This document shows positions 1 through 64,000 of a DNA stretch of 64,000 nucleotides, one piece after another. Position numbers and translations under genes: made by a program. Where the stretch lies: assembly GCA_023382455.1 (NCBI GenBank), contig JAHDVX010000012.1, positions 44,519 to 108,518 of the forward strand, in the 5' to 3' direction. How positions within the stretch are numbered: the stretch's first letter is position 1; each line of letters opens with the position of its first letter. The DNA comes from Flavobacteriales bacterium (GTDB lineage Bacteria > Bacteroidota > Bacteroidia > Flavobacteriales_F > PHOS-HE28). The notes below the pieces were generated by a model, which saw only the letters and a program-made list of their open reading frames with translations, had not been told where the DNA came from and made no database searches.

Positions 1-3000
1 CGTGGCGATGGTGACGCTACCGCTGAGGACCAGGCTCGCGTTGTTGGCGCAGATGGTCTGGTCAGGGCCGGCGTCCGCCGTGGGCGCATCCGTGAAGGTG
101 ATCGTCATCTGGTCGCTGGACGCTGCGCACGCGCCGTTGCCGGTGGTGGTGAGCGTGAGCGTTACGCTGCCAGCCGCGATCTCAGCCGCCGTGGGCGTAT
201 ACACCGCGTTGGGGCTGGTGTTATTGGGGTTGTAGGTGCCCGCGCCGCCGCTCCACAGGATGCCCGTGGCAATGGTGTAGGAACCGGCCAGGGTGGTGGC
301 CGCGTTGTTCTGGCTCACCGATTGGTCGGGGCCGGCATTGGCCATGGGCGCCGGAGTGAAGGTCAGGGTGACGTTGTCGCTCACCGCTGCGCAGTTGTTG
401 TTGCCGGTGGTGGTGGCGGTCAGCGTCACCGAGTTGTTGGCGATCTCGATGGCCGAGGGCGTGTAGGTGATGTTCTGGGCGGTGCTGCCCGGGCTGTACA
501 GGCCGGTGCCGCCGCTCCACTGCACGCCGGTGGCCACGGTGATGGCCGCGTTCAGCACCGCGTTGGCGTTGTTGCCGCAGAGCGATTGGTCCGCGCCTGC
601 GTTCACCGTCGGCGCCGGCGTGATGGTGAAGGTCACCTGGTCGCTCACGGCGTTGCACAGGCCGTTGCCCGCGCTGGTGAGGGTGAGCGTCACGGTGCCC
701 GCGGCGATCTCCGCCGCGGTGGGCGTGTAGGTGGCGTTCAAGGTGATGCTGTTGGGGCTGAAGCTGCCGCTGCCGCCGCTCCACACGCCGCCGGTGGCGC
801 CGTTCACGGAGCCGTTCAGGCTGATGGCTGCATTGTTGGCGCACACCGTGCCGTCAGTACCCGCGTTCACGATGGGTGCGGGCGTGTAGGTGATGATGCG
901 CGTGTCGGTGGCGGGCGTGCAGGTGCCGTTGCCCGTGGTGGTCAAGGTGAGGGCCACCATGCCTGCGGCGATGTCGGCCGCGCTGGGCGTGTAGGTGGCG
1001 TTGAGCGTGTTGGCGTTGGGCGTGAAGATCCCCGAACCGCCGCTCCAGGTGCCGCCGGTGGCGATCATCACGCTGCCGTTCAGGGCCACGGCCGCGTTGT
1101 TGGCGCATACGGTCACGTCAGGCCCGGCATTGGCCGAGGGCGCATCGGTGAAGGCGAGCACCACCTGGTCGCTGGCCGCGTTGCACAGGCCGTTGCCCGT
1201 GGTGGTGAGCGTGAGTGTCACGTTTCCATTGGCGATCTCCGCCGCCGTGGGCGTGTACACCGCGCTCATGTTGTTGGCACCGGGGTTGTAGGTGCCGTTG
1301 CCGCCGCTCCACACGCCGCCCGTGGCCACGGTGAAGGCACCCGACAAGGTGACGTCGGGGTTGTTGGCGCACAGCGAACGGTCGGGGCCCGCATTGGCCG
1401 TGGGCGCCGGGGTGATGGTGAAGGACACCTGGTCGCTCACGGCGGAGCAGTTCCCATTGCCCACCGTGGTCAGCGTCAGGGTGACGCTGCCGGCGGTGCG
1501 TTCGGCCGCGCTGGGCGTGTACACCGCGTTCAGCGTGCCGCTGTTGGGGCTGTACGTGCCGGTACCGCCGCTCCAGATGCCGCCCGTGGCGCCATTTACC
1601 GTACCGTTGAGGGTGATGGCGGAGTTGTTCGCGCATACCGTGCCGTTCAGGCCGGCGTCCACGGTGGGGGCGGGCGTGAAGTTGATCACTTTGGTATCCC
1701 ATACCGCGAGGCAATTGCCATTGCCGGTACTGGTAAGCGTAAGGGTCAAGGTGTTCGCCGCCAACTCCGCCGCCGTGGGCGTGTAGGTGGCGTTCAGCGT
1801 GGTGTTGTTCGGGCTGAAGGAACCCGCGCCGCCGCTCCACACACCTCCGGTGGCACCGGAAACGGCACCGTTCAGCGCCACATTGGCGTTGTTCACGCAC
1901 AAGGTCACGTCAGCGCCCGCGTTCACCACCGGGGCGGGGGTGAAGTGCAGGGTCATTTGATCGCTGACCGCGAGGCAGTTGTTGTTGCCCGTGGTGGAGA
2001 GCGTGAGGGTGAGGTTGCCGCTGGCGATCTCCGCCGCCGTGGGCGTGTAGGTGGCCGTGGGGCTGGTGGCGCCGGGGCTGAAGGTGCCCGCGCCGCCGGT
2101 CCACACCACGCCGCTGGCCAGCGTGAAGCTGCCGTTGAGCGTGGCCGTCGGATTGTTGGCGCAGATGTTCTGGTCGGCACCGGCATTCACGGTGGGCGCC
2201 GGGGTGATGGTCCAGGTGATCTGGTCGCTTACGGCATTGCACAGGCCGTTGTTGGTGCTGGTCAGGGTGAGGGTCACCACGCCTGCGGCCTGTTCAGCCG
2301 CCGTGGGTGTGTAGGTGGCGTTCAATGTGTTGGCGTCGGGGCTGAAGGTGCCCGCGCCGGTCCAGGTGCCGCCGCCCGCGCCGGTCACGCTGCCGTTCAA
2401 GGGGATCGCCGGCAGGTTGGCGCACACGGTGCCGTTCGGTCCGGCATCCACCACCGGTGCCGGGGTGAAGGTGATCGTCTTTTGGTCGGTCACGGCCAGG
2501 CAGTTGCCGTTGCCCGTGGTCGTCAAGGTCAAGGTGAGGATGCCCGCGTTGATCTCGGCCGGGGTGGGCGCGTAGGTGGCGTTCAGGGCCGTGTTGTTCG
2601 GCGTGTAGGAGCCCAGGCCGCCGCTCCAGATGCCGCCGGAGGCCACGGCCACGCTGCCGCCCAAGGCCACGCTGGCATTGTTGGCGCACACGGTTGCGTC
2701 CGCACCGGCATTGGCCGTCGGGGCGCTGGTGAAGGTCAGGGTGACCTGGTCGCTCACCGCCACGCAGTTGTTGTTGCCGGTGGTGGTCAGGGTGAGCGTC
2801 ACGCTGCCGTTGGCCACTTCACTGGCCGTGGGCGTGTAGGTGGCGTTCACATTGTTCGCATCGGGGCTGAAGCTGCCCGCACCACCGCTCCACACGGCAC
2901 CGGTGGCCACGGTGAACGATCCCGCCAAGGTGGCCACGGGATTGTTGGAGCACAGGCTTTGGTCGGGGCCTGCATTCACCGTGGGCGCCGGGGTGATGGT

Positions 3001-6000
3001 CCAGGTCACGGGGTCGCTCACGGCATTGCAGCTGCCGTTTCCGGCACTGGTCAGTGTAAGGGTCACGGTGCCCGCCGTGCGCTCCGCGGCCGTGGGCGTG
3101 TACACCGCATTCAGCGTGAAGTTGTTCGGGCTGTAAGTGCCCGCCCCGCCGCTCCACACGCCGCCGGTGGCGCCGCTGACGCTGCCGTTGAGGTTCATGG
3201 CGGGCGCATTGGCGCACACCGTGCCGTCCGTGCCGGCATTCACCACCGGGGCCGGGGTGAAGGTGATCACTTTGCTGTCGGCCACGGCATTGCAGTTGCC
3301 GTTGCCGGTGGTGGTGAGGGTGAGCGTCAAGGTGCCGCCCGCCAGCTCCGCCGGGGTGGGCGTGTAGGTGGCGTTCAGCGTGGTGTTGTTCGGGGTAAAG
3401 GAACCCAGGCCGCCGCTCCATACGCCGCCGGTGGCCACGGTCACGCTGCCGTTCAGCGCCACGTTGGCGTTGTTCACGCACACGCTGGCGTCCGTGCCGG
3501 CATTCACCGTGGGGGCGGGCGTGAAGTTCAAGGTCACCTGGTCGGTCACCGCCATGCAGTTGTTGTTGCCGGTGGTGGTGAGGGTGAGCGTCACGCTGCC
3601 GTTGGCGATCTCGGCAGCCGTGGGCGTGTAGGTGGCCGTGGGGCTGGTGGCGTTGGGGCTGAAGGTGCCCGCGCCGCCGCTCCACACCACGCCGGTGGCC
3701 AGCGTGAAGCTGCCGTTGAGCGTGGCCGCCGCATTGTTCGAGCAGATGTTCTGGTCCGCGCCCGCATTCACGGTGGGCGCCGGGGTGATGGTGTAGGTCA
3801 CCTGGTCGCTTACCGCGTTGCACAGGCCGTTGCCGGTGCTGGTGAGGGTGAGGGTCACCGTGCCGGCCGCGCGCTCGGCGGCGCTGGGGGTATAGGTGGC
3901 ATTCAGCGTGTTGGCGTTCGGGCTGTAGGTGCCGGTGCCGCCGCTCCAGGTGCCGCCGCTGGCGCCGGTCACGCTGCCGCCCAGGCTGATGCCGGGCATG
4001 TTGGCGCATACCGTGCCGTTGGTGCCGGCATCCACCACGGGGGCCGGGGTGAAGGAGATCGCCACTTGGTCGGTGACCGCGTTGCAGTTGCCGTTGCCCG
4101 TGGTGGTGAGGGTGAGCGTAAGGATGCCCGCATTGATCTCGGCAGGCGTCGGGGCGTAGGTGGCGTTCAGGGCCGTGTTGTTCGGGGTGTACGATCCCGC
4201 GCCGCCGCTCCACACGCCGCCGGTGGCGATGGCCACGCTTCCGTTCAGGGATACGTTCGCGTTGTTGGCGCAGCGCGTCATGTCCGCACCGGCATTGGCC
4301 GTGGGCGCTGCCGTGAAGTGCAGGGTTACCTGGTCGCTCACGGCGTTGCACAGGCCGTTGCCCGTGGTGGTGAGGGTGAGTGTGACGAAACCGGCCGCCA
4401 CCTCCGCCGCGGTGGGCGTGTAGGTGGCGTTCATGCTGGTGTTGCCGGGGCTGTAGCTGCCCGCGCCGCCGCTCCACACGCCGCCGGTGGCCACGGTGTA
4501 GCTGCCGGCCAGGGTGGCCACGGCGTTGTTGGAGCAAATGTTCTGGTCGGGTCCGGCGTTCACCGTGGGGGCAGGCGTGATGGTCCACGTCACTTGGTCG
4601 CTTACGGCGTTGCAGGTGCCGTTGCCCGCGCTGGTGAGCGTGAGGGTCGCGGTACCTGCGGTGATCTCGGCTGCCGTGGGCGTGTACACCGCGTTGAGCG
4701 TGGTGTTGTTCGGGCTGTAGGAGCCCGCGCCGCCGCTCCAGATGCCGCCGGTGGCGCCCGTGATGGTGCCATTGAGGTTCATGGCGGGGGCGTTGGCGCA
4801 AACGGAGGCGTCCGCACCGGCATTCACCACCGGTGCCGGGGTGAAGGTGATGGTGCGGCTGCTGGAGGCGGGCAGGCAGGTGCCGTTGCCCGTGGTGGTC
4901 AGGGTCAAGGTCACCTGGCCCGCGGCGATCTCACCGGCCGTGGGCGTGTAGGTGGCGTTCAGGGTGGTGTTGTTCGGGCTGTAAGTGCCCAGGCCGCCGC
5001 TCCAGGCGCCGCCGGTGGCCACGGTCACGCTGCCGTTCAGGGCGATGTCGGCGTTGTTGGCGCATACCGAGCTGTTGGCCCCGGCATTGGCCGTTGGCGC
5101 CGCCGTGAAGGTCAGCAGTACTTGGTCGCTCACGGCACTGCACAGGCCGTTGCCGGTGGTGGTGAGGGTGAGGGTGGCGCTACCGCTGGCGATCTCGGCC
5201 GCACTGGGCGTGTAGCTGGCGTTCATGTTGGTGGTGCTGGGGTCGAAGCTGCCCGCGCCGCCGCTCCACACGCCGCCGGTGGCCACGGTGAAGCTGCCGT
5301 TGAGGGTCACCTCGGCGTTGTTGCCGCATACGGTGCGGTCCAGGCCGGCATTCACCGTGGGGGCGGGCGTGATGGTCCAGGTCACCTGGTCGCTCACGGC
5401 GTTGCAGGTGCCGTTGCCGGCGCTGGTGAGCGTGAGGGTCACGGTGCCCGCGGCGATCTCGGCGGCCGTGGGCGTGTACACGGCATTCAAGGTGGCGTTG
5501 TTCGGGCTGTAGCTGCCCGCGCCGCCGCTCCAGATGCCGCCGGTGGCACCGGTGACGCTGCCGTTGAGGTTCATGGCGGGCGCGTTGGCACATACGGAGG
5601 CGTTCACGCCCGCATCCACGATGGGCGCCGGCGTGAAGGTGATGGTGCGGCTGCTGCTCACGGGCGTGCAGTTGCCGTTGCCCGTGGAGGTGAGGATCAG
5701 GGTGACGCTTCCTGCGGCGATCTCACCGGCGGTGGGCGTGTAGGTTGCCGTCAAGGAGGTATTGCCCGGGGTGAAGGTGCCCAAACCGCCGCTCCAAATA
5801 CCGCCCGTGGCGCCGGCCACGTTGCCGTTCAGTGCGATGGCCGCATTGTTGGCGCACACCGAGCTATTGGCCCCGGCGTTCACCGAGGGTGCCGCCGTGT
5901 AGGCGATCACCACTTGGTCCACCACGGCGGCGCAGTTGCCGTTGCCGGTGGTGGTCAAGGTCAAGGTCACCGACCCGTTGGCGATCTCCGCGGCCGTGGG

Positions 6001-7470
6001 CGTGTAGGTGGCGGCCATGTTGGTGGTGCTGGGGTCGAAACTGCCCGCGCCACCGCTCCACACGCCGCCCGTGGCGATGGTGAAGCTGCCGTTGAGGTTG
6101 GCCACGGCGTTATTGGCGCACAGCGTCTGGTTGGCACCGGCATTGGCGGTGGGGGCGGGGGTGATCGTGTAGGTCACCTGGTCGCTCTCGGGGTTGCAGG
6201 TGCCGTTTCCGGTGGTGGTCAGGGTCAAGGTCACGCTTCCTGCGGCGATCTCCGCCGCGCTGGGGGTGTAGGTGGCGGTGAGGCTGTTGGCGTTGGGGCT
6301 GTAGGTGCCCGTGCCGCCGCTCCAAGTGCCGCCGGTGGCGCCGGTCACGCTGCCGTTCAGGCTGATGGCCGCCGCATTGGCGCACACCGTTCCGTTGGTG
6401 CCGGCATCCACGATGGGCGCAGGCGTGAAGGTGATGGTGCGGCTGCTGGTGGCGGGCAGGCAGTTGCCGTTTCCGGTGGTGGTCAGGGTGAGCGTTACCG
6501 AGCCGTTGCTGATCTCTGATGCGCTTGGCGTGTAGGTGGCGTTCAGCGTGGTGTTATTGGGGTTGTAGGTGCCGGTTCCGCCGCTCCAGATGCCGCCGGT
6601 GGCCACGGTCACACTGCCATTGAGGGCAATGGTCGCGTTGTTGGCGCATACTGAGCTGTTAGCGCCGGCATTGGCCGTGGGGGCAGCGGTGAAGTTGAGT
6701 AGCACCTGGTCGCTCACCACCACACAGTTGCCGTTTCCGGTGGTGGTCAGCGTCAAGGTCACACTGCCGTTGGCGATCTCGGTGGCCGTGGGCGTGTAGG
6801 TGGCGTGGAGGTTGGTGGTGCTGGGGTCGAAGGTGCCCGCGCCGCCGCTCCAGATGCCGCCGGTGGCCACGGTGATGGTGCCGTTGAGCGAGGCCACGGG
6901 GTTATTGGCGCACAGCGTTTGGTCAGGTCCGGCATTCACCGTGGGGGCCGGGGTGAAGGTCACGAGCAGGCTGTCCTTCACCGCGCTGCATACGCCGTTG
7001 CCGGTGCTGGTGAGGTAGATCCACATGGAACCCGCCGCCAGCTCCGCCGCCGTGGGCGTGTAGGTGGCATTCAGGTTGGAGTTGGAGGGCAGGAAGGGAT
7101 TGGCACCGCCGGTCCACACGCCACCCACGGCATTCAGCACGCTGCCTGCCAAGTTCACCGTGGGTGCGCTGGTGCACACCTGCTGGTCCGGCCCGGCGTT
7201 GGTGATGGGCTTGGGCTGCAGCGTAAGGATCATCTCATCGAACTCCGGCGTGCAGGGCCCGGTGGAGGTGAGACGCAGGGTGACGCCGCCCAGGGCGATG
7301 TCGCCGATGCTGGGCTCATAAGTGGCGTTGAGGGCCGTGGCACTGGGCTGGAATACGCCGCTGCCCGTGGTGGTCCAAATGCCGGTGGTGCTTCCGCCGG
7401 AGACCGTTCCGGTGAGCGATGCGGATTCCCCCGCACACAGGGTCTGGTCGGTACCTGCGCTCACATCGAT
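1..7470 (-). repeat. Coding tandem-repeat array. Unit ~264 bp (231-297), three unit types (TVNAG / TANAG / IVDAG) forming a ~792-bp higher-order repeat, >=9 supercycles
   Basis: Plus-strand antisense mini-ORFs in the track recur at 264/792-bp spacing (467, 1259, 2051, 2840, 3632, 4424, 5216, ~6008, 6800). Translated units are ~75-85% identical within type. Confidence 0.85.
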
Positions 7471-8865
7471 CTTCCCGGAGAATTCCGAGAAGAAGCCGTA
7501 GCGGCAGCCCGATCCGGCCCCGCCGTTGATCACGCCCAGGGAGAACACGTCCGAGGTGTTGGTGATCACCAGGCCTTGGTTCACCGGAACTTCGGTGGTG
7601 TTGTATTGGATGTGTGCGGCCATCCATTCACCACCGGTGCCGGGTACGGTCACGAAGGCCGAACCGGGTATGGTGGCCGTGCCCGGACCGGTCACTACGA
7701 AGTCGTTCTCCGAGCCGCTTCGCACCAGCAGGTTCAGGAAGAAGCCCTCGTTGGTGGAGCGCGTGATTCCCACCTGCTGGCTGCCCGCGCAGTTCAGTGG
7801 TGGCAGGATGGCCATGCCCATCTCACAGCCGAAGCCGGTGACGTGTATGGCGTACACCGGCTTGGAAGCGCTCATGTAGGTGGCATTGTTCGTGGCGCCG
7901 CTCAGGTAGTCCATGTCGTGCCGGTAGTACTGGCCGGCAAAGAGCGTGGCCACCGGCGTGGGGTTCCCGTCGATGTAGATCTTGGTGTTGTTCTCAACGG
8001 CCATCAGGAACACGGATTCGTCACCCGTGGCATAGAGAGATCCTTTCACGGCGACATAGTCGGTACCCAGGATGTTCACCGGCACGATCTGGTCCATCAT
8101 CAGGTCGTAGCAGCCGCCGCTGGGGTTGTGGTCGCTGTCGTCCTTGATGGTGATGGCGATGGGCTTGTCCGCAAGCACGGCGGCACCCGAGGGGTGCTTG
8201 GTGGGGTCGGTGTAGGTGGCGTAGAGCGTGTTGGCACAGGAGTAGGTCTGGCCTCGGTTCAGGGTCACCACGAAGGGGACCAGGCCGGGATGGCCGTCCA
8301 CGTCCACCGGCGAATTGATGAGCACCGTGGTGTTGTCCTCCGTGGCCACGATGTCAAAGGAGGCGAAGGCCTTGTTCGCGTTGTTGCCGAAGTCGTGGTT
8401 GTGGAAGGGCGCGTGCTTGTGCAAGGGGATGTAGAACTCGGTGCCCAGGCCGTTGGCGCCTTTCAGGGCGACGATGTCCGGATTGTTCGTGTTGCTGCTC
8501 TCGTAGTAGCAGGTGATGTCCTCCGTGGAGGTGATGTGCAGGCCCGTGTTGCACACCGTGTTGGTCGGGCGGGTCTCCAACTGGGTCCGCAGGCTGGTCA
8601 TGTTATAGCGCACCGAGCTGTTGGCCGGCACGTTCAGCACGATGGGGCTTCCCCCGTTGAACCCCGGGTTCGCCGGCTGGGCAATGGTGACCACGGCCGC
8701 CGCGTTGCCCGCGGTCACGTTGAAGAAGATCGGTTCGTCGCCCGGGGTGTTGTGCAGACTGGTCACATCGGGGGGTGCCACCCAGAACTCGGTGCCGGTC
8801 TGGGCCAGCAACAGGTAGGGGAGGCATATGCTCAGAAGGACCTGGAGAAATCGCTTCTTGTTCAT
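1..8865 (-). CDS. Giant repetitive cell-surface protein (SprB / CHU-large-like adhesin), 5' end in window and C-terminus beyond window start. Signal peptide, ~470-aa N-terminal domain, then >=28 tandem ~88-aa Ig-like repeats
   Basis: Manual reverse-complement translation from the ATG at 8865-8863 (minus) is stop-free to position 1, ~2955 codons. N-terminus MNKKRFLQVLLSICLPYLLLAQ is a signal peptide. Repeats carry the motif PAPTVNAGPDQ.LCANN..LNGS.TVATGG.WSGG.G...P....LNATYTPTAAEIA.G.VTLTLTTTGNG.C. Not in the ORF track because there is no stop inside the window. The 2065-aa plus-strand ORF 322..6519 is its antisense artefact. Confidence 0.85.
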   Translation of the reverse strand, partial: MNKKRFLQVLLSICLPYLLLAQTGTEFWVAPPDVTSLHNTPGDEPIFFNVTAGNAAAVVTIAQPANPGFNGGSPIVLNVPANSSVRYNMTSLRTQLETRPTNTVCNTGLHITSTEDITCYYESSNTNNPDIVALKGANGLGTEFYIPLHKHAPFHNHDFGNNANKAFASFDIVATEDNTTVLINSPVDVDGHPGLVPFVVTLNRGQTYSCANTLYATYTDPTKHPSGAAVLADKPIAITIKDDSDHNPSGGCYDLMMDQIVPVNILGTDYVAVKGSLYATGDESVFLMAVENNTKIYIDGNPTPVATLFAGQYYRHDMDYLSGATNNATYMSASKPVYAIHVTGFGCEMGMAILPPLNCAGSQQVGITRSTNEGFFLNLLVRSGSENDFVVTGPGTATIPGSAFVTVPGTGGEWMAAHIQYNTTEVPVNQGLVITNTSDVFSLGVINGGAGSGCRYGFFSEFSGKIDVSAGTDQTLCAGESASLTGTVSGGSTTGIWTTTGSGVFQPSATALNATYEPSIGDIALGGVTLRLTSTGPCTPEFDEMILTLQPKPITNAGPDQQVCTSAPTVNLAGSVLNAVGGVWTGGANPFLPSNSNLNATYTPTAAELAAGSMWIYLTSTGNGVCSAVKDSLLVTFTPAPTVNAGPDQTLCANNPVASLNGTITVATGGIWSGGAGTFDPSTTNLHATYTPTATEIANGSVTLTLTTTGNGNCVVVSDQVLLNFTAAPTANAGANSSVCANNATIALNGSVTVATGGIWSGGTGTYNPNNTTLNATYTPSASEISNGSVTLTLTTTGNGNCLPATSSRTITFTPAPIVDAGTNGTVCANAAAISLNGSVTGATGGTWSGGTGTYSPNANSLTATYTPSAAEIAAGSVTLTLTTTGNGTCNPESDQVTYTITPAPTANAGANQTLCANNAVANLNGSFTIATGGVWSGGAGSFDPSTTNMAATYTPTAAEIANGSVTLTLTTTGNGNCAAVVDQVVIAYTAAPSVNAGANSSVCANNAAIALNGNVAGATGGIWSGGLGTFTPGNTSLTATYTPTAGEIAAGSVTLILTSTGNGNCTPVSSSRTITFTPAPIVDAGVNASVCANAPAMNLNGSVTGATGGIWSGGAGSYSPNNATLNAVYTPTAAEIAAGTVTLTLTSAGNGTCNAVSDQVTWTITPAPTVNAGLDRTVCGNNAEVTLNGSFTVATGGVWSGGAGSFDPSTTNMNASYTPSAAEIASGSATLTLTTTGNGLCSAVSDQVLLTFTAAPTANAGANSSVCANNADIALNGSVTVATGGAWSGGLGTYSPNNTTLNATYTPTAGEIAAGQVTLTLTTTGNGTCLPASSSRTITFTPAPVVNAGADASVCANAPAMNLNGTITGATGGIWSGGAGSYSPNNTTLNAVYTPTAAEITAGTATLTLTSAGNGTCNAVSDQVTWTITPAPTVNAGPDQNICSNNAVATLAGSYTVATGGVWSGGAGSYSPGNTSMNATYTPTAAEVAAGFVTLTLTTTGNGLCNAVSDQVTLHFTAAPTANAGADMTRCANNANVSLNGSVAIATGGVWSGGAGSYTPNNTALNATYAPTPAEINAGILTLTLTTTGNGNCNAVTDQVAISFTPAPVVDAGTNGTVCANMPGISLGGSVTGASGGTWSGGTGTYSPNANTLNATYTPSAAERAAGTVTLTLTSTGNGLCNAVSDQVTYTITPAPTVNAGADQNICSNNAAATLNGSFTLATGVVWSGGAGTFSPNATSPTATYTPTAAEIANGSVTLTLTTTGNNNCMAVTDQVTLNFTPAPTVNAGTDASVCVNNANVALNGSVTVATGGVWSGGLGSFTPNNTTLNATYTPTPAELAGGTLTLTLTTTGNGNCNAVADSKVITFTPAPVVNAGTDGTVCANAPAMNLNGSVSGATGGVWSGGAGTYSPNNFTLNAVYTPTAAERTAGTVTLTLTSAGNGSCNAVSDPVTWTITPAPTVNAGPDQSLCSNNPVATLAGSFTVATGAVWSGGAGSFSPDANNVNATYTPTASEVANGSVTLTLTTTGNNNCVAVSDQVTLTFTSAPTANAGADATVCANNASVALGGSVAVASGGIWSGGLGSYTPNNTALNATYAPTPAEINAGILTLTLTTTGNGNCLAVTDQKTITFTPAPVVDAGPNGTVCANLPAIPLNGSVTGAGGGTWTGAGTFSPDANTLNATYTPTAAEQAAGVVTLTLTSTNNGLCNAVSDQITWTITPAPTVNAGADQNICANNPTATLNGSFTLASGVVWTGGAGTFSPGATSPTATYTPTAAEIASGNLTLTLSTTGNNNCLAVSDQMTLHFTPAPVVNAGADVTLCVNNANVALNGAVSGATGGVWSGGAGSFSPNNTTLNATYTPTAAELAANTLTLTLTSTGNGNCLAVWDTKVINFTPAPTVDAGLNGTVCANNSAITLNGTVNGATGGIWSGGTGTYSPNSGTLNAVYTPSAAERTAGSVTLTLTTVGNGNCSAVSDQVSFTITPAPTANAGPDRSLCANNPDVTLSGAFTVATGGVWSGGNGTYNPGANNMSAVYTPTAAEIANGNVTLTLTTTGNGLCNAASDQVVLAFTDAPSANAGPDVTVCANNAAVALNGSVMIATGGTWSGGSGIFTPNANTLNATYTPSAADIAAGMVALTLTTTGNGTCTPATDTRIITYTPAPIVNAGTDGTVCANNAAISLNGSVNGATGGVWSGGSGSFSPNSITLNATYTPTAAEIAAGTVTLTLTSAGNGLCNAVSDQVTFTITPAPTVNAGADQSLCGNNANAVLNAAITVATGVQWSGGTGLYSPGSTAQNITYTPSAIEIANNSVTLTATTTGNNNCAAVSDNVTLTFTPAPMANAGPDQSVSQNNAATTLAGSYTIATGILWSGGAGTYNPNNTSPNAVYTPTAAEIAAGSVTLTLTTTGNGACAASSDQMTITFTDAPTADAGPDQTICANNASLVLSGSVTIAT

Positions 8866-9055
8866 CTGGGTTGGATGGCTCTCGGGGTATGGCCCTTCTT
8901 TACGGTGGAACACGTGGGTCGGGTTTCATTCGTCGAACATTTCGGCATGTTGGGCGAATTGCCGGTTCGGCGGTGTGCAGGGTGTCAACCCGCTCCGGCC
9001 CGGTCCCGATGGCGCACGGGTTCATGTACCTTTGATCTTCCCTCAACCCGCCGGT

Positions 9056-10345
9056 ATGCGCCTTTCATACGGACCCTGGCCCGGACTTGCCGTGGCGCTT
9101 GCCCTGCTGGGAGCCCCGGACCTCCTGGCCCAGGCAGGCAACCGGGATTGCGACCCCGCCGTGATCGACTCGGTGGCCTCCAACAGCCCCGTGTGCCCGG
9201 GTGATCCCATTCAGCTTTCGGTTGCCGCCCATGGCGACATCATCGGCTATTCCTGGTCCGGACCGGGAACCGGCGAGTTCTTCACGCTGGAACCCGAATG
9301 GGAATTCCCCAGCCAGGTCCTGGGGCAATACACGGTGGTGGTGTACGGCATCTGCGGGGGCGATACGGCATCCGTCCTCATCAACGCGGAGGGTGCCGGT
9401 GCGGGCCATGACAGTACCATCCACGTGTGCAGCACGGCCTGGGCCATGGACCTGGCCCCGTACCTGGGGCCGCATGCGGAAGGCGGTACCTGGGAGCACG
9501 ACGGTGAGCCGCACAGCGGCATCTACGATCCCGCCGTGGACAATCCCGGGGAGTTCGTGTACACCTCCCCGCATCCGGCCACCTGCCCCGGAAGCTCTCC
9601 CCGGGCCACCATCACCGTGGAGGAGATCGATCTGGGCCCGGATACCACCCTGGCCATCTGCCAGGAAGATGATGCCATCGACCTGGAGGACCTGCTGCCG
9701 CCTGGCACCTCGGATGATGGAAACTGGTACCGGCAGGTGTTCATTGCCCTGGAGCCGCATTCCGGGGTGTACGACCCGGCCGTGGATTCCTCGGGAACCT
9801 TCCGCTATACGCTGGGGGCCTGCTTCACCTTGGTCACGGTGGTCGAAAACCCGTACCTGCCGTGGTATGAGGATGAGGACCAGGACGGCTATGGCGACCC
9901 GGGGGAAGTGGAGTGGAGCTGCACCCCGCCTGAAGGCTATGTGGCAGACAGCTCCGACACCTGCACGGAACTGCCCGGACGGGCAGGTGATCCGTGCGAT
10001 GATGGCCTGGAAGCCACGGTGAACGACAGCATCACCCCGGATTGCACCTGCGCCGGGATGTTGCCCACCACACTGCCGGAGCCTGGATCCGATGCCGTGG
10101 ATGCGTCCATCTGGCCGAATCCGTTTGCCGGTGGGGAGCTGTTCCTGCGTACGACCATCCGTGGTGAACTGGACATCACCGTGCTCGATGCCGCGGGCCG
10201 CCAAGTGTTCACCCGTCGGTTCGCGGCCGTTGTCGGAGGGCGGCCGATCTCGATCCAGCCCGGCCCAGGGCTGTCCCCGGGCCCCTACTGGGTGCTTGTT
10301 ACCAGCGGTGACCGGACCTCCGCCTTGCCCCTGTTGGTGCTTTAG
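9056..10345 (+). CDS. Secreted protein with T9SS C-terminal sorting domain and an Ig-like module related to the giant protein repeats
   Basis: In-frame ATG at 9056 gives MRLSYGPWPGLAVALALLGAPDLLAQ signal. The tail ...IWPNPFAGGELFL...GPYWVLVTSGDRTSALPLLVL matches the Por/T9SS CTD pattern. Has a VCPGDPIQLSVAAHGDIIGYSWSGPG motif. TACCTTTG (TAnnTTTG-like -7 box) lies at 9027-9034. Confidence 0.7.
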   Translation: MRLSYGPWPGLAVALALLGAPDLLAQAGNRDCDPAVIDSVASNSPVCPGDPIQLSVAAHGDIIGYSWSGPGTGEFFTLEPEWEFPSQVLGQYTVVVYGICGGDTASVLINAEGAGAGHDSTIHVCSTAWAMDLAPYLGPHAEGGTWEHDGEPHSGIYDPAVDNPGEFVYTSPHPATCPGSSPRATITVEEIDLGPDTTLAICQEDDAIDLEDLLPPGTSDDGNWYRQVFIALEPHSGVYDPAVDSSGTFRYTLGACFTLVTVVENPYLPWYEDEDQDGYGDPGEVEWSCTPPEGYVADSSDTCTELPGRAGDPCDDGLEATVNDSITPDCTCAGMLPTTLPEPGSDAVDASIWPNPFAGGELFLRTTIRGELDITVLDAAGRQVFTRRFAAVVGGRPISIQPGPGLSPGPYWVLVTSGDRTSALPLLVL

Positions 10346-10422
10346 GAGTAGCTCGATGGCCAAGCCCGGCGGAACCAATTGCCCGGCTCCTTCGTTCAGC
10401 GGTCCGTTTCCATCGACGGACC

Positions 10423-11076
10423 ATGAAAACGACCATCACGATCCTGGCCACCTTCCTGAGCTTGGGCCTCCGGGCACAAACGGAGCGGGCCACCTTTTCC
10501 GACGATGTGGCACAGGCCGGTCAGGCCAGCTTCGAACTGGTCTCCTTCGTGGCCACACCGGTGAACGGCGACGGCGTACGCCTGCAATGGAGCACGGGTT
10601 CGGAAGCCCCGAACAGCGCCTTCCACATCCAGCGCTCCAGCGACGGGGCCAATTGGCGGACCGTGATCACCCAGGACGGTGAAGGCGGCGGTTCCGGGTA
10701 CTCCTTCTATGAGGTGATGGACCTGGCCCCAGAACATGGGGTCACCCACTACCGCCTGCTCGCCTTGGTGCCCGGACAGACGCCGGAGTACTCCGATGAG
10801 TTCGCCGTGGTGTTCAACCCGAAACCCGTGCTGCGGATCGAGGGCGACGGCAACCCCTCACGGTTCATCGTGCAGGTGGACGGAACCATCACCGACCTGC
10901 AGATGCTGAACAACCGCGGCCAGTTCGTGCCCATGACCATCAACTACACCGGCAGTGAAGCGCTGGTGGAAGTGGCGGGCATGGAACCCGGCACCTACTA
11001 CGTGCAGGCCATGGTGGATGGCACCCCGGTGCTGCGCGAAGTCCTGGTCACGGCCACCGGCGTGATCGGCGGTTGA
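10423..11076 (+). CDS. Hypothetical small secreted protein (signal peptide)
   Basis: MKTTITILATFLSLGLRAQ signal; protein-like composition; ends GTYYVQAMVDGTPVLREVLV. Confidence 0.55.
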   Translation: MKTTITILATFLSLGLRAQTERATFSDDVAQAGQASFELVSFVATPVNGDGVRLQWSTGSEAPNSAFHIQRSSDGANWRTVITQDGEGGGSGYSFYEVMDLAPEHGVTHYRLLALVPGQTPEYSDEFAVVFNPKPVLRIEGDGNPSRFIVQVDGTITDLQMLNNRGQFVPMTINYTGSEALVEVAGMEPGTYYVQAMVDGTPVLREVLVTATGVIGG

Positions 11077-11209
11077 CCAGCCACGGGCCTCCCGCATTGG
11101 CCCCGCCACGCTGTTCAGCAGCTGGAGGGGACCACTTGGCGGCCTGCGTTGCAGGCCCCCGTGAGCGCCGGCCGCCTACCTTGGCCCGAGCCTTGTGCTT
11201 GTACGCCTC

Positions 11210-14200
11210 ATGCGCCGCCCGTTACTGCTCCTGTCCATCGCCTTGTTGCTGGGCCTGTGCAGCACGTTCGTCCGGGACCGGTCGCCGCAGGAACGCTTGG
11301 ACCGTGCGGCAGCGGTGCTGCAGGCGCGGGTCGATCAAGCCCATGCCGCACTGCGTTCAGATGCCGATGAGGTGCTGGCGCAGGACACCCTGGACATGGG
11401 CGGGACCCACGCCTCGGGCGAAGGCGGCATGCGCCTGTACCGCCATCACCGGGTGACCGCATGGACGGACCATGCCCCCATCGCGGATGCCGCACTGGAC
11501 ACCGTGCGAGGCGCACACTTGGACCTGGCGGATGGTACCTACCTCCATGCCTATGCCGAAGGGGATGGCCGAAGTGTCCATGCCTTGGCGCGGATCTGGT
11601 TCCAGCCGCCTTTCGAGAACCAGTACCTGCGTGCCCGGTTCGATCCCGGCTTCACGCTTCCCGAAGGCATCGCCGCCTCCAACGCGCCCGGGCTCGGCCC
11701 GGTGGTGCGCGATGGCGACGGCGAGGTTTTGCTCCGCCTCTTCTGGAAGGACGACATCGTGCTGCCGGGCACTGGCGCCCGCATGTCGCTCCTGCTTGGC
11801 TTGGTCGCGTTGGTGCTGGCCGTGGCGGCGCTTTGGAAATGGGCCGGGAGCCTACGCCCATGGGCAGGGTTACTCCTCTTCCTGGTAATCCTCTGGGGCC
11901 TCCGCTTGGCCACCCTGGCCCACGGCAGTTACGAGGCACTGGCTTCTTGGCCGCTCTTCGATCCCTCCCTGTTCGCGTCCTCCTTCTTCATGCCCTCCCT
12001 GGGCGATCTGCTCATCAATACGGCGGTGCTCCTCCTTACGGCGCTTTTCTTCCATGTCACGGTGAACCGCCTGAAGGCACCGGGCCGTGCCGTGCCGGTG
12101 GCCTTGGCATCACTGGCCCTGATCTGCGCCTTCGCTGACGTCATCGGCACCGTGATGATCGCCTTGGTGCACGACAGCAGCGTGAGCCTCGACCTCTTCC
12201 GCGTGCAGGATTTTGACGGCTACAGCGTGGCAGCGCTCCTGGCCATCGCCGGGCTGCTCTTCGCCTGGTGCGTGCTGGCCGATGCATTGGTCCGGTGGGT
12301 CGCTCCCCCGATGGCTGGCGGAAGGGCCTTGGCCTTGGCCGCCGGTGCCTGCGCCGCCTTGGCCTTGGTGAACCATTTTTCCGGACAATACGACCTGGTC
12401 CTTTCCCTTTGGCCGCTCCCCGTGCTGGCGTTGGTCCACCGGCTGCGGAAGCGCAGCGGCACCATCCCGGTGCTGCTGTTGGTGGCCGTGCTGGCGGTGT
12501 TCACGGCCCATGTGCTCAACCGGCAGTCCTTCAAGCGCATCGAGCTGGAGCGGGAGGCCTTGGCCGAGAACGCCACCACGCGGGAAGATCCCGTGATCGA
12601 GCTGCTGTTCGCCGAAGCCAAGCGCGAAATGGCCCGGGACCAACCGCTCCTAGCCTGGGCCGGCAGCGGTTCGCCTTGTACCTCCAGCGACCTGGACCGC
12701 ATGGTGCGCCAACCCTTCTTCACCGGCTATTGGGACCGGTACGACCTGCGCCTCTACCTCGTGTCCGGGCGGTCGTTCTGCTCCACCTCCCCGGACGGTG
12801 CCCCCTCGGCCCAAGCCATCATCGACCGCTACGAGCAGGGCGTGCCCACGGGTGAACCAACAGACCTGCGCATCACCGACCGGCCGGGGGAAGACGCCCT
12901 CTACATGGGGCGGGTGCACCTGGACAGCGCCCTGCTGTTCCTGGAACTTCGCCCTCGCCTGGTGGCCGACGGCCTCGGCTTTCCCGAACTCCTCCTGGCC
13001 GGCCCGCCCCCCTCGTCCATCAACCCGGGCCGCTACGCACAGGCACGCTACGAGCGCGGGTTGCTCACCGCCAGCTCAGGGCCGTACATCTTTCCCATCA
13101 CGTGGAGCCGGGCCGCCCCGGGTGAGGGCCTGCGATGGGTCCAGGACGGCTATGACCTGTTGGCCAAGGGCGACCCGCACGGCTCGTTGGTGGTGCTAGG
13201 CTCCAGGATCCCCGATCCGTGGGACCATGTGACCACCTTCTCCTACCTCTTCCTGTTCTACTGCCTGCTCGTCTTGGTCGTCGGCGGATGCCGGCTGCTG
13301 GTGCGCAGCGAGCGTGGGGCCGTGGTGGGCGTGGGAGGGAAGGTGCGCCTGGGTGTTGCCGGGTTCGCCGTGGCCAGCCTGCTGCTCTTCAGCCTGGGCA
13401 TGCGGCACACGGTGGATGCGCGCCAGGAGAACCGCAGCACGCGCATCATGGGCGAGCGTACGCGGGGTGTGTTGAACGAGCTGCGCCAAACGCTCCACGG
13501 CGAATCGGCACTCTCACCTTCCATGGCACCGTACCTGGACCACTTGCTGGGCAAACTCAGCAACGTGTTCTTCACCGACCTCACCCTCTACGCCCCGGAC
13601 GGTACGCTCTTCGCCACCTCCCGCGAGCAGGTGTTCAACACCGGCCTGCTCGGCAGGCGCATGGATCCCCGTGCCTTCCGGCACCTGGCCATGGAGGGCG
13701 CCTCCTTCTTCTTCCACGGTGAGCACATCGGCCAGGCGCGCTTCACCACCGCCTACATGCCCTTCCGCAACGACCAGGGCAAGGTGCTGGCCTACCTCGC
13801 CCTGCCCTATTTCGCGCGGCAGACGGAGGTGGAGCAGGAACGCGCGGCCGCCTATGTGGCCTTGGTCAACCTCTTCACCCTGCTCTTCCTGCTGAGCGTG
13901 GTGGCCGCAGCGTTGATCACCCACTGGACCACCCGCCCGCTGGAACTGCTGCGGCGCGGCCTGGAACGCATCGGCCTCGGGGCGCGCAACGAGCCCATCA
14001 ACTACCGCGGCAACGATGAACTGGGCCAGCTGGTGCGCGTGTACAACCGCAAGGTGGAGGAGCTGCGCGAAAGCGCCCTGAAGCTGGCCCGCAGCGAGCG
14101 CGAGAGCGCCTGGCGCGAAATGGCCAAGCAGGTGGCGCACGAGATCAAGAACCCGCTCACCCCGATGAAGCTCAACATCCAGCAGTTCCGCCGCACGTGG

Positions 14201-14800
14201 GACCCGGCCATGCCCGATGCCCGGGAGCGCCTGGACCGCTTCAGCGCCGGACTGGTGGAGCAGATCGACGTGCTGAGCCGCATTGCCGGCGAGTTCTCGC
14301 ACTTCGCGCAGGTGCCGCCCGCACAGCCCCGGCCCGTGGACCTCGCCGAGGTGGCGCGCACCGCCGTCCAGCTCTTCGCCGACACGCCGGGCCACACCGT
14401 GCACCTGCAAGGCGAAGGCCCGCTGCCCGTACTGGCCGACCGCGAGCACCTCCTGCGCGTGTTCAACAACCTGATCAAGAACGCGCTGCAAGCCGTCCCC
14501 GAAGAGCGGCAAGGGCGTGTGGACGTGGTATTGCGCCGCAGCGGCGGCGAGGCCGTGGCCGAAGTGCGGGACAACGGCACGGGCATCGCGCCGGAGGACC
14601 GCGACCGCATCTTCCAGCCCAGCTTCACCACCAAGACCAGCGGCATGGGCCTGGGCCTGGCCATGGTGAAACGCATGGTGGAGCAGGCCGGCGGCAGGGT
14701 GCATTTTGAAAGCACCACGGAACCGGGGCGCAGCGGTTCCGCCTTCTTTGTCACGCTTCCCCTGGACCACCCTCCGGTACATTTGCCCGGAACAGATTGA
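11210..14800 (+). CDS. Membrane sensor histidine kinase (~1196 aa) with polytopic N-terminal region, large extracytoplasmic domain, HAMP-like linker, HisKA and HATPase_c
   Basis: ATG at 11210 (track ORF starts at an upstream GTG). H-box HEIKNPLTPM; N/G-box NLIKNALQAV...DNGTGIAPEDRDRIFQPSFTTK..GMGLGLAMVKRMVE; many hydrophobic helices at the N-terminus. Confidence 0.85.
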   Translation: MRRPLLLLSIALLLGLCSTFVRDRSPQERLDRAAAVLQARVDQAHAALRSDADEVLAQDTLDMGGTHASGEGGMRLYRHHRVTAWTDHAPIADAALDTVRGAHLDLADGTYLHAYAEGDGRSVHALARIWFQPPFENQYLRARFDPGFTLPEGIAASNAPGLGPVVRDGDGEVLLRLFWKDDIVLPGTGARMSLLLGLVALVLAVAALWKWAGSLRPWAGLLLFLVILWGLRLATLAHGSYEALASWPLFDPSLFASSFFMPSLGDLLINTAVLLLTALFFHVTVNRLKAPGRAVPVALASLALICAFADVIGTVMIALVHDSSVSLDLFRVQDFDGYSVAALLAIAGLLFAWCVLADALVRWVAPPMAGGRALALAAGACAALALVNHFSGQYDLVLSLWPLPVLALVHRLRKRSGTIPVLLLVAVLAVFTAHVLNRQSFKRIELEREALAENATTREDPVIELLFAEAKREMARDQPLLAWAGSGSPCTSSDLDRMVRQPFFTGYWDRYDLRLYLVSGRSFCSTSPDGAPSAQAIIDRYEQGVPTGEPTDLRITDRPGEDALYMGRVHLDSALLFLELRPRLVADGLGFPELLLAGPPPSSINPGRYAQARYERGLLTASSGPYIFPITWSRAAPGEGLRWVQDGYDLLAKGDPHGSLVVLGSRIPDPWDHVTTFSYLFLFYCLLVLVVGGCRLLVRSERGAVVGVGGKVRLGVAGFAVASLLLFSLGMRHTVDARQENRSTRIMGERTRGVLNELRQTLHGESALSPSMAPYLDHLLGKLSNVFFTDLTLYAPDGTLFATSREQVFNTGLLGRRMDPRAFRHLAMEGASFFFHGEHIGQARFTTAYMPFRNDQGKVLAYLALPYFARQTEVEQERAAAYVALVNLFTLLFLLSVVAAALITHWTTRPLELLRRGLERIGLGARNEPINYRGNDELGQLVRVYNRKVEELRESALKLARSERESAWREMAKQVAHEIKNPLTPMKLNIQQFRRTWDPAMPDARERLDRFSAGLVEQIDVLSRIAGEFSHFAQVPPAQPRPVDLAEVARTAVQLFADTPGHTVHLQGEGPLPVLADREHLLRVFNNLIKNALQAVPEERQGRVDVVLRRSGGEAVAEVRDNGTGIAPEDRDRIFQPSFTTKTSGMGLGLAMVKRMVEQAGGRVHFESTTEPGRSGSAFFVTLPLDHPPVHLPGTD

Positions 14801-14814
14801 ACGAGCAAGTCCCC

Positions 14815-15594
14815 ATGGCCTACCAGAACATCCTGATCACCGATGCCGACGGCATCCGCACCATCACCATCAACCGCCCCGACCAGCTGAATGCGTTGAA
14901 CAGGGATACCATCAACGAACTTGACCAGGCGCTGACCGAGGCCGAGGCCGACAAAACCGTGCGCGTGCTCATCCTTACAGGCAGCGGCCCCAAGGCCTTC
15001 GTGGCGGGCGCGGACATCAAGGAATTCGCACATTTCAGCGTGGCCGATGGCAAAGCCCTCAGTGCCGACGGGCACCGCAAGCTCTTCGACCATGTGGAGC
15101 AGCTGAACAAACCGGTGATCGCCGCGGTGAACGGCTTCGCGCTGGGCGGTGGCCTGGAACTGGCCATGAGCTGCCACTTCCGCGTGGCCAGCGACAACGC
15201 GCGCATGGGCCTGCCGGAGACCAGCCTGGGCGTGATCCCCGGCTACGGCGGCACGCAGCGCCTGGCCCGCCTGGTGGGCAAGGGCAAGGCCATGGAAATG
15301 ATCTTCACCGCCGGCATGATCAAGGCGGACGAGGCCCTGCAATGGGGCTTGGTGAACCACGTTGTACCCCAGGACCAGCTGCTGGCCAGGTGCAACGAGC
15401 TGGCCGCCGCCATCCTGAAGAACTCACCCACCGCCCTGGCCGCCGCCATCCGTGCGGTGAATGCCGGCTTCGAGCCCGGTGCCGACGGCATGCAGCGCGA
15501 GATCGAGGAGTTCGGCAAATGCTTCGGCACCGCCGATTTCAAGGAGGGCACCACGGCCTTCATGGAGAAGCGCAAGGCGGTGTTCAAGGGGTAG
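14815..15594 (+). CDS. Enoyl-CoA hydratase/isomerase (crotonase family)
   Basis: PVIAAVNGFALGGGLELAMSCHFRVAS..GLPETSLGVIPGYGGTQRL crotonase signature. Confidence 0.9.
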   Translation: MAYQNILITDADGIRTITINRPDQLNALNRDTINELDQALTEAEADKTVRVLILTGSGPKAFVAGADIKEFAHFSVADGKALSADGHRKLFDHVEQLNKPVIAAVNGFALGGGLELAMSCHFRVASDNARMGLPETSLGVIPGYGGTQRLARLVGKGKAMEMIFTAGMIKADEALQWGLVNHVVPQDQLLARCNELAAAILKNSPTALAAAIRAVNAGFEPGADGMQREIEEFGKCFGTADFKEGTTAFMEKRKAVFKG

Positions 15595-15598
15595 CAGG

Positions 15599-15696
15599 AC
15601 CACGGATGCACACGGATAAACACGGATCCATGTGTTTGGCACGGAGAGCTGGTCAACCCTCTTGCCCATCCGTGTGCATCCGTGTTGATCCGTGGT
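15599..15696. promoter_or_regulatory. Imperfect long inverted repeat built from three 10-bp-phased ACACGGAT units per arm, in the intergenic region upstream of the flippase gene
   Basis: aCCACGGATgcACACGGATaaACACGGATcc ...45 nt... ccATCCGTGTgcATCCGTGTtgATCCGTGG. Confidence 0.5.
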
Positions 15697-15706
15697 TCCC
15701 GCAATC

Positions 15707-17194
15707 ATGAGCGTGCTGCGCAAACTCGCCGGCCAAACGGCCATCTACGGGGCCAGCAGCATCGTTGCGCGCTTCCTCAACTACCTGCTGACGCCGCTGT
15801 ATACCAGCCGGGGCGTGTTCGCGCCGGCGGCCTTCGGGGTCATCACCTCGCTCTACGCCTGGACGGCCTTCCTGAACGTGGTGCTCACCTACGGCATGGA
15901 GACCACGTATTTCCGCTTCGCCACCAAGCACCGCGACAACCCGCGGATCTTCGCCACCTCCGCCTGGTTGCTGGCCTTCACCAGCAGCGTGTTCATCACC
16001 GTGGGGCTGCTGTGCGCGCGGTCCATCGCCGAGGCCATCGGCTATCCGGAACAGGTGTTCTCCGTGCGGATGCTCATCGCCATCATCGGTGTGGAGGCCG
16101 CCACGGCCGTGCCCTTGGCCAGCCTGCGGCTGAAGGAGCGGCCCTGGAAGTTCGCGGGGGTGAACATCCTCAGCGTGCTGGTGACCGTGGTGGGCAACCT
16201 CTTCATCTTCCTGTACTGCAAGCCCCGCTTCGATGCCGGCAACCCCGACGCGCTGGTGCAGGCCGTGTACGACCCCGCCATCGGCGTGGGCTACGTGTTC
16301 CTGATCAACCTGATCGGCTCGGCGGTGAAGTTCCTGTTGCTGCTGCCCGAGTGGCCCGCCCCGCACCTGGGCCGCAAGGATACCGGCTTCGATGCCAAGC
16401 TGCTGCGGCCCATGCTCGCCTTCGGGCTGCCGCTGCTGGTGGCCGGCCTGGCGGGCATGACCAACGAGACCGCCGACCGCGTGCTGATGAAGCACCTGCT
16501 GCCTGCCGACGTGGCCGATGCGCAGATCGGCATCTACGGCGCCTCCTACAAGCTGGCCATCCTGATCACGCTCTTCATCCAGGCCTTCCGCTTCGCCGCG
16601 GAACCCTTCTTCTTCAGCCACGCCAAGGAGAAGGACAGCCGGGAGACCTTCGCCCGCATCATGAACATCTTCGTGGCCGTGTGCATGGGCGCCTTCCTGC
16701 TGGTGATGCTCTTCCTGGACCTGTTCCGCTGGTTCATCCCCAACCCGGCGTACTGGCCCGGCCTGGTGGTGGTGCCCATCCTGATGATGGCCAACGTGTT
16801 CCTGGGCATCTACTACAACCAGAGCGTGTGGTACAAGCTGAGCGACCGCACGCGCGCCGGCAGCACCATCTCCATCATCGGCGCGGTGATCACCTTGGTG
16901 CTGCTCTTCTGGTGGATCCCGATGTTCGGCTACATCGGCGCAGCCTGGGCCACCTTCATCTGCTACGCCGCCATGGCCGTGGTGAGCTACGTGTGGGGCC
17001 AGAAGCACTACCCCGTTCCGTACAACGTGCGGCGGGTGCTGGGCTACATGGCCGGTGGCGTGTTCCTGTGGTGGGCCTGTGAGCAGTTGCCGCTGGAAGG
17101 TGCCTTGAAATACGCCCTGCGCGCCGTGGCCTTGCTGGGCTTCTTGGCCACGGCGTGGAAGCTTGAGAGCGCACCGGGGAAGAAGAGCGCGTGA
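15707..17194 (+). CDS. Polysaccharide biosynthesis protein / oligosaccharide flippase (Wzx-like, MOP superfamily)
   Basis: ~12-14 predicted TM helices; MSVLRKLAGQTAIYGASSIVARFLNYLLTPLYT matches the polysaccharide-biosynthesis flippase N-terminus. Confidence 0.75.
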   Translation: MSVLRKLAGQTAIYGASSIVARFLNYLLTPLYTSRGVFAPAAFGVITSLYAWTAFLNVVLTYGMETTYFRFATKHRDNPRIFATSAWLLAFTSSVFITVGLLCARSIAEAIGYPEQVFSVRMLIAIIGVEAATAVPLASLRLKERPWKFAGVNILSVLVTVVGNLFIFLYCKPRFDAGNPDALVQAVYDPAIGVGYVFLINLIGSAVKFLLLLPEWPAPHLGRKDTGFDAKLLRPMLAFGLPLLVAGLAGMTNETADRVLMKHLLPADVADAQIGIYGASYKLAILITLFIQAFRFAAEPFFFSHAKEKDSRETFARIMNIFVAVCMGAFLLVMLFLDLFRWFIPNPAYWPGLVVVPILMMANVFLGIYYNQSVWYKLSDRTRAGSTISIIGAVITLVLLFWWIPMFGYIGAAWATFICYAAMAVVSYVWGQKHYPVPYNVRRVLGYMAGGVFLWWACEQLPLEGALKYALRAVALLGFLATAWKLESAPGKKSA

Positions 17195-17240
17195 GCTCGC
17201 CACGATCCGCCGGAGGAAATGCGGTGCCGGACCTCCGTCG

Positions 17241-19592
17241 CTACCGCACCACCATGATGCGCAGCACGCCGCCCGTGGCCGGGGCGCGCAACAGATAGCT
17301 GCCCGCGTCACGCATGCCGAGGTCCAGCGTGGTGTTGCCGTTCACCCGGCCGGTCCAAAGCATCCGGCCCGTGGCGTCGTGCAGCTCCAGGTCCGTGGGC
17401 GTGCTGCAGCGCACCGTGAGCACGCCGTTCGTCGGATTGGGGAAGGCCTCGAAAGCGGCGGGTGTGGCCGCCTCCTGCACGGAGGAAACCAGGTCGTTGT
17501 TGGCGTTAAAGGTGGGCGCCTGCTCCACGAAGGGGCCACTCCCGTTCGGCACGCGCGCGTAGCCCATGTCGGCATTGAGCGCACCGAACTGCACATGGTC
17601 CACCACAGCGCTGTCCGCGTTGACGAGCCACAGCTCCTCGCCGGCCGCGCTGAGCTTGAAGTTGGTGTGGTCCACGCCCTGCGATTGGTCCTCGTCCGCC
17701 CAGAAAATGAGGTAGCCGCCGGCCGGGATGGTGGTACCCTGGGGGATCGGCCACTTGAACAGGTTGGTGCCGTCGTCCGTGAGGAAACCGCCGCCCAGGT
17801 CCATGTCCGCCGCACCGCCGTTGTATAGTTCCAGCCAGTCATCGTACTCGCCGAAATTGTCGGCCACGGTGTTCGTGTTGCTGGCCATCAGCTCGTTGAT
17901 CACCACGGAGGTCGATGCGGTCTCCGCCTGCACGGTGTAGGCGTACACGTCGTGTTCGGCTCCCGGGGGCGCGTAGACCACGGATCGCGCCGCATTGTCG
18001 GCCACGGCCTCCACGTAGTAGCGCACCACCGTGTTGGGCCCGTAGGCGGGCAGCGTGGCGCCAAAGACGCCATCGTCGGCGGCGCCATCGCCGTGCAGGC
18101 CGTCGTCGGCCATGTCCGTCCGGGTGAAGGTGCCGTCGTAGCCCGTGCCGTGGTAAAGGCGCACGGCGAAGATCCCGTTGCTGCTGTTGACCGTGGCGCG
18201 CACTGCGGGCGTCTGCGTGGGCAGCGGCGCCTGCCATGCGGTGCCATCCACCATGTGCTCCACGGCCGTGATCTGGGGTGCCATCTGCGCCACCTCGGCA
18301 TTGCTCAACAGGTAGTTCCTTCGGTTGGAGATGAAGTTCTTCAGAACGTTCACCTCGGAGTTGAAGCTGCTGTAGCTGTACAGCTTCTTGGGGTCGGCCT
18401 GCACCTCGGCATCGATCAGGGCCACGTATCCGTCCACCAAGGCATTGAAGTTCAGGCTCTGCATCTTCTCGCTGATGATGGTGCGCAGGTGTGCCAGGTA
18501 GCGCTGCCGCCAGGCCGGTACCGCCAACAGGCGGTTGAGCAGCGGGTAGTTCGCGTCGTTCTGGTGGTAGAAGGGGCTCCAGTTCACCGCGTTGGATTTC
18601 ATCACGCTGTTGCCGTCGAACTCGTGCGGCACCATGCGGCCCGTCAGCGGCTCCCAGTACAGGTAGTAGTCCATCTTGCCCTTGTGCACGTAGCTGTCGT
18701 CGTCGCTGAAGGCGATCTCCGTGGCCAGGAACCACAGCGTGCGGTCGATGTCCAGGTATTTCGGCAGGCTGTCGGCCAGCTGTGCCTGGGGCAGCCCCTC
18801 CAGCTTTTGGCAGGTGCGCACCAGCGCCTCCCATGGATTGCTGTCCAGGTCCGTTCCTTTGAGGGTGTAGTAGGTCTGGTAGTCGGTGGTGTCCGGCCCC
18901 AGGTCGTTCAGGGCCGCGGTGCCGTCACCCCATTGCCCGCCGGGGCCGGGGCCGCCGCCCGTCTGGCCGTCCGGCCGGTCGGCGCGCCAGCGGTGCCCGT
19001 CATTGCTCAGGAACCATTCCGAGATGAAATCCTTGTTCAGCTGCTGCACATTGGGGTAGAGTCCCCAGCTGGCGCCGTTGATGTTCAGGTGCACGAAGTT
19101 GGCCTTGGCCGCCGGCACATGGTCGCGGATCAGCTCCAGGTACACCACCTCGCGCAGGAAGGACGGGTCCTGGAAGGCGTTGTTCAGGTTCAGGGTCTCG
19201 TAGCCCATCAGCTCCTGGTCCGGGTCCGTGTGGTCCAGCGTGATGTTGAAGGAGGTCTTCTGCGCGCCGTTGGGCAGCATGAAATAGCTGGTCTGCCCCT
19301 TGAAGCGCACGCCCACGCTGTCGTATACCGTGCCGTCCACGGTCAATGTGGCCGGGATGTCCGTCTGGTTCTGGTAGTTCTGCTGCAGCAGCTGCCAATA
19401 GTTGGCCTGGCCGAACTGCAGGTCCAGTGTGCGGATGGTCGGCTTCTCATAGAGCCCCGTGCTGGGCTGGCCCCCCAGCAGAAGCAGGTGCCCATCGGCG
19501 CTGTAGTACTGTTCCGGCGGCATGCTTTGGGCAAAAGCGCCGGTAAGCGGCAAGGAGGCCAGCAACAGGGTGAGGGTGCGATACTGGGGCAT
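17241..19592 (-). CDS. CotH-family (atypical kinase fold) protein with lamin-tail domain and T9SS C-terminal sorting domain
   Basis: Signal MPQYRTLTLLLASLPLTGAFAQ; CotH-like core; LTD segment VINELMASN...DDWLELYN; tail FPNPTNGVLTVRC...GSYLLRAPATGGVLRIMVVR. Confidence 0.75.
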   Translation of the reverse strand: MPQYRTLTLLLASLPLTGAFAQSMPPEQYYSADGHLLLLGGQPSTGLYEKPTIRTLDLQFGQANYWQLLQQNYQNQTDIPATLTVDGTVYDSVGVRFKGQTSYFMLPNGAQKTSFNITLDHTDPDQELMGYETLNLNNAFQDPSFLREVVYLELIRDHVPAAKANFVHLNINGASWGLYPNVQQLNKDFISEWFLSNDGHRWRADRPDGQTGGGPGPGGQWGDGTAALNDLGPDTTDYQTYYTLKGTDLDSNPWEALVRTCQKLEGLPQAQLADSLPKYLDIDRTLWFLATEIAFSDDDSYVHKGKMDYYLYWEPLTGRMVPHEFDGNSVMKSNAVNWSPFYHQNDANYPLLNRLLAVPAWRQRYLAHLRTIISEKMQSLNFNALVDGYVALIDAEVQADPKKLYSYSSFNSEVNVLKNFISNRRNYLLSNAEVAQMAPQITAVEHMVDGTAWQAPLPTQTPAVRATVNSSNGIFAVRLYHGTGYDGTFTRTDMADDGLHGDGAADDGVFGATLPAYGPNTVVRYYVEAVADNAARSVVYAPPGAEHDVYAYTVQAETASTSVVINELMASNTNTVADNFGEYDDWLELYNGGAADMDLGGGFLTDDGTNLFKWPIPQGTTIPAGGYLIFWADEDQSQGVDHTNFKLSAAGEELWLVNADSAVVDHVQFGALNADMGYARVPNGSGPFVEQAPTFNANNDLVSSVQEAATPAAFEAFPNPTNGVLTVRCSTPTDLELHDATGRMLWTGRVNGNTTLDLGMRDAGSYLLRAPATGGVLRIMVVR

Positions 19593-19699
19593 GGTCGGTG
19601 AATTGGAGCCCCGTTGCGGGGATATGCGCTACAGGATCGGACGCCAACTTGCGGCGATGGTTTGATCCGTGCCATGAACCACAACGTTCCCCGTGATCA

Positions 19700-20073
19700 A
19701 TAATGGGACCAGGGTCCCACTCTGGCGCGAGCGTCCTCCGCTCGTGCCTCTCGCCGGCTTGCCTCTACGTCTCATCGCATTCAAACCCCAGTTGCGAATT
19801 GGCACTGCTCCACATATAGGCCGTTTCATCGGTGACCAAGCCTGCGCGTAATGGATGCTCGCGAAGGTAGCGCCTCCGCTGCTCAAGCAGCTCCGTAGAA
19901 TGGCACGAGCGCCCTTTGCCCAATTGCTTCTACGCCTCATCGTATTCAAACCCCGGATGCGGAATGGCACTGCTCCACATATAGGCCGTTTCATCGGTGA
20001 CCAAGCCTGCGCGTAATGGATTCTCGCGAGGGTAGCGTCTCCGCTGCTCAAGCAGCTCCGTTGAATGGCACGT
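19700..20073. repeat. Non-coding element bounded by 14-bp terminal inverted repeats (CTGGCGCGAGCGTC / GACGCTCGCGCCAG) containing two ~160-bp tandem copies (~90% identical)
   Basis: Unit 1 ~19751-19902, unit 2 ~19914-20073. Each has an internal palindrome GCTGCTCAAGCAGC. The only ORF (19629..20051) is just a translation of the repeat. Confidence 0.7.
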
Positions 20074-20344
20074 GCGGAAGACGCTCGCGCCAGTTTTGGG
20101 GCGGACCCATGACCGATGTTATTGAACCACCGGATCCGGAAGTGAGCCCAAGGCTCGCCGACGCCCCCCGGCTATGCATCCGCGCCCTCGTTGCCTTGCG
20201 GTTCCGGCAAGTTCACCACCTTGCATTCGGGGTACATGCCGCCCGGTGCCCCATGAAGCATGGCTCGGTTGTCGTGCACGGCGCCGTGGATCCGGTACAC
20301 CGCGATGCGGCATGCGGGCATTGGCCGTACGCTCCTTGCCGCGA

Positions 20345-21331
20345 CTACGGCGTGAACGTGAAGCTGTAAGAGACCAACGTGCCGGAGATGCTCAGTGTAT
20401 AGAATCCCGGCTGCATGCTCACGGGGTTCACCACGAGGAAGGCTTCGTTCGGATAGCCGCCCACGCCCAAGGTGCCCGTGGCCGGGGAAGGCCCGCTGAG
20501 GGCCCATGGCTGGGTGCTGTGCAGATACCGACCGAAGACCCGGAAGTTGAGCACCTGCCCTCCGCTGTTCATTGCACTGATGCTGAAGGTGTTCCCACCG
20601 CCGAGGAGCTCCATGCCCTGCACCCGCATGTCCGGCGTGGGTGCGAACGCGATCGTGAGCGTGTCCGAGCGCCCGTCGGCATTGGTGGCGCTCAACAAGG
20701 CGCTCTCCACGGTGGCTTCATCCGTACCGCTGGCGAAAATGAGCGGGATACGGAAGCCGATGGTGCAATAGAAGCCCGAGTCCAATGCGAACGGACCGGG
20801 TATGACCTGGCCGTTCAAGCTCATGCTCATGCCGGTCAGCGTGGCACCAGTCAGATTGAACAGCACACTGTCGCCGGCCCGCGCGGGCTGACCGGAGAAT
20901 ATCTGGTCCAGGTTGTCCTCGAGGTGCATCAGGTTGAAGGGCCGTTTCCAGTACATGTACGGCACGGTGTCCGCAGATGTCCCGCTGTTGACGAACACGG
21001 CACTGTAACCACCGGTGAACGGCGCCCACCCGGCGGGAGGCTGCACCACGAGTTGCGTCGTGCTCACGCTCAGCACGTTGAAGGCTTGGTTATTTGAGGT
21101 GACCGTGTTCTGGACGAGGTCGGTGTTGAAAGGGCCTCCGGTGAAGGTGATCACCTCATCGGGATAGGGCTTGAGTGGGCTCCAGCTTGTGATCAGTCCG
21201 TTGCTGCCGGGACCTGGGCCGGTGCCGCCCCCACCCGGGGATGGCCCGTTGTCCGTATCCTTCTTGCACGCTTGATGAAGCAGGACGAGCGCGATGAGCG
21301 CCAACCGGGAGGTCCGTGTGATGAGGTTCAT
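20345..21331 (-). CDS. Hypothetical lipoprotein (signal peptide + Cys; Gly-rich linker)
   Basis: Start at the ATG encoding MNLITRTSRLALIALVLLHQAC, not the upstream Arg-rich extension of the track ORF. Confidence 0.6.
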   Translation of the reverse strand: MNLITRTSRLALIALVLLHQACKKDTDNGPSPGGGGTGPGPGSNGLITSWSPLKPYPDEVITFTGGPFNTDLVQNTVTSNNQAFNVLSVSTTQLVVQPPAGWAPFTGGYSAVFVNSGTSADTVPYMYWKRPFNLMHLEDNLDQIFSGQPARAGDSVLFNLTGATLTGMSMSLNGQVIPGPFALDSGFYCTIGFRIPLIFASGTDEATVESALLSATNADGRSDTLTIAFAPTPDMRVQGMELLGGGNTFSISAMNSGGQVLNFRVFGRYLHSTQPWALSGPSPATGTLGVGGYPNEAFLVVNPVSMQPGFYTLSISGTLVSYSFTFTP

Positions 21332-21902
21332 GGTTCGATCGCCCGTGGTGTGGGCCGTTGTGTGATCGGATGTGGACGGCCGTAGCCCCAGGTGCGCACA
21401 TGCCCGCAACAAGGCGCTGTTGATGGCCGATGATCCGATCCGCGTCCGCATACGAGGGTACTGCCACGGGCAAAACAAGAATGACGGGGCGATACCATGC
21501 CGAACCACCGAGTGAGTGGTCGGTTCACTGAGTGAGCGGTATCTGTTCGGGGCGTGCCGGTGCGGCACGAAGGTTCACGGGGGGGTGGCTCGAAGAACCT
21601 CGCTCCGGTCTCTTGCACCATAGCTCCTTGCTCTGCCGAAGCGGCTACGCAAAGGCGAAGTAAGCGACGGCGCGCGGCGTTCTTGGCAAAAGCGCAAAGC
21701 GGGTCGTTGCTGCCCGAAAAGGCCCTTGCATGGTTCCTCCCCGGTCGGGTACTTCGCTCTAGGTTCCTCTCTTCGGTGCGTCTCGTCCGGACGAAGGATA
21801 GCGGCGCGCGCCATCCATTCGGGGTACCCGGTTGCGCATGGAGCATCCCCAACTGGGCGCTCGCACGGCCCGCGTGCAGGGAAGGGCTGGAGCGGCCCGA
21901 GT

Positions 21903-22637
21903 TCACTTCCGGAACCGCACCGTCACCTTGTTGCCTTTTTCCTCGCGGACCACGTCCAGCTTGTCCTTCAGCGCATTCACCAGGGCTGAGAGCGAGCCGT
22001 GGCCGTAGCTGCGCGGGTCGAAGCCCGGGTTCAGGCGGCGCAGGGCCTGGCCGAGGTTGCTCAGCGAGGCGGTCTCGTCCTCGTCCTTGGCCATGTTGAA
22101 GGCCTTGCGCAGGGTGCGCATCAGGGCCGTGTTGGCCGATAGCGGCTTATCTGCCTGCTTTTTTAGGGGTTTGGCCTCGGCCCGGTGCTCATCGTGATCT
22201 TCCAGGTTCTCCACGTAGATGAAGCGTTCGCAGGCCTGCACAAAGGCATCGGGGGTCTTTTGTTCGCCCACGCCCATCACGTAGAGGCCGGCCTCGCGCA
22301 GGCGGGTGGCCAATCGGGTGTAATCGCTGTCGCTGCTTACGATGCAGAAGGCGTCCACGAGCTCGCCGTGGAGGATGTCCATGGCATCGATGATCAGTGC
22401 GCTGTCGGTGCTGTTCTTGCCCTTGGTGTAGGCGAATTGTTGCACGGGCTGGATGGCGTTGGCGTTCAGCAGCTCCTTCCAGCCCTTCATGCCGGTGTTG
22501 GTCCAGTCGCCGTAGATGCGGCGGATGGTGATGGTGCCCTCCTTGGAGACCTCCTCCAGGATGGGCCCGAGGCGGCGCGGGGCCGCGTTATCGCCGTCAA
22601 TCAGGAGGGCGATGGTGGTGTCGTTGATCTTTTTCAC
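21903..22637 (-). CDS. NYN-domain (LabA-like, PIN-like RNase fold) protein with C-terminal OST-HTH/LOTUS domain
   Basis: (M)KKINDTTIALLIDGDNAAP..IYGDW...CIVSSDSDY NYN motifs; C-terminal ALMRTLRKAF...LSNLGQALRRLNPGFDPRSYGHGSLSALV. Probable GTG start at 22637; track ORF extends to 22667. Confidence 0.7.
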   Translation of the reverse strand: MKKINDTTIALLIDGDNAAPRRLGPILEEVSKEGTITIRRIYGDWTNTGMKGWKELLNANAIQPVQQFAYTKGKNSTDSALIIDAMDILHGELVDAFCIVSSDSDYTRLATRLREAGLYVMGVGEQKTPDAFVQACERFIYVENLEDHDEHRAEAKPLKKQADKPLSANTALMRTLRKAFNMAKDEDETASLSNLGQALRRLNPGFDPRSYGHGSLSALVNALKDKLDVVREEKGNKVTVRFRK

Positions 22638-22663
22638 GCCGTGAAGGTAGCGGCAAGGGCCGC

Positions 22664-25018
22664 TCACGGCGTGGCGGAGAGGCGGACCGTGAGCGGCCCG
22701 CCGGGCAGCATGAGGGTCACTTGGTACAGGCCGGGGGTGACCTTGTGGCTGAACAGGAGCTGTTCGGCCCGGCCGTTCGCCGAATGAAGCGTGGCGCGGT
22801 GAACGGTTCGCCCGAGGGCATCGGTCACCACCAGGGGCCAGTTCCCGTCCGGCAGGCCCGTGGCCCGAAGTTGGGCCTTTCCGCCTGCTGCCGGGTTCGG
22901 TGCCAACGCGAGCGATGCGGTGGCCAAGGGTGTTTCAGCCCAACCGATGGTGCCGTCGAACCGGATCCGGCAAGCGGGCCCGAAAGCGGCCGGCGTACCG
23001 TTCAGCCAAGCGGCGGCCCGCACGTTCAGGGGCAGGAGGGTGGGGGTGCCCGGTGGCATCAGGCCCAGTGGGAATGCGTCGGTGGGCGAGAAGACGGGGC
23101 CGGAGTAGGTTCCGTGGGGATCGAAGAACCAGAGGGTGTAGCCTGTGGCGCCCGGTACCGGGTTGATGTGGAGCGTATCACCGGCATCGAACAATTCCTG
23201 CGTGCAATCCCCAGGGGTGAGAGCGGCTTGGCCCAGGGGGAGGCAGGAACCGTCGGCCCCCTGCAAGGCACTTTCTGCGCCGAAGTCCCCGGATGCCAGG
23301 AGCAATGGCAGGCTGTCGCCCGTGAGCACATAGCCGCCGCCGTCGATGCCGTTGCCGTCCGCATCGGTGACCACCAGGCGGTAGCAGCCGTCGGGCACCT
23401 GCCAGGTATCGGCGATCTCCAGGGAGGCATCCGTGGCGCGGGCCGCCCCGGTGAACAAGGCCCGGTCATCGGCCAGGTCCCTCAGTGCCCAGCCGGTGGC
23501 CGAGGGCTGGTCGTCCAGCTGGATGGACAGTTGGAGCTCGTGCAGCGGCAGGTCGCTGTATTTGGCCAGGTAGGCATCCATTTCGCCATGGTTCACCAGC
23601 AGCAGGGTATCGGGCCCGGGGTCGAGGTCCACATTCTCGGTGAACCACCCGGTGAGGTAGGCGCTGCCCACGGCATCGGTGGTGACGTTGAGCCCGCGGG
23701 TATGGTAGCTGGCGCCCACGGTGAAGCCCCAGATGTGATCACCTTGGGGGCTGTACTTGGCCAGGAAGCCGTCGAATACCCCGTTGGCGGTGGCCAAGGC
23801 GGTGCCGGGCCCGGGGTCGAAATCGATGGTGCCCTTGGTGCGCCCGGCCACCAGGATGTTGCCTTGGTGGTCGGTGGCGGTTCCCCGGGGCATGTTTTCC
23901 TGCGGTCCGCCGATGCCCTTCACCCACAGGAGCGAGCCGGTTGGGCCGTATTTGGCCAGGAAGATGTCGGCATCGCCGGTGGGCCCGGTGCAGACCAGGC
24001 TGTCCAGGTCGGTTCCGGTGCCGAAGTAGGCCACCCGGGTGAACCGGCCCACCACCACCGTGTTGCCCAGGCTGTCCAAGGCGACGCCGCGGCCGCTGTC
24101 CGTGCCGTCGCTGCCCATTCCATCACCCCAAAGGAAATCGCCGGCCGGGCCATAGCAGACCACAAAGGCATCGGACCACTGGCCCGCTGCCGTGGCCAGG
24201 TATTGGCCGGGGCCGGGGTCCAGGTCCATGGTGCCCCCGAAATAGCCGGTGACGATGGCGGTGCCGTCCGGCCGCACGGCGGCATCGTATGCGCGGTCGT
24301 CCCCCGCACCGCCGATGGCATGGGCCCAAAGCAAGGCACCGTCCGAGCCCTGGTATTTGGCCACGAAGGCATCGAAGGAGCCGATGCTGTCCACCGGATG
24401 TACGGCCGGCCCGGGGTCGGCATCGAACGAACCATGGATCTCCCCGGCAATGCAGGGGTTGCCGTCCAGGCCCACGGCCACGCTCCGGGTTTCCTCGTTC
24501 CCTGGCCCGCCGATCACGTCCGCCCAGAGCAGGTTGCCGTCGCGGTCCAAGGCGCACAGGTAAACATCATAGTAGCCGCTACTGGTTCGCTGGTCGGTAC
24601 CGGGGCCGGGGTCCAGGTCCACGGTGCCGGTGAAGATGCCGGTGGTGAACACCGTGCCGTCCGGGCCGACCGCCACGCCGTAGCCTTGACTGGCCATGTT
24701 GCCCGCGAAGGACACGGCATGGAGCAAGCGGCCGTCGTTGGTGTAGCGTGCCACGAATGCATCGCTGTATCCCTGGCTGGTGAGTTCGAAGGTGCCGGGC
24801 CCGGGATCGAAGTCCACGGTCAGTTCAAATTCACCGGTGATCACCACGTGTCCCTCATCAGTCACGGCGATACCGCGGGTCTCCTCGTAGCCGGTGGAGC
24901 CGATGTTGAAGGCCCAGGCCGGAATTTGGGCGGACAGGGTGGGGCAGAGCAGGAGGATCGGCAGCACGCCGGTCAGGGGTCGTGCGGCAATGGTCAGGAA
25001 GGGAATTCCCATGGGCAA
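22664..25018 (-). CDS. SBBP beta-propeller repeat protein with T9SS C-terminal sorting domain
   Basis: Repeated DFDPGPG / DLDPGPG ... DAFVAKY units; signal peptide; tail LAPNPAAGGKAQL...PGLYQVTLMLPGGPLTVRLSATP. Confidence 0.8.
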   Translation of the reverse strand: MPMGIPFLTIAARPLTGVLPILLLCPTLSAQIPAWAFNIGSTGYEETRGIAVTDEGHVVITGEFELTVDFDPGPGTFELTSQGYSDAFVARYTNDGRLLHAVSFAGNMASQGYGVAVGPDGTVFTTGIFTGTVDLDPGPGTDQRTSSGYYDVYLCALDRDGNLLWADVIGGPGNEETRSVAVGLDGNPCIAGEIHGSFDADPGPAVHPVDSIGSFDAFVAKYQGSDGALLWAHAIGGAGDDRAYDAAVRPDGTAIVTGYFGGTMDLDPGPGQYLATAAGQWSDAFVVCYGPAGDFLWGDGMGSDGTDSGRGVALDSLGNTVVVGRFTRVAYFGTGTDLDSLVCTGPTGDADIFLAKYGPTGSLLWVKGIGGPQENMPRGTATDHQGNILVAGRTKGTIDFDPGPGTALATANGVFDGFLAKYSPQGDHIWGFTVGASYHTRGLNVTTDAVGSAYLTGWFTENVDLDPGPDTLLLVNHGEMDAYLAKYSDLPLHELQLSIQLDDQPSATGWALRDLADDRALFTGAARATDASLEIADTWQVPDGCYRLVVTDADGNGIDGGGYVLTGDSLPLLLASGDFGAESALQGADGSCLPLGQAALTPGDCTQELFDAGDTLHINPVPGATGYTLWFFDPHGTYSGPVFSPTDAFPLGLMPPGTPTLLPLNVRAAAWLNGTPAAFGPACRIRFDGTIGWAETPLATASLALAPNPAAGGKAQLRATGLPDGNWPLVVTDALGRTVHRATLHSANGRAEQLLFSHKVTPGLYQVTLMLPGGPLTVRLSATP

Positions 25019-25087
25019 TGCCGCGGCGATGAACAGGCCAGACGGTCCGCAATATTAGCCGTGGTGCTCCTGGGGTAGCCGTGCAGG

Positions 25088-25130
25088 CCCCTCCCGGATG
25101 CGGGAAGGCCCGGCATGGCCGGGCCTTCCT
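25088..25130 (-). terminator. GC-rich perfect hairpin (12-bp arms GGAAGGCCCGGC / GCCGGGCCTTCC) just downstream of the yceI-like gene; no U-tract
   Basis: Inverted repeat read directly from the sequence between 25018 and 25151. Confidence 0.35.
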
Positions 25131-25150
25131 TCAACCACAGGGCCGTTCGC

Positions 25151-25708
25151 TCAGCCCTGCTTCACCAATTGCACTTCGCAGGCGATACGCACCTCGTCGC
25201 TCACCAGCAGGCCGCCCGCTTCCAGGGCCGCGTTCCAGTTGATGCCCCAGTCCTTCCGGTTCACCTTGCCGTGCACGCTGATGCCGGCCTTGGTGTTGCC
25301 GTAGGGATCCTTCATCACGCCGCCCCATTCCACGCTGAGCTCCACCGGCCGGGTCACCCCGTTCATGGTCAGGTCGCCGTAGAGCGTCCAGCTTCCGTCG
25401 TGGTCCACGGGCTTGGCACCGGTCTTCACGAACCGGATGTGCGGGTGCTTTTCACCGCTGAAGAAATCCTGGCTTTTCAGGTGGGCGTCCCGTTGGGCGT
25501 TGTTGGTGGAGATGCTGTCCACCTCGGCGCGGAAGTCCACCTTGGCGGTGCTCAGGTCATCGCCGACCACTTCAATGTCGGCATCGTACTTCTGGAAGCT
25601 TCCGGTGACGGTGGAGATCATCATGTGCTTCACCTTGAACTGGACCTCGCTGTGCATGGGGTCGATGGTCCATTTGACGGGGGCGGTGGTCGTGGTTTCC
25701 ATGGTCAT
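25151..25708 (-). CDS. YceI family protein
   Basis: Full-length YceI-like sequence (WTIDPMHSEVQFKVKHMMISTVTGSF...). Confidence 0.9.
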   Translation of the reverse strand: MTMETTTTAPVKWTIDPMHSEVQFKVKHMMISTVTGSFQKYDADIEVVGDDLSTAKVDFRAEVDSISTNNAQRDAHLKSQDFFSGEKHPHIRFVKTGAKPVDHDGSWTLYGDLTMNGVTRPVELSVEWGGVMKDPYGNTKAGISVHGKVNRKDWGINWNAALEAGGLLVSDEVRIACEVQLVKQG

Positions 25709-25744
25709 ATCGTTTTGGGCTGATGTGGCGTAGGTGCCACGTGG

Positions 25745-25830
25745 TTATCGATTGCGGGTGCAAATATAATTTACATGGAAAATAGCACCACATAAAATAA
25801 TTAACATACTTGTATTCCTTTCGCTTTGGA
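25745..25830. promoter_or_regulatory. AT-rich island in the divergent yceI / exbB intergenic region, probable promoter region
   Basis: tgcaaatataatttacatggaaaatagcaccacataaaataattaacatacttgtattc stands out against the ~68% GC background. Confidence 0.4.
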
Positions 25831-26110
25831 GAGCCGATGGGTGGATGGTATGCACGGGCCGCTGCCTGCCGCTATACGACCGGAAAATCCCCTTGACCGA
25901 CCAATCCTTGTGGCGTGGACAAGGATCGGTGCAGGCCTGCGTTGTCAGACCGGCCGGGCGGCCAAGGGCCATTGGGTGCATGAACACGGGCCCATGCCTG
26001 GAAACCGGAAGAACTTCTCTATGTTTGCGCCCCTCCGGTGCTGATGTATGCGGTACCGGTGAACAACGAACAAGCCATAGACCTGTCCTGAAACACGAAA
26101 CCATCCATCC

Positions 26111-26926
26111 ATGAGCACACGCAAATCCGGAAAGTTGTCCAGTCTGTTCGTGGCCTTGACTTTCCCCCTGGCCCTCGGCGTCAGCATCCTGTTCTACATG
26201 TTCGTGCTGGGCGACCCCTCGAACTTTGAGGGTGGCGACCCCGTGCACGGGCATCCGGTGGCAGAGAACCCGGCGCACACCTTCGGCCTGATCCACAAGG
26301 GCGGGTTTATTGTGCCGATCATCTTCACCATCCTGTTGTTGGTGATCATCTTCTCCATTGAGCGGGGCATTACGCTTTCCCGTGCCACGGGCAAGGGCCG
26401 TATTGACGAATTCCTGCACAACGTGCGCCAGCTGTTGGCCAGCGACCGGGTGGACGAGGCCATGACCGTGTGCGACGAGCAGCAGGGCAGCGTGGCCAAC
26501 GTGATGCGCAACGGCTTGGAGAAGTACAAGACGGTGATGAACGACACTACCTTGGACAAGGAGACGCGCATCAATGTGGTCAAACAGGAGATTGAGGAGG
26601 CCACCGCCTTGGAATTGCCGATGTTGAGCAAGAACTTGGTGATCATCTCCACCTGCGCAAGTGTGAGCACCCTGTTCGGCCTGATCGGAACCGTGCTGGG
26701 GATGATCCGGGCCTTCAGCGCCATGGCCACGGCTGGTGCGCCCGATGCCACCGCGCTCTCCACCGGTATTTCCGAGGCCCTGATCAACACGGCGCTTGGT
26801 GTGGCCGGAGGTGCCATTGCCACCATCATGTTCAACTATTTCAGCAGCAAGGTGGACGGCATTACACACGGTATCGACGAGGCCGGGTTCAGCGTAAGCC
26901 AGACCTTGGCGAACAAGGCCGCCTAG
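26111..26926 (+). CDS. exbB: MotA/TolQ/ExbB proton-channel protein
   Basis: Three TM helices; conserved ExbB C-terminal core (LFGLIGTVLGMIRAF). Confidence 0.9.
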   Translation: MSTRKSGKLSSLFVALTFPLALGVSILFYMFVLGDPSNFEGGDPVHGHPVAENPAHTFGLIHKGGFIVPIIFTILLLVIIFSIERGITLSRATGKGRIDEFLHNVRQLLASDRVDEAMTVCDEQQGSVANVMRNGLEKYKTVMNDTTLDKETRINVVKQEIEEATALELPMLSKNLVIISTCASVSTLFGLIGTVLGMIRAFSAMATAGAPDATALSTGISEALINTALGVAGGAIATIMFNYFSSKVDGITHGIDEAGFSVSQTLANKAA

Positions 26927-26963
26927 GGAGAGGGTTGCACCGGTTGACTAACCTGACACCGAA

Positions 26964-27614
26964 ATGGCCAAGATCAAGATGCCCAAGAGCAGCCCGGCGA
27001 TCGACATGACGCCGTTGGTTGATTTGGGCTTCCTGTTGGTGACCTTCTTCATGCTCACCGCGCAGTTCCGTCCGGAGGACAGCGTGGTGGTGGACATCCC
27101 CAGCAGCCGCAGCCAGCAGACCATCCCCACGGAGAACCTGATGACGGTGGTGGTGGATAGCGTTGGCCGCGTTTTCTGGGATTTCACCGACAAAAAGGTG
27201 CGCAAGGCGGTGATCGAGGAGATGGGCAACCGGTACAAGGTGAACTTCACCCCCGATCAGGTGCAGCGCTTCGTGAGCCTGGGGGCCATCGGCCTGCCCA
27301 TCCAGCAGATGCCGGCCTATTTGGACCTGGAGAGTTCCACGGAACGCGGACCGGTGGACAAGGCTTCCAAGGGCATTCCCATCGACAGCACGAACAACCA
27401 ATTGATAGACTGGATCCGCGTCACCCAGCTGATCTTCAGCAGCGGGGCCGAAGGGCGCAACCCCATCGTGGCGCTCAAGGGCGACGGCAACGTGGACTAC
27501 AGCGTCATGAACAAGGTGATCAAGATCTTCCAAAGCCCCACGGTGAAGATCAACCGGTTCAAGATGATCACCAACCTGGAAGAGAGCCGCATGGCGGTCA
27601 GTTCAACCAAATGA
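26964..27614 (+). CDS. exbD: Biopolymer transport protein ExbD/TolR
   Basis: IDMTPLVDLGFLLVTFFML N-terminal ExbD signature. Confidence 0.85.
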   Translation: MAKIKMPKSSPAIDMTPLVDLGFLLVTFFMLTAQFRPEDSVVVDIPSSRSQQTIPTENLMTVVVDSVGRVFWDFTDKKVRKAVIEEMGNRYKVNFTPDQVQRFVSLGAIGLPIQQMPAYLDLESSTERGPVDKASKGIPIDSTNNQLIDWIRVTQLIFSSGAEGRNPIVALKGDGNVDYSVMNKVIKIFQSPTVKINRFKMITNLEESRMAVSSTK

Positions 27615-27676
27615 CATCCTGCGTGTACAGGGTGATGAAAGGAAGGTACTTCAACAGGCTGAATCCATAGGAAACC

Positions 27677-28303
27677 ATGGCAGATGTAGGAGGACAGGAA
27701 GGCGGGGGCGGAGGGCGCCACCAGAAGAAGCGGGCCAAGAAAGGCAGCACCCACATCGACATGACGCCGATGGTGGACCTGGCCTTCCTGCTGCTCACCT
27801 TCTTCATCCTCACCACCACCATGTACAAGCCCTCCACCCTGCAGCTCACTTTCCCGGTGCCGCAGGACCAGCAGGAGCAGAAGAAGGACCTGGCCAAGGT
27901 GAACAACGCACTCACCCTCTTCCTCACCAAGGACGACCAGATTTTCTATTACCGCGATGCCTTCAAACCGGGTGAGACCCAGCTGACGCGCACCGATTTC
28001 TCGAAGATCACCAAGTACCTGATCGAGCAGAACAAGAGCACCTTCGACCAGGTGCAGGAGCTCAGCCGGCGGTACAACGCCAACGAGATCGACAAGGTGG
28101 CCTACGATTCACTGAAGAACAACGTACAGAAACAGGAGGAGGCCCTCTTCGTGATCATCAAGCCGGACGCGGACGCCAAGTACCGGAACATGATCGACAT
28201 GGTGGATGAGATGGACATCAGCGGCATCGGCAAGTTCGCGGTGCAGGATACCATCAAGCCGGAGGAGTTGGTGTTATTGGAAGCGGAGAAACTCAAATTC
28301 TGA
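27677..28303 (+). CDS. exbD: Biopolymer transport protein ExbD/TolR (second paralog)
   Basis: IDMTPMVDLAFLLLTFFIL signature. Confidence 0.85.
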   Translation: MADVGGQEGGGGGRHQKKRAKKGSTHIDMTPMVDLAFLLLTFFILTTTMYKPSTLQLTFPVPQDQQEQKKDLAKVNNALTLFLTKDDQIFYYRDAFKPGETQLTRTDFSKITKYLIEQNKSTFDQVQELSRRYNANEIDKVAYDSLKNNVQKQEEALFVIIKPDADAKYRNMIDMVDEMDISGIGKFAVQDTIKPEELVLLEAEKLKF

Positions 28304-28307
28304 CCCC

Positions 28308-29150
28308 ATGAGCTTTGTGATCCTCATCGCGTTGCTGGTCGGCTTGAGCGTCCTGCTCACGTTCGATACCACTTGGATGAACGTGTTGCAGGGCACGCGG
28401 AACGAACTGGTGTTCGCCACCCGTAACAAGGCGTACGGGGCCTTCGAGCTGCGCAAGGACTATTCGCGCCGGCTGGGTTTTGCCATGGTGGGCGCTGTGG
28501 CATTCTTCGTCGTGGCGGTGGGCACCCCTTGGGCCATCTCCAAGATGGGCCCCGCGGAGGCCGCCCCGGAGAAAGTGAAGATCGTGGAGGTGAACCTGGA
28601 CAACTTCACCGAGGACAAACCGGAGGAACCCCCGCCCCCGCCTGAGGTGATCCCTCCGCCCCAGCCCCAGATCGAGACCGTGCAGTTCGTGGCCGTGGAG
28701 GCCAGCGACGAGCCTGTGGAGGCACCGCCCCCCACCCAGGAGGACCTGAGCGAGACCACCGCCAGCACCACCACCCAGGAAGGGGAGAAGATCGATGCCC
28801 CGCCGCCGCCGCCGCCGCCGGTGGAGGAAGTGACCTACGACCTGGCCGCGGTACAGGAGCAGCCCGATTTTCCGGGTGGAATGGGCAAGATGTACGAATA
28901 TCTCCAGAAGAACACCAAGTACCCGGACATGGAGTTCGATGCCGGTATCCAAGGCAAGGTGTTCGTGGAGTTTGTGGTGGACAAGGACGGCAGCGTGGAG
29001 GATGTGAAGGTCCGCCGCGGAGTAAGCCCGGGCCTGGACAAGGAGGCTGTGCGTGCCGTGAAATCCATGCCCAAGTGGTCGCCGGGGAAAATGAACGGCA
29101 AGGCCGTGAAGTGCCGCTTCACCATCCCGGTGGACTTCAAGCTCAAGTGA
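28308..29150 (+). CDS. tonB: Energy transducer TonB
   Basis: ATG at 28308; N-terminal TM, Pro-rich spacer (EEPPPPPEVIPPPQPQ), C-terminal TonB domain (KVRRGVSPGLDKEAVRAVKSMPKWSPG). Confidence 0.9.
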   Translation: MSFVILIALLVGLSVLLTFDTTWMNVLQGTRNELVFATRNKAYGAFELRKDYSRRLGFAMVGAVAFFVVAVGTPWAISKMGPAEAAPEKVKIVEVNLDNFTEDKPEEPPPPPEVIPPPQPQIETVQFVAVEASDEPVEAPPPTQEDLSETTASTTTQEGEKIDAPPPPPPPVEEVTYDLAAVQEQPDFPGGMGKMYEYLQKNTKYPDMEFDAGIQGKVFVEFVVDKDGSVEDVKVRRGVSPGLDKEAVRAVKSMPKWSPGKMNGKAVKCRFTIPVDFKLK

Positions 29151-29211
29151 CCCGAGGCCTGCGCGGCGGCCCGGTGGCCGGCCGTGCGGATGCCCGACCC
29201 GGCGTTGCACC

Positions 29212-29403
29212 ATGAAGTATTTCGCCCTGCTGATGAGCGTGCTCTACCTGGTGGTGGGCACCTTGCTGCTGGTCTCGCCGGGCTTTCTTCCACAGGTCAC
29301 CCGGTTCCGCCTGCCGCTGGGTATCATCCTGCTTGCCTACGGCCTGGTGCGCGGCGCCATGTGGCGCCGCAAGCAGGCACAAAGCCGGGACCAGGTCGAT
29401 TAG
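29212..29403 (+). CDS. Small two-helix membrane protein (63 aa), hypothetical
   Basis: MKYFALLMSVLYLVVGTLLLVSPGF...LPLGIILLAYGLV; sits between the tonB paralogs. Confidence 0.4.
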   Translation: MKYFALLMSVLYLVVGTLLLVSPGFLPQVTRFRLPLGIILLAYGLVRGAMWRRKQAQSRDQVD

Positions 29404-29469
29404 TCCACCATTGGAGGTGCCGCGCCGCCCGATCGGGGCATCGGTACCAAGGCACCGGGAAACGGTGCA

Positions 29470-30396
29470 ATGAACCTGCGGCTTGCCGGGTTGTACAGGG
29501 AAACGAACGGCCTTTGGGCCCAATACCCGGCAAGCATGCTGACCGCAACCCTCATCGCCCTCTTCACCGTGATGTGCCTGGCCTTGAGTGCCGGGGCTTG
29601 GAACACGGAAACCAGCCCGGAACGGAATGAGCTGGTGTTTGCTGAACGCAACCAGGGCTATGGCGCCTTCCGCCTGCGCTCGGACCATGGCAAGCATGTG
29701 GCCATGGCCTTCATGGCAGCCATATGTCTGCTGGCCGCGACCCTGGTATTCCCATGGGCACTATTGCGGCATGCACCCGGCATACCTCCAGCGCCCAACG
29801 GCACCCATATCGTCTCCCAGGTGGTGGACGTGGTGTTTCCGCCTCCGCCTGCCGGGGCATTACCTGCACCGAAGCAGATAGCAGCACCGGCGCCGGTACC
29901 CAAGGCCGACCCGCTGACCGGGCCGGTGGAAGCGGCGGAGAAGGATTCGACGGCAACGGACCTCCCGCCGGTGGATACCTCGGGCACGGCAACCGCCAGC
30001 ACCCTCTCCCCGGGTACGGGTACAGCCACATCGGGCACGGGCGGGCAGACCCTCGCCGGGCATGGATTTGGCACAGATCCGGGCGGTACATGGGACCATG
30101 CCGAGGTGCAGGAAGTGCCCGGCTTCCCCGGTGGTGAGGCGGCCATGCGCGATTGGCTGAGGCGCCAAGTGGAGTTTCCCCGGGACCTGGACGGCAAGGA
30201 AGTGGTGTATGTGCAGTTCGTGGTGGGTACGGACGGCACCGTGGAGGATGTGAAAGTGGTAAAGGGCGACCACACGGGGTGCAAGGCCTCCGCAGTGGGC
30301 GCCGTGCGCCGCATGCCCCGCTGGAAACCTGCGCGGATGAACGGACAGGTTGTGCGCTGCCGCCTTATTTTGCCGGTGCGTTTCGAGGCCCTGTAG
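29470..30396 (+). CDS. TonB-family energy transducer (second paralog)
   Basis: Shares the RNELVFAERNQGYGAFRLR segment with TonB; Pro/Ala-rich spacer; C-terminal TonB domain (KVVKGDHTGCKASAVGAVRRMPRWKPA). Confidence 0.75.
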   Translation: MNLRLAGLYRETNGLWAQYPASMLTATLIALFTVMCLALSAGAWNTETSPERNELVFAERNQGYGAFRLRSDHGKHVAMAFMAAICLLAATLVFPWALLRHAPGIPPAPNGTHIVSQVVDVVFPPPPAGALPAPKQIAAPAPVPKADPLTGPVEAAEKDSTATDLPPVDTSGTATASTLSPGTGTATSGTGGQTLAGHGFGTDPGGTWDHAEVQEVPGFPGGEAAMRDWLRRQVEFPRDLDGKEVVYVQFVVGTDGTVEDVKVVKGDHTGCKASAVGAVRRMPRWKPARMNGQVVRCRLILPVRFEAL

Positions 30397-30451
30397 ACCG
30401 GCACATGGCGACCCGCGACCGTGGTGCGACCGGCCCCGGAAAACAACCGTG

Positions 30452-31390
30452 ATGGACAAAGGCAACCGGCACAACTTGGTGACTTTCGGCCTGGCCGGGC
30501 TCCTGCTCCTGCCCGCCTGCCGGTGGGATGCACCCGACCCGGAGCGGGACGACACGCCCACTTCCGGCCGGATCCTGGTGCTGGCCGATGCCGACTGCCG
30601 CGCGGTGATCGACCAGGAGCTGATGGTCTTCACCAGCTTCTACCCCAAGGCCGAGGTGAATGTGCGGTACATGGACGAGGCCGCGTTACTTCGGAACATG
30701 CAGTCGGACAGTGTGCGCTGTGTGGTCACCACCGTGGACCCGGGTGCCGACCAGGATGCGTATCTCCGTTCACGCAACATCACCCCGCGTATAGTGCCCG
30801 TGTACCATGGGGGCGTTGCCGTGGCCATCAACCCCGCGAGCCTTGTGCGGCAGCTGGACCTGGACGATCTGCGGCGCCTGCTGGACCGCCAAGCCCTCAA
30901 CGTGACCACGGATGTGGCGGACACACGGGCCTTGGACAGCCTGGAGGCCATTTTTGCTGGATCCGGCAGCGGCGTGGCGCGCCTGTTGGTGGATTCCTTG
31001 GGGATCAAGCAATTGAAGGCCCGTTCAGTGCCGGATGTGGCGGCCGCCATGGATCAGGTGGCCAACAACCCGCGAACGGTCGCCCTGCTGCCCTTTGAAG
31101 CCATCAGCGACCTGGACAACCCGCAGGTGCGGGAATGGCGAAACAGGGTGCGGCTGGTGCCCATCGCAGCCACACCCGGCGGGGAGGCCCTGTTGCCCTC
31201 CCAATCCACCTTGGCCGATGGGTCCTACCCGTTGCGGCGCACGGTTAAAATGATCGTCATGGAAGGAAAAAGCGGTCTTGGCACCGGTTTTGTTTCCTTT
31301 GTTGCCAACCATAAAGGACAACGGATCATCCTCAAGCTCGGCGTGGCACCCATCAGCATACCGTCGCGTGACGTGGAGATCGTACCCTGA
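30452..31390 (+). CDS. PstS-family phosphate-binding (PBP-like) lipoprotein; conserved member of the Bacteroidota ExbBD-TonB cluster
   Basis: ATG at 30452 gives MDKGNRHNLVTFGLAGLLLLPAC lipoprotein signal; PBP-like fold. Confidence 0.7.
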   Translation: MDKGNRHNLVTFGLAGLLLLPACRWDAPDPERDDTPTSGRILVLADADCRAVIDQELMVFTSFYPKAEVNVRYMDEAALLRNMQSDSVRCVVTTVDPGADQDAYLRSRNITPRIVPVYHGGVAVAINPASLVRQLDLDDLRRLLDRQALNVTTDVADTRALDSLEAIFAGSGSGVARLLVDSLGIKQLKARSVPDVAAAMDQVANNPRTVALLPFEAISDLDNPQVREWRNRVRLVPIAATPGGEALLPSQSTLADGSYPLRRTVKMIVMEGKSGLGTGFVSFVANHKGQRIILKLGVAPISIPSRDVEIVP

Positions 31391-31404
31391 GCATTTAACC
31401 TTTC

Positions 31405-33129
31405 ATGAAGACCCTTCTGACCATCGGCCTTTCCTGCGTTGCTTTTGGCGGTTTTGCGCAGTTGCAGCAGGCCATCAAGCTTACGGACAAGGAGCAGTTC
31501 GAGCATGCCGCCAAGGCATTCGAGGCCATTGTGAAAGCCAGCCCCACCAACGGCGAGGCCTGGTTCTACATGGGCGAGAACTACTACGCCAACGACCGTA
31601 CCGACAGCGCGGAGGCCGCCTACCGCAAGGGGATCGATGTGAATTCGCAGTTCCCGCTCAACTACGCCGGCCTGGGCAAGGTGCTGCGTGGGCAGGGCAA
31701 GACGGCCGAGGCCCAGCAGCAGTTCGCCCGTGCCACGGAGGTGGCCACGTTGAAGACCAACAAATACAGCAAACAGCAGATAGCGGCCACCTACCGGGAG
31801 GAGGCCGAGGGCCTGCTGGCCGGCAGCGATCCGGACTACGCAGCGGCCCTGGCCCTGGTGGAGCAGGCCATCGAACTGTACCCCAAGGATCCCCAGGCCT
31901 ACATCCTCAAGGGCGATGCCCTCTTCGGGCGCAACCCGCGCGACGGCTCGGCGCCGCTGGAGAACTACAAGAAGGCCATGGAACTGGAGCCGCAGAACGC
32001 CGAACCGCTGGCGCGCAAGGCCTTCATGTACTACCGGGCGAACAACTTCACCGCCTCCATCGAGGAATACAACAACGCCATCGCGCTCGACCCCGGCTTT
32101 GCGCCGGCCTGGCGCGGCCGCGCGGAAGCCTGGTTCAAGCAGCGTGATTTCGACAAGGCCACCGCCGACATGCGGAAATACCTGGAGCTCAACTCGGGCA
32201 GCACCAGTGCACGCGTGCGCAACGCGCAGTTCCTCTTCCTCGTGGGCAAGTACGCCGAGAGCCTCAAGGAGATCCAGGCCTTGGAGCAGGAGGGTGTGCA
32301 GAACATCGTACTGCTGCGCCTGAAGGCCTTCAACCTCACGGAGGAAGGACGCTTCGCCGAGGCGGACAGCACCTTGCAGGACTACTTCCGCAAGCAGCAG
32401 GTCGGGAAAGTGATCGGTGCGGACTACCAGTACGCGGCCAAGATCGCCCAGGGATTGGGCAAGGCCCAGGCCCAGGCCATCCAGGCGGGCACGCTGGCCA
32501 CGGCCCCCGTCCCGTATGATTCCCTCGCCGGCGAACAGTACATGAAGGCCGTCAGCCTTGACCATTCATTGGACTACCTCTACCTGGAGGCCGCCAAGGC
32601 CTTTACCGATGCACGGGTCTATACCAAGGCCGTGGACGCCATGCGCATGAAGGTGAAGGGCCCGCGCCCCGAGGTGAACGATTGGTACTACCTCGGCGCC
32701 ATGGCCAACCGGGCCAGGATGTTCCAGGTGGCCGACAGCGCTTGGGCGCAGTACATCAGTAAGCAGCCCAACATCTACCAGGGCTACCTCTACCGTGCAC
32801 GCGCCCAGGCCGGGATGGACACCGCTGACGTGAAGACCTGGGCGGCCAAGCCCTACTACGAGGAGGTGATCGCCAAGATGAAGCCCGAGGAACAGGGGCG
32901 AGCCAAGGCCGACCTGGAGGAGGCGTATAACTACATGGGCCTCTACTACCTGTACAGCAGCACGGAGATGGACCGTGCCAAGGCGAAATGCTGGTTCATG
33001 AAAGTGGCCGAGCTGAACGCCGGCACCAGCATCACCAAGCAAGTGAACGAGGTGTTCCTCAAGATGAAGGAGATCAAGGATGTGGTGCCCGCGCAATGCG
33101 GTGCCGCCACGGTGGAGCAGCCCAAGTGA
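31405..33129 (+). CDS. Tetratricopeptide-repeat protein (signal peptide)
   Basis: Multiple TPR units (AWFYMGENYY, AYILKGDALF, AWRGRAEAWF...). Confidence 0.8.
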   Translation: MKTLLTIGLSCVAFGGFAQLQQAIKLTDKEQFEHAAKAFEAIVKASPTNGEAWFYMGENYYANDRTDSAEAAYRKGIDVNSQFPLNYAGLGKVLRGQGKTAEAQQQFARATEVATLKTNKYSKQQIAATYREEAEGLLAGSDPDYAAALALVEQAIELYPKDPQAYILKGDALFGRNPRDGSAPLENYKKAMELEPQNAEPLARKAFMYYRANNFTASIEEYNNAIALDPGFAPAWRGRAEAWFKQRDFDKATADMRKYLELNSGSTSARVRNAQFLFLVGKYAESLKEIQALEQEGVQNIVLLRLKAFNLTEEGRFAEADSTLQDYFRKQQVGKVIGADYQYAAKIAQGLGKAQAQAIQAGTLATAPVPYDSLAGEQYMKAVSLDHSLDYLYLEAAKAFTDARVYTKAVDAMRMKVKGPRPEVNDWYYLGAMANRARMFQVADSAWAQYISKQPNIYQGYLYRARAQAGMDTADVKTWAAKPYYEEVIAKMKPEEQGRAKADLEEAYNYMGLYYLYSSTEMDRAKAKCWFMKVAELNAGTSITKQVNEVFLKMKEIKDVVPAQCGAATVEQPK

Positions 33130-33234
33130 CCGGCCCCCGGCCGGGAGGAACACGTGCCAACCCTTCCCGGTTTTTTGCCGTAGGAACTGCCCGATCTTCG
33201 CACCGGCGGCCTCCGCCGCCCCCAACCACGCACC

Positions 33235-34218
33235 ATGTACGACCTCATCCGCAACTTTCCCGACCACCTGAACGAAGCCCTTTCCATCGGGCGCCAAGCC
33301 AAGCTCTCCGCCCCGCGCGGGCCCTACGCCAACGTGGTGGTCACCGGGCTCGGCGGCAGCGGCATCGGCGGGCGCATCGCGGCACAAGCCGTGGCACACG
33401 AGGCCATCTGCCCCATCGAGGTGTTCAGCAACTACTACCTGCCGGCCTATGTGGGCAAGCACAGCCTGGTGATCGCATGCAGCTATAGCGGCAACACCGA
33501 GGAAACCCTGGCCGCCATGCACCAGGCCCTGGACAAGGGCGCGCATGTGGTGTGCATCACCAGTGGCGGCACCATGCTGGAGACCGCCAAGGCCCAAGGG
33601 CTGGACCATATCGTGATCCCGGGCGGAAACCCGCCGCGCACCATGCTGGCCTACTCGCTCACCCAGCAGTTCGTCGTCCTGAAACATTTCGGCATCATCC
33701 ACGGCGACTATCCGGCCTCCCTGGCCAAGGCCGCAGGCCACCTGAAAAGGGACCAGGAAGCGATCAAGGCGGCCGGCCAGGACCTCGCCCGGAAGCTGTT
33801 CGGCAAGCGTGCCGTCATTTACAGCGAAGCCTCCACCGAGGCGGTGAGCGTGCGTTTCCGCCAACAGATCAACGAGAACAGCAAGGAACTTTGCTGGCAC
33901 CACGCCATCCCGGAGATGAACCATAACGAGCTGGTGGGATGGGCCGGAGGCGACAAGGGCATTGCGGTGGTGATCTTCCGCCACATGGATGACCATGAAC
34001 GCAGCCAGATGCGCATGGAGATCAACAAGGAGATCTTTGCCAAGCACACGGCCGACATCCATGAGGTGTGGAGCCAAGGCGACGACCGCCTGGGGCGGCA
34101 GATCTACCTGATCCACCTGGGCGACTGGGCCAGCTGGTACTTGGCCGAGATGAAGGGCGTGGATGCCACCGAAATCGCCGTGATCAACATGCTCAAGGGC
34201 AAGTTGGCAGGCATGTGA
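33235..34218 (+). CDS. Bifunctional phosphoglucose/phosphomannose isomerase family protein (SIS domain)
   Basis: VVVTGLGGSGIGGRI ... VIACSYSGNTEETL SIS motifs. Confidence 0.8.
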   Translation: MYDLIRNFPDHLNEALSIGRQAKLSAPRGPYANVVVTGLGGSGIGGRIAAQAVAHEAICPIEVFSNYYLPAYVGKHSLVIACSYSGNTEETLAAMHQALDKGAHVVCITSGGTMLETAKAQGLDHIVIPGGNPPRTMLAYSLTQQFVVLKHFGIIHGDYPASLAKAAGHLKRDQEAIKAAGQDLARKLFGKRAVIYSEASTEAVSVRFRQQINENSKELCWHHAIPEMNHNELVGWAGGDKGIAVVIFRHMDDHERSQMRMEINKEIFAKHTADIHEVWSQGDDRLGRQIYLIHLGDWASWYLAEMKGVDATEIAVINMLKGKLAGM

Positions 34219-34332
34219 GATGGGGCCGGGCTCCCCGGCCAAGGTGTTTTTCGGGCGAAGTGGCTTGGGTCCATGGAAGTGGATGGATCACCGGCCATGA
34301 CGGACCTTTGCACCACTACCAGACCCAGACCG

Positions 34333-34563
34333 ATGTCCATCCTCCGTTTCCACTGGGATTTCCTCGGGCCCGATGCCGAGCCCACGGCCAAGCATTTTTG
34401 CCACCATGTGGAGGAGTTCTGCGAGATGCACGGGATCGCGGACCCGCGCACGTACACCACGATGGAGGGCCGGCGCTGCGTGGCCTCCATGGAGTGCGAT
34501 GAGAAGCACATGATCCTGGTGCGCGACCGTCTTCGGCCCAAGCGCGCGGAGCGGTTAGGGTGA
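34333..34563 (+). CDS. Small hypothetical protein (76 aa)
   Basis: MSILRFHWDFLGPDAEPTAKHFCHHVEEF...; protein-like composition. Confidence 0.45.
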   Translation: MSILRFHWDFLGPDAEPTAKHFCHHVEEFCEMHGIADPRTYTTMEGRRCVASMECDEKHMILVRDRLRPKRAERLG

Positions 34564-34586
34564 AATTGGCCGAACGGCCAAGGAAC

Positions 34587-35987
34587 TTATCCGAGCATCC
34601 GCCGGATCACCTTCTCCTTCCAGCCCGCATAAGGCGGAAATTGGACGCCGGGCTCGGGCAGGGTTCCAGCCCGCACGATGCCCTGGTGGTGCGTGAACAG
34701 GTCGAAGCTGGCCTTGCCGTGGTAGCGCCCCATGCCGCTGGTACCCACGCCGCCGAATGGGAGGTTCACGTCGCCGAAGTGCAGCATGCAGTGGTTGATG
34801 CAGCCGCCGCCGAAGGCGATCCGTTCGGTGAAATGCCGCTGCACGCGCCGGTCCTTGCTGAACACGTACAGCGCGAGCGGCGTGGGGTTGCGCCGCACCA
34901 GGGCCTCCACTTCCTCCGGCTCCCGCCACGGGATCACCGGCAGCACGGGCCCGAAGATCTCTTCGCGCATCACGGGGCTGTCCATCGGCACGTCGGTGAG
35001 CACGGTGGGCGCGATGTAGCGGTCGGCGGCATCGTGCTGCCCGCCAAACACGATCCGTCCATCGGACAAATACCGCTGCACCCGCCCGAAATGCTTGGCA
35101 TTCACTAAGCGCGCGAAGTCGGGCGATCGCTGCGGGTTCTTGCCGTAGAAGGCTTTGGTGTGCTTGGCAAGGGCTTGCAAGAAAGCATCCAGCGCATCGG
35201 CATGCACCAGCGCATAGTCCGTGGCGATGCAGGTTTGTCCGGCGTTGAAGAACTTGCTCCAGGCGATGCGCTTGGCGGCGCGGCGGATGTTCGCGCGGCG
35301 GTCCACGATGGCGGGGCTCTTGCCGCCCAACTCCAGGGTGACGGGCACCAGCTGCGGTGCGGCCTGCGCCAGGATGTTCCGTCCCACAGGTACCGAGCCG
35401 GTGAAGAAGATGTGGTCGAAGCGGAAGCCCGCGATCAGCGGGGGCACCACCTCGCTGCCGATGCCTTGCACCACGGCCACGTGGTCCTTCGCAAATGCTT
35501 CCGCGATGATGCGCCCCAGCACCTCGGCGGTGTGCGGCACTTCCTCGCTGGGCTTCACCACGGCACAGTTGCCGGCGGCCACCGCGCCCACCAGCGGTGC
35601 CAAGGCCAGCAGCACCGGATAGTTCCACGGGGCGATGATGAGCACCACGCCCAACGGCCGCACCCGGATTGAGCTGCTGTGGGGCCACAAGGCCAGCGGT
35701 GCGGCGACATGCTCCGGCTCCATCCAGGCGGACAGGTTTTCCAGGGCATGGTCGATCTCGGCGTGCACCTGCGCCAGTTCGCCCATGTAGGCCTCGAAGC
35801 GCGGCTTGCGCATGTCGGCGTGCAGGGCCGCCAACAGGGCTTCCTCATTGTCCTTCAAGGCGCTTTTCAACGCGCGGAGCGCGTCGCGGCGGAATGCGAA
35901 TTCCCGTGTTGCGCCGGATTGGAAGTAGGCTTGGAGCCCTTCAATTCGGCTGCCCAAGGCTTCCAGTCCAGCAGCGGCGGCGTCCAT
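34587..35987 (-). CDS. Aldehyde dehydrogenase family protein (class-3 / fatty-aldehyde type)
   Basis: ELGGKSP and ...GQTCIATDY catalytic Glu/Cys motifs. Confidence 0.85.
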   Translation of the reverse strand: MDAAAAGLEALGSRIEGLQAYFQSGATREFAFRRDALRALKSALKDNEEALLAALHADMRKPRFEAYMGELAQVHAEIDHALENLSAWMEPEHVAAPLALWPHSSSIRVRPLGVVLIIAPWNYPVLLALAPLVGAVAAGNCAVVKPSEEVPHTAEVLGRIIAEAFAKDHVAVVQGIGSEVVPPLIAGFRFDHIFFTGSVPVGRNILAQAAPQLVPVTLELGGKSPAIVDRRANIRRAAKRIAWSKFFNAGQTCIATDYALVHADALDAFLQALAKHTKAFYGKNPQRSPDFARLVNAKHFGRVQRYLSDGRIVFGGQHDAADRYIAPTVLTDVPMDSPVMREEIFGPVLPVIPWREPEEVEALVRRNPTPLALYVFSKDRRVQRHFTERIAFGGGCINHCMLHFGDVNLPFGGVGTSGMGRYHGKASFDLFTHHQGIVRAGTLPEPGVQFPPYAGWKEKVIRRMLG

Positions 35988-36019
35988 TGGTGTGAAAGTA
36001 TCCCGGGAAGGGGCGACGC

Positions 36020-36664
36020 TCACCGGGCATCAAAATTGGCCACGACGTAGTAGGGCCTGTAGGTGCGGCTCAGGGGGTCGAAAAGTTCTTGCACGGAGTA
36101 GGACCATCGGCCGGTTGCGCCGCGTCCCTGGTCCGGTTGGCGAAGCACATTGGCCACGTTTCCCGCTTGGCCGAGCAATAGGAAATCCAAGGTGCGTCCG
36201 TCCTCTGTAAGCACGACCAGCGTGAGGAACTGGCCCGAACGTACACTGGTCAGTTTACCCACGATGGATTGGGCCGGTGCCGTGTAGTTCCCGGCGCCTA
36301 CGCCAGGCGGTGGCGGGGGAGGAGGTTCAACGTCCATGGCATTCAGTCGCATGGACAAGGCACCAAAGGTCTTGGGGCATTTGGAGGCCATGCGGAATCC
36401 GACCATACGGCCGAATTCCTCCGCGTTCTTATCGGAACGCGCAAGATCCACCTTGTATTTCTTCTTCAATTGCTTCTGATAGGGTTCCGCGGCTTGCAAC
36501 ATGCACAAGCCCAAGGTCGTTTGCATTTCTTCCTTCGTCATGGTCGAATCCATGTCGCGGAGGCATTCACAGGCCTTTTCGGCGATGGGGTCCATCACGT
36601 CATCCTGCGCCGAGGAAATGGAGAATGTCAGTATGCTCAAGGTGATGGCAATACCAATACGCAT
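36020..36664 (-). CDS. Hypothetical secreted protein with a poly-proline tract
   Basis: True start is the internal ATG encoding MRIGIAITLSILTFSISSAQDD. The upstream 300 codons of the track ORF are Arg-rich antisense of the GT2 gene. Contains VEPPPPPPPGVG. Confidence 0.55.
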   Translation of the reverse strand: MRIGIAITLSILTFSISSAQDDVMDPIAEKACECLRDMDSTMTKEEMQTTLGLCMLQAAEPYQKQLKKKYKVDLARSDKNAEEFGRMVGFRMASKCPKTFGALSMRLNAMDVEPPPPPPPGVGAGNYTAPAQSIVGKLTSVRSGQFLTLVVLTEDGRTLDFLLLGQAGNVANVLRQPDQGRGATGRWSYSVQELFDPLSRTYRPYYVVANFDAR

Positions 36665-36717
36665 TGTCGGTTGAATGTAAGGAGGGCAAAGTAGCCAAAT
36701 AAGCAAATGTGGACTGG

Positions 36718-37716
36718 TCAGGCTGCCAAGAGAAAATCCACTCCCTCCACCAGCCCCCGCGAAGACAAGTACACCGCGATGCGGTCGCCGCTGCCGCGCT
36801 GGCTGATCATGGACACGATGAAGGCTTCCCCGGCGGACGGAAGCCGATCGTGCGGAATGAAGGCATAGCCGGGGACTTCCCGGGGCCGCACATCGGTGAA
36901 CGCATGGATGGCGATCCCTTTCGCCTCCAACAAATTGGCCCGGCTCCGGCAGATGCCGCTGGTGCCCGCGATGATGAGCAGCCTGCCGCCCAGCTCCCGC
37001 TTCAACCAGCGGGCCAACCAATGCACTTTGGTGCGGAAGAACGCCTCCGTGCTGTAATGGGGATGCGTGCGGCTGAGGCGTTGCGCATGGTCGTTCCACG
37101 TCAGGAGTTCCTCGGGCAGCTTCGCGAAGCGCACCCCGGCATCCATCCAGCGCAACCACAGCTCGTGGTCCTCGGGCATGGGTTCCGTGCTGTAGCCGCC
37201 ATACCGTTCTACCAGTTCGCGGCGGAACATCACGGTGGGATGGGCCAGGGGCGCATCCACGAAGCGTTTGATGCAGTGTTCGTGCGGCGTGACGATGGTG
37301 TTCTGCCATTGCACGAACCAGCGCATGCCGCTGCTTTGCGCCACGGTGCTGGCGAATCGTGTTTGGGTACCGAGCACACCGATGTCCGGACTTGCCTCCA
37401 TGAACGCGAACTGTTTGGACAATCGCTCCGGATGGCTGATATCGTCGGCATCCATGCGGGCGATGTAGCGGCCCTGCGCTTGGGCCAGCCCGGTGTTCAA
37501 GGCGTGCGCAATGCCGACCGTTGGCTCCTGCACCAGCCGGATGCGCGTATCGCGCCGCGCCCATCGCTCGGCGATCGACGGGCCTTCATCTGTGGAGGCA
37601 TTGTCGATCAGCAGCAGCTCCCAGTCCGCGAGGGTTTGCGCAGCCATGCTGGCAATAGCGGCCTGCAAGGTGGGCGCGGCGTTGCGGAAGGGGAGGAGGA
37701 TGAATACGACCGACAT
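36718..37716 (-). CDS. Glycosyltransferase family 2
   Basis: VVFILLPFRNAAPTL...LLLIDNASTDE...MDADD GT2 motifs. Confidence 0.85.
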   Translation of the reverse strand: MSVVFILLPFRNAAPTLQAAIASMAAQTLADWELLLIDNASTDEGPSIAERWARRDTRIRLVQEPTVGIAHALNTGLAQAQGRYIARMDADDISHPERLSKQFAFMEASPDIGVLGTQTRFASTVAQSSGMRWFVQWQNTIVTPHEHCIKRFVDAPLAHPTVMFRRELVERYGGYSTEPMPEDHELWLRWMDAGVRFAKLPEELLTWNDHAQRLSRTHPHYSTEAFFRTKVHWLARWLKRELGGRLLIIAGTSGICRSRANLLEAKGIAIHAFTDVRPREVPGYAFIPHDRLPSAGEAFIVSMISQRGSGDRIAVYLSSRGLVEGVDFLLAA

Positions 37717-37833
37717 AGGGCGAAGATGGACCTTTTGTGGCTGGGGAAAACTTCCTTGTGAATGGCGGTGTCCGACAGCTTCCTCGGCCTATCTTGCCAC
37801 CAAACCTTTGACGGCAAATCTGCCAAAGCACAA

Positions 37834-38787
37834 ATGACAAGTGTGGAGATCTGCGCCGGTGCAGGCGGGCAATCCTTGGGCTTGGAGCGGGCCGGTTTCG
37901 ACCATGAAGCCTTGGTGGAGATCGATGATGCCTGCTGTGCCACCTTGCGCCTGAACAGGCCGCAATGGAATGTGCTGCATGGCGACGTCAATGGATTCGA
38001 TGGGCGGCCATTCAAGGGTGTAGAACTGTTGGCAGGAGGAGTTCCATGTCCGCCATTCTCCGTGGCCGGAAAACAACTTGGCGCGAAGGATGAGCGGGAC
38101 CTTTTCCCGGAAGCGCTGAGGCTGACCGATGAGATCAGGCCGCGTGCCGTGATGCTGGAGAATGTGCGCGGATTTCTTGACCCGGCCTTCGAGGGTTATC
38201 GGAACCGCCTGTTCGGCCAATTCAGGAAGCTGGGCTACAAACCAGCGATACGCCTATTCCAAGCCTCGGATCACGGGGTGCCCCAGCTACGCCCACGGGT
38301 AGTGATCGTCGCCTTGCGCCCATCGGACGCCGATCATTTTACTTGGCCGGAGAAGAGCACCACACCAGCCCCCACTGTGGGCGAGACCTTGGAGGACCTG
38401 ATGGCAGCGAATGGATGGGCTGGTGCCCGGCAATGGGCAGCGGGCGCACGGGCAATCGCACCGACGATCGTTGGAGGTAGCAAGAAGCATGGTGGACCTG
38501 ATCTGGGACCCACTCGGGCCCGGAAGGCTTGGGCACAATTGGGCGTAGAGGGCGGCACCATTGCGGAAACCGCACCGGAACCAGGCTTCACGGGCATGCC
38601 TCGGCTGACTGTTCGCATGGTCGCGCGGATCCAAGGATTTCCTGACGATTGGCATTTCAGCGGTCGCAAGACCGCCGCCTACCGGCAAGTGGGCAATGCC
38701 TTCCCTCCGCCAGTGGCGGAGGCGGTGGGGCGGAGTATACAAGAGGTGTTCGAGCGTGCATCATTGCGCAGCGTAATGGTGGCATGA
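37834..38787 (+). CDS. DNA (cytosine-5)-methyltransferase (Dcm family); modification subunit of a Type II R-M pair
   Basis: Motif I EICAGAGG, IV GVPCPPFSVAG, VI ENV, VIII QLRPRVVIVA, X QVGNAFPPPVAEAVG. Lower GC than neighbours. Confidence 0.9.
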   Translation: MTSVEICAGAGGQSLGLERAGFDHEALVEIDDACCATLRLNRPQWNVLHGDVNGFDGRPFKGVELLAGGVPCPPFSVAGKQLGAKDERDLFPEALRLTDEIRPRAVMLENVRGFLDPAFEGYRNRLFGQFRKLGYKPAIRLFQASDHGVPQLRPRVVIVALRPSDADHFTWPEKSTTPAPTVGETLEDLMAANGWAGARQWAAGARAIAPTIVGGSKKHGGPDLGPTRARKAWAQLGVEGGTIAETAPEPGFTGMPRLTVRMVARIQGFPDDWHFSGRKTAAYRQVGNAFPPPVAEAVGRSIQEVFERASLRSVMVA

Positions 38788-39377
38788 TGGCAAAGAAGAG
38801 CCAAGGTGCACGGGCAAAACTCAGGAGCTTCCTCTTTGAGCATGTAGGCGAGGTCCTGGAAGCCGAAACGCTTCGCGAAGTTTCAGGAGGTATCAGTGAA
38901 TGGGCCCGGCGGATCAGGGAATTGCGCGACGAGGAAGGGATGGATATCCAAACAAACAACGATCGCAGTGACCTGAAGCCAGGTCAATACATTTTGGTAT
39001 CAGCCAAGCCAAAGCCGGCCTTTGAGCGGGGTATTTCCAAAGAGACGAGGGCTTTGGTGTTGGACCGCAACGGTTTCACCTGTCAAATGTGCGGAACTGC
39101 CGCCGGAGAGCCGCACCCATACGATCAAGGGCGAAAGACCAGGCTCCATATCGGTCACATAGTGGATAAGTCCATGGGTGGCGATGACAGCCCGGGCAAC
39201 CTTAGGGCCATCTGTTCCGTGTGCAACGAGGGGGCTTCAAACCTGACATTGAACCGCCCTGACGCCATCAAGCTCATTGCCCAGATCCGTCGTGCATCCG
39301 GGAAGGATCAGCTTGATGTGCTTTACTGGCTTATGCGGAAATTCCCGGAACAGGTACGGAAGAAACTGGGCAAGTAG
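38784..39377 (+). CDS. HNH-family endonuclease, putative restriction enzyme partner of the C5-MTase
   Basis: ATG overlaps the MTase TGA (ATGA). CQMCG ... HIGHIVDKSMGGDDSPGNLRAICSVCNEGASN is an HNH/beta-beta-alpha-Me motif. AT-richer codon usage. Confidence 0.75.
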   Translation: MMAKKSQGARAKLRSFLFEHVGEVLEAETLREVSGGISEWARRIRELRDEEGMDIQTNNDRSDLKPGQYILVSAKPKPAFERGISKETRALVLDRNGFTCQMCGTAAGEPHPYDQGRKTRLHIGHIVDKSMGGDDSPGNLRAICSVCNEGASNLTLNRPDAIKLIAQIRRASGKDQLDVLYWLMRKFPEQVRKKLGK

Positions 39378-39448
39378 AATTGTTCCAACCGATCCATGTC
39401 ACCTCGACTTACGACATGGATGCCGAATTCTGGAAATATCCTATTCCC

Positions 39449-39964
39449 TCAATACCGCCCCAACTCCCCCGGATCGAACCCCGCGCGGATCAGCGCGTTC
39501 TTCGCGGCCTTGAAGGCCTTGTCCGTTCCGTTGTGCGGATGCACGGGTACCTCGGTGGCCTGCCGTAGCTCCTCCAGCAGTGCCTCGGTCTCGCTGGTCG
39601 CGAGCTTCTCGCAGGCTTCGTACATGCCGCCGTGCTCCTCTTCCAGGCGGTCGTGCTGCTCCAGCAGCAGGCGCACCAGGCGGAGCACCTCGGGCGTGGG
39701 CGGCGTCACCATCAGGGCGGTGAGCGCGCCGTGGTCCAGGCGGAGCTTGGCGGCCAGCGGCAGGGGCATGCCGCCGTTGGCCCTTTGCGCGGCGGGGAAG
39801 AGGATCTTCTCCTCCATCTTGATGTGCTTCAGCAGGCCGGTGCGGAATTGGTGGTAGAGGTCCATGCGTACCTCGCCGGGCGTGGCGGTGGCCCGGTCCA
39901 GCAGGTCGTCCAGGCGGCGGTGGTCCTCGGTGAAGAAGCGGTGGAGGGGTTTGTCTTTGGGCAT
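39449..39964 (-). CDS. Hemerythrin HHE cation-binding domain protein
   Basis: HIKMEEKILFPAA and LLEQHDRLEEEHGGMYEA HHE-type motifs. Confidence 0.7.
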   Translation of the reverse strand: MPKDKPLHRFFTEDHRRLDDLLDRATATPGEVRMDLYHQFRTGLLKHIKMEEKILFPAAQRANGGMPLPLAAKLRLDHGALTALMVTPPTPEVLRLVRLLLEQHDRLEEEHGGMYEACEKLATSETEALLEELRQATEVPVHPHNGTDKAFKAAKNALIRAGFDPGELGRY

Positions 39965-40226
39965 AAGGATGAGCGTATGGCGATGGTGGCAAAGGTCGCC
40001 CAAGATGGATCCCATGCATGCCGCGAAGGATTGCAAGGCAGCGGATCATTCCTCACCTTGCACCGGTGGCAGGCGTACGGTCGCCGCGCCACGGAGCCGT
40101 GACCAGGGCACAACTGCGCAAGGCCGCACGGGAGAAGATCCGCTTCGGGGATTGATCGGCCTTGTTTCCGCAGGGACCGCCTTGTCGAAGACCGCGGTAG
40201 GCTTGACCCTGCGGAAACAGGGGCCA

Positions 40227-42059
40227 TCAGTTTTCCGTGTGCGCTGTGCCGCTGTGGTGATTACCTGAAATGCCCAGCCCGTTCCACAGCGCCTCCGCCT
40301 TCTTCGCGCCGATCTCCTGCGCCACTTCTTCCGGCTTGGCCTCGCGGATGCCCTGGATGGAGCCGAAGCGATGGAGCAGCTTTTGCGTGGTGGCAGGGCC
40401 GATGCCGGCGATGTCCTCCAGGCCGGTGCGCACGGTGCGCTTGCTGCGCTTGCCGCGGTGGTGCGTGATGCCGAAGCGGTGCGCCTCGTTGCGCATCTGC
40501 TGGATCAGCCGCAGGCTGGTGCTGCGCTTGTCGATGTGCAGCGGATAGGGATCGCCGGGGAAGAAGATCTCCTCTAAGTTCTTGGCGATGCCCACCAGGG
40601 CCACCTTGCCGCGCAGGCCTAAGCGGTCGAACACGTTGAGCGCGGAGTGCAGCTGGCCCTTGCCGCCGTCGATCACCACCAATTGCGGCAACGGATCGCC
40701 CTCGGTGAGCAGGCGGGAGTAGCGCCGCTCCACGGCCTCTTCCATGCTGGCGAAATCGTCCGGCCCCTGCACGGTGCGGATGTTGAAGTGGCGGTAATCC
40801 TTCTTGCTGGGCTTGGCGTCCTTGAACACCACGCAGGCGCTCACCGGGTCGGTGCCCTGGGTGTTGCTGTTGTCGAAGCACTCGATGTGGCGCGGCAATT
40901 CGGTGAGGCGCAGGTCCTGCTTCAGTTGTTCCAGCACGCGGTCCGTGGCGGCCTCCGGGTCCACCAAGGCTTCCTGCTTCTGCTTCTCCAGCATGAAGTA
41001 GTGGGCGTTACGCTCGCCCATCTCCAGCAGGTGCTTTTTGTCGCCGCGCTGCGGTAGTGTGAAGGCGATGCCGGGCATCTCGATGCCGGGATCCATGGGC
41101 ACCACCGCCTCCGGCGCGTTGCTGCGGAAGCGCTGGCGCAGATCGGCGATGGCATATTGCAGCACCTCGTCGTCGGGCTCGTCCAGCCGGCGCTTCAGTT
41201 CCACGGTCACGCCGTGCACCACCGCGCCGTCGATCACCCGCATGTAGTTCACGAAGCTGCTGTGGGTGTTGCGTGCCAGGGCGAACACGTCCACGTCGCC
41301 CACGGTGGGGCTCACCACGGTGCTGCGCGCCTGGTATTTTTCCAACTGCTCCGCCTGCGCGCGGGCTTCTTCGGCCTCCTCGAACTCCAGTTTTTCGGCG
41401 TGCTCCAGCATGCGCTGCCGGAGGATCTTCACCACGCTGCCGATGCGCCCCTTGAGGATCTGCCGGGCCTGCGCCACGTTGGCGTTGTAGTCCTCCTCGC
41501 GCTGCAGGCCCTCGCACGGCCCGCGGCAATTGCCCATGTGCCATTCCAGGCAGCGCTTGTACTTGCCCTTGGCCACGTTCCCCGGGCTGAGGTCGTAGTT
41601 GCAGGTGCGCAGCTTGTACAGCTGGTGCACCAGCTTCAAGGCGGTGCGCATGGCGCCGGCCGAGGCGAAGGGCCCGATGTACTCCGAGCCGTCGTCCACG
41701 GGGTTGCGCATGCCCTCGATGCGCGGGTAGTGCTCGTTGCGGATGCGGATCCACGGGTAGCTCTTGTCGTCCTTCAGCAGGATGTTGTACCGCGGCTGGC
41801 ATTCCTTGATCAGCGAATTCTCCAGCAGCAGCGCATCATAGGGCGTTTCGGTGACGATGGTGCGCAGGTCGGCGATCTTGGCCACCAGCAGGCGTGTCTT
41901 GCCGTCGGGATGCTGCTTGGCGAAGTAGCTGCCCACGCGGCTTCGCAGGCTGGTGGCCTTGCCCACGTAGAGGATCTTCCCCTCGCCGTCGAAGAACTGG
42001 TACACGCCGGGCTTGGCGGGCAACAGGCGCACCTTGTCGCGGACATCGAGGGCGTTCAT
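40227..42059 (-). CDS. uvrC: Excinuclease ABC subunit C
   Basis: GIY-YIG N-terminus (PGVYQFFDGEGKILYVGKA), UvrBC-interaction and C-terminal HhH regions. Confidence 0.95.
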   Translation of the reverse strand: MNALDVRDKVRLLPAKPGVYQFFDGEGKILYVGKATSLRSRVGSYFAKQHPDGKTRLLVAKIADLRTIVTETPYDALLLENSLIKECQPRYNILLKDDKSYPWIRIRNEHYPRIEGMRNPVDDGSEYIGPFASAGAMRTALKLVHQLYKLRTCNYDLSPGNVAKGKYKRCLEWHMGNCRGPCEGLQREEDYNANVAQARQILKGRIGSVVKILRQRMLEHAEKLEFEEAEEARAQAEQLEKYQARSTVVSPTVGDVDVFALARNTHSSFVNYMRVIDGAVVHGVTVELKRRLDEPDDEVLQYAIADLRQRFRSNAPEAVVPMDPGIEMPGIAFTLPQRGDKKHLLEMGERNAHYFMLEKQKQEALVDPEAATDRVLEQLKQDLRLTELPRHIECFDNSNTQGTDPVSACVVFKDAKPSKKDYRHFNIRTVQGPDDFASMEEAVERRYSRLLTEGDPLPQLVVIDGGKGQLHSALNVFDRLGLRGKVALVGIAKNLEEIFFPGDPYPLHIDKRSTSLRLIQQMRNEAHRFGITHHRGKRSKRTVRTGLEDIAGIGPATTQKLLHRFGSIQGIREAKPEEVAQEIGAKKAEALWNGLGISGNHHSGTAHTEN

Positions 42060-42208
42060 CGGGGTTCCGGGGAAGCTGCAAAGGTACCGGGGGCACGGGT
42101 GAGTGCGGGAATGCGTATGTCAGGGCCCAACGGGGAAATGATGCAGGAACGCACCAACGATGGCGTGATCCTTCCCCCTACCTTGGCCGCCTACAGCATT
42201 CACCCGCC

Positions 42209-43231
42209 ATGCAATTCACCGCCGCGCAGATCGCAGCACTCCTACAAGGCACCGTGGAAGGCGACCCGGAGGCCACGGTAAGCCGCCTGTCCAAGATCGA
42301 GGAGGGCGGGCCCGGATCGCTGAGCTTCCTGGCCAATCCGGCCTACACGCAGTACGTGTACGGCACCACGGCCAGCGTGGTGATCATCGGGGAGTCGTTC
42401 CAGCTCACGGCGCCGGTGAAGACCACCCTGGTGCGCGTGGCCGATGCGCAGGCCGCCTTCGCGAAGGTGCTGGCCAAGTACAACACCATCAAGCTGGACA
42501 AGAAGGGCATTTCGCCGCAGGCGGTGGTGGAGCCGGGTGCCACCTACGGTACGGACTGCTACATCGGGCCGTTGGCCTTCATCGGTGCGAACGCGCGGCT
42601 GGGCAACAACGTGAAGATCTACCCGCAGGCCTACATCGGCGACAACGTCACAATCGGCGACAACACCACCGTCTTCGCCAACGTGACGATCTATTCCGAC
42701 TGCGTGGTGGGCGCCAACTGCATCCTCCACAGCGGCACGGTGATCGGGAGCGATGGCTTCCGCTTCGCCACGGGCCCCGATGCCGGGGCGAAGATCCCGC
42801 AGATCGGCAACGTGGTGATCGAGGACGACGTGGAGATCGGTGCCAACTGCGCCATCGACCGCGCCACGCTGGGCAGCACCACCCTTCGCAAGGGCGTCAA
42901 GTTCGACAACCTGATCCACATCGCGCACAATGTGGAGGTGGGGGAGAACACGTACTACGCGGCGGGCGGCGTGGTGGCGGGCAGCACCAAGATCGGCAGG
43001 AACTGCATGTTCAGCGGGCAGGTGGGCATCATCGGCCACCTGAAGATCGCCGACGGCACCATCATCGCCGCGCAGAGCGGCATCAGCAAGAACACCAAGG
43101 CAGGCGAGGCCTACATGGGCTCCCCGGCCTTCGAGGTGGCGAAGTACCGCAAGAGCTACATCCACTTCCGCAACCTGGACCGCATGGCCGAGCGGCTGGA
43201 CAAGCTGGAAAAGGCGGAGGAAGGGAAGTAG
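42209..43231 (+). CDS. lpxD: UDP-3-O-(3-hydroxyacyl)glucosamine N-acyltransferase
   Basis: ATG at 42209 gives MQFTAAQIAALLQGTVEGDPE; left-handed beta-helix hexapeptide repeats. The N-terminal extension in the track ORF is antisense to uvrC. Confidence 0.9.
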   Translation: MQFTAAQIAALLQGTVEGDPEATVSRLSKIEEGGPGSLSFLANPAYTQYVYGTTASVVIIGESFQLTAPVKTTLVRVADAQAAFAKVLAKYNTIKLDKKGISPQAVVEPGATYGTDCYIGPLAFIGANARLGNNVKIYPQAYIGDNVTIGDNTTVFANVTIYSDCVVGANCILHSGTVIGSDGFRFATGPDAGAKIPQIGNVVIEDDVEIGANCAIDRATLGSTTLRKGVKFDNLIHIAHNVEVGENTYYAAGGVVAGSTKIGRNCMFSGQVGIIGHLKIADGTIIAAQSGISKNTKAGEAYMGSPAFEVAKYRKSYIHFRNLDRMAERLDKLEKAEEGK

Positions 43232-43249
43232 GCGAACCATCTTTGCGCC

Positions 43250-43963
43250 GTGGGAACGATCCATTTCCAGGACCTGGGCACCATCGGTTTCGCCGAAGCC
43301 TGGGCGGTCCAGAAGCGCTTCTTCCAGCAAAGCCTGGACCGGAAGAAGGCCAACCGCGACCTGCCGGAGGCGGAACAGGTACCCACGCAGGACCACCTGC
43401 TCTTTTGCGAGCACCCGCACGTGTATACCTTGGGCAAGAGCGGCAAGCCGGCACACTTGCTCCTGGGCGAAGCCGAGCTGGGGCGGGAAGGTGTTGCGTT
43501 CTTCCCCATTGATCGGGGCGGCGACATCACCTACCACGGGCCAGGCCAGATCGTGGGCTATCCCATCCTCGACCTCGACCATTACTTCCACGACATGCGC
43601 CGCTTCATCGGCACATTGGAGGAGGCGGTGATCGGCACGCTGGAAGCGTACAGGATCAAGGCGGGCCGGATGGAGGGGCAAACGGGCGTCTGGCTTGATC
43701 CGGAAGATCCCGCCAAGGCGCGGAAGATCTGTGCCATCGGTGTGAAGGCCAGCCGCTGGGTCACCATGCACGGCTTCGCCTTCAACGCGAACACCGACCT
43801 TTCCTATTTCGACCACATCGTGCCGTGCGGCATCGCGGACAAGGGCGTCACCTGCATGGCGAAGGAGCTGGGCGGGCTGGTGGGCATCGAGGGCGTGAAG
43901 GAGCGGCTGAAGCTGGAGCTGGCCGACCTGTTCGAGGTGGAGCTGGCGGAGGCTGCGCTTTGA
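43250..43963 (+). CDS. lipB: Lipoyl(octanoyl) transferase
   Basis: GTG start; RGGDITYHGPGQIVGYPILDL ... catalytic Cys region ICAIGVKASRWVTMHGFAFN. Confidence 0.9.
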   Translation: MGTIHFQDLGTIGFAEAWAVQKRFFQQSLDRKKANRDLPEAEQVPTQDHLLFCEHPHVYTLGKSGKPAHLLLGEAELGREGVAFFPIDRGGDITYHGPGQIVGYPILDLDHYFHDMRRFIGTLEEAVIGTLEAYRIKAGRMEGQTGVWLDPEDPAKARKICAIGVKASRWVTMHGFAFNANTDLSYFDHIVPCGIADKGVTCMAKELGGLVGIEGVKERLKLELADLFEVELAEAAL

Positions 43964-44114
43964 TCTCACCGGTAATATCCGGCCCCCGCTTGGGGCTGGC
44001 TGGTGCTGCGGGCCATGCGCCATCGGCGGCAGACCCAAGGTGCCGATCCATGGACCACGAGGCCGGTAGCCGGCAAGGATCTCCGGTTATCTTCGAGGCG
44101 CAACCCTTTGTCCC

Positions 44115-45281
44115 ATGCGTATCCTTGTAAAGATCCTCTCCTGGCTGGCCGGCATCCTCGCGGTGCTGGTGGCCTTGTGCTACGTCACCGGCAACGGACA
44201 CATTCCCCGGGGTGTGCTCTTCACCTACCTGAAAGGGCGCACGGGGCCGGAGATCGACGACCGCAACTTCTTTCCCTACGCCACCATCCCGGCGGAGCAC
44301 CCGCAGCCTTGGCCCAAGAGCACCCGCTACGGCACACGGTCACTTTCCGACGATCAGGTGAAGGCCTTGAACCGACTGAACACCGTGGGCTTCGTGGTGA
44401 TCAAGGACGACAGCCTGTTGTTCGAGGATTATTTCGAGGGTTGGCGGGATGATTCGGTGAGCAATTCATTCAGCGTGGCCAAGAGCTACATCAGCGTGCT
44501 CACCGGCGTGGCCATGCAGGAAGGCCGGATCACCGACCTGCAAACACCCGTGGGCCAGTACCTGCCGGAGTTCGACCAGCTCGATCCCTGCCACAAGCCC
44601 ATCACGCTGTGGAACCTGCTTACCATGAGCACCGGCCTGGACTGGAGCGAGAGCGGCAGCAGCCCGTTCAGCGACAACGCCAAGGGCTACTACGGCTACA
44701 ACGTGCGCAAGCTGGCCATGGACCAGCCCTGCCGTGAGGAGCCCGGCAAGGAATTCGACTACATCAGCGGCAGCACGCAGATCATGGCCGACGTGCTGCA
44801 GGCGGTCTACGGCAAGCCCCTGCCGGAGCTGATGCGCGAGAAAGTGTGGGGGCCGCTCGGCGCGGAGCACGATGCCTTTTGGGGCAAGGACCGGAAGAGG
44901 GGCAATTACAAGGCCTTCTGCTGCCTTTATGCCACCGCCCGCGATTTCGCCCGCATCGGCCAGCTATGGCTGGACAGCGGCGAGTGGAAGGGGAAGCGCA
45001 TCGTGCCCCTGGAGTACTGGAGGGAATCCATCACCCCGGCCAAGCTGATGGACATGGGCGAGCCCAACGCGCGCTATGGCTATTACTGGTGGCTGGCCAC
45101 GGTGGACGGCATGCCCATGTACTACTGCCGCGGCTTCCACGGCGAATACGTGGTAGTGATCCCGCAGGAACGCCTGGTGATGGTGCGCACCGGAGCCAAG
45201 TGGGAGGAGAAGAATGAGTCCGGCCATCCGAAGGACGTATTCCAATGGCTGGAGATCGCGCGGTCGTTGGCTGAGGAGTAG
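44115..45281 (+). CDS. Serine hydrolase / beta-lactamase-family protein (N-terminal membrane anchor)
   Basis: SxxK motif SVAKSY; class-C-like fold elements. Confidence 0.8.
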   Translation: MRILVKILSWLAGILAVLVALCYVTGNGHIPRGVLFTYLKGRTGPEIDDRNFFPYATIPAEHPQPWPKSTRYGTRSLSDDQVKALNRLNTVGFVVIKDDSLLFEDYFEGWRDDSVSNSFSVAKSYISVLTGVAMQEGRITDLQTPVGQYLPEFDQLDPCHKPITLWNLLTMSTGLDWSESGSSPFSDNAKGYYGYNVRKLAMDQPCREEPGKEFDYISGSTQIMADVLQAVYGKPLPELMREKVWGPLGAEHDAFWGKDRKRGNYKAFCCLYATARDFARIGQLWLDSGEWKGKRIVPLEYWRESITPAKLMDMGEPNARYGYYWWLATVDGMPMYYCRGFHGEYVVVIPQERLVMVRTGAKWEEKNESGHPKDVFQWLEIARSLAEE

Positions 45282-45348
45282 TTCGTGAGCCTGTTAGTCG
45301 TGAGTCTTGAGCCCCGTTAGTCGATCTGCTATTAAATCCCTGACAATC

Positions 45349-46077
45349 ATGCGTCCCGACCACCCCACCGACCCCTCCAAGATCCTTTTCCTGGACATTG
45401 AGACCGTGCCGGCCGTGTACCACTTCGGCGAGCTGGATGAACATGCGGCCAAGCTCTTCAGCGACAAGACCCGCTATGAGCAGGAGCGCAACGGCCGCTC
45501 CGCGGAGGAGATCTACGCCGAGCGTGGCGGCATCCTGGCGGAGTTCGGCAAGATCGTGTGCATCGGCGTGGGCGCGTTGAAGAAGGAGGCCAACGGCCAC
45601 GCGCTGCGTGTCACCTCGTTCCACGGCGATGATGAACGCGATGTGCTCCAGCGCTTCACGGACCTGCTGAACAAGAGCTACAACACCGACGACCACTGGC
45701 TTTGCGGCCACAACGGCAAGGAGTTTGACTTCCCATGGATCGCGCGGCGCTGCGTGGTGCACGGCATCAAGCTGCCGCGCCTCCTGGACGTGGGCGGCCT
45801 GAAGCCTTGGCAGGTGGGCTTCATCGACACCATGCAGCTCTGGAGCTTCGGCGATCGCAAGAACTTCACGTCGTTGGCATTGCTCACGCATATCCTCGGC
45901 ATCTCCACGCCCAAGGACGACATCAGCGGCGCCGACGTGGCGCGGGTGTACTATGAGGAGAAGGACGTGGAGCGCATCGCCACGTATTGCCGGAAGGACG
46001 TGGTGGCCACGGTGCAGCTGTACCTGCGGCTGCGTGGAATACCGGCCGTGGATGCCGGGAACATCACCGTGGTGTGA
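45349..46077 (+). CDS. Predicted 3'-5' exonuclease (DnaQ-like, PolB-exo-related family)
   Basis: ILFLDIETVP Exo I motif; HNGKEFDFPW Exo II; YCRKDVVAT Exo III. Confidence 0.8.
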   Translation: MRPDHPTDPSKILFLDIETVPAVYHFGELDEHAAKLFSDKTRYEQERNGRSAEEIYAERGGILAEFGKIVCIGVGALKKEANGHALRVTSFHGDDERDVLQRFTDLLNKSYNTDDHWLCGHNGKEFDFPWIARRCVVHGIKLPRLLDVGGLKPWQVGFIDTMQLWSFGDRKNFTSLALLTHILGISTPKDDISGADVARVYYEEKDVERIATYCRKDVVATVQLYLRLRGIPAVDAGNITVV

Positions 46078-46101
46078 GGACGGGCAGTTTACTTTCACCG
46101 C

Positions 46102-47247
46102 GTGAAGTGGGCTCTGCGTATCCTGGTATTGCTCGCCGTGGTCGTGGGCGGGTCAGCGCTGGCATGGCACTGGGCCGGTCCTGGCCGCCAGCAATGGGTG
46201 AAGGACCAGGTGAAGATCCTGTTGAACCGTAAGCCGCAACGGGTGGGCGGGGCCGTGCCGGCGGCGGCCGTGCCGCTGGTGGAGGGCCTGGGCGTGAGCA
46301 CCGGCGATGAACCGCCGTTCTCCGTGGCATCGGGCCCTTGGTCCATGGTGCAGTACACGGAAGGTGACAAGGCCATCCGCCCTGATCTCCATTACACCTT
46401 CGAGCCCACGCCGGGTGCGGACAGCAGCCGGCTTTCCTCCGCTTGGGCGCATGGCGGCACCCATGCGTTCCGCATGGCCCCGGGGGATGAATATTCGCCG
46501 GCGATCCGGAGGCGGGCGGCGGATGTGGCCATCAAACTTTCCGCCGTGGACGTGGGCTTCTGGATGTGGACCCCGGCCCCGGCCACCCTGCTCACCGCCG
46601 TGGTGACCATTGACCGCAAGGGCAAGCAAATAGCTTGGTACGGCAAGGATCTGCCCGCGGACACGGCGGCAAGGACCGGTGTGCGGTTGAACGCCAGCTT
46701 CCTGATGGGCGACCTGGCCGTGGAGCCCGACGACATCCTTTCCGTCTACCTCTGGAAAAAAGGCGGCGGGGAAGCCTTCATCGACGATATGGACCTGTTC
46801 TTCCACAGCGCCGAGGTGCCCGGCCGGAAACTCGGGAAACCTCTGGCACTGGACAGCTTGGAAGCGGGCGGCCCCGTTCCCTTGACCTACGCCAAGCCCA
46901 CGGTCTCGGATATCCCGGTGGACACGGCGTGCTTCCGGGCCGGCCTGCCCGCATTGCCCACCACCCGCGAGGCCGTCCCCTTCGGCCGGTCCTCGCACGC
47001 GTGGCGCTTCGTTCCCGAGGAAGGCCTGGTCTGGTTGCAGGACACCGGGGGGAAGCCTTTGGGGTTGATTCGGCCCTGGTCGCCTGGCTCACGCAAGGAC
47101 ATCACCCACTTTGACCGCGTGGTGGCCAAAACAACCCCCGACGGGATCGTGGTGACCGGCTTCGACGTGGACCGCACCCACGGTGGTGAGCGTATCGCTG
47201 CTTCACCACGGCCTATCTCGCTCAGCATCACATGGCCCTCCGAATGA
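46102..47247 (+). CDS. Hypothetical membrane-anchored protein, first gene of a four-gene translationally coupled operon
   Basis: GTG start; N-terminal TM MKWALRILVLLAVVVGGSALA; overlaps the next gene by 16 nt. Confidence 0.55.
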   Translation: MKWALRILVLLAVVVGGSALAWHWAGPGRQQWVKDQVKILLNRKPQRVGGAVPAAAVPLVEGLGVSTGDEPPFSVASGPWSMVQYTEGDKAIRPDLHYTFEPTPGADSSRLSSAWAHGGTHAFRMAPGDEYSPAIRRRAADVAIKLSAVDVGFWMWTPAPATLLTAVVTIDRKGKQIAWYGKDLPADTAARTGVRLNASFLMGDLAVEPDDILSVYLWKKGGGEAFIDDMDLFFHSAEVPGRKLGKPLALDSLEAGGPVPLTYAKPTVSDIPVDTACFRAGLPALPTTREAVPFGRSSHAWRFVPEEGLVWLQDTGGKPLGLIRPWSPGSRKDITHFDRVVAKTTPDGIVVTGFDVDRTHGGERIAASPRPISLSITWPSE

Positions 47248-49118
47248 GAATGATCGCTTGGCTGCTGCCACTTCTGCTGGCCGCATGCGGCACCGGCACC
47301 GGCACCAACGCCATGGTGGAGGAATTCCATGTGCTGGACAATTGGGACGGCCGGAATGCGGAGGGCGTGAAATACATTGAACTCGACCACACGGAGGCCA
47401 TCGACAGCGGCTTCGTTGTTCCCTCCGTGCGCCAGGTGGATGGCGGGCGGTTCACGTTCACCTTCCGCGTGTCGGACCCCACGGGCAAGGGCCGGGCCTT
47501 CCGCTACAAGCTGTATTACCGCAACGAATCCTACAAGATGGAGGAAACGCGGCCGGACGGCAGCCAGCATCCCTTGGCGGAGGAGAACTTCTACGGCAGC
47601 TGGGAAAGCGCGGCCGAAGGCTTTCGCACCACACCGCGCACGGATGGCCTGGAGCCGTTGCGCGTCACCGATTCCTTCCGCATCCATGGGGACCCGCGCG
47701 ATGAGGACCGCTTCATGGTGGACGGTGTACGCAAGCGCTGGGCGCGGAACCCGCGTGTGGGCGAATACTCCTTCCTGCTGGTGGTGATGCCGGAGAATGC
47801 CTTCGAGGCGGCGCGGCTGCCGGAGAGCGTGGTGCGGATCGGTACCCGGGAGAACGGGCACTTCGTGGAGCCCTACTGGTATTTCCTCCACGGCCCGGGA
47901 TCGCGCCTGGGCGAGGTGTCCGTGCTCCTGGCCGCGGACTGTTTGAGGGTGGCCGCCATTCCGCCGCTGGGCGCGGGCATCTGGGTGGACGGATCCGATG
48001 CTCTCTCCACCGCGGCATACAGCGGTTCCTGCGGCAACAGTGAGGAGCTTCGCAAGGGTGCGGCCTTCTCCCAGTTCATCCACTACGTGGACGCCTCCAC
48101 GCGCTTCTCCAACATCCCCTTGATCGCCGATGTGCTCGGCAACGAGTACACGCCTGAGGACCATGATTACAACCGCGCCTTCTTCCCCGAGGGCCACATG
48201 GTCTCGCTTACGCCCATGACCACCAAGGCACCTTGCGAAACCGTCAGGTCCAACCCCGACAACAACACTATCGAGATCCACAACCCGGCCTCGCGGCCCG
48301 GTGACCTGCGCAAGGAGAACGTGGGCGTGCGGTCACGGCACGGCCTGATGTACGGCAAGTACTCCGTGAAGTGCAAGCTCACGCCCTTGCTGAACGATTC
48401 GGACATGTGGAACGGGCTCACCAACGCCATCTGGCTGATCTACCAAGGGGCGCCGGGGAACTATCGCCGCATCTGCGAAAAGGACGGCTACATGTCTGAC
48501 TACTACGGCGGTGACGCCGTGGAGCGCGTACCGCAAGTGGCCTATGCGGAGATCGACTTCGAGATCCTGAAGACCCCGCTCTACTGCCCTGACGCCACTT
48601 TCCCGCCGTTGCGGCCCCAACAGGTGGCGGTACCGGGGCAGCGAGCCAACTGGCAGCGCCCTTCGGATGGTGGCATCCCCAAGGGCATGATCACCGTGGC
48701 TTGCACCAACTGGGACATGGCCTGCCATTCACCGGTGGATTTCGCGGCGGGATGCAGGCCCATCGAACATGAGGGGCACACTTACCTGAGCCACCGCTGG
48801 GACGACAACTACCGCGCCATCACCCAGAAGAAGTACGAACCGGATGCCGAGCTGTTCCGTGGCGATCACTATTGGTTCCAGATCGACTGGCGGCCGGACC
48901 AGGTGATCTGGCGCATCGGGCCCGAGCTGGACCAACTGCGCGAGGTGGGCTACATGGACAGCACGGTCACCTCCATCAGCGATGTGCAGATGGAGCTGAT
49001 CGTCACCCAGGAGTTCCATAACACCAAGTGGTGGCCGGGCTCGCCATACGACCAAGGGTGCATTCCCTTTGCGGCAAAGGATTACACCGGCGTGATCCAG
49101 GACGTAGTGATCGAATGA
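47232..49118 (+). CDS. Lipoprotein with a C-terminal GH16-like (concanavalin-type glucanase) region
   Basis: Lipobox LLLAAC; EIDFE motif (GH16 ExDxE catalytic pattern) within YAEIDFEILK. Confidence 0.5.
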   Translation: MALRMRMIAWLLPLLLAACGTGTGTNAMVEEFHVLDNWDGRNAEGVKYIELDHTEAIDSGFVVPSVRQVDGGRFTFTFRVSDPTGKGRAFRYKLYYRNESYKMEETRPDGSQHPLAEENFYGSWESAAEGFRTTPRTDGLEPLRVTDSFRIHGDPRDEDRFMVDGVRKRWARNPRVGEYSFLLVVMPENAFEAARLPESVVRIGTRENGHFVEPYWYFLHGPGSRLGEVSVLLAADCLRVAAIPPLGAGIWVDGSDALSTAAYSGSCGNSEELRKGAAFSQFIHYVDASTRFSNIPLIADVLGNEYTPEDHDYNRAFFPEGHMVSLTPMTTKAPCETVRSNPDNNTIEIHNPASRPGDLRKENVGVRSRHGLMYGKYSVKCKLTPLLNDSDMWNGLTNAIWLIYQGAPGNYRRICEKDGYMSDYYGGDAVERVPQVAYAEIDFEILKTPLYCPDATFPPLRPQQVAVPGQRANWQRPSDGGIPKGMITVACTNWDMACHSPVDFAAGCRPIEHEGHTYLSHRWDDNYRAITQKKYEPDAELFRGDHYWFQIDWRPDQVIWRIGPELDQLREVGYMDSTVTSISDVQMELIVTQEFHNTKWWPGSPYDQGCIPFAAKDYTGVIQDVVIE

Positions 49119-51424
49119 TGATGAAGCACCGAGGTCTTTGGCTCACCCTTTTCCTGTCCGTGGGCCTTCTCGCCTTTTATTTCGGGGCCGTCCTACGATC
49201 GCCCGGCCGGTACATGTTCAATGCCGAAGGCGATGGCCTGAAGAACTATTTCTCCTTTGCTTGGCATGCGGAGCACGATACCTCCCTTACTACGTTCTCG
49301 GGGATGAACTATCCCTTCGGGGAGCACATCGACTATCCGGATGCGCAACCCTTGCAGAGCAACCTGTGGCGCGCAGTGGCCAAGGTGTGGCCAGGGGCCC
49401 TGCAACACACCGTTGCGGTGGTGAACCTGATGATGCTGTTCAGCATCGTGCTCTGCGCGGTATTCCTGTACCTGATCATGCGGGAGCTGGCCATGCCGGA
49501 CCTGGTGGCGGCCTTGTTCGCGGTCTTGATCTCCTTCCTGGCCCCGCAGGTGCTGCGTGGCACGCAGGCGCACTATGCACTGGCCTACGGATGTGCCATC
49601 CCGAGTGCCATGTGGGTGCTGCTGCGGCAATGGCGGAGCAGCCGCCCGTGGCGCTGGGCGGCCGGCATGGTCCTGTTGATCCTGTTCTGGCTGTTCACCC
49701 ACGTCTATCTGGGCTTCATATCGGCGGTATTGGTGCTGGCCACGGGCGCACTTGTCCTGGTATTCCGGGCCGGCGAGCGCCGCGCCGCGTGGGGCATGGT
49801 GGCCGCACCGCTGGCCGCATTCCTCTTGTTCTTCCTTTGGCAGCAGCTCACGGACACCCATACGGGCCGCACGCAGCATCCCACCGGGTTCTTCACGTAC
49901 CAGATGACCTGGTCCACGCTCTTGGCCCCCGATCCCCTCTTCGCCTCCTCCATTTGGACCAGGTTCATCGGGCTGCCCGTGTTCCGGTTGGCGGAAGGAT
50001 GGAACTTCATCGGCCTGGGAACGGAGCTGGTCGTGGTCGTCGTGCTGATCTTGTTGATGCGCGGCCTCGCGAAGGGCACCGCAGGCGAACTGTTCAATCG
50101 TGTGTTCCCCGCGAAACTGTTGTTGTTGCTGGGCGGCTCCCTGCTGCTCCTGGCCTTTGCATTCGGCCTTCCGTTCGATCCCTGGTGCAAGAAGTGCCTT
50201 TGGTATATCCCGACGCTGGGGCAGTTCCGTGCACCGGCTCGTTTCGGGTGGGCCTTCTATTTCGTCATCACTGTGTGGGCGGCACGCACGGCGTGGGTCC
50301 TGTATGACGGTGCCGCGCAAGGCCGGGCGCGCAAGGCCGCAGCGGTGCTGGTGGCCGTGGTGGCGGCCTTCTTTGTCACGGACATGCATGCCTTGGACAG
50401 CTACGTGGCCCGGCGGATCGTGGAGCAGCCCAACTACTTCGATCCGGAGCAGTTGCCGGCGGACATGCAGCCCATCTACCAGGCCGCCAAGCGGGTGGAT
50501 GCCCGGGCCATGGTCACCTTGCCATACTACCACAATGGCGGCGAGGAATACATGGTGCCTGCGGACGAGGCCGGCCTATTGATCGGCCAGGCCATGGCCC
50601 AGCTGACCGGCATACCCCTGATGAATTCGAGCTTCACGCGCACCGGCGTCGAGGAGGTGCGTGAGCTGATCCAGGCATTCGGACCGGATTGGTATCCCAA
50701 GGCGATGGCCGCCAGGTTCCAAGCCTCCGATACGATCCTGCTCATACTTTCCGGCAGCCTCTTGGGACCATACGACCAGGTCTTGGCCTCCCATGGCAGG
50801 GAGCTTGCCAAGGGCGGGCCGTACACCTTGCTGGCCACCACCGCGGGCGAGCTTTTTGCCGATAGGGCGGGCAGGTATGTGGCGCGCTTTGAAGCAAGCC
50901 GGGATACTCTTCATCAAAGTGGCGAATGGCTGTTCAGCAGGCCGGACACGTTCCTGTTCCGCAAGGATTACGATGATAGGCCCGCGACCCATGTGCGTTC
51001 GGGCTCCGGCGCATTCTCGGGCCTGAAGCATGATTTCAACCTGCTGGCGGAATTGCCGGTGGAGGCCATGGATACCGGGGTGACCTACTTGGCCTCATTC
51101 TGGTACTACAACCGCGGGCCCATGCGCAACCATGCTCTTGCGGGGATCGATGACCACGACCCGGTCCAGGGCACAGGTGCTTGGGACTACTATACCGATC
51201 CGCGTTTCGCGCGCACCATCGTGGGCGATTGGAGCTTGGTGGAATTGCCCTTCCGGAAAGGCGGCCCGGGCCACGAGCTGAAATTGTTCGTCCAAGGCGC
51301 GGATTTCTATCCGGACAGCATTTGGGTGGACGACCTCACCGTGCGGGTGGCCGATGTCGATGTGTACAAGGTGGATACGGTCGGGAACAGGCTCTGGTAT
51401 AACAACCACTGGATTGCTCCATGA
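49115..51424 (+). CDS. Large polytopic membrane protein (770 aa), putative GT-C-like glycosyltransferase/flippase-type component
   Basis: ATG overlaps the upstream stop (ATGA); >10 hydrophobic helices followed by a ~350-aa soluble C-terminal domain. Confidence 0.55.
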   Translation: MMMKHRGLWLTLFLSVGLLAFYFGAVLRSPGRYMFNAEGDGLKNYFSFAWHAEHDTSLTTFSGMNYPFGEHIDYPDAQPLQSNLWRAVAKVWPGALQHTVAVVNLMMLFSIVLCAVFLYLIMRELAMPDLVAALFAVLISFLAPQVLRGTQAHYALAYGCAIPSAMWVLLRQWRSSRPWRWAAGMVLLILFWLFTHVYLGFISAVLVLATGALVLVFRAGERRAAWGMVAAPLAAFLLFFLWQQLTDTHTGRTQHPTGFFTYQMTWSTLLAPDPLFASSIWTRFIGLPVFRLAEGWNFIGLGTELVVVVVLILLMRGLAKGTAGELFNRVFPAKLLLLLGGSLLLLAFAFGLPFDPWCKKCLWYIPTLGQFRAPARFGWAFYFVITVWAARTAWVLYDGAAQGRARKAAAVLVAVVAAFFVTDMHALDSYVARRIVEQPNYFDPEQLPADMQPIYQAAKRVDARAMVTLPYYHNGGEEYMVPADEAGLLIGQAMAQLTGIPLMNSSFTRTGVEEVRELIQAFGPDWYPKAMAARFQASDTILLILSGSLLGPYDQVLASHGRELAKGGPYTLLATTAGELFADRAGRYVARFEASRDTLHQSGEWLFSRPDTFLFRKDYDDRPATHVRSGSGAFSGLKHDFNLLAELPVEAMDTGVTYLASFWYYNRGPMRNHALAGIDDHDPVQGTGAWDYYTDPRFARTIVGDWSLVELPFRKGGPGHELKLFVQGADFYPDSIWVDDLTVRVADVDVYKVDTVGNRLWYNNHWIAP

Positions 51425-52692
51425 ACCTTGGTCGCGATTGGTCGCCTTGGCTGGCGCTTGTGGTTTTCCTCGCGGGCTTTCTTTCTTTTCTGGGGCACAA
51501 CGGCCACATCTTGGATGTCATGCTGGCGCACAACAGTGACCCCCGGGGTTATTACCAGTATCTCCCGGCAATCTTCTTGGACCACGACCTGCGCGGCATG
51601 CCCTACGTGCATGTACTCCCCAACGGGAACCACCTCAGTATGTTCAACATTGGCTTGGCCTACCTGTTGGCCCCGTTCTTTTTGGCGGCGCACGGGCTTT
51701 GCTTGGCCGGGTTGGCACCGGCGGACGGTTACTCGTGGCCCTACGCCGTGGCCGTAGGCTTGGCAGCATCCACCTATGCGGCCTGGGGATGCACGCTGGT
51801 GGCGAGGCCCTTGGGTAAGCGCTTCGGGACGCTGAACGCCTCCTTGGCGGTGCTGTTGCTCTTCGCCTGCACCAACCTGTACTTCTACACGGCCATGGAG
51901 CCCGGCATGAGCCATGTGTACTCCTTCTTCCTGTTCACCGTGCTACAGTGGGCCACCCTGCGCATGCGGGAGGCGCCGAAAGGGAGAACGTTGGTGCTGT
52001 TGGCGGTCACGTGGTCGGTGATCGTGCTGGTGCGGCCCTCGAACGGCATCGCAGGGCTGTTCCCGCTGCTCTATGGCACCACGGGGCCGCGTGGGGTGCG
52101 CGAGCGGCTGGCTTCGTGGGTTGCTGACTGGCGGGCGTTGGCTCTTGCCGTGTTTCTCGGGTTGCTGCCATGGATCCCCCAGCTTCTTTATTGGCGGTCG
52201 ATCACCGGCAGCCCCATCGTCTTTACCTACGGCACCATGGGCCAAGGCTTCCATTGGCTGTACCCGCGCCTGTGGGAAGTGCTGGCGCACCCTTGGAACG
52301 GCTGGTTCCTCTACTCGCCAATTATGCTGCCGGTGATGGCGGCCTTGTTGTGGATGGCCTTCAGGCGGACCGAAGGCGCACGTACCGTGCTGCTCCTCTG
52401 GCTGCTTGCCTGGTACATCATCGCCTCTTGGTGGTGCTGGTGGCTGGGCGGCGCGTTCGGGCACCGCGGCTTTGTGGAATACATGGCCTTCCTGGCCCTG
52501 CCTACCGCGTGGCTGGTCCAGCGTATCGCTTGGCGGAAACAGGCAGCCCGGGCGGCCGCTTGGGTGCTGGCGCTGCTCTTTGCCTGGGCCAACATCGGCC
52601 TCAGTTGGAACTACCTGTCCCCTTGGGACGGGCCGGAGTGGACGATGCAGAGCGTGCAACGGGAATACCTGCGCCTGCTCCCGCACAGGTGA
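51421..52692 (+). CDS. Polytopic membrane protein, GT-C-fold glycosyltransferase-like (ArnT/PMT type)
   Basis: ATGA overlap with the upstream gene; first loop HNSDPRGYYQYLPAIF resembles the ArnT D-E-x-R-Y loop-1 motif; ~11 TM helices. Confidence 0.55.
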   Translation: MNLGRDWSPWLALVVFLAGFLSFLGHNGHILDVMLAHNSDPRGYYQYLPAIFLDHDLRGMPYVHVLPNGNHLSMFNIGLAYLLAPFFLAAHGLCLAGLAPADGYSWPYAVAVGLAASTYAAWGCTLVARPLGKRFGTLNASLAVLLLFACTNLYFYTAMEPGMSHVYSFFLFTVLQWATLRMREAPKGRTLVLLAVTWSVIVLVRPSNGIAGLFPLLYGTTGPRGVRERLASWVADWRALALAVFLGLLPWIPQLLYWRSITGSPIVFTYGTMGQGFHWLYPRLWEVLAHPWNGWFLYSPIMLPVMAALLWMAFRRTEGARTVLLLWLLAWYIIASWWCWWLGGAFGHRGFVEYMAFLALPTAWLVQRIAWRKQAARAAAWVLALLFAWANIGLSWNYLSPWDGPEWTMQSVQREYLRLLPHR

Positions 52693-52754
52693 CGAAAATC
52701 GCCTGCCCCGTTTACCGCAATCCGTATTTCAAGATGCACCAGATGGCCCGCCGC

Positions 52755-55385
52755 TCATCTCTTGAACATGGCCAGATCTGCGGAGGGCACTTGATGGACT
52801 TTGCGCAACAAGACCGCCATATCCGACACGCCCTCCAAGACCCCCGCAGCATATTCCGGGCGTAGATCAAGTGCCATTTGCCCGAATTCATGCGGAAGGG
52901 TATAGGTGAGATCGAACGGACCCTGCCCCATGATCAGGCGCTGACGGTACATCTCGGTTCCTTGGTCCATCACGCGTAGGACCAAGTGCCACGTGCCACC
53001 TTCCTGCAGCAACCGGGCGTCCCCTGTCACACTGACCTCAAATAGCGGGACATCGTTACCTACATCAAACGGTATTGGCCCATCTTGGGCGTAGACTGCC
53101 GGATCCCAGCCACTTAGGGTCATGGTCCGGTTTTGCTGGCCATGGCCCGGTTCAACAGCTTGATCGGATGGGGTCAAGAGATCGGCAGCAAACACGGTAT
53201 CCGTGGTCCATTGCCTGGTCGCATCCTTCCTTTCAAACACCCAGACCGAGAACGGGGATGTATCATTCCAGCCGTCCATCCCTAAAAACATGCGTTGGAG
53301 GGTGAACGCGCCATCATCCAGGATCCTTTGTATCGGAATCGCCGATTCGTTCGGGCCGAAATGGGAATCCCAGACCAGTATGTCATGTTCGGCCAAACCG
53401 GCCCCCGGCCTGGACCAAGGCAATACGGACAGGTTCACGGCGCCGGTGCTATCCCAAGGGTCCTTGCCGGTAACGATCCCGAAGTATGGATATAGGTAGG
53501 CCACCCGTCCTCCGGGCCGCTCCAACCCCCGGACGTACGAGGCCGCGCGGTCCGTTTGCAACTGTTCCGCCACCATGACCGGCGGAAGAGGAACCCGGCC
53601 AAATACATCCTTGATGCCAAGTGGTAGCAACAGAAGCCAACAGCCTGCCGCAAATGCCAAGCGCACGGCTTTGCCAGGTGACTTTTTCAGGCCACTGATG
53701 GACGTGGATGCCACGCCAAGAATGAACAACACGCTAAGCGGTACCGTGGTTGCAAACACACGCAGATATCCGGCCGACCCCGAATGGCCGTTCCACCAGG
53801 CATAGCTGTGCAGGAACCAAATGGCAACCACCGGCAAACCGGTCAACACCAAGGTGTCCAACAGTGCCTTACGTTGCTCCTTGCGATGATGCCAAACGAA
53901 AGGCCATGCGAGGAAGGATGCCGTCAGTAGCATGAGAAGGGGCAGGCCGAGGATGTCGGGTGCCTGTTGCAGGAAATGGGACCAGTCACCATGGCCATAT
54001 TGGGTGTTCCCCAGATAGGGGTCTTCATGCAGGATCCATAGGAAGTCGCCATAGGCCAACCACGTGAAGACGGCATAGATGAAGGGTCCGCAGGCCAATA
54101 ATGGCAACTTTCGCCAATGCCCGTTCCAAGCGGCCCAAAGCGCCACAAACGGGAGAAGCCCGGCCGCCTCCGGCCTGGAGAATGGAAGAAGCGAGGCCAG
54201 AAGCATGCCCGCCGTGACCCTCCCCGATCGGAGAAGGCCGACCACGAGAACCGCCAAGAGCCCGAAAAGGGGCTCGGTCATGCCTGAATAGACCATAAAG
54301 AGGTACTGCGGCGAGATCAGCAGCAATACGGGAACCGCCCAACGTAGTACGGTCGCACTATCCGTGATATGGCGCATGATCACTACCATCGTGAACAAGG
54401 CAACCACGGCATTGAACAGGGCGAGCCCCCAAAAACCAAGTTGTGCGAAAGGCGAGGCCAGCAGCACGAACAAAGGCTTGGCCCAATTGTCCAGGAACAA
54501 GGAAGGGTGCTTCCAAGCGTGCAATGCCTGCAAGTAGTGCAATGCCCCATCGCCGATCTCAGGCTGGGCCGCGGTTGAAGCGCGTATGGCCACAAGTGCG
54601 GCCAAGGAGATCACGGCCGGGACCAAGGCGCCCCACGTTCCCCATCCGGATCGTAATGAACCTTGGCCCATTGCCTGCAATCCGTACTTGAGGATGCACC
54701 AAATGGCCCGGAAACCGTCCTTCCAGCCTATCTTTTTCCCTTCGGCGTATGTGCGGCCGTAGTAACTGATGCCGACCTCATAGATGCGGATGCCCTTGAC
54801 CCGCGCAAGCTTCGCGGTCACCTCGGGCTCAAAGCCGAACCGCTTTTCCTTCAGGTCCAAGCCTTGGGCAATGTCGGTGCGGATCAGCTTGTAGCAGGTC
54901 TCCATGTCGGTCAGGTTCAAGTTGTTGAACGTGTTGGAGAGCTGGGTGAGGAACTTGTTGCCGATGCTGTGCCAGAAGAAGAGGATGCGGTGCGGATGGT
55001 GGCCCATGAAGCGCGAGCCGTAGACCACGTCGGCGAAGCCTTCCACCACGGGGCGCAACAGGTCGTTGTATTCGCGGGGATCGTATTCCAGGTCGGCATC
55101 CTGCACGATCAGGTATTCGCCGGTGGCTTCCTTGATGCCGCGGTGGATGGCCGCGCCCTTGCCCATGTTGTGCGGCTGCTGGATGAAGCGGATGTCCAGG
55201 CCGGGATTGGCGGCCATGTAGCGCTCCACTGCGGCCACGGTCCCGTCCGTACTCCCGTCGTTCACGATGATCACCTCCTTCTGGATGCCATCGCGCAATT
55301 GCACGTCCCGCACCTTGTCCAGGATCAGGTGGATGGTGCGCTCCTCATTGAAGGCGGGGATGATGATGGACAGCTTGGTAAGCAT
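52755..55385 (-). CDS. Fusion protein: N-terminal GT2 polyprenol-phosphate sugar synthase (Dpm1/ArnC-like), then a ~12-TM GT-C-like membrane domain and a C-terminal soluble domain
   Basis: MLTKLSIIIPAFNEE..VNDGSTDGT..VQDADLEYDP GT2 motifs, then >10 hydrophobic helices and a ~300-aa C-terminal domain. Confidence 0.7.
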   Translation of the reverse strand: MLTKLSIIIPAFNEERTIHLILDKVRDVQLRDGIQKEVIIVNDGSTDGTVAAVERYMAANPGLDIRFIQQPHNMGKGAAIHRGIKEATGEYLIVQDADLEYDPREYNDLLRPVVEGFADVVYGSRFMGHHPHRILFFWHSIGNKFLTQLSNTFNNLNLTDMETCYKLIRTDIAQGLDLKEKRFGFEPEVTAKLARVKGIRIYEVGISYYGRTYAEGKKIGWKDGFRAIWCILKYGLQAMGQGSLRSGWGTWGALVPAVISLAALVAIRASTAAQPEIGDGALHYLQALHAWKHPSLFLDNWAKPLFVLLASPFAQLGFWGLALFNAVVALFTMVVIMRHITDSATVLRWAVPVLLLISPQYLFMVYSGMTEPLFGLLAVLVVGLLRSGRVTAGMLLASLLPFSRPEAAGLLPFVALWAAWNGHWRKLPLLACGPFIYAVFTWLAYGDFLWILHEDPYLGNTQYGHGDWSHFLQQAPDILGLPLLMLLTASFLAWPFVWHHRKEQRKALLDTLVLTGLPVVAIWFLHSYAWWNGHSGSAGYLRVFATTVPLSVLFILGVASTSISGLKKSPGKAVRLAFAAGCWLLLLPLGIKDVFGRVPLPPVMVAEQLQTDRAASYVRGLERPGGRVAYLYPYFGIVTGKDPWDSTGAVNLSVLPWSRPGAGLAEHDILVWDSHFGPNESAIPIQRILDDGAFTLQRMFLGMDGWNDTSPFSVWVFERKDATRQWTTDTVFAADLLTPSDQAVEPGHGQQNRTMTLSGWDPAVYAQDGPIPFDVGNDVPLFEVSVTGDARLLQEGGTWHLVLRVMDQGTEMYRQRLIMGQGPFDLTYTLPHEFGQMALDLRPEYAAGVLEGVSDMAVLLRKVHQVPSADLAMFKR

Positions 55386-55484
55386 GCAATTGCGTTGTTT
55401 CCATCGCTGTACGCACGGCCCGCGATCAACCACGGCAAACGTAAAGCGCCGATCTCATAATAATGGATGGAAGATGATGCCTCT

Positions 55485-57098
55485 TTACCGCAGAGGGTGA
55501 AGCCGGTAAACATTAACCCCATTTACTTCACCGATCAGGTCTTGCAGGTACGGACCGGTAACAGGGTCCCATGTCCATTTGGGGTCCACACAAAGGAAAT
55601 ATTTCGCGCCATTGGCGATCAACATGTCTATCCATCCGGGTTCATTCAGGTGGTTGCCATAATTATTCCATCCCCGATTTCCCATGAAAAGGAACGACGC
55701 GTTGATCGTCCAGTCGTCGGCAAAGATGACACGGTCGTCAGGCTGTATCCCCAACGCCCTCAACGCGGGTTGGATATGCACCACGGGTTCCAGGCTCCAA
55801 TAGTTCAATCCGTTCCAATGAGGCAGCTCCGCCTCATGGTATATGGGCCAAAGTTCCCCGGCACCCATGGTTCCCGAGGTATCGTAGCGCATCTCCAAGT
55901 TTTGTGCGGTGTAAGCCACGTTGTAAGCCAGTAATCCCGCCATGGCCAACCGGGCCCAACGGCCGTTCCAGATTTTCGGGTAGTTCCGCTTCAGTACCCA
56001 CAGAAAGCTCACCAGGAGCACCGCGAACGTGATCGTTGGGTTGATGAAGTAATAGTCGTGGTTGTTCAAGGCCGGGAACCAGAATAGGACGAACATCACC
56101 GTGCCCACGAACAATAAGGCATTCAAGACAACGACCTGCTTCGGTAACGCACGAACCTTGACCAACAAGGCTCCCAAGGCAACCGCGAACAGGGCCCAAA
56201 CCGAGGTGTCGAAGATCTGGAACACGACAATGTGTCGACCGATGTCCCACGCCTCCCTTCTTGCGGCGGGGTCCATGTCCCAGATAGGCCAGAGGTTGTT
56301 GAAGGTATACTTCCCGCCATGCTGGCCATTGTACCAGGCGGCGTATGCATACCACGCATATACGGCCAGGAACCCGATGGCCATCGTGGCCCATTCTCGC
56401 CGGCTTCCCTTGAACAAGGACCACTGTGCGGTTGCGTTCCCACGGTACAGCGTGCTTAAGGCCAGCAGCCCGGCCAAGGCGACCAAGCTCATGCCCGCCG
56501 TTACCTTCAACAACATGCCCAAGCTGAAGAAGAAAACGGCCCATGTCCAATACTTGTGCTGCCCCTCGGTGGCGTATCGGACGGTGTACCACCAACCGAT
56601 AAGCGCCAAGTCGAAGGCGGGGACGTCCGTAAGGAACCCGATCCCGAAATAGACGATCGCGGGCGAGGCGTAGAAGAGCAATGCGACGCAGATCGCCCAG
56701 AAAGCGCTTTGGAGGATCCTTTTCACGGAAGCGAACAGCGCGAGCGTGCCCAGGAAGTGCAACACAAAGCCGATCAGCCGATAGATGAACAGATCCGGCC
56801 CGGTGATGCGCCAGATCATGCCCACCAGGTAGTAGATCAGGGGAAATTCCCCGGCGGTCTTGCCGGTTGTATACCCGTCCGAAAAAAGATTGTGGATCGT
56901 CGGCTGGAAAAAGTTCCAGGTGCTGTCGTAATAGTTCCAGGCAAGCGAGATGCAATCAGCTTGGCGCCATAGATGATGGGGCTGGGGGAGCAGGTGCAAC
57001 ACGCGGCCCGCCTCGTATGCGGAGGACATGGCGATGAATAAGGCCACGAGCCACCACACTGTCTTGGACTGCGAGGTGGGCTTGCGGACCCGGTTCAT
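55485..57098 (-). CDS. Polytopic membrane protein (537 aa), GT-C-like family candidate
   Basis: ~12 hydrophobic helices; C-terminal soluble domain. Confidence 0.55.
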   Translation of the reverse strand: MNRVRKPTSQSKTVWWLVALFIAMSSAYEAGRVLHLLPQPHHLWRQADCISLAWNYYDSTWNFFQPTIHNLFSDGYTTGKTAGEFPLIYYLVGMIWRITGPDLFIYRLIGFVLHFLGTLALFASVKRILQSAFWAICVALLFYASPAIVYFGIGFLTDVPAFDLALIGWWYTVRYATEGQHKYWTWAVFFFSLGMLLKVTAGMSLVALAGLLALSTLYRGNATAQWSLFKGSRREWATMAIGFLAVYAWYAYAAWYNGQHGGKYTFNNLWPIWDMDPAARREAWDIGRHIVVFQIFDTSVWALFAVALGALLVKVRALPKQVVVLNALLFVGTVMFVLFWFPALNNHDYYFINPTITFAVLLVSFLWVLKRNYPKIWNGRWARLAMAGLLAYNVAYTAQNLEMRYDTSGTMGAGELWPIYHEAELPHWNGLNYWSLEPVVHIQPALRALGIQPDDRVIFADDWTINASFLFMGNRGWNNYGNHLNEPGWIDMLIANGAKYFLCVDPKWTWDPVTGPYLQDLIGEVNGVNVYRLHPLR

Positions 57099-57111
57099 GG
57101 CACCAGCCGGC

Positions 57112-57768
57112 TCACACCACCATCTCCTTCACCCCTTCCACCACCACCAGCCTCCCCTCCGTCTTGGCCTTCACCTCGTCCACGGTCACGCCGGGGGCGA
57201 GCTCCTTGAGCACGAAGGCGCCATCGGTGATGTCGAACATGCCCAAGTCGGTGAGGACACGTTTCACGCATCCCACACCGGTTAGCGGGAGGCTGCAGCG
57301 CTTCAGCAGCTTGCTGTCGCCGTGCTTGTTGGTGTGCATCATGCACACGATGATGTTCTGTGCGCTGGCCACCAGGTCCATGGCGCCGCCCATGCCCTTC
57401 ACCATCTTGCCGGGGATCTTCCAGCTGGCGATGTCGCCGTTCTCGGCCACCTCCATGGCGCCCAGCACGGTGAGGTCCACCTTTTGTCCGCGGATCATGG
57501 CGAAGCTGGTGGCGCTGTCGAAGATGGCCGCCCCGGCCTTCAGGGTCACGGTCTGCTTGCCTGCGTTGATCAGGTCGGCGTCTTCCTCGCCGTCGTACGG
57601 GAACTCGCCCATGCCCAGGATGCCGTTCTCGCTTTGCAGCGTCACGTCCATGCCCGGTGGGATGTGGTTGGCCACCAAGGTGGGTATGCCGATGCCGAGG
57701 TTCACGTAGAAGCCGTCCTGCAGTTCACGCGCGATGCGCTTCGCCATTTGGTTCTTGTCCAAAGCCAT
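57112..57768 (-). CDS. scoB: 3-oxoacid CoA-transferase subunit B
   Basis: SENG active-site motif (LQSENGILGMG). Confidence 0.9.
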   Translation of the reverse strand: MALDKNQMAKRIARELQDGFYVNLGIGIPTLVANHIPPGMDVTLQSENGILGMGEFPYDGEEDADLINAGKQTVTLKAGAAIFDSATSFAMIRGQKVDLTVLGAMEVAENGDIASWKIPGKMVKGMGGAMDLVASAQNIIVCMMHTNKHGDSKLLKRCSLPLTGVGCVKRVLTDLGMFDITDGAFVLKELAPGVTVDEVKAKTEGRLVVVEGVKEMVV

Positions 57769-57786
57769 GGTCCGGGGTCGTCTGGT

Positions 57787-59586
57787 TCAAGGTTTGTGTC
57801 CTTCCTTCCAAGGGCGGACAAGATACACCCGGAGCCTTCCCTCGCTGGTGTATGACTGGTGTAGCTGGTTCCACAGGTAGGCCACCACCTCCCCGGCATC
57901 GGAAGGCACCTCGGGTATGCGGCGCACCCCTTGGAGGCCAATGCCGCGGCCCGGGTCGCGAAGGAATTGGATGAGCATGAAATCGCGGTGAGGCGGCAAG
58001 CCGGCTGCGATCGTTTCCACCACTATGACGCCGGTCATGGGCTCGTGTTCCGGCTTCAACGCGAGGTCCAGCTCGATCCGGTAGGCATTCCCCTTCATGG
58101 CATCCGTGGGCGGGCGCCAGAGTTCGCGCAACTCGGCATTGCCGTGCACGGGTGGCAGGATGCTGTCCAGTACCAAGGTGGAGGTCTCGGCTTGCGTTCG
58201 CCCGTACAAGGCTGCCCGCTCCGTGCCGGCCAAGGCCAGTAACCGGTAACCCGGCGGCACTTCGGACCGTTGCGGGTCCAGCAGGAGCAGGTCACCGCCG
58301 CCAAGGGGCCATTGGGTGATGTCCACGGCGTTCAACCGCAAGCCGTGCTCGCGCTGGCCGAAGCCCCAGCAGGCGATCATTTGGTGGTAGCCGCCGATGG
58401 TGGGAAGGCTGGCGGTCCGGTTTTTCCAGTCGTTCGCGGCCCGGTACAGGGGGGCGGGAATGGCCTGCTCGGGCCAGTACATGGTGGCGTTCAGGTTGGC
58501 CGTGGCTACGGCGTGCACGGGCAGGGCCAGCAGGGGAAGCGCGGCCCACTGCCAACGTTGCCGGGCCTGGGCCACCCGTTCCACCGCGAAGGCGAACAGG
58601 AGCAGGAACGGGGTCACCCAGTGCAGCACGGTGCGGTCCTCGGGGAAGGGTGTGCCCTTCCAATGGTGCAGCACCACGCGGGCCAGGCCATCGGCCCAAA
58701 GGAGGCCGGCGCACAGCACCGGGACCCACGCGTGCATGCCGCGCGGCGCGGTGCGGAAGGCTGCCGCGGCCACGGCGGTGCAGGCGATGAGCACCAGCAG
58801 GACCAGCAGGGGTGCGGCCGGGGCATCGGTGCCCGCGATCAGTGGCATCAAGGAAGCCACGGATCCGCGGACCACCCCCAAGGTGTTGCCGTAATACAGG
58901 CAGTCGCTGCGGGACAGCCACTCGGCGGTGGCCACGGCGGCCAGGAAAGGCATGGCACCCAGGGCGACCCAAAGGCCGGCCTGCCGGATCGCAGCCTTGG
59001 TGGGAAGCAGGCGCCAAGGCGAACACGCGGCCGTGAAGGCGAGGACCGCGGCCCAGGCGACCAGCAGGTTCAGGGAGGCCCAACCGGCGCAGGCCATGGC
59101 CAGCAGGGTGATGGCCAGCCCCTTGTTGCCCGGCCTCACCGACCAAGTGGAAAGATGGTACAGCGCCATGCACCAGAAGGCCATGGCCAGGCCGTAGCCG
59201 CGGAAGAGCGAGAAGAAGTCCAGCAGGAACGGGGTGAGCAGCAGGGCGGCCCACAGGCAGCGGCGTACGGGGCCGTGCCGCAGGTGCGTTCCCCATTTCC
59301 AGACGTGGAAGGCATAAAGGGGGAAGGCCAGGAGGGAAGGCAGGCGCAAGGCCCATGCGTGCATGCCGAACAGTTTCCAGCCGAGCCAGCCCAGGGCCGT
59401 TGCCAGCACGTGGTTGCCGGCGTCGGGCGGCGCCAGGAAGGGCAGGAAGTCCGAGGTTTCCACAAAGCGGAAGAAGGCCATGGCCTCATCGTGCACCACG
59501 GGCACCAGCACGGTACGTGCCGCCGCGTAGGCGAAGACCACGGTGGAAAGGGCGATGAACACCACGCGCTCCGCCCGGGCATCCAT
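57787..59586 (-). CDS. GT-C-fold glycosyltransferase (family 39/83-like, PMT/ArnT type) membrane protein
   Basis: DE motif in the first extracytoplasmic loop (LVPVVHDEAMAFF) after TM1; ~11 TM helices. Confidence 0.6.
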   Translation of the reverse strand: MDARAERVVFIALSTVVFAYAAARTVLVPVVHDEAMAFFRFVETSDFLPFLAPPDAGNHVLATALGWLGWKLFGMHAWALRLPSLLAFPLYAFHVWKWGTHLRHGPVRRCLWAALLLTPFLLDFFSLFRGYGLAMAFWCMALYHLSTWSVRPGNKGLAITLLAMACAGWASLNLLVAWAAVLAFTAACSPWRLLPTKAAIRQAGLWVALGAMPFLAAVATAEWLSRSDCLYYGNTLGVVRGSVASLMPLIAGTDAPAAPLLVLLVLIACTAVAAAAFRTAPRGMHAWVPVLCAGLLWADGLARVVLHHWKGTPFPEDRTVLHWVTPFLLLFAFAVERVAQARQRWQWAALPLLALPVHAVATANLNATMYWPEQAIPAPLYRAANDWKNRTASLPTIGGYHQMIACWGFGQREHGLRLNAVDITQWPLGGGDLLLLDPQRSEVPPGYRLLALAGTERAALYGRTQAETSTLVLDSILPPVHGNAELRELWRPPTDAMKGNAYRIELDLALKPEHEPMTGVIVVETIAAGLPPHRDFMLIQFLRDPGRGIGLQGVRRIPEVPSDAGEVVAYLWNQLHQSYTSEGRLRVYLVRPWKEGHKP

Positions 59587-59591
59587 GCGGT

Positions 59592-60290
59592 TCAGGAGCG
59601 TTGCCGCACGGTGCGCTGCTCGATGCGTTTCTCGTACTTCTCCCCTTGGAAGATGCGGTGCACGAAAATGCCCGGCGTGTGGATCTGGTCGGGATCGAGC
59701 TCGCCGGGTTGCACCAGGTGTTCCACTTCGGCGATGGTGATGTTGCCGGCCATGGCCATCATGGGGTTGAAGTTGCGCGCCGTATGGCGGTACACCAGGT
59801 TGCCGTTGGTATCGCCCTTCCAGGCCTTCACCAGGCTGAAGTCGGCGCGCAGCCAGTGCTCCATCACGTACATCTTGCCATCGAACTCGCGGGTTTCCTT
59901 GCCCTCGGCCACCTCGGTGCCGTAGCCTGTGGGGGTGAAGAAGGCCGGAATGCCCGCGCCGCCCGCACGGCAGCGCTCGGCGAGGGTGCCTTGCGGGGTG
60001 AGGTCCACCTCCAGCTCGCCGGAAAGCAGTTGCCGCTCAAACTCCGCGTTCTCCCCCACGTAGCTGGCGATCATCTTCTTGATCTGCCGCTGCTTCAGGA
60101 GAAGCCCCAGCCCGAAGTCGTCCACCCCCGCATTGTTGCTGATGCAGGTGAGGCCTTTCACGCCGCTGCGCACCAGGGCTGCGATCAGGTTCTCGGGGAT
60201 GCCGCAGAGGCCGAAGCCGCCCACCATCAATGTCATGCCGTCGCGGAGGCCTTCCAGGGCCGCGTCCGCGTTGCTTACCACCTTGTTCAT
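59592..60290 (-). CDS. scoA: 3-oxoacid CoA-transferase subunit A
   Basis: [36 protein letters not shown] canonical N-terminus. Confidence 0.9.
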
Positions 60291-60339
60291 CTCTTTCCGA
60301 CGTATGCGGCGAAGATACTCTAGGCTTGCAGGCTCGCTC

Positions 60340-60540
60340 TTCCTTGGTACTACGGACGGACACTGGCCTTGCTTCGCCGAAGGCTTCGCGAAGGCGCAGT
60401 GGACACGGATGCTGCTTCGGAAGGGAATTGGACCTTTGGTGAATTGCTTTCACCGATCCAGCGGATGGCACCGATAAGGGAAAGTCTCGCAGGCTCGCTG
60501 GGGGTTGTAACCACGGATAGACACCGATGAACACGGATGG
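60340..60540. repeat. Intergenic cluster of ACACGGAT-type motifs including a 10-bp-phased triplet (60509-60540), plus a ~100-bp internal direct duplication, upstream of scoA
   Basis: aACCACGGATagACACCGATgaACACGGATgg; additional copies GGACACGGATG and ACTACGGACGGACACTGG; duplicated gcaggctcgct... blocks. Confidence 0.5.
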
Positions 60541-60623
60541 TGCTGCGGGTGCGTATTGGCTCTTTGGCGAATTGCTTCATGTGCACTTTGGCCGCTAGTC
60601 TTTTTGGCCAATTGATACTTCCC

Positions 60624-61643
60624 TCATCGCCACTGCACCGCCACCTTGCCGATGCTTTTCCCCGATCCGAGCAGTTTCAGGGCTTGCGGCAATTGGTCCG
60701 CGGTGAAGGGCGGATGCACGCGCGGCTTCAATGAGCCGGTCCGCAAGGCCCCGAGGGCTTCCCGCATGCACGTGGCCACCAGCTGGGGCTTGCGTTCGCT
60801 GAGGCGAAGCATGTTCACACCGATCAGGCTTTTGCTTTTCATCATCAGGAAGATGGGCACCACGAGGCCCATGTTCCACACGAAGCGCAGCGTGCCGAAG
60901 GTGCCGCCTGCGCCGCGTTCCGCGCCGCCGAAGAGCACGAGCCTGCCGCCGCTGCCCAGCAGCCGCAGGTCCTTCTTGAAGGTGGTGCCGCCCACCGCAT
61001 TGAAGCTCACGTCCAGGCGTGCACCGCCGAGCAGCCGTTGCACCTGCTCCGCATAGTCGCCTTTGGTGCGGTCAATGGCATGCTGCACACCGAGCTGTTT
61101 CAAGTAGGCAAGCTTTTCCGCTCCCCCGGCCACGGCGAAGACCTCGCAACCCGCCTGGGCCGCGAGCTGCACCAGCAACTGTCCCACGCCGCCAGCGGCG
61201 CTGTGCACCAGTACGCGGTCGCCGCGTTCCGGGCGGGTGATCCAGCGGGCCATGTACCAGGCGGTGGCACCTTGCGTGGCCATGGCCAGCGCGGCGCCGA
61301 GGGGCATGTCGTCGGGGATCTCGGCCACGGCGCGGTGGTCCGTGCAGGCCAGTTGGGCATAGCCGCCGAAGCGGGTGAAGGCCAGTACGCGCTTGCCCAA
61401 GAACTCCTTCGGCACGCCTTCTCCAAGGCCCTCTACACGGCCCACCACCTCGTAGCCGAGCACGCACGGCGGCTTGGGCGCATCGCGGTACAGGCCCTTC
61501 ACGGCCATGGTATCCGCGTAGTTCAGTCCGAAGGCTTCGCTGCGGATCAGCACCTCCTGTTCGCCCGGCATGGGGTCCGGCAGTTCGCGTAGCACCAGGG
61601 CCTTCGCAGCATCACCGGTGGAGATCTGTTGCCAGGCTTTCAT
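60624..61643 (-). CDS. Zinc-binding/MDR-family quinone oxidoreductase
   Basis: GxGxxG NAD(P) motif LVHSAAGGVGQLLVQLA; GroES-like N-terminal domain. Confidence 0.85.
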   Translation of the reverse strand: MKAWQQISTGDAAKALVLRELPDPMPGEQEVLIRSEAFGLNYADTMAVKGLYRDAPKPPCVLGYEVVGRVEGLGEGVPKEFLGKRVLAFTRFGGYAQLACTDHRAVAEIPDDMPLGAALAMATQGATAWYMARWITRPERGDRVLVHSAAGGVGQLLVQLAAQAGCEVFAVAGGAEKLAYLKQLGVQHAIDRTKGDYAEQVQRLLGGARLDVSFNAVGGTTFKKDLRLLGSGGRLVLFGGAERGAGGTFGTLRFVWNMGLVVPIFLMMKSKSLIGVNMLRLSERKPQLVATCMREALGALRTGSLKPRVHPPFTADQLPQALKLLGSGKSIGKVAVQWR

Positions 61644-61667
61644 GGGGAAAAGGGTTTGCCGGGTTGA

Positions 61668-62000
61668 TCAACGAAGGATCAACAATCCTGTGGATGCATC
61701 CCTGTCAAAGGCCTCAAGGGTTTCCATATTCCCCAAGATGATGTCCAACCATTCCGCCGTGGTATGGTTGTCCATGGACAAAACAACCACCTTGGGTGGC
61801 ATGCCGTGCAGCACGCTCATTTCCACGAAATCGTCATCCTGTGTCAGGATGGTAAACCCTTCGCTTTTAGCGATCTCCCAGATCTTGCTATCCGGCCGGG
61901 AGGTCAACTGCAATGGTTTCACATGGGTTGTATCGGGAAACGCATGATCGAGGTGCCTGACCAGCTTGTCCGACAAGTTCTCGCCGATCAGGAACTTCAT
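61668..62000 (-). CDS. DUF5615-family PIN-like protein (toxin-like partner of DUF433)
   Basis: MKFLIGENLS...ILTQDDDF typical DUF5615. Confidence 0.8.
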   Translation of the reverse strand: MKFLIGENLSDKLVRHLDHAFPDTTHVKPLQLTSRPDSKIWEIAKSEGFTILTQDDDFVEMSVLHGMPPKVVVLSMDNHTTAEWLDIILGNMETLEAFDRDASTGLLILR

Positions 62001-62227
62001 GCCGCTGAAGGCACAATGCTGGTGTGGCGTTCGCGATCAGCCGCATACGCCAAGCAGGCACGGATATCCTCCTCCGTCAGCTCATCAAAATCCGCGAGGA
62101 TCTCCTGAATGCCCATGCCGCTTGCCAGATAGCCCAGCACATCGCCCACAGTGATGCGCAGGCCACGAATGCACGGTTTGCCGCTGCGCTTCCCGGGTTC
62201 AATGGTGATGATCTTGCGGTAGTCCAT
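61997..62227 (-). CDS. DUF433 domain protein (antitoxin-like partner)
   Basis: GKPCIRGLRITVGDVLGYLASGMGIQEILADFDELTEEDIRACLAYAA; ATGA overlap with the downstream gene. Confidence 0.8.
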   Translation of the reverse strand: MDYRKIITIEPGKRSGKPCIRGLRITVGDVLGYLASGMGIQEILADFDELTEEDIRACLAYAADRERHTSIVPSAA

Positions 62228-62382
62228 GATTGTTGAAGTGAATCAAAGTTAGGCCATTCCAATATAGCGGATACATCCGTGGAGGGCTTGGAGTGTGGTA
62301 AGGTGCACGGGTTGATCAAGGCGTTACGCACGAGGAGTCGTACTGCAACGCGCAATAAGCATAGGACCCAAGACAGCCACCC

Positions 62383-62964
62383 TCACGGCCCCTGCACCCT
62401 CCCTTCCTCCACCGCCACGATGTAATCCACCACTTCCTGGCGGATCCTGTCCATGTCGGCGTTCTCGCCGATGCGCTCCAGCAGGGTGGCATAGGCGGGC
62501 CATTCCTGGCGGAACTTGCCTGATGGTGTGCGGTTATCGCCAGGCTTGAAGACGGCCGGCACGATCTCACCGTGCAGGTCGTGGCTGAGGTAGGATGGAA
62601 GGCCGTACCCGAAGGTGGCGGCTTCCAGGCTGTCGTGCTGCATGTGCAGATGGGCGAAACCGTTCTCCCAGTAGTAGATCGGTCCTTGCGCCATCAACCG
62701 GACGGGCAGGAAGCCGTGCTGCTCGATGCGGTACAGCGCGCCACGGTTCATAAAGCCCCACACCTTGCGTGTCGGCACGCGCACCAGCGCTTCGCCTTCC
62801 CGGTACGTCACCACGAAGCGGCCGAAATGCGGCTCCACGTTGAAGAGCCCCTTCACCTCCTGGCCACGGTGTTCCGCATACTCTTCATAGCTCTGGTATA
62901 GCGCGTTCTGCGCCATGATTCCCACCGCGGACAGCGAGAGGAGCGTGGCGATGAGCGTGCGCAT
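62383..62964 (-). CDS. Hypothetical secreted protein
   Basis: Signal MRTLIATLLSLSAVGIMAQ; protein-like composition. Confidence 0.55.
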   Translation of the reverse strand: MRTLIATLLSLSAVGIMAQNALYQSYEEYAEHRGQEVKGLFNVEPHFGRFVVTYREGEALVRVPTRKVWGFMNRGALYRIEQHGFLPVRLMAQGPIYYWENGFAHLHMQHDSLEAATFGYGLPSYLSHDLHGEIVPAVFKPGDNRTPSGKFRQEWPAYATLLERIGENADMDRIRQEVVDYIVAVEEGRVQGP

Positions 62965-63060
62965 GGCTTGAAGCGATGAAGCAAGGTAGCAGCACCTGGG
63001 CCTTTCCCCAGCGATGGTTCAAGGGAATTGTGCACAGGGTGCGGCGGGTTAACACAGGAC

Positions 63061-63744
63061 CTACTCCTTCCCGCCCACGCACAGCACGAATTCCCCTTTC
63101 GGCGCATGCTGCTCCACATGTGCAGTCAGTTCGGCCAAGGTGCCGCGCAGCGTTTCCTCGTGCAACTTGGTGAGCTCCCGCGAGAGGCTGGCCGGGCGTT
63201 CCGGTCCGAAGGCTTCGGCCAATTCGCCCAAGGTGCGTGCGATGCGGTGCGGGCTTTCGTAGAAGACCATGGTGCGCCGCTCAGAGGCCAGCTCGGCGAT
63301 GCGCGTGCGGCGGCCCTTCTTCACCGGCAGGAAGCCCTCGAACGTGAAGCGGTCACACGGCAGGCCGCTGTTCACCAGCGCGGGCACGAAGGCCGTGGCA
63401 CCGGGCAATGTTTCCACGGCAATGCCGGCCTGCACCGCAGCGCGCACCAGCAGGAAGCCGGGGTCGCTGATGCCCGGCGTGCCCGCATCGGTGACCAGCG
63501 CGAAGCGCTCACCGGCCTGCATGCGCCGCACCAGGCCCTCCGTCACCTTGTGCTCATTGTGGATGTGGAAGGCAATGAAGCGCTGCTCAATGCCGTAATG
63601 CTGCAACAGGCGGCCGCTGGTGCGCGTGTCCTCGGCGATCACCGCATCGGCCTCGGTAAGGATGCGCTTGGCCCGAAGCGAGATGTCCTCCAGGTTGCCG
63701 ATAGGCGTGGGGACAAGCCAAAGGCGGCCTTCAACTTCGCTCAT
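63061..63744 (-). CDS. rsmI: 16S rRNA (cytidine1402-2'-O)-methyltransferase
   Basis: LWLVPTPIGNLEDISLRAKRIL...EDTRTSGRLL tetrapyrrole-methylase-fold signature. Confidence 0.9.
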   Translation of the reverse strand: MSEVEGRLWLVPTPIGNLEDISLRAKRILTEADAVIAEDTRTSGRLLQHYGIEQRFIAFHIHNEHKVTEGLVRRMQAGERFALVTDAGTPGISDPGFLLVRAAVQAGIAVETLPGATAFVPALVNSGLPCDRFTFEGFLPVKKGRRTRIAELASERRTMVFYESPHRIARTLGELAEAFGPERPASLSRELTKLHEETLRGTLAELTAHVEQHAPKGEFVLCVGGKE

Positions 63745-64000
63745 TTCAGTGGGCCGATCAGCGCCACCAATGTCCGGTACAGCTCGTCGAACTTGGTGAG
63801 GGGCAGCGTCTCCGCGCGATCATGCACGTCGTGGTACCAGCTTACACCGCCCATGGTGTAGATGAAGATGGCGGGGATGCCTTTCTCCACGAAGGGGCAG
63901 TGGTCGCTGTTGCAGGCCGGGCCGCGCGCCTTCACCTGCGGCAGGGCCTGGGTCTTGGTGTTGATGGCCACCAGTTTGTCGAAGACCTCTTTCTGCTGGG
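63741..64000 (-). CDS. Partial CDS (C-terminal part only; start lies beyond window end), M28-family Zn-peptidase-like
   Basis: CNSDHCPFVEKGIPAIFIYTMGG..YH motif. The ORF continues without a stop to position 64000, and the 4-nt overlap with the rsmI start suggests coupling. Confidence 0.5.
   Translation of the reverse strand, partial: QQKEVFDKLVAINTKTQALPQVKARGPACNSDHCPFVEKGIPAIFIYTMGGVSWYHDVHDRAETLPLTKFDELYRTLVALIGPLK

Follow-up and report, generated by a model that had tools for sequence, protein, structure and literature searches.

What would a Flavobacteriales bacterium, its genome recovered from wastewater, do with five polytopic, glycosyltransferase-like membrane proteins encoded in one locus, together with a GT2 glycosyltransferase domain and a putative glycan-active lipoprotein? 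How enterobacteria, Firmicutes and mycobacteria use polyprenol-phosphate sugars for periplasmic glycosylation is well understood; in Bacteroidota, a phylum where surface glycans shape ecology in the gut, the mouth and the environment, the process is to our knowledge essentially unstudied. Here we consider a gene cluster in a 64,000-nucleotide stretch of DNA, referred to as the window. Judging from homology and synteny, we think it rather probable that the locus directs extracytoplasmic glycosylation from a polyprenol-phosphate-monosaccharide donor, with a cell-envelope glycan as the most likely acceptor. The pathway is of a known type, in an uncharacterised and unusually elaborate form.

Layout of the locus

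The genes and domains considered here are as follows.

46102–47247, plus strand: A381, single-TM-anchored periplasmic protein; residues ~95–237 form a CBM-like beta-sandwich
47232–49118, plus strand: B628, lipoprotein whose C-terminal domain is GH16-like but divergent; E440-I-D-F-E444 at 48549–48563
49115–51424, plus strand: C (769 aa), DUF6311-family GT-C consisting of TM, periplasmic alpha/beta and CBM22-like beta-sandwich domains
51421–52692, plus strand: D423, short GT-C-like transferase, without a C-terminal beta-sandwich
54678–55385, minus strand: E876 N-terminal domain (residues 1–236), cytoplasmic GT2, probable polyprenol-phosphate-hexose synthase
52755–54677, minus strand: E876 C-terminal part (residues 237–876), GT-C-like TM domain plus a C-terminal beta-sandwich
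55485–57098, minus strand: F537, GT-C transferase with a Pfam PMT_2 match
57112–57768, minus strand: G (scoB), 3-oxoacid CoA-transferase subunit B
57787–59586, minus strand: H599, GT-C transferase with a C-terminal CBM-like beta-sandwich
59592–60290, minus strand: I (scoA), CoA-transferase subunit A, context only

The open reading frames lie where an earlier, sequence-only reading of this DNA had placed them, and their GC3 is high, as for real genes. The four plus-strand genes form the overlapping operon that the same reading described, and all three overlaps are found in the sequence. The stop codon of A381 (47245–47247) overlaps B628, which may start at ATG 47232 or at ATG 47244, the latter giving an ATGA overlap and agreeing with the 624-aa NCBI call; ATG 49115 of C overlaps the B628 stop TGA (49116–49118), and ATG 51421 of D423 overlaps the C stop TGA (51422–51424). 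From ATG 49115, C is 769 aa long rather than the 770 aa first given. On the minus strand, the intergenic gaps are 5, 18, 13 and 99 nt in the order scoA-H599-scoB-F537-E876, which is probably an operon with scoA as its first gene. Scans for sigma-70 promoters and terminators did no better than on shuffled sequence; these models are ill-suited to Bacteroidota.

The cluster had been counted as eight genes, and eight there are, but the one left unlisted is scoB (TIGR02428, 3.2e-98, above cut-off; also PF01144), which sits within the cluster and is not a glycosylation gene. Its partner scoA is identified by TIGR02429 (2.5e-86). H599 lies between the two, in an order that is conserved. Co-transcription of scoAB with GT-C genes has no obvious tie to glycosylation. 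A comparison of gene order with related genomes had been proposed, and the same gene set is indeed seen again in related Flavobacteriales contigs, so the cluster goes beyond chance.

A candidate donor synthase

Which enzyme might supply the donor? The N-terminal domain of E876 matches PF00535 (1.6e-31), is followed by 9–10 hydropathy peaks, as part of the GT2–TM fusion originally proposed, and carries a DxD motif (D96-A-D98). Its best match in the PDB, over residues 4–219, is the Dol-P-Man synthase of P. furiosus (5mlz, 4.6e-15), with GtrB and ArnC next. Among NCBIfam models, AglJ, PpgS and Dol-P-hexose transferase match over their full length, all below cut-off, and no equivalog cut-off is reached (for AglJ, 95.7 against 325). 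With its DxD motif and its similarity to known synthases over the whole domain, this GT-A-type GT2 makes E876 a probable polyprenol-phosphate-hexose synthase. A second GT2 nearby (36718–37716) was considered for this role and set aside; it resembles EpsE and has no match among the polyprenol-phosphate-sugar synthase models.

GtrB and ArnC have two C-terminal TM helices, whereas the window GT2 is of a soluble, ~240-aa type, fused to a GT-C domain; in mycobacterial Ppm1 the fusion partner is instead an Lnt-like domain. Stand-alone orthologs of the GT2 have no TM segments, and that they act on a membrane lipid is an assumption; in the window, the fused GT-C domain is the anchor.

Across Bacteroidota the GT2 is conserved, at 67–88% identity. 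A protein with at least seven TM segments lies within 3 kb of the GT2 ortholog in 52 of 80 Bacteroidota loci, mostly less than 100 bp away, and 31 of these 80 contain a protein of the H599, C, E or D families; D423 is the commonest neighbour. Among culturable genera, Flavobacterium, Chryseobacterium, Mucilaginibacter and Nafulsella have a GT-C gene beside the GT2 (loci L052, L055, L064, L074 and L082). The GT2 is fused to a GT-C domain in no fewer than three lineages, represented by the window, P0153 and L009, and this natural fusion backs a link from donor to transferase. Could the E876 fusion be an assembly artefact? We rejected this explanation, since the identical protein is found on four contigs from different sources and there are independent fusions. 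From adjacency and fusion to a Dpm1-like GT2, we infer that the GT-Cs would use a lipid-phosphate-linked donor on the extracytoplasmic face. GT-C content, on the other hand, varies among close relatives, and the combination of a constant GT2 with a variable GT-C set suggests that the glycan structures vary by strain.

No flippase gene of the GtrA, SMR or MATE type was found in the cluster, and there is no small multi-TM ORF between 46 and 60 kb. A Wzx-like gene lies 30 kb from the cluster, and distant related loci contain genes of the GtrA or Wzx-like kind.

Five GT-C proteins from different families

C, D423, the C-terminal part of E876, F537 and H599 are polytopic, as are GT-C enzymes with their 8–13 or so TM helices, and we assign them to the GT-C fold from fold matches of H599 and C, the PMT_2 match of F537 and the profile links among all five. 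The top Foldseek matches of H599 are EmbC and EmbB, which have the same GT-C plus CBM architecture; in the fold searches with H599 and C, Pmt4 and ALG12 likewise rank near the top, and matches of this kind place C in GT-C. Precomputed annotation assigns DUF6311 (PF19830) to all homologs of C. Only F537 passes a GT39/GT83-type model above threshold (Pfam PMT_2 at 2e-9, scoring 38.3 bits where the cut-off is 26.1), with some homologs of the others matching weakly: PMT_2 in 3 of 29 members of the D423 family and GT87 in 4 of 34 homologs of the E876 C-terminal part, which are mostly stand-alone proteins of ~620 aa. D423, which has at least nine TM segments, also matches NF047440 weakly.

Profile comparison by hhalign joins all five proteins in one network. 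The E876 C-terminal part aligns to the H599 family over its full length (97.9%, E 3.8e-13) and to the F537 family at 91.9%, and D423 reaches the F537/PMT_2 family at 96.0%, the H599 family at 95.3% and C at 89.3%. The five had been called paralogs, but pairwise BLASTP among seven cluster proteins gave nothing significant, which rules out recent paralogy; they are distant superfamily relatives, akin at the level of profile and fold. Likewise, the labels ArnT-like, GT39 and GT83 hold as resemblance and not as family membership. Neither the Pfam PMT/PMT_2 models nor the NCBIfam ArnT model matched H599, C, D423 or the E876 C-terminal part at E<=0.1, and Pfam and NCBIfam scans returned no match for A381, B628, C or H599. 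When C, H599, B628 and the family alignments were run against PDB sequences by phmmer and profile hmmsearch, there were no meaningful matches and ArnT and PMT were not reached; sequence alone cannot place these families. Literature searches on DUF6311, AZOBR_p60025 and Bacteroidota GT-C/PMT/Dpm1 systems returned no paper on these families.

In all five proteins, a conserved acidic residue closely follows TM1, in the first extracytoplasmic loop. In H599, the DE motif noted at the outset is present as VHDEA, with D33 and E34 (59485–59490) invariant in all 51 homologs. The corresponding Asp is that of EGDGL in C (49232–49234; GDG Asp in 42/42), Asp40 of NSDPR in D423 (51538–51540; 29/29 sequences), Asp279 of EIGDG in E876 (54549–54551; kept in at least 90% of sequences, with H283 invariant) and Asp48 of WRQADC in F537 (56955–56957; four of five aligned homologs). 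Loss of these acidic residues from orthologs had been named as evidence against a GT-C assignment, and they are retained. By position, they would correspond to the catalytic Asp of solved enzymes.

A conserved pair and a shared beta-sandwich

As had been read from the sequence, A381 is anchored by a single N-terminal TM segment, and B628 is a lipoprotein (lipobox LLLAAC, Cys19) with an EIDFE motif, at residues 440–444. Of 80 metagenome loci, 59 have an A381-like gene directly upstream of the B628 homolog, and in distant loci the pair shares its operons with genes for a GT2 of the GtrB type, a flippase (Wzx-like or GtrA), a PMT_2 GT-C and an MBOAT protein. The long A381-like proteins of these distant loci were considered as GT-Cs and rejected because they have a single TM segment.

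Although B628 itself has no match in Pfam, nor in the PDB by sequence or family-profile search, sub-threshold matches to Pfam GH16 (PF00722) occur in 13 of 47 relatives, the best of them at 2.9e-5 and 21.7 bits against a cut-off of 22. The catalytic ExDxE motif of GH16 enzymes (lichenase, XTH and Crh types) is present in B628 as E440-I-D-F-E444 and kept in its family as E-I-D-F/I-E: E, D and E each occur in at least 90% of the 47 homologs, and I441 is invariant. B628 departs from GH16 enzymes in its lipoprotein anchor, in having A381 as an obligate gene partner and in an additional N-terminal region of ~330 residues.

A381, which has no Pfam or NCBIfam match, shares a CBM-like beta-sandwich with C, E876 and H599. 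Its sandwich domain aligns by hhalign to the C-terminal sandwiches of E876 (residues ~771–862, at 52800–53075; 95.3%), H599 (93.8%) and C (92.3%), and those of the GT-Cs resemble CBM22, CBM4 and CBM16. Because this sandwich occurs in three GT-Cs and A381, and the GH16-like lipoprotein has an intact ExDxE motif, a glycan is the most likely acceptor. CBM-like beta-sandwiches occur in protein-binding contexts too, and we count this against a glycan acceptor.

A proposed pathway and its alternatives

How might these components work together? In the pathway that we propose, the cytoplasmic GT2 domain of E876, judging by its homology, would attach a hexose, taken from a nucleotide sugar, to polyprenol (undecaprenyl) phosphate, and a flippase would bring the lipid-linked sugar to the periplasmic face. 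There, C, D423, the E876 C-terminal part, F537 and H599 would pass the sugar to acceptors using the conserved loop-1 Asp, a role predicted from the observed fold and motif. An envelope glycan, whether a polysaccharide or the glycan of LPS or a glycolipid, would thus be built or decorated stepwise, with A381 binding the glycan and B628 trimming or transglycosylating it. The core of the sequence-only reading, that a lipid-linked donor synthase together with several GT-Cs makes up a periplasmic glycosylation system, held up in all its testable elements.

Three-component systems offer the closest comparison, namely GtrA/GtrB/Gtr* O-antigen glucosylation, ArnC/ArnEF/ArnT, CsbB/GtcA/YfhO teichoic-acid glycosylation and GT136 pentofuranose transfer (PMC11127046). 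As in these systems, the gene for a GT2 polyprenol-phosphate-sugar synthase adjoins those of extracytoplasmic GT-Cs and the synthase is conserved while its GT-C partners vary; one related locus, L112, even has GtrA, a GT2 and a PMT_2 GT-C. The window differs in having five GT-Cs from different families rather than one, in lacking in its cluster the dedicated flippase gene of a Gtr-type system, and in adding the conserved pair of CBM-like anchored protein and GH16-like lipoprotein. The stepwise pathway proposed here resembles the Emb/Aft/Mpt logic of mycobacteria as well as CsbB/YfhO and GtrB/Gtr* decoration. There is no sequence-level membership in the mycobacterial and corynebacterial sets (EmbA/B/C, AftA–D, MptA–C, PimE, Ppm1), for which PDB profile searches were negative, and the window envelope, unlike theirs, is that of a Gram-negative Bacteroidota.

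Might the acceptor instead be protein? PMT/TMTC-like GT-Cs could move the hexose of polyprenol-phosphate-hexose directly onto Ser/Thr of proteins in the periplasm or outer membrane or of T9SS cargo, with several GT-Cs serving several substrate classes. Dpm1 and the PMT/ALG enzymes (GT39, GT22, GT58) of eukaryotes have these likenesses to the cluster: the GT2 finds its best PDB match by sequence in an archaeal Dol-P-Man synthase, Pmt4 and ALG12 are fold matches, and loop 1 of H599 contains a DE motif. In contrast to PMTs, the cluster proteins have no Pfam match to a MIR (beta-trefoil) domain, their extra domains being C-terminal CBM-type beta-sandwiches, and four of the five GT-Cs have no Pfam PMT match. 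Nothing found points to T9SS cargo, which had been suggested as a target. The CBM-like domains and the GH16-like partner lead us to favour a glycan over a protein acceptor, and we consider protein O-glycosylation unlikely.

Less probable still is modification of lipid A or the LPS core, of the ArnC/ArnT or FlmF/FlmK type, which would alter surface charge and antimicrobial peptide resistance. One GT-C would suffice for this purpose, not five from different families; the cluster has no ArnA/B/D-type sugar-modifying genes, the five proteins all fall short of the ArnT family models, and ArnT systems come without CBM-like domains or a GH16-like partner. Finally, it is very improbable that there is no single system, only independent envelope enzymes gathered by accretion (for example, GT-Cs inserted into a scoAB operon) with no common donor or target: the interleaving of scoA and scoB with GT-C genes, the varying GT-C content of relatives and the five different families speak for accretion, but the GT2–GT-C fusion in three lineages, the translational coupling of the plus-strand genes, the adjacency of GT2 to polytopic membrane genes across the phylum, the beta-sandwich common to A381, C, E876 and H599, and the co-occurrence of A/B, GT2 and GT-C genes in related and distant loci all speak against it.

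Implications for Bacteroidota envelope biology

A bolder form of the envelope-glycan proposal is that the locus represents an undescribed, Bacteroidota-wide pathway, in which a soluble Dpm1-like GT2, variable GT-Cs and A381/B628 would use polyprenol-phosphate-monosaccharides to make or reshape an envelope glycan wholly within the periplasm. We offer this idea tentatively, as a possibility that is on balance doubtful. If true, a Gram-negative phylum would follow the logic of mycobacterial arabinan and lipomannan synthesis, GT-C cassettes that vary between strains would diversify the cell surface, and the GH16-like enzyme would be a dedicated transglycosylase or trimming enzyme.

The locus offers a concrete, testable gene set, including a GT2 that is conserved across the phylum and, besides the PMT_2-type F537, four GT-C families without a curated assignment, one of them recorded only as DUF6311. 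The A381/B628 pair could identify the acceptor glycan. Should the acceptor prove to be a new envelope polymer, or should one of the GT-Cs glycosylate protein, a gap in the envelope biology of Bacteroidota would be filled.

Architecture of the locus

The locus is real, non-random and conserved. The window that contains it (G+C ~64%) is matched by the Flavobacteriales MAG GCA_048500375.1 (contig JASNYC010000003.1) and by several activated-sludge contigs, and genes were called by ORF listing and translation, backed by GC3.

Genes of the locus (ORF calls unless a family model is named)
46102-47247, plus: A381, membrane-anchored protein with a CBM-like domain
47232 or 47244 to 49118, plus: B628, lipoprotein, suggestively GH16-like
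49115-51424, plus: C, 769-aa GT-C-like membrane protein
51421-52692, plus: D423, GT-C-like membrane protein
52755-55385, minus: E876, GT2 domain fused to a GT-C-like domain
55485-57098, minus: F537, GT-C-like membrane protein
57112-57768, minus: G (scoB), 3-oxoacid CoA-transferase subunit B (TIGR02428, 3e-98)
57787-59586, minus: H599, GT-C-like membrane protein
59592-60290, minus: I (scoA), 3-oxoacid CoA-transferase subunit A (TIGR02429, 2.5e-86)

All three plus-strand junctions (A/B, B/C, C/D) overlap, with ATGA at B/C and C/D, and at A/B too provided that B628 starts at ATG 47244. The start of C, ATG 49115, lies within three consecutive ATG codons (49112-49123); the resulting 769 aa agree with the NCBI call and make the loop-1 Asp of C residue D40. 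Gaps on the minus strand from I through H and G to F are 5, 18 and 13 nt, the first two enclosing H599 between scoA and scoB (57112-60290), and 99 nt then lead to E. A sequence-only reading had proposed an eight-gene cluster; its plus-strand ORFs stand, and the eighth gene, on the minus strand, is scoB, which by TIGR02428 encodes a ketone-body/acyl-CoA enzyme subunit.

Several Flavobacteriales MAGs share the scoA/H599/scoB order (related loci L007, L012, L021, L035, L067 and L093), and L012 has three tandem H599 paralogs in that place. Close relatives keep a frame of beta-lactamase-family gene, exonuclease, A and B, then GT2, scoB, H599 and scoA, and differ in GT-C content: C and D may be present or absent, as may F, and E-type genes number one or two. 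A donor synthase that is kept while the transferases around it vary is the pattern of the Gtr serotype-converting systems.

A probable donor synthase coupled to GT-C-like proteins

Residues 1-236 of E876 form a GT2 domain (PF00535, 1.6e-31) with a DAD motif, which its sequence matches mark as Dpm1-like. Among solved structures, the Pyrococcus Dol-P-Man synthase matches best (4.6e-15, with the entire catalytic domain aligned), ahead of GtrB and ArnC. Full-length NCBIfam matches are to the polyprenol-phosphate-sugar synthases AglJ, PpgS and Dol-P-hexose transferase, the remaining GT2 models covering just the N-terminal half of the domain; all GT2 scores fall below the NCBIfam equivalog cut-offs.

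In a genome scan, the GT2 domain is 67-88% identical across Bacteroidota classes, its orthologs being nearly always ~240-aa proteins without a TM segment. What, then, accompanies it? A protein with at least seven TM segments lies within 3 kb in 52 of 80 loci, mostly less than 100 bp off, and 31 of the 80 have a gene from the H599, C, E or D family. The E C-terminal family mostly stands alone (~620 aa); it is fused to GT2 in the window (the same protein on four contigs), in the homolog P0153 and in L009, and a stand-alone E-type gene lies directly downstream of GT2 in L007, L010, L011, L044 and L069. These fused and adjacent occurrences are Rosetta-stone evidence that GT2 and GT-C function jointly, and the order within E876, from cytoplasmic GT2 through TM1 to a periplasmic loop bearing the Asp, fits joint action.

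The five membrane proteins had been called GT-C paralogs; however, pairwise BLASTP among them finds no similarity, and they are better described as distant members of one superfamily than as recent paralogs. Profile-profile comparison (hhalign) connects all five families: H599 with the E C-terminal part (97.9%, E 3.8e-13, full length), D423 with F537 (96.0%), H599 with D423 (95.3%), the E C-terminal part with F537 (91.9%) and C with D423 (89.3%). Only F537 has a Pfam match (PMT_2, 2e-9, 38.3 bits, cut-off 26.1) and reaches a curated GT-C family model; some members of the GT-C-like families show weak PMT_2 or GT87 matches, and by sequence the system does not belong to GT39, GT83 or any Emb/Aft family. 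Predicted models have pLDDT 94.3 for H599 (AlphaFold) and 93.9 for C. The GT-C fold is assigned to two proteins by predicted structure and to three by profile. The 94 H599 homologs all come from Flavobacteriales MAGs. For C, Pfam sources differ: precomputed annotation places PF19830 (DUF6311) on all 50 homologs (P0095-P0144), whereas hmmscan against a Pfam copy reports it for none of 42 family members.

An Asp is kept 8-15 residues past TM1 in each family (VHDEA in H599, where D33-E34 is invariant across the alignment; EGDGL in C; NSDPR in D423; EIGDG in E876; WRQADC in F537). The sequence-only reading had named transporter folds or unconserved loop motifs as grounds for its refutation; neither turned up.

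The A381/B628 pair

B628 is a lipoprotein whose family has ~200 representatives, with E440-I-D-F-E444 near-invariant. Pfam GH16 matches lie near threshold in 13 of 47 family members, and neither B628 alone nor the family profile matches Pfam or PDB sequences; the GH16-like label is for these reasons suggestive rather than proven. An A381-like gene lies directly 5' of the B628 homolog in 59 of 80 metagenome loci, these having been retrieved via the B628 family.

In distant relatives, operons of two types carry the pair. One (L101, L113, L125 and L132; ~3300-9900) combines the A381-like and B628-like genes with those for a Wzx-like flippase and for a GT2 of the GtrB type, which has two TM segments at its C-terminus; the other (L112:641-11355) encodes GtrA, a soluble GT2, a PMT_2 GT-C, the pair and a trailing MBOAT O-acyltransferase. 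The pair therefore recurs with polyprenol-phosphate-sugar machinery.

In L101, response regulator and histidine kinase genes lie 3' of the B628-like gene, and L112 and L125 have candidates by size and position alone. In another subgroup (L161:1721-6145, L144:1766-6187), two further genes lie ahead of the pair: one for a protein of ~1470 aa that has NPCBM-associated and FlgD-Ig domains, the other for an additional B628-like protein of shorter length.

Other genes of the window

A Wzx/MOP-type "polysaccharide biosynthesis" membrane protein (15692-17194, plus; 30 kb upstream) and an EpsE-like GT2 (36718-37716, minus; 9 kb upstream) are possible contributors of flippase or acceptor synthesis. A 2065-aa ORF (322-6519, plus; TTG start), in a region of 68-69% G+C with strong GC and AT skew, may encode a large surface or repeat protein. 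A 1201-aa histidine kinase (11195-14800, plus; HAMP, HisKA, HATPase) has an unusually large membrane sensor domain: about 12 TM segments are predicted within the first ~900 residues of the protein. Also present are a protein with CotH-kinase and lamin-tail domains (17241-19592, minus), an NYN/LOTUS-domain protein (21903-22667, minus), a dcm-type cytosine methyltransferase (37762-38787, plus) and a small toxin-antitoxin-like DUF433/DUF5615 pair (~61668-62227, minus), with the zinc-dehydrogenase gene on one side and a hypothetical gene of 193 aa on the other.

Proposed function and outlook

Gene order, coupling, the fusion, the GT-C fold, the conserved loop-1 Asp, the Dpm1-like GT2, the recurrence of the A/B pair and a CBM-like domain shared by A381, C, E876 and H599 are the features around which a pathway can be sketched. 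GT2 would make undecaprenyl-phosphate-hexose, which would be flipped across the membrane, and the GT-Cs would transfer the sugar in the periplasm to an envelope glycan, bound by A381 and cut or transglycosylated by B628. We consider it quite probable that the locus performs polyprenol-phosphate-sugar-dependent periplasmic glycosylation, as first proposed from a lipid-linked donor synthase beside several GT-Cs; with the corrections made here, GT2 matches, fusion, conserved Asp and synteny support this proposal. A glycan acceptor we favor with less assurance. Protein O-glycosylation of the PMT type is an unlikely alternative, and a pathway of the ArnT kind that modifies lipid A or the LPS core is less likely again. 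Weak points of the glycosylation reading are the soluble GT2 without its own membrane anchor, the probable co-transcription with scoAB, which has no obvious link to glycosylation, and the absence of a flippase gene from the cluster (46-60 kb), the nearest candidate being the Wzx-like gene 30 kb away. That the genes share no common system is the least credible account, given the Rosetta-stone evidence.

As proposed, the locus would operate in the manner of GtrABC, ArnC/ArnT and CsbB/YfhO, all of them three-component systems, and of the GT136 systems (PMC11127046). In its GT-C multiplicity and GT-C plus CBM architecture it resembles mycobacterial Emb/Aft/Mpt with Ppm1. We found no paper on these families, and source annotations are generic. 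The main interest lies in the phylum-wide coupling of GT2 and GT-C, the GT2-GT-C fusion, and the newly recognised pairing of a CBM-like protein with a suggestively GH16-like lipoprotein.

What the first reader, a model, noticed from the sequence alone, without database searches (positions are those of the whole stretch)
52755..55385. Natural fusion of a lipid-sugar donor synthase (GT2) to a GT-C-type transferase domain
Residues 1-240 carry full Dpm1/ArnC-like GT2 motifs (IIPAFNE, NDGSTDGT, DADLEYD). They are followed by at least 10 hydrophobic helices and a ~300-aa C-terminal soluble domain. Fusing the cytoplasmic donor-synthesis step to a membrane domain of GT-C size would make one polypeptide both produce and use the lipid-linked sugar, which is unusual.
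Basis: partly seen in the sequence, partly recalled or inferred. Interest (0 to 1): 0.6.

Follow-up and report, generated by a model that had tools for sequence, protein, structure and literature searches.

The report
Sugar-donor synthase fused to membrane glycosyltransferase
In this Flavobacteriales genome, two neighbouring genes have merged into one 876-residue protein: one likely loads a sugar onto a membrane lipid carrier inside the cell, and the other likely transfers such sugars outside the membrane. The merger is rare but has happened more than once, and it links an uncharacterised enzyme family to its probable donor supplier.

Summary
ORF 52755-55385 (-) encodes 876 aa. Residues 1-237 form a GT2 domain whose closest solved relatives are polyprenyl-phosphate sugar synthases (DPMS, GtrB, ArnC). 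A short linker follows, then about 11 transmembrane helices and a 280-aa C-terminal domain. With a 48-sequence alignment, residues 234-876 model at pLDDT 90.9.

The membrane part belongs to a Bacteroidota family with no Pfam match for this protein. Almost all members are stand-alone proteins of 460-640 aa. The GT2 is normally a stand-alone 237-aa protein without transmembrane helices, 86-95% identical across Flavobacteriales. In close relatives the two genes are adjacent, in some cases in frame and separated by one stop codon. Four fused forms were found, and each one's nearest relative is unfused. None of 79 GTDB species loci is fused.

The locus also encodes a PMT_2 GT-C and a distant paralogue of the GT-C part, but no recognisable flippase. 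This is a lineage-specific fusion within a Gtr/Arn-type pathway, analogous to M. tuberculosis Ppm1. Catalysis, sugar and acceptor are inferred, not shown. Interest is moderate.

The parts
52755..55385 (-). Fusion gene, 876 codons plus stop (stop codon at 52755-52757)
   Evidence: ORF and translation. Identical protein P0001 found on 6 contigs from independent samples.
54675..55385 (-). GT2 (GT-A fold) domain, residues 1-237; DAD metal-binding motif at residues 96-98 (55092-55100); ends in the helix ...FRAIWCILKYGL
   Evidence: PF00535 E 1.6e-31. Best PDB relatives are DPMS, GtrB and ArnC. It is 86-95% identical to more than 120 clusters of stand-alone ~237-aa GT2 proteins that end exactly at KYGL.
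54651..54674 (-). Junction/linker, residues 238-245 (QAMGQGSL). It includes ATG 54666-54668 (M240), which aligns with the start Met of stand-alone homologues.
   Evidence: Junction comparison with L003, L005, L008, L010 and L092 and alignment A2.
53595..54650 (-). GT-C-fold membrane domain, residues 246-597, about 11 TM helices. Invariant residues are D279 (54549-54551), H283, W301, K303, P304, T370, E371, P401, R404, E406, Y457 and H526.
   Evidence: AF2 pLDDT above 90 across the domain. Foldseek top 13 hits are all GT-C enzymes. Invariant columns in 48 homologues. Inferred topology places these residues on the periplasmic face.
53166..53594 (-). Alpha/beta domain predicted to be periplasmic, residues 598-740, with invariant W672-D673
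   Evidence: AF2 secondary structure and conservation. The Foldseek alignments to ArnT and PglB span about 500-584 columns, longer than the 352-residue membrane domain.
52758..53165 (-). C-terminal beta-sandwich, residues 741-876; residues 741-768 are poorly modelled
   Evidence: AF2 beta strands over 781-867. Weak jelly-roll matches. Absent from the ~460-480-aa family members.
52704..52750 (-). Relic of a GT2 3' end (reads RAIWCILKYGL-R-stop), 4 nt after the fusion gene's stop. It forms a direct repeat with 54664-54710 (81% identical, 1960 nt apart).
   Evidence: tblastn against the window, sequence inspection and the repeat finder family D1. Present in the same-species loci L006 and L007. 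Absent from L002, L003, L010 and L092; none was listed for L008.
55485..57098 (-). Upstream gene on the same strand: 537-aa PMT_2-family GT-C
   Evidence: PF13231 E 2e-9. The same position is conserved in L002, L006-L009.
57787..59586 (-). 599-aa polytopic protein lying between the two CoA-transferase subunit genes; a distant paralogue of the fusion's GT-C part
   Evidence: hhalign A2 vs A3: probability 96%, E 1.5e-9, 456 aligned columns. First-loop motif VVHDEAMAFF.
47232..52692 (+). Convergent conserved gene block: a 628-aa putative lipoprotein (47232-49118), a ~770-aa DUF6311-like membrane protein (49115-51424) and a 423-aa 12-TM protein (51421-52692)
   Evidence: ORFs and hydropathy. Synteny in L001, L008, L009 and L092. 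DUF6311 is recorded in precomputed annotation for the orthologues. My own Pfam scan found nothing.

Best explanation
This is a genuine, expressed-frame fusion of two genes that normally sit side by side in one glycosylation operon of Flavobacteriales.

The N-terminal domain (residues 1-237) is a DPMS/GtrB/ArnC-type GT2 and faces the cytoplasm. It is inferred to transfer a sugar from a nucleotide sugar to polyprenyl phosphate. In its usual stand-alone form it has no transmembrane helix, only a C-terminal helix.

The rest of the protein is a GT-C-fold glycosyltransferase of a Bacteroidota family not covered by Pfam or CAZy-type models. It has about 11 TM helices, N-terminus in and C-terminus out. 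Its invariant D279, H283 and K303 (first outside loop), E371, R404, E406 and H526 are all predicted at the periplasmic face. An alpha/beta domain and a beta-sandwich follow, both predicted to be periplasmic. This part is inferred to take the flipped polyprenyl-P-sugar and transfer the sugar to an unknown periplasmic or outer-leaflet acceptor.

The fusion arose when the single stop codon between in-frame neighbours was lost (window ...KYGL-QA-MGQG; L008 ...KYGL-stop-V-MDG). It tethers the TM-less synthase to the membrane at 1:1 stoichiometry next to a consumer of its product.

The GT2 is the only copy of its subfamily in the window. It probably also supplies the neighbouring PMT_2 GT-C and the 599-aa paralogue.

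Shown: architecture, fold, conservation, origin from adjacent genes, recurrence. Inferred: both catalytic activities, shared donor, topology, benefit of the fusion. Unknown: sugar, acceptor, flippase.
For: - GT2 identity: Pfam match and motifs. Closest solved relatives are DPMS, GtrB and ArnC.
- Homologues 50-60% identical in the GT2 domain carry a GtrA/DPMS 4-TM domain, as in archaeal DPMS.
- GT-C fold of residues 246-740: high-confidence model whose significant hits (E <= 0.001) are exclusively GT-C enzymes.
- Nineteen invariant residues across 48 homologues are retained in the fused protein. The charged ones cluster in loops predicted to be periplasmic.
- The GT2 part is still 92-95% identical to the closest stand-alone orthologues, so constraint has not relaxed.
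- The nearest relatives have separate GT2 and GT-C genes in the same synteny, with gaps of 4-62 nt. In L003/L005 and L008 the two are in frame with one stop codon between them.
- Four fused proteins (P0001, P0008, P0204, P0254) each have unfused nearest relatives. P0008's is P0009 at 75% identity. This argues for independent fusions.
- Of 79 GTDB species loci, 13 have the GT2 immediately adjacent and 7 more have it within 4 kb.
- The locus holds further GT-C proteins: PMT_2 and the paralogue g599.
Against: - No enzymatic data exist, and the sugar and acceptor are unknown.
- GT2 families are functionally diverse, and every NCBIfam equivalog score is far below its cutoff.
- 59 of 79 family loci have no such GT2 within 4 kb, so the family does not strictly depend on a neighbouring synthase.
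- No GtrA- or Wzx-type flippase was detected between 33 and 64 kb, so one required step is unaccounted for.
- The window protein itself hits no GT-C Pfam model. A profile of the family finds no PDB sequence. GT-C status therefore rests on a predicted structure.
- The full-length model is poor in the GT2/TM1 region because of a misaligned input, so nothing can be said about contacts between the domains.
- The retained in-frame ATG (M240) leaves open separate translation of the GT-C part.
Confidence: 0.7

Rival explanations
1. Anchor or activator only. The membrane domain has lost or never had transferase activity in the fused protein. It serves to hold and activate the TM-less GT2 at the membrane, as Ppm1 domain D1/Ppm2, GacJ/WpsB or DPM3 do for their synthases. 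The sugar-lipid would then be used only by other GT-C proteins of the locus.
For: - The stand-alone GT2 lacks TM helices, so it needs a membrane partner.
- Known precedents are fused in some species and split in others: Ppm1 in PMC3485146, and GacJ-GacI fusions with an active WpsB-WpsA fusion in PMC10821137.
- Other GT-C genes are present to consume the donor.
Against: - All 19 family-invariant residues, including the first-loop Asp and the TEP and RPE motifs, are intact in the fused protein.
- A 640-aa GT-C with two folded C-terminal domains predicted to be periplasmic is far more than an anchor.
- Anchoring and catalysis are not mutually exclusive.
Confidence: 0.12
2. Same fusion, different chemistry. 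The GT2 is not a polyprenyl-phosphate monosaccharide synthase. It would instead be a cytoplasmic GT2 that elongates a lipid-linked or other glycan. The fused GT-C would use a donor made elsewhere, or act as a polymerase or ligase on a larger lipid-linked glycan.
For: - GT2 is a very broad family.
- All NCBIfam matches are below their cutoffs and include EPS, PgaC and WcaA-type enzymes.
- Many close GT2 homologues are fused to methyltransferase domains rather than membrane domains.
Against: - The best full-length matches are DPMS and AglJ-type dolichyl/polyprenyl-P hexose synthases, covering residues 4-219 and 5-234.
- Relatives carry GtrA/DPMS TM domains.
- The GT2 repeatedly sits next to, or is fused to, GT-C proteins, which by definition use polyprenyl-linked donors.
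Confidence: 0.13
3. Artefact or pseudogene. The fused frame would result from a sequencing or assembly error, or from a recent inactivating mutation, and would have no functional meaning.
For: - The fusion differs from relatives essentially by the absence of one stop codon.
- The locus shows signs of rearrangement: a relic of a GT2 3' end lies downstream.
- For P0008, the closest unfused relative has the two genes in different frames 4 nt apart, so an indel error could mimic a fusion there.
Against: - The identical 876-aa product was called on 6 contigs from independent projects and assemblers.
- The open frame is uninterrupted for 2.6 kb, and both halves keep conserved residues.
- Three further fused lineages exist.
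Confidence: 0.03

Closest known systems
Three-component periplasmic glycosylation systems (GtrA/GtrB/Gtr-type; ArnC/ArnE-F/ArnT; GacI-J/GacK/GacL, WpsA-B/WpsG/WpsJ)
   Same: Both pair a cytoplasmic GT2 that makes polyprenyl-P-monosaccharide with a GT-C that uses it outside the membrane, encoded in one locus (established knowledge; PMC10821137). The closest solved relatives match this pairing: DPMS, GtrB and ArnC for the GT2, and ArnT, ALG12 and ALG9 for the membrane part.
   Different: Here the GT2 and the GT-C are one polypeptide, and no flippase homologue was found nearby. The GT-C belongs to a family with no Pfam match for this protein. The locus has several GT-C-like genes for a single synthase.
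Mycobacterium tuberculosis Ppm1 (Rv2051c), two-domain polyprenyl-P-mannose synthase
   Same: A TM-less DPMS-like GT2 is fused to a polytopic membrane protein in one species, while relatives encode the two as adjacent, interacting ORFs (M. smegmatis ppm2/ppm1) (PMC3485146). The split-versus-fused pattern is the same as between the window and L003/L008.
   Different: In Ppm1 the membrane domain is N-terminal, has six TM segments, and enhances the synthase rather than acting as a GT-C transferase. Here the membrane domain is C-terminal and has a GT-C fold with conserved catalytic-type residues.
GacJ-GacI / WpsB-WpsA
   Same: A ~230-aa GT2 without TM helices needs a membrane partner. Natural GacJ-GacI fusions exist, and an engineered WpsB-WpsA fusion is active (PMC10821137).
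   Different: The partner there is a small 3-TM activator fused N-terminally, and a fusion in the opposite order (WpsA-WpsB) was inactive. Here the GT2 is N-terminal and the partner is a 640-aa GT-C.
Pyrococcus furiosus DPMS (5mlz) and GtrB (5ekp)
   Same: These are the best sequence matches for residues 4-219 and share the DAD and GSR(F/Y) motifs. Relatives of the window's GT2 carry the same GtrA/DPMS 4-TM domain.
   Different: DPMS and GtrB carry their own 4 or 2 TM helices. The window's GT2 subfamily is usually TM-less.
ArnT (5f15) and ALG12/ALG9 (9s6t, 9s6s), GT-C enzymes
   Same: Fold match with E 1e-7 to 1e-5 and TM up to 0.56. An acidic residue sits in the first outside loop, and the domain after the last TM helix is predicted to be periplasmic.
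   Different: Sequence identity is only 11-13%. There are no Pfam PMT_2, PMT or GT87 hits for this protein and no profile hit to any PDB sequence. It has an extra C-terminal beta-sandwich and an N-terminal GT2.

Membership tests
GT2 polyprenyl-phosphate glycosyltransferases (DPMS/GtrB/ArnC type) | GT-A-fold GT2 domain with a DXD metal-binding motif | tested here: met
   PF00535 E 1.6e-31 over residues 6-172. D96-A-D98 seen in the translation.
GT2 polyprenyl-phosphate glycosyltransferases (DPMS/GtrB/ArnC type) | Closest characterised relatives are polyprenyl-P sugar synthases across the whole catalytic domain | tested here: met
   5mlz DPMS E 2.5e-14 over residues 4-219, then GtrB and ArnC. AglJ is the best NCBIfam hit (95.7 bits), but far below its equivalog cutoff of 325.
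GT2 polyprenyl-phosphate glycosyltransferases (DPMS/GtrB/ArnC type) | Membrane association through interface helices and/or TM helices | tested here: inconclusive
   The stand-alone orthologues have no TM helix and end in the helix at residues 221-237. In the window protein the fused GT-C supplies the anchor. The GT2 second half is poorly modelled.
GT2 polyprenyl-phosphate glycosyltransferases (DPMS/GtrB/ArnC type) | Forms polyprenyl-monophosphate-sugar from an NDP-sugar | not testable with these tools
   Requires a biochemical assay.
GT-C glycosyltransferase superfamily | Polytopic membrane core with the GT-C fold | tested here: met
GT-C glycosyltransferase superfamily | Conserved acidic residue in the first extracytoplasmic loop | tested here: met
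   D279 is invariant in 48 homologues, within the GDGxxHY motif between TM1 and the next TM helix. Its periplasmic location is inferred from an N-terminal cytoplasmic GT2 and the K/R distribution.
GT-C glycosyltransferase superfamily | Uses a polyprenyl-(P or PP)-linked sugar donor | not testable with these tools
   Inferred from fold and from fusion or adjacency to the GT2.
PMT_2 / ArnT-like (GT83/GT39) or GT87 families | Significant match to the family profile | tested here: not met
   No Pfam hit for residues 234-876 even at E up to 10. There is only a faint NCBIfam AZOBR_p60025 hit (E 1.6e-4, 21 bits against a cutoff of 150). A few distant homologues carry PF09594, and one fused relative carries a weak PF02366 hit. 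I therefore treat it as an unclassified GT-C family.
Three-component (Gtr/Arn-type) glycosylation system | Dedicated flippase (GtrA, ArnE/F or Wzx type) encoded with the GT2 and the GT-C | tested here: not met
   No such Pfam family among the ORFs scanned between 33 and 64 kb. ORFs shorter than 90 aa were not scanned, and the flippase could be encoded elsewhere in the genome.
Ppm1-type fused synthase | Synthase fused in some genomes and split into adjacent ORFs in relatives | tested here: met
   Fused in the window and L002. Split in L003-5, L008-10 and L092.
Ppm1-type fused synthase | Membrane partner is an Lnt-like/Ppm2 domain located N-terminal to the synthase | tested here: not met
   The partner here is C-terminal and has a GT-C fold.

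The most novel reading that the evidence does not exclude
The fused protein is a self-contained make-and-use glycosylation unit. The GT-C membrane domain, or the interface it forms with the tethered GT2, would also provide the route by which the polyprenyl-P-sugar crosses the membrane. That would explain why no flippase gene accompanies this conserved multi-GT-C locus. The locus as a whole (one highly conserved synthase plus three to five GT-C-like proteins and a lipoprotein) would build a so far undescribed periplasmic or outer-membrane glycan of Flavobacteriales from a single lipid-linked monosaccharide.
Probability: 0.1. Interest if true: 0.8.

Novelty: new variant of a known kind. Interest (0 to 1): 0.4.

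Why it matters
- **A functional link for an unannotated family.** The fusion, which recurs independently, ties a widespread Bacteroidota GT-C family to a specific, extremely conserved polyprenyl-P-sugar synthase. The family has 330 relatives among GTDB species genomes and no Pfam model. That gives a concrete starting hypothesis for a conserved nine-gene envelope-glycosylation module in Flavobacteriales.
- **A useful experimental object.** A natural single-chain synthase plus transferase fixes stoichiometry and orientation. It lets one ask whether donor synthesis, flipping and use are physically coupled. The identity of the flippase for polyprenyl-P-monosaccharides remains open for many systems.
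- **Limits.** If the fusion merely anchors the synthase, it is one more Ppm1-like case of modest interest.

Tried and rejected
- **Full-length AF2 with mixed alignment A1.** MAFFT placed the N-termini of stand-alone GT-C homologues onto the GT2 region. Residues 97-301 therefore modelled poorly. The model was not used for the GT2 part or for domain contacts. I re-ran with the clean alignment A2.
- **Profile of the GT-C family against PDB sequences.** No hit even at E up to 10.
- **Pfam on the membrane part and on neighbours g628, g798, g423 and g599.** Nothing found, although precomputed annotation lists DUF6311 for g798 orthologues.
- **hhalign of the GT-C family against the g423 and g798 families.** No signal from very shallow alignments. 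Their GT-C nature stays unproven.
- **Apparent 799-aa 'GT-C-GT2' ORF in L027.** This is a high-GC shadow extension, not a fusion.
- **Literature searches.** Searches for described GT2-GT-C fusions, DUF6311 and AZOBR_p60025 found nothing specific. The library is limited to open-access papers, so absence of a description is not proven.
- **GTG start at 55433.** Judged unlikely, because all homologues start at the MLTK/MxxxLSIIIPA position.
Full report
**1. Observation**

The minus strand carries an open frame from 52755 to 55433. The ATG at 55385 gives an 876-residue protein that begins MLTKLSIIIPAFNEE.

The quoted motifs are present: IIPAFNE at 8-14, NDGSTDGT at 42-49 and DADLEYD at 96-102. Pfam finds only GT2 (PF00535, residues 6-172, E 1.6e-31). 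Hydropathy shows 10-11 hydrophobic segments between residues 247 and 597, followed by about 280 non-hydrophobic residues.

The identical protein (P0001, annotated 'MAG: glycosyltransferase family 2 protein [Flavobacteriales bacterium]') is encoded on six contigs from JGI, Logan and NCBI assemblies. The fused frame is therefore real.

**2. The GT2 half**

By sequence, the closest solved structures are:
- Pyrococcus dolichyl-phosphate mannose synthase (5mlz, E 2.5e-14, aligned over residues 4-219)
- a GT2 family glycosyltransferase (6yv7)
- the polyisoprenyl-phosphate glucosyltransferase GtrB (5ekp)
- ArnC

NCBIfam ranks the dolichyl-phosphate hexose enzyme AglJ first, with PgfS, PpgS and ArnC among the lower hits. 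All are far below their equivalog cutoffs, so the sugar cannot be named.

A database search with residues 1-250 gave a surprise. More than 120 clusters of stand-alone proteins of about 237 aa are 86-95% identical to this domain, all from Flavobacteriales or Bacteroidota MAGs. They end exactly at ...FRAIWCILKYGL, which is residue 237. The normal form of this enzyme is therefore a small GT2 without any transmembrane helix, under very strong constraint.

In the exhaustive representative search, GT2 domains 50-70% identical to this one occur in four forms:
- alone
- with a 4-TM GtrA/DPMS domain (about 370 aa, the archaeal DPMS layout)
- with methyltransferase domains
- in seven representatives, with a polytopic domain of 6-9 predicted TM helices: P0192 with PMT_2, P0254 with a weak PMT hit, plus P0204, P0195, P0198, P0199 and P0277

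**3. The membrane half**

A search with residues 240-876 found 70 homologues. Almost all are stand-alone proteins of 450-640 aa with no Pfam annotation. A few carry PF09594 (GT87) or names such as ArnT or RgtA/B/C/D-like. Only P0001 itself and P0008 (850 aa) have a GT2 in front.

The 48-sequence alignment A2 shows 19 invariant positions. In full-length numbering they include:
- D279 and H283, in the motif E-x-GDGxxHY
- W301, K303 and P304 (WGKP)
- T370 and E371 (TEP)
- P401, R404 and E406 (PFxRPE)
- Y457, H526, W672 and D673

AlphaFold2 on this alignment gave a confident model (pLDDT 90.9, pTM 0.90). It shows a helical bundle over residues 246-597, an alpha/beta domain over about 598-740 and a beta-sandwich over about 780-870.

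Foldseek against the PDB returned only GT-C glycosyltransferases in the first 13 places:

| Hit | E-value | Note |
|---|---|---|
| ALG12 (9s6t) | 1.4e-7 | |
| ArnT (5f15) | 1.5e-6 | TM 0.55 on the target |
| ALG9, AftD, EmbB/EmbC, STT3, PglB | down the list | |

Later hits are weak jelly-roll matches to the C-terminal sandwich. Sequence identity to these enzymes is 10-14%. A profile of the family finds no PDB sequence, and Pfam finds nothing in this protein. It is thus a GT-C by fold but belongs to no curated family.

I combined the AF2 helices with the cytoplasmic N-terminal GT2 and the clusters of Lys/Arg at alternate helix ends. This gives 11 TM helices with the N-terminus inside and the C-terminal domains outside. 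The invariant charged residues then sit in, or at the edge of, periplasmic loops. This is the arrangement expected for a GT-C active site. The topology is an inference, not a measurement.

**4. Origin of the fusion**

The neighbourhood is conserved:
- CoA-transferase A
- a 600-aa membrane protein
- CoA-transferase B
- a PMT_2 GT-C
- the GT2
- the GT-C family member
- then, convergently: a ~420-aa 12-TM protein, a ~770-aa DUF6311 protein, a ~625-aa protein, a ~400-aa protein and an RNase H-like exonuclease

In the nearest relatives of the window's GT-C part (P0002 at 56% identity; P0003-P0005 at 48-50%), the loci fetched for P0002 and P0004 show GT2 and GT-C as separate genes 27-62 nt apart.

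In L003/L005 and L008 the two genes are in the same frame with a single stop codon between them:
- L003: ...KYGLFA*AVPMVTK
- L008: ...KYGL*VMDGAAARSMFREWG
- window: ...KYGLQAMGQGSLRSGWGTWG

M240 aligns with the homologues' start Met. Loss of one stop codon therefore suffices to make the fusion.

P0008's closest relative, P0009 (75% identical), is also unfused. There the GT2 stop and the GT-C start are 4 nt apart in different frames. P0204 and P0254 are fused members whose nearest relatives are unfused too. This argues for at least three or four independent fusion events.

Among the 79 GTDB species-representative loci analysed (the 80 best-matching were kept; one had no family ORF):

| GT2 position relative to the GT-C gene | Loci |
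|---|---|
| Fused | 0 |
| Immediately upstream | 10 |
| Immediately downstream | 3 |
| Within 4 kb | 7 |
| None within 4 kb | 59 |

One apparent 799-aa fusion (L027) was a high-GC shadow ORF.

**5. An unexpected relic**

A 47-nt direct repeat brackets the GT-C-coding part: 54664-54710 and 52704-52750, 81% identical. The downstream copy starts 4 nt after the fusion gene's stop and reads RAIWCILKYGL-R-stop. That is the last 11 codons of a GT2 gene with its stop codon.

It is present in the same-species contigs L006 and L007. It is absent from L002, L003, L010 and L092, and none was listed for L008. All four nucleotide differences within the 11 codons are synonymous. This suggests the relic was part of a functional GT2 gene until recently. 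Both gene orders, GT2 then GT-C and GT-C then GT2, exist among relatives.

Alternatively, the relic is a copy of the ancestral unfused junction. I could not decide between these. Either way the locus has been rearranged in this lineage.

**6. Mechanism**

The best-supported reading is a Gtr/Arn-type pathway in which two components have become one chain:
- The cytoplasmic GT2 charges polyprenyl phosphate with a sugar.
- The lipid-linked sugar is flipped by an unidentified factor.
- The GT-C domain transfers the sugar to a periplasmic or outer-leaflet acceptor, using its first-loop Asp and neighbouring conserved residues.
- The two C-terminal domains are candidates for acceptor binding.

The stand-alone GT2 has no TM helix, so it must dock on something. 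The fusion provides a permanent anchor and 1:1 co-localisation with a consumer.

There are precedents. M. tuberculosis Ppm1 is fused, whereas M. smegmatis has interacting Ppm2 and Ppm1 (PMC3485146). GacJ-GacI and WpsB-WpsA involve a TM-less GT2 that needs a small membrane partner, with natural fusions known (PMC10821137).

The window has only one copy of this GT2 but several candidate consumers: the PMT_2 protein upstream and the 599-aa protein between the CoA-transferase genes. The latter is a distant paralogue of the GT-C part across the membrane, periplasmic and sandwich regions (hhalign probability 96%, E 1.5e-9). The DUF6311 and 12-TM proteins may be further GT-C-like enzymes, but that was not demonstrated. 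No flippase family was found in the 33-64 kb region.

**7. Rivals**

- **Anchor-only role for the membrane domain.** Weakened by the full retention of the invariant residues and by the large domains predicted to be periplasmic.
- **A GT2 with different chemistry.** Possible, because all curated-family scores are sub-threshold. It is disfavoured by the DPMS-type matches and the repeated pairing with GT-C proteins.
- **Artefact.** Excluded for practical purposes by independent assemblies and other fused lineages.

**8. Novelty and score**

The components and the logic of the pathway are known. The fusion of a polyprenyl-P-sugar synthase to a GT-C is present in databases in several forms, but I found no description of it in the literature searched. 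That library holds only open-access papers.

The GT-C family itself is uncurated. The conserved multi-GT-C module with a 90%-conserved synthase is uncharacterised.

I rate this a new variant of a known kind, with moderate interest (0.4). It is a useful Rosetta-stone link and a good experimental handle, not a new principle. That would change if the fused unit turns out to couple synthesis, translocation and transfer.

Noticed in passing
window 52704-52750 and 54664-54710: A 47-nt direct repeat (81% identical, 1960 nt apart) brackets the GT-C-coding segment. The downstream copy is a relic of a GT2 3' end with its own stop codon (RAIWCILKYGL-R-stop). It differs from the functional copy only by synonymous changes within the 11 codons. 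It is present in the same-species contigs L006 and L007 but not in other lineages.
   Followed up: partly
window 57112-60290 (-): A 599-aa GT-C-like membrane protein gene (57787-59586) is wedged between the two subunit genes of a CoA-transferase (59592-60290 and 57112-57768). The same insertion occurs in L002 and L003, and as two tandem copies in L008.
   Followed up: partly
window 1-8799 (-): A giant open frame of more than 2,930 codons runs off the left end of the window. It is rich in Thr, Ala, Gly and Asn and has ~90-aa repeats (…PAPxVNAGxDQxxCxNN…WSGGxGxYxP…YTPxxxEIAxGxVxLTLT…), so it looks like a large repetitive surface adhesin. It explains the strong GC and AT skew of the first 8 kb. 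It also explains a 2,065-aa shadow ORF on the + strand (322-6519) with no Pfam hit.
   Followed up: partly
window 54675-55385 versus 52758-54668: The two halves show very different constraint. The GT2 part is 86-95% identical to orthologues across many Flavobacteriales MAGs. The adjacent or fused GT-C part is only 30-56% identical in the same genomes.
   Followed up: partly
window 55386-55484 (-): The 99-nt gap between the PMT_2 gene and the fusion gene contains TACGTTTG about 50 nt upstream of the ATG. This fits the Bacteroidota -7 promoter consensus TAnnTTTG (from my own knowledge), so the fusion gene may have its own promoter.
   Followed up: no
window 46102-52692 (+): A convergent block of four genes (381 aa with an N-terminal anchor, a 628-aa putative lipoprotein, a ~770-aa DUF6311-like protein and a 423-aa 12-TM protein) has 4-nt ATGA-type overlaps at 49115-49118 and 51421-51424. 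It is syntenic with the GT2/GT-C genes in L001, L008 and L092. None of the four has a Pfam match in my scans.
   Followed up: partly
L001 9846-11323: In one relative the gene order is reversed (GT-C then GT2), and a second, different GT2 (252 aa) follows directly. The module's gene order is therefore not fixed.
   Followed up: no
whole window: G+C is 58-69% throughout, with third-codon-position GC of 0.7-0.95. This is unusually high for Flavobacteriales. All close relatives are uncultured MAGs, many of them from activated-sludge or freshwater samples.
   Followed up: no
window 36718-37716 (-): A second, unrelated GT2 gene (332 aa, 28% identical over 92 aa to the fusion's GT2) lies 15 kb away, outside the conserved module.
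   Followed up: no
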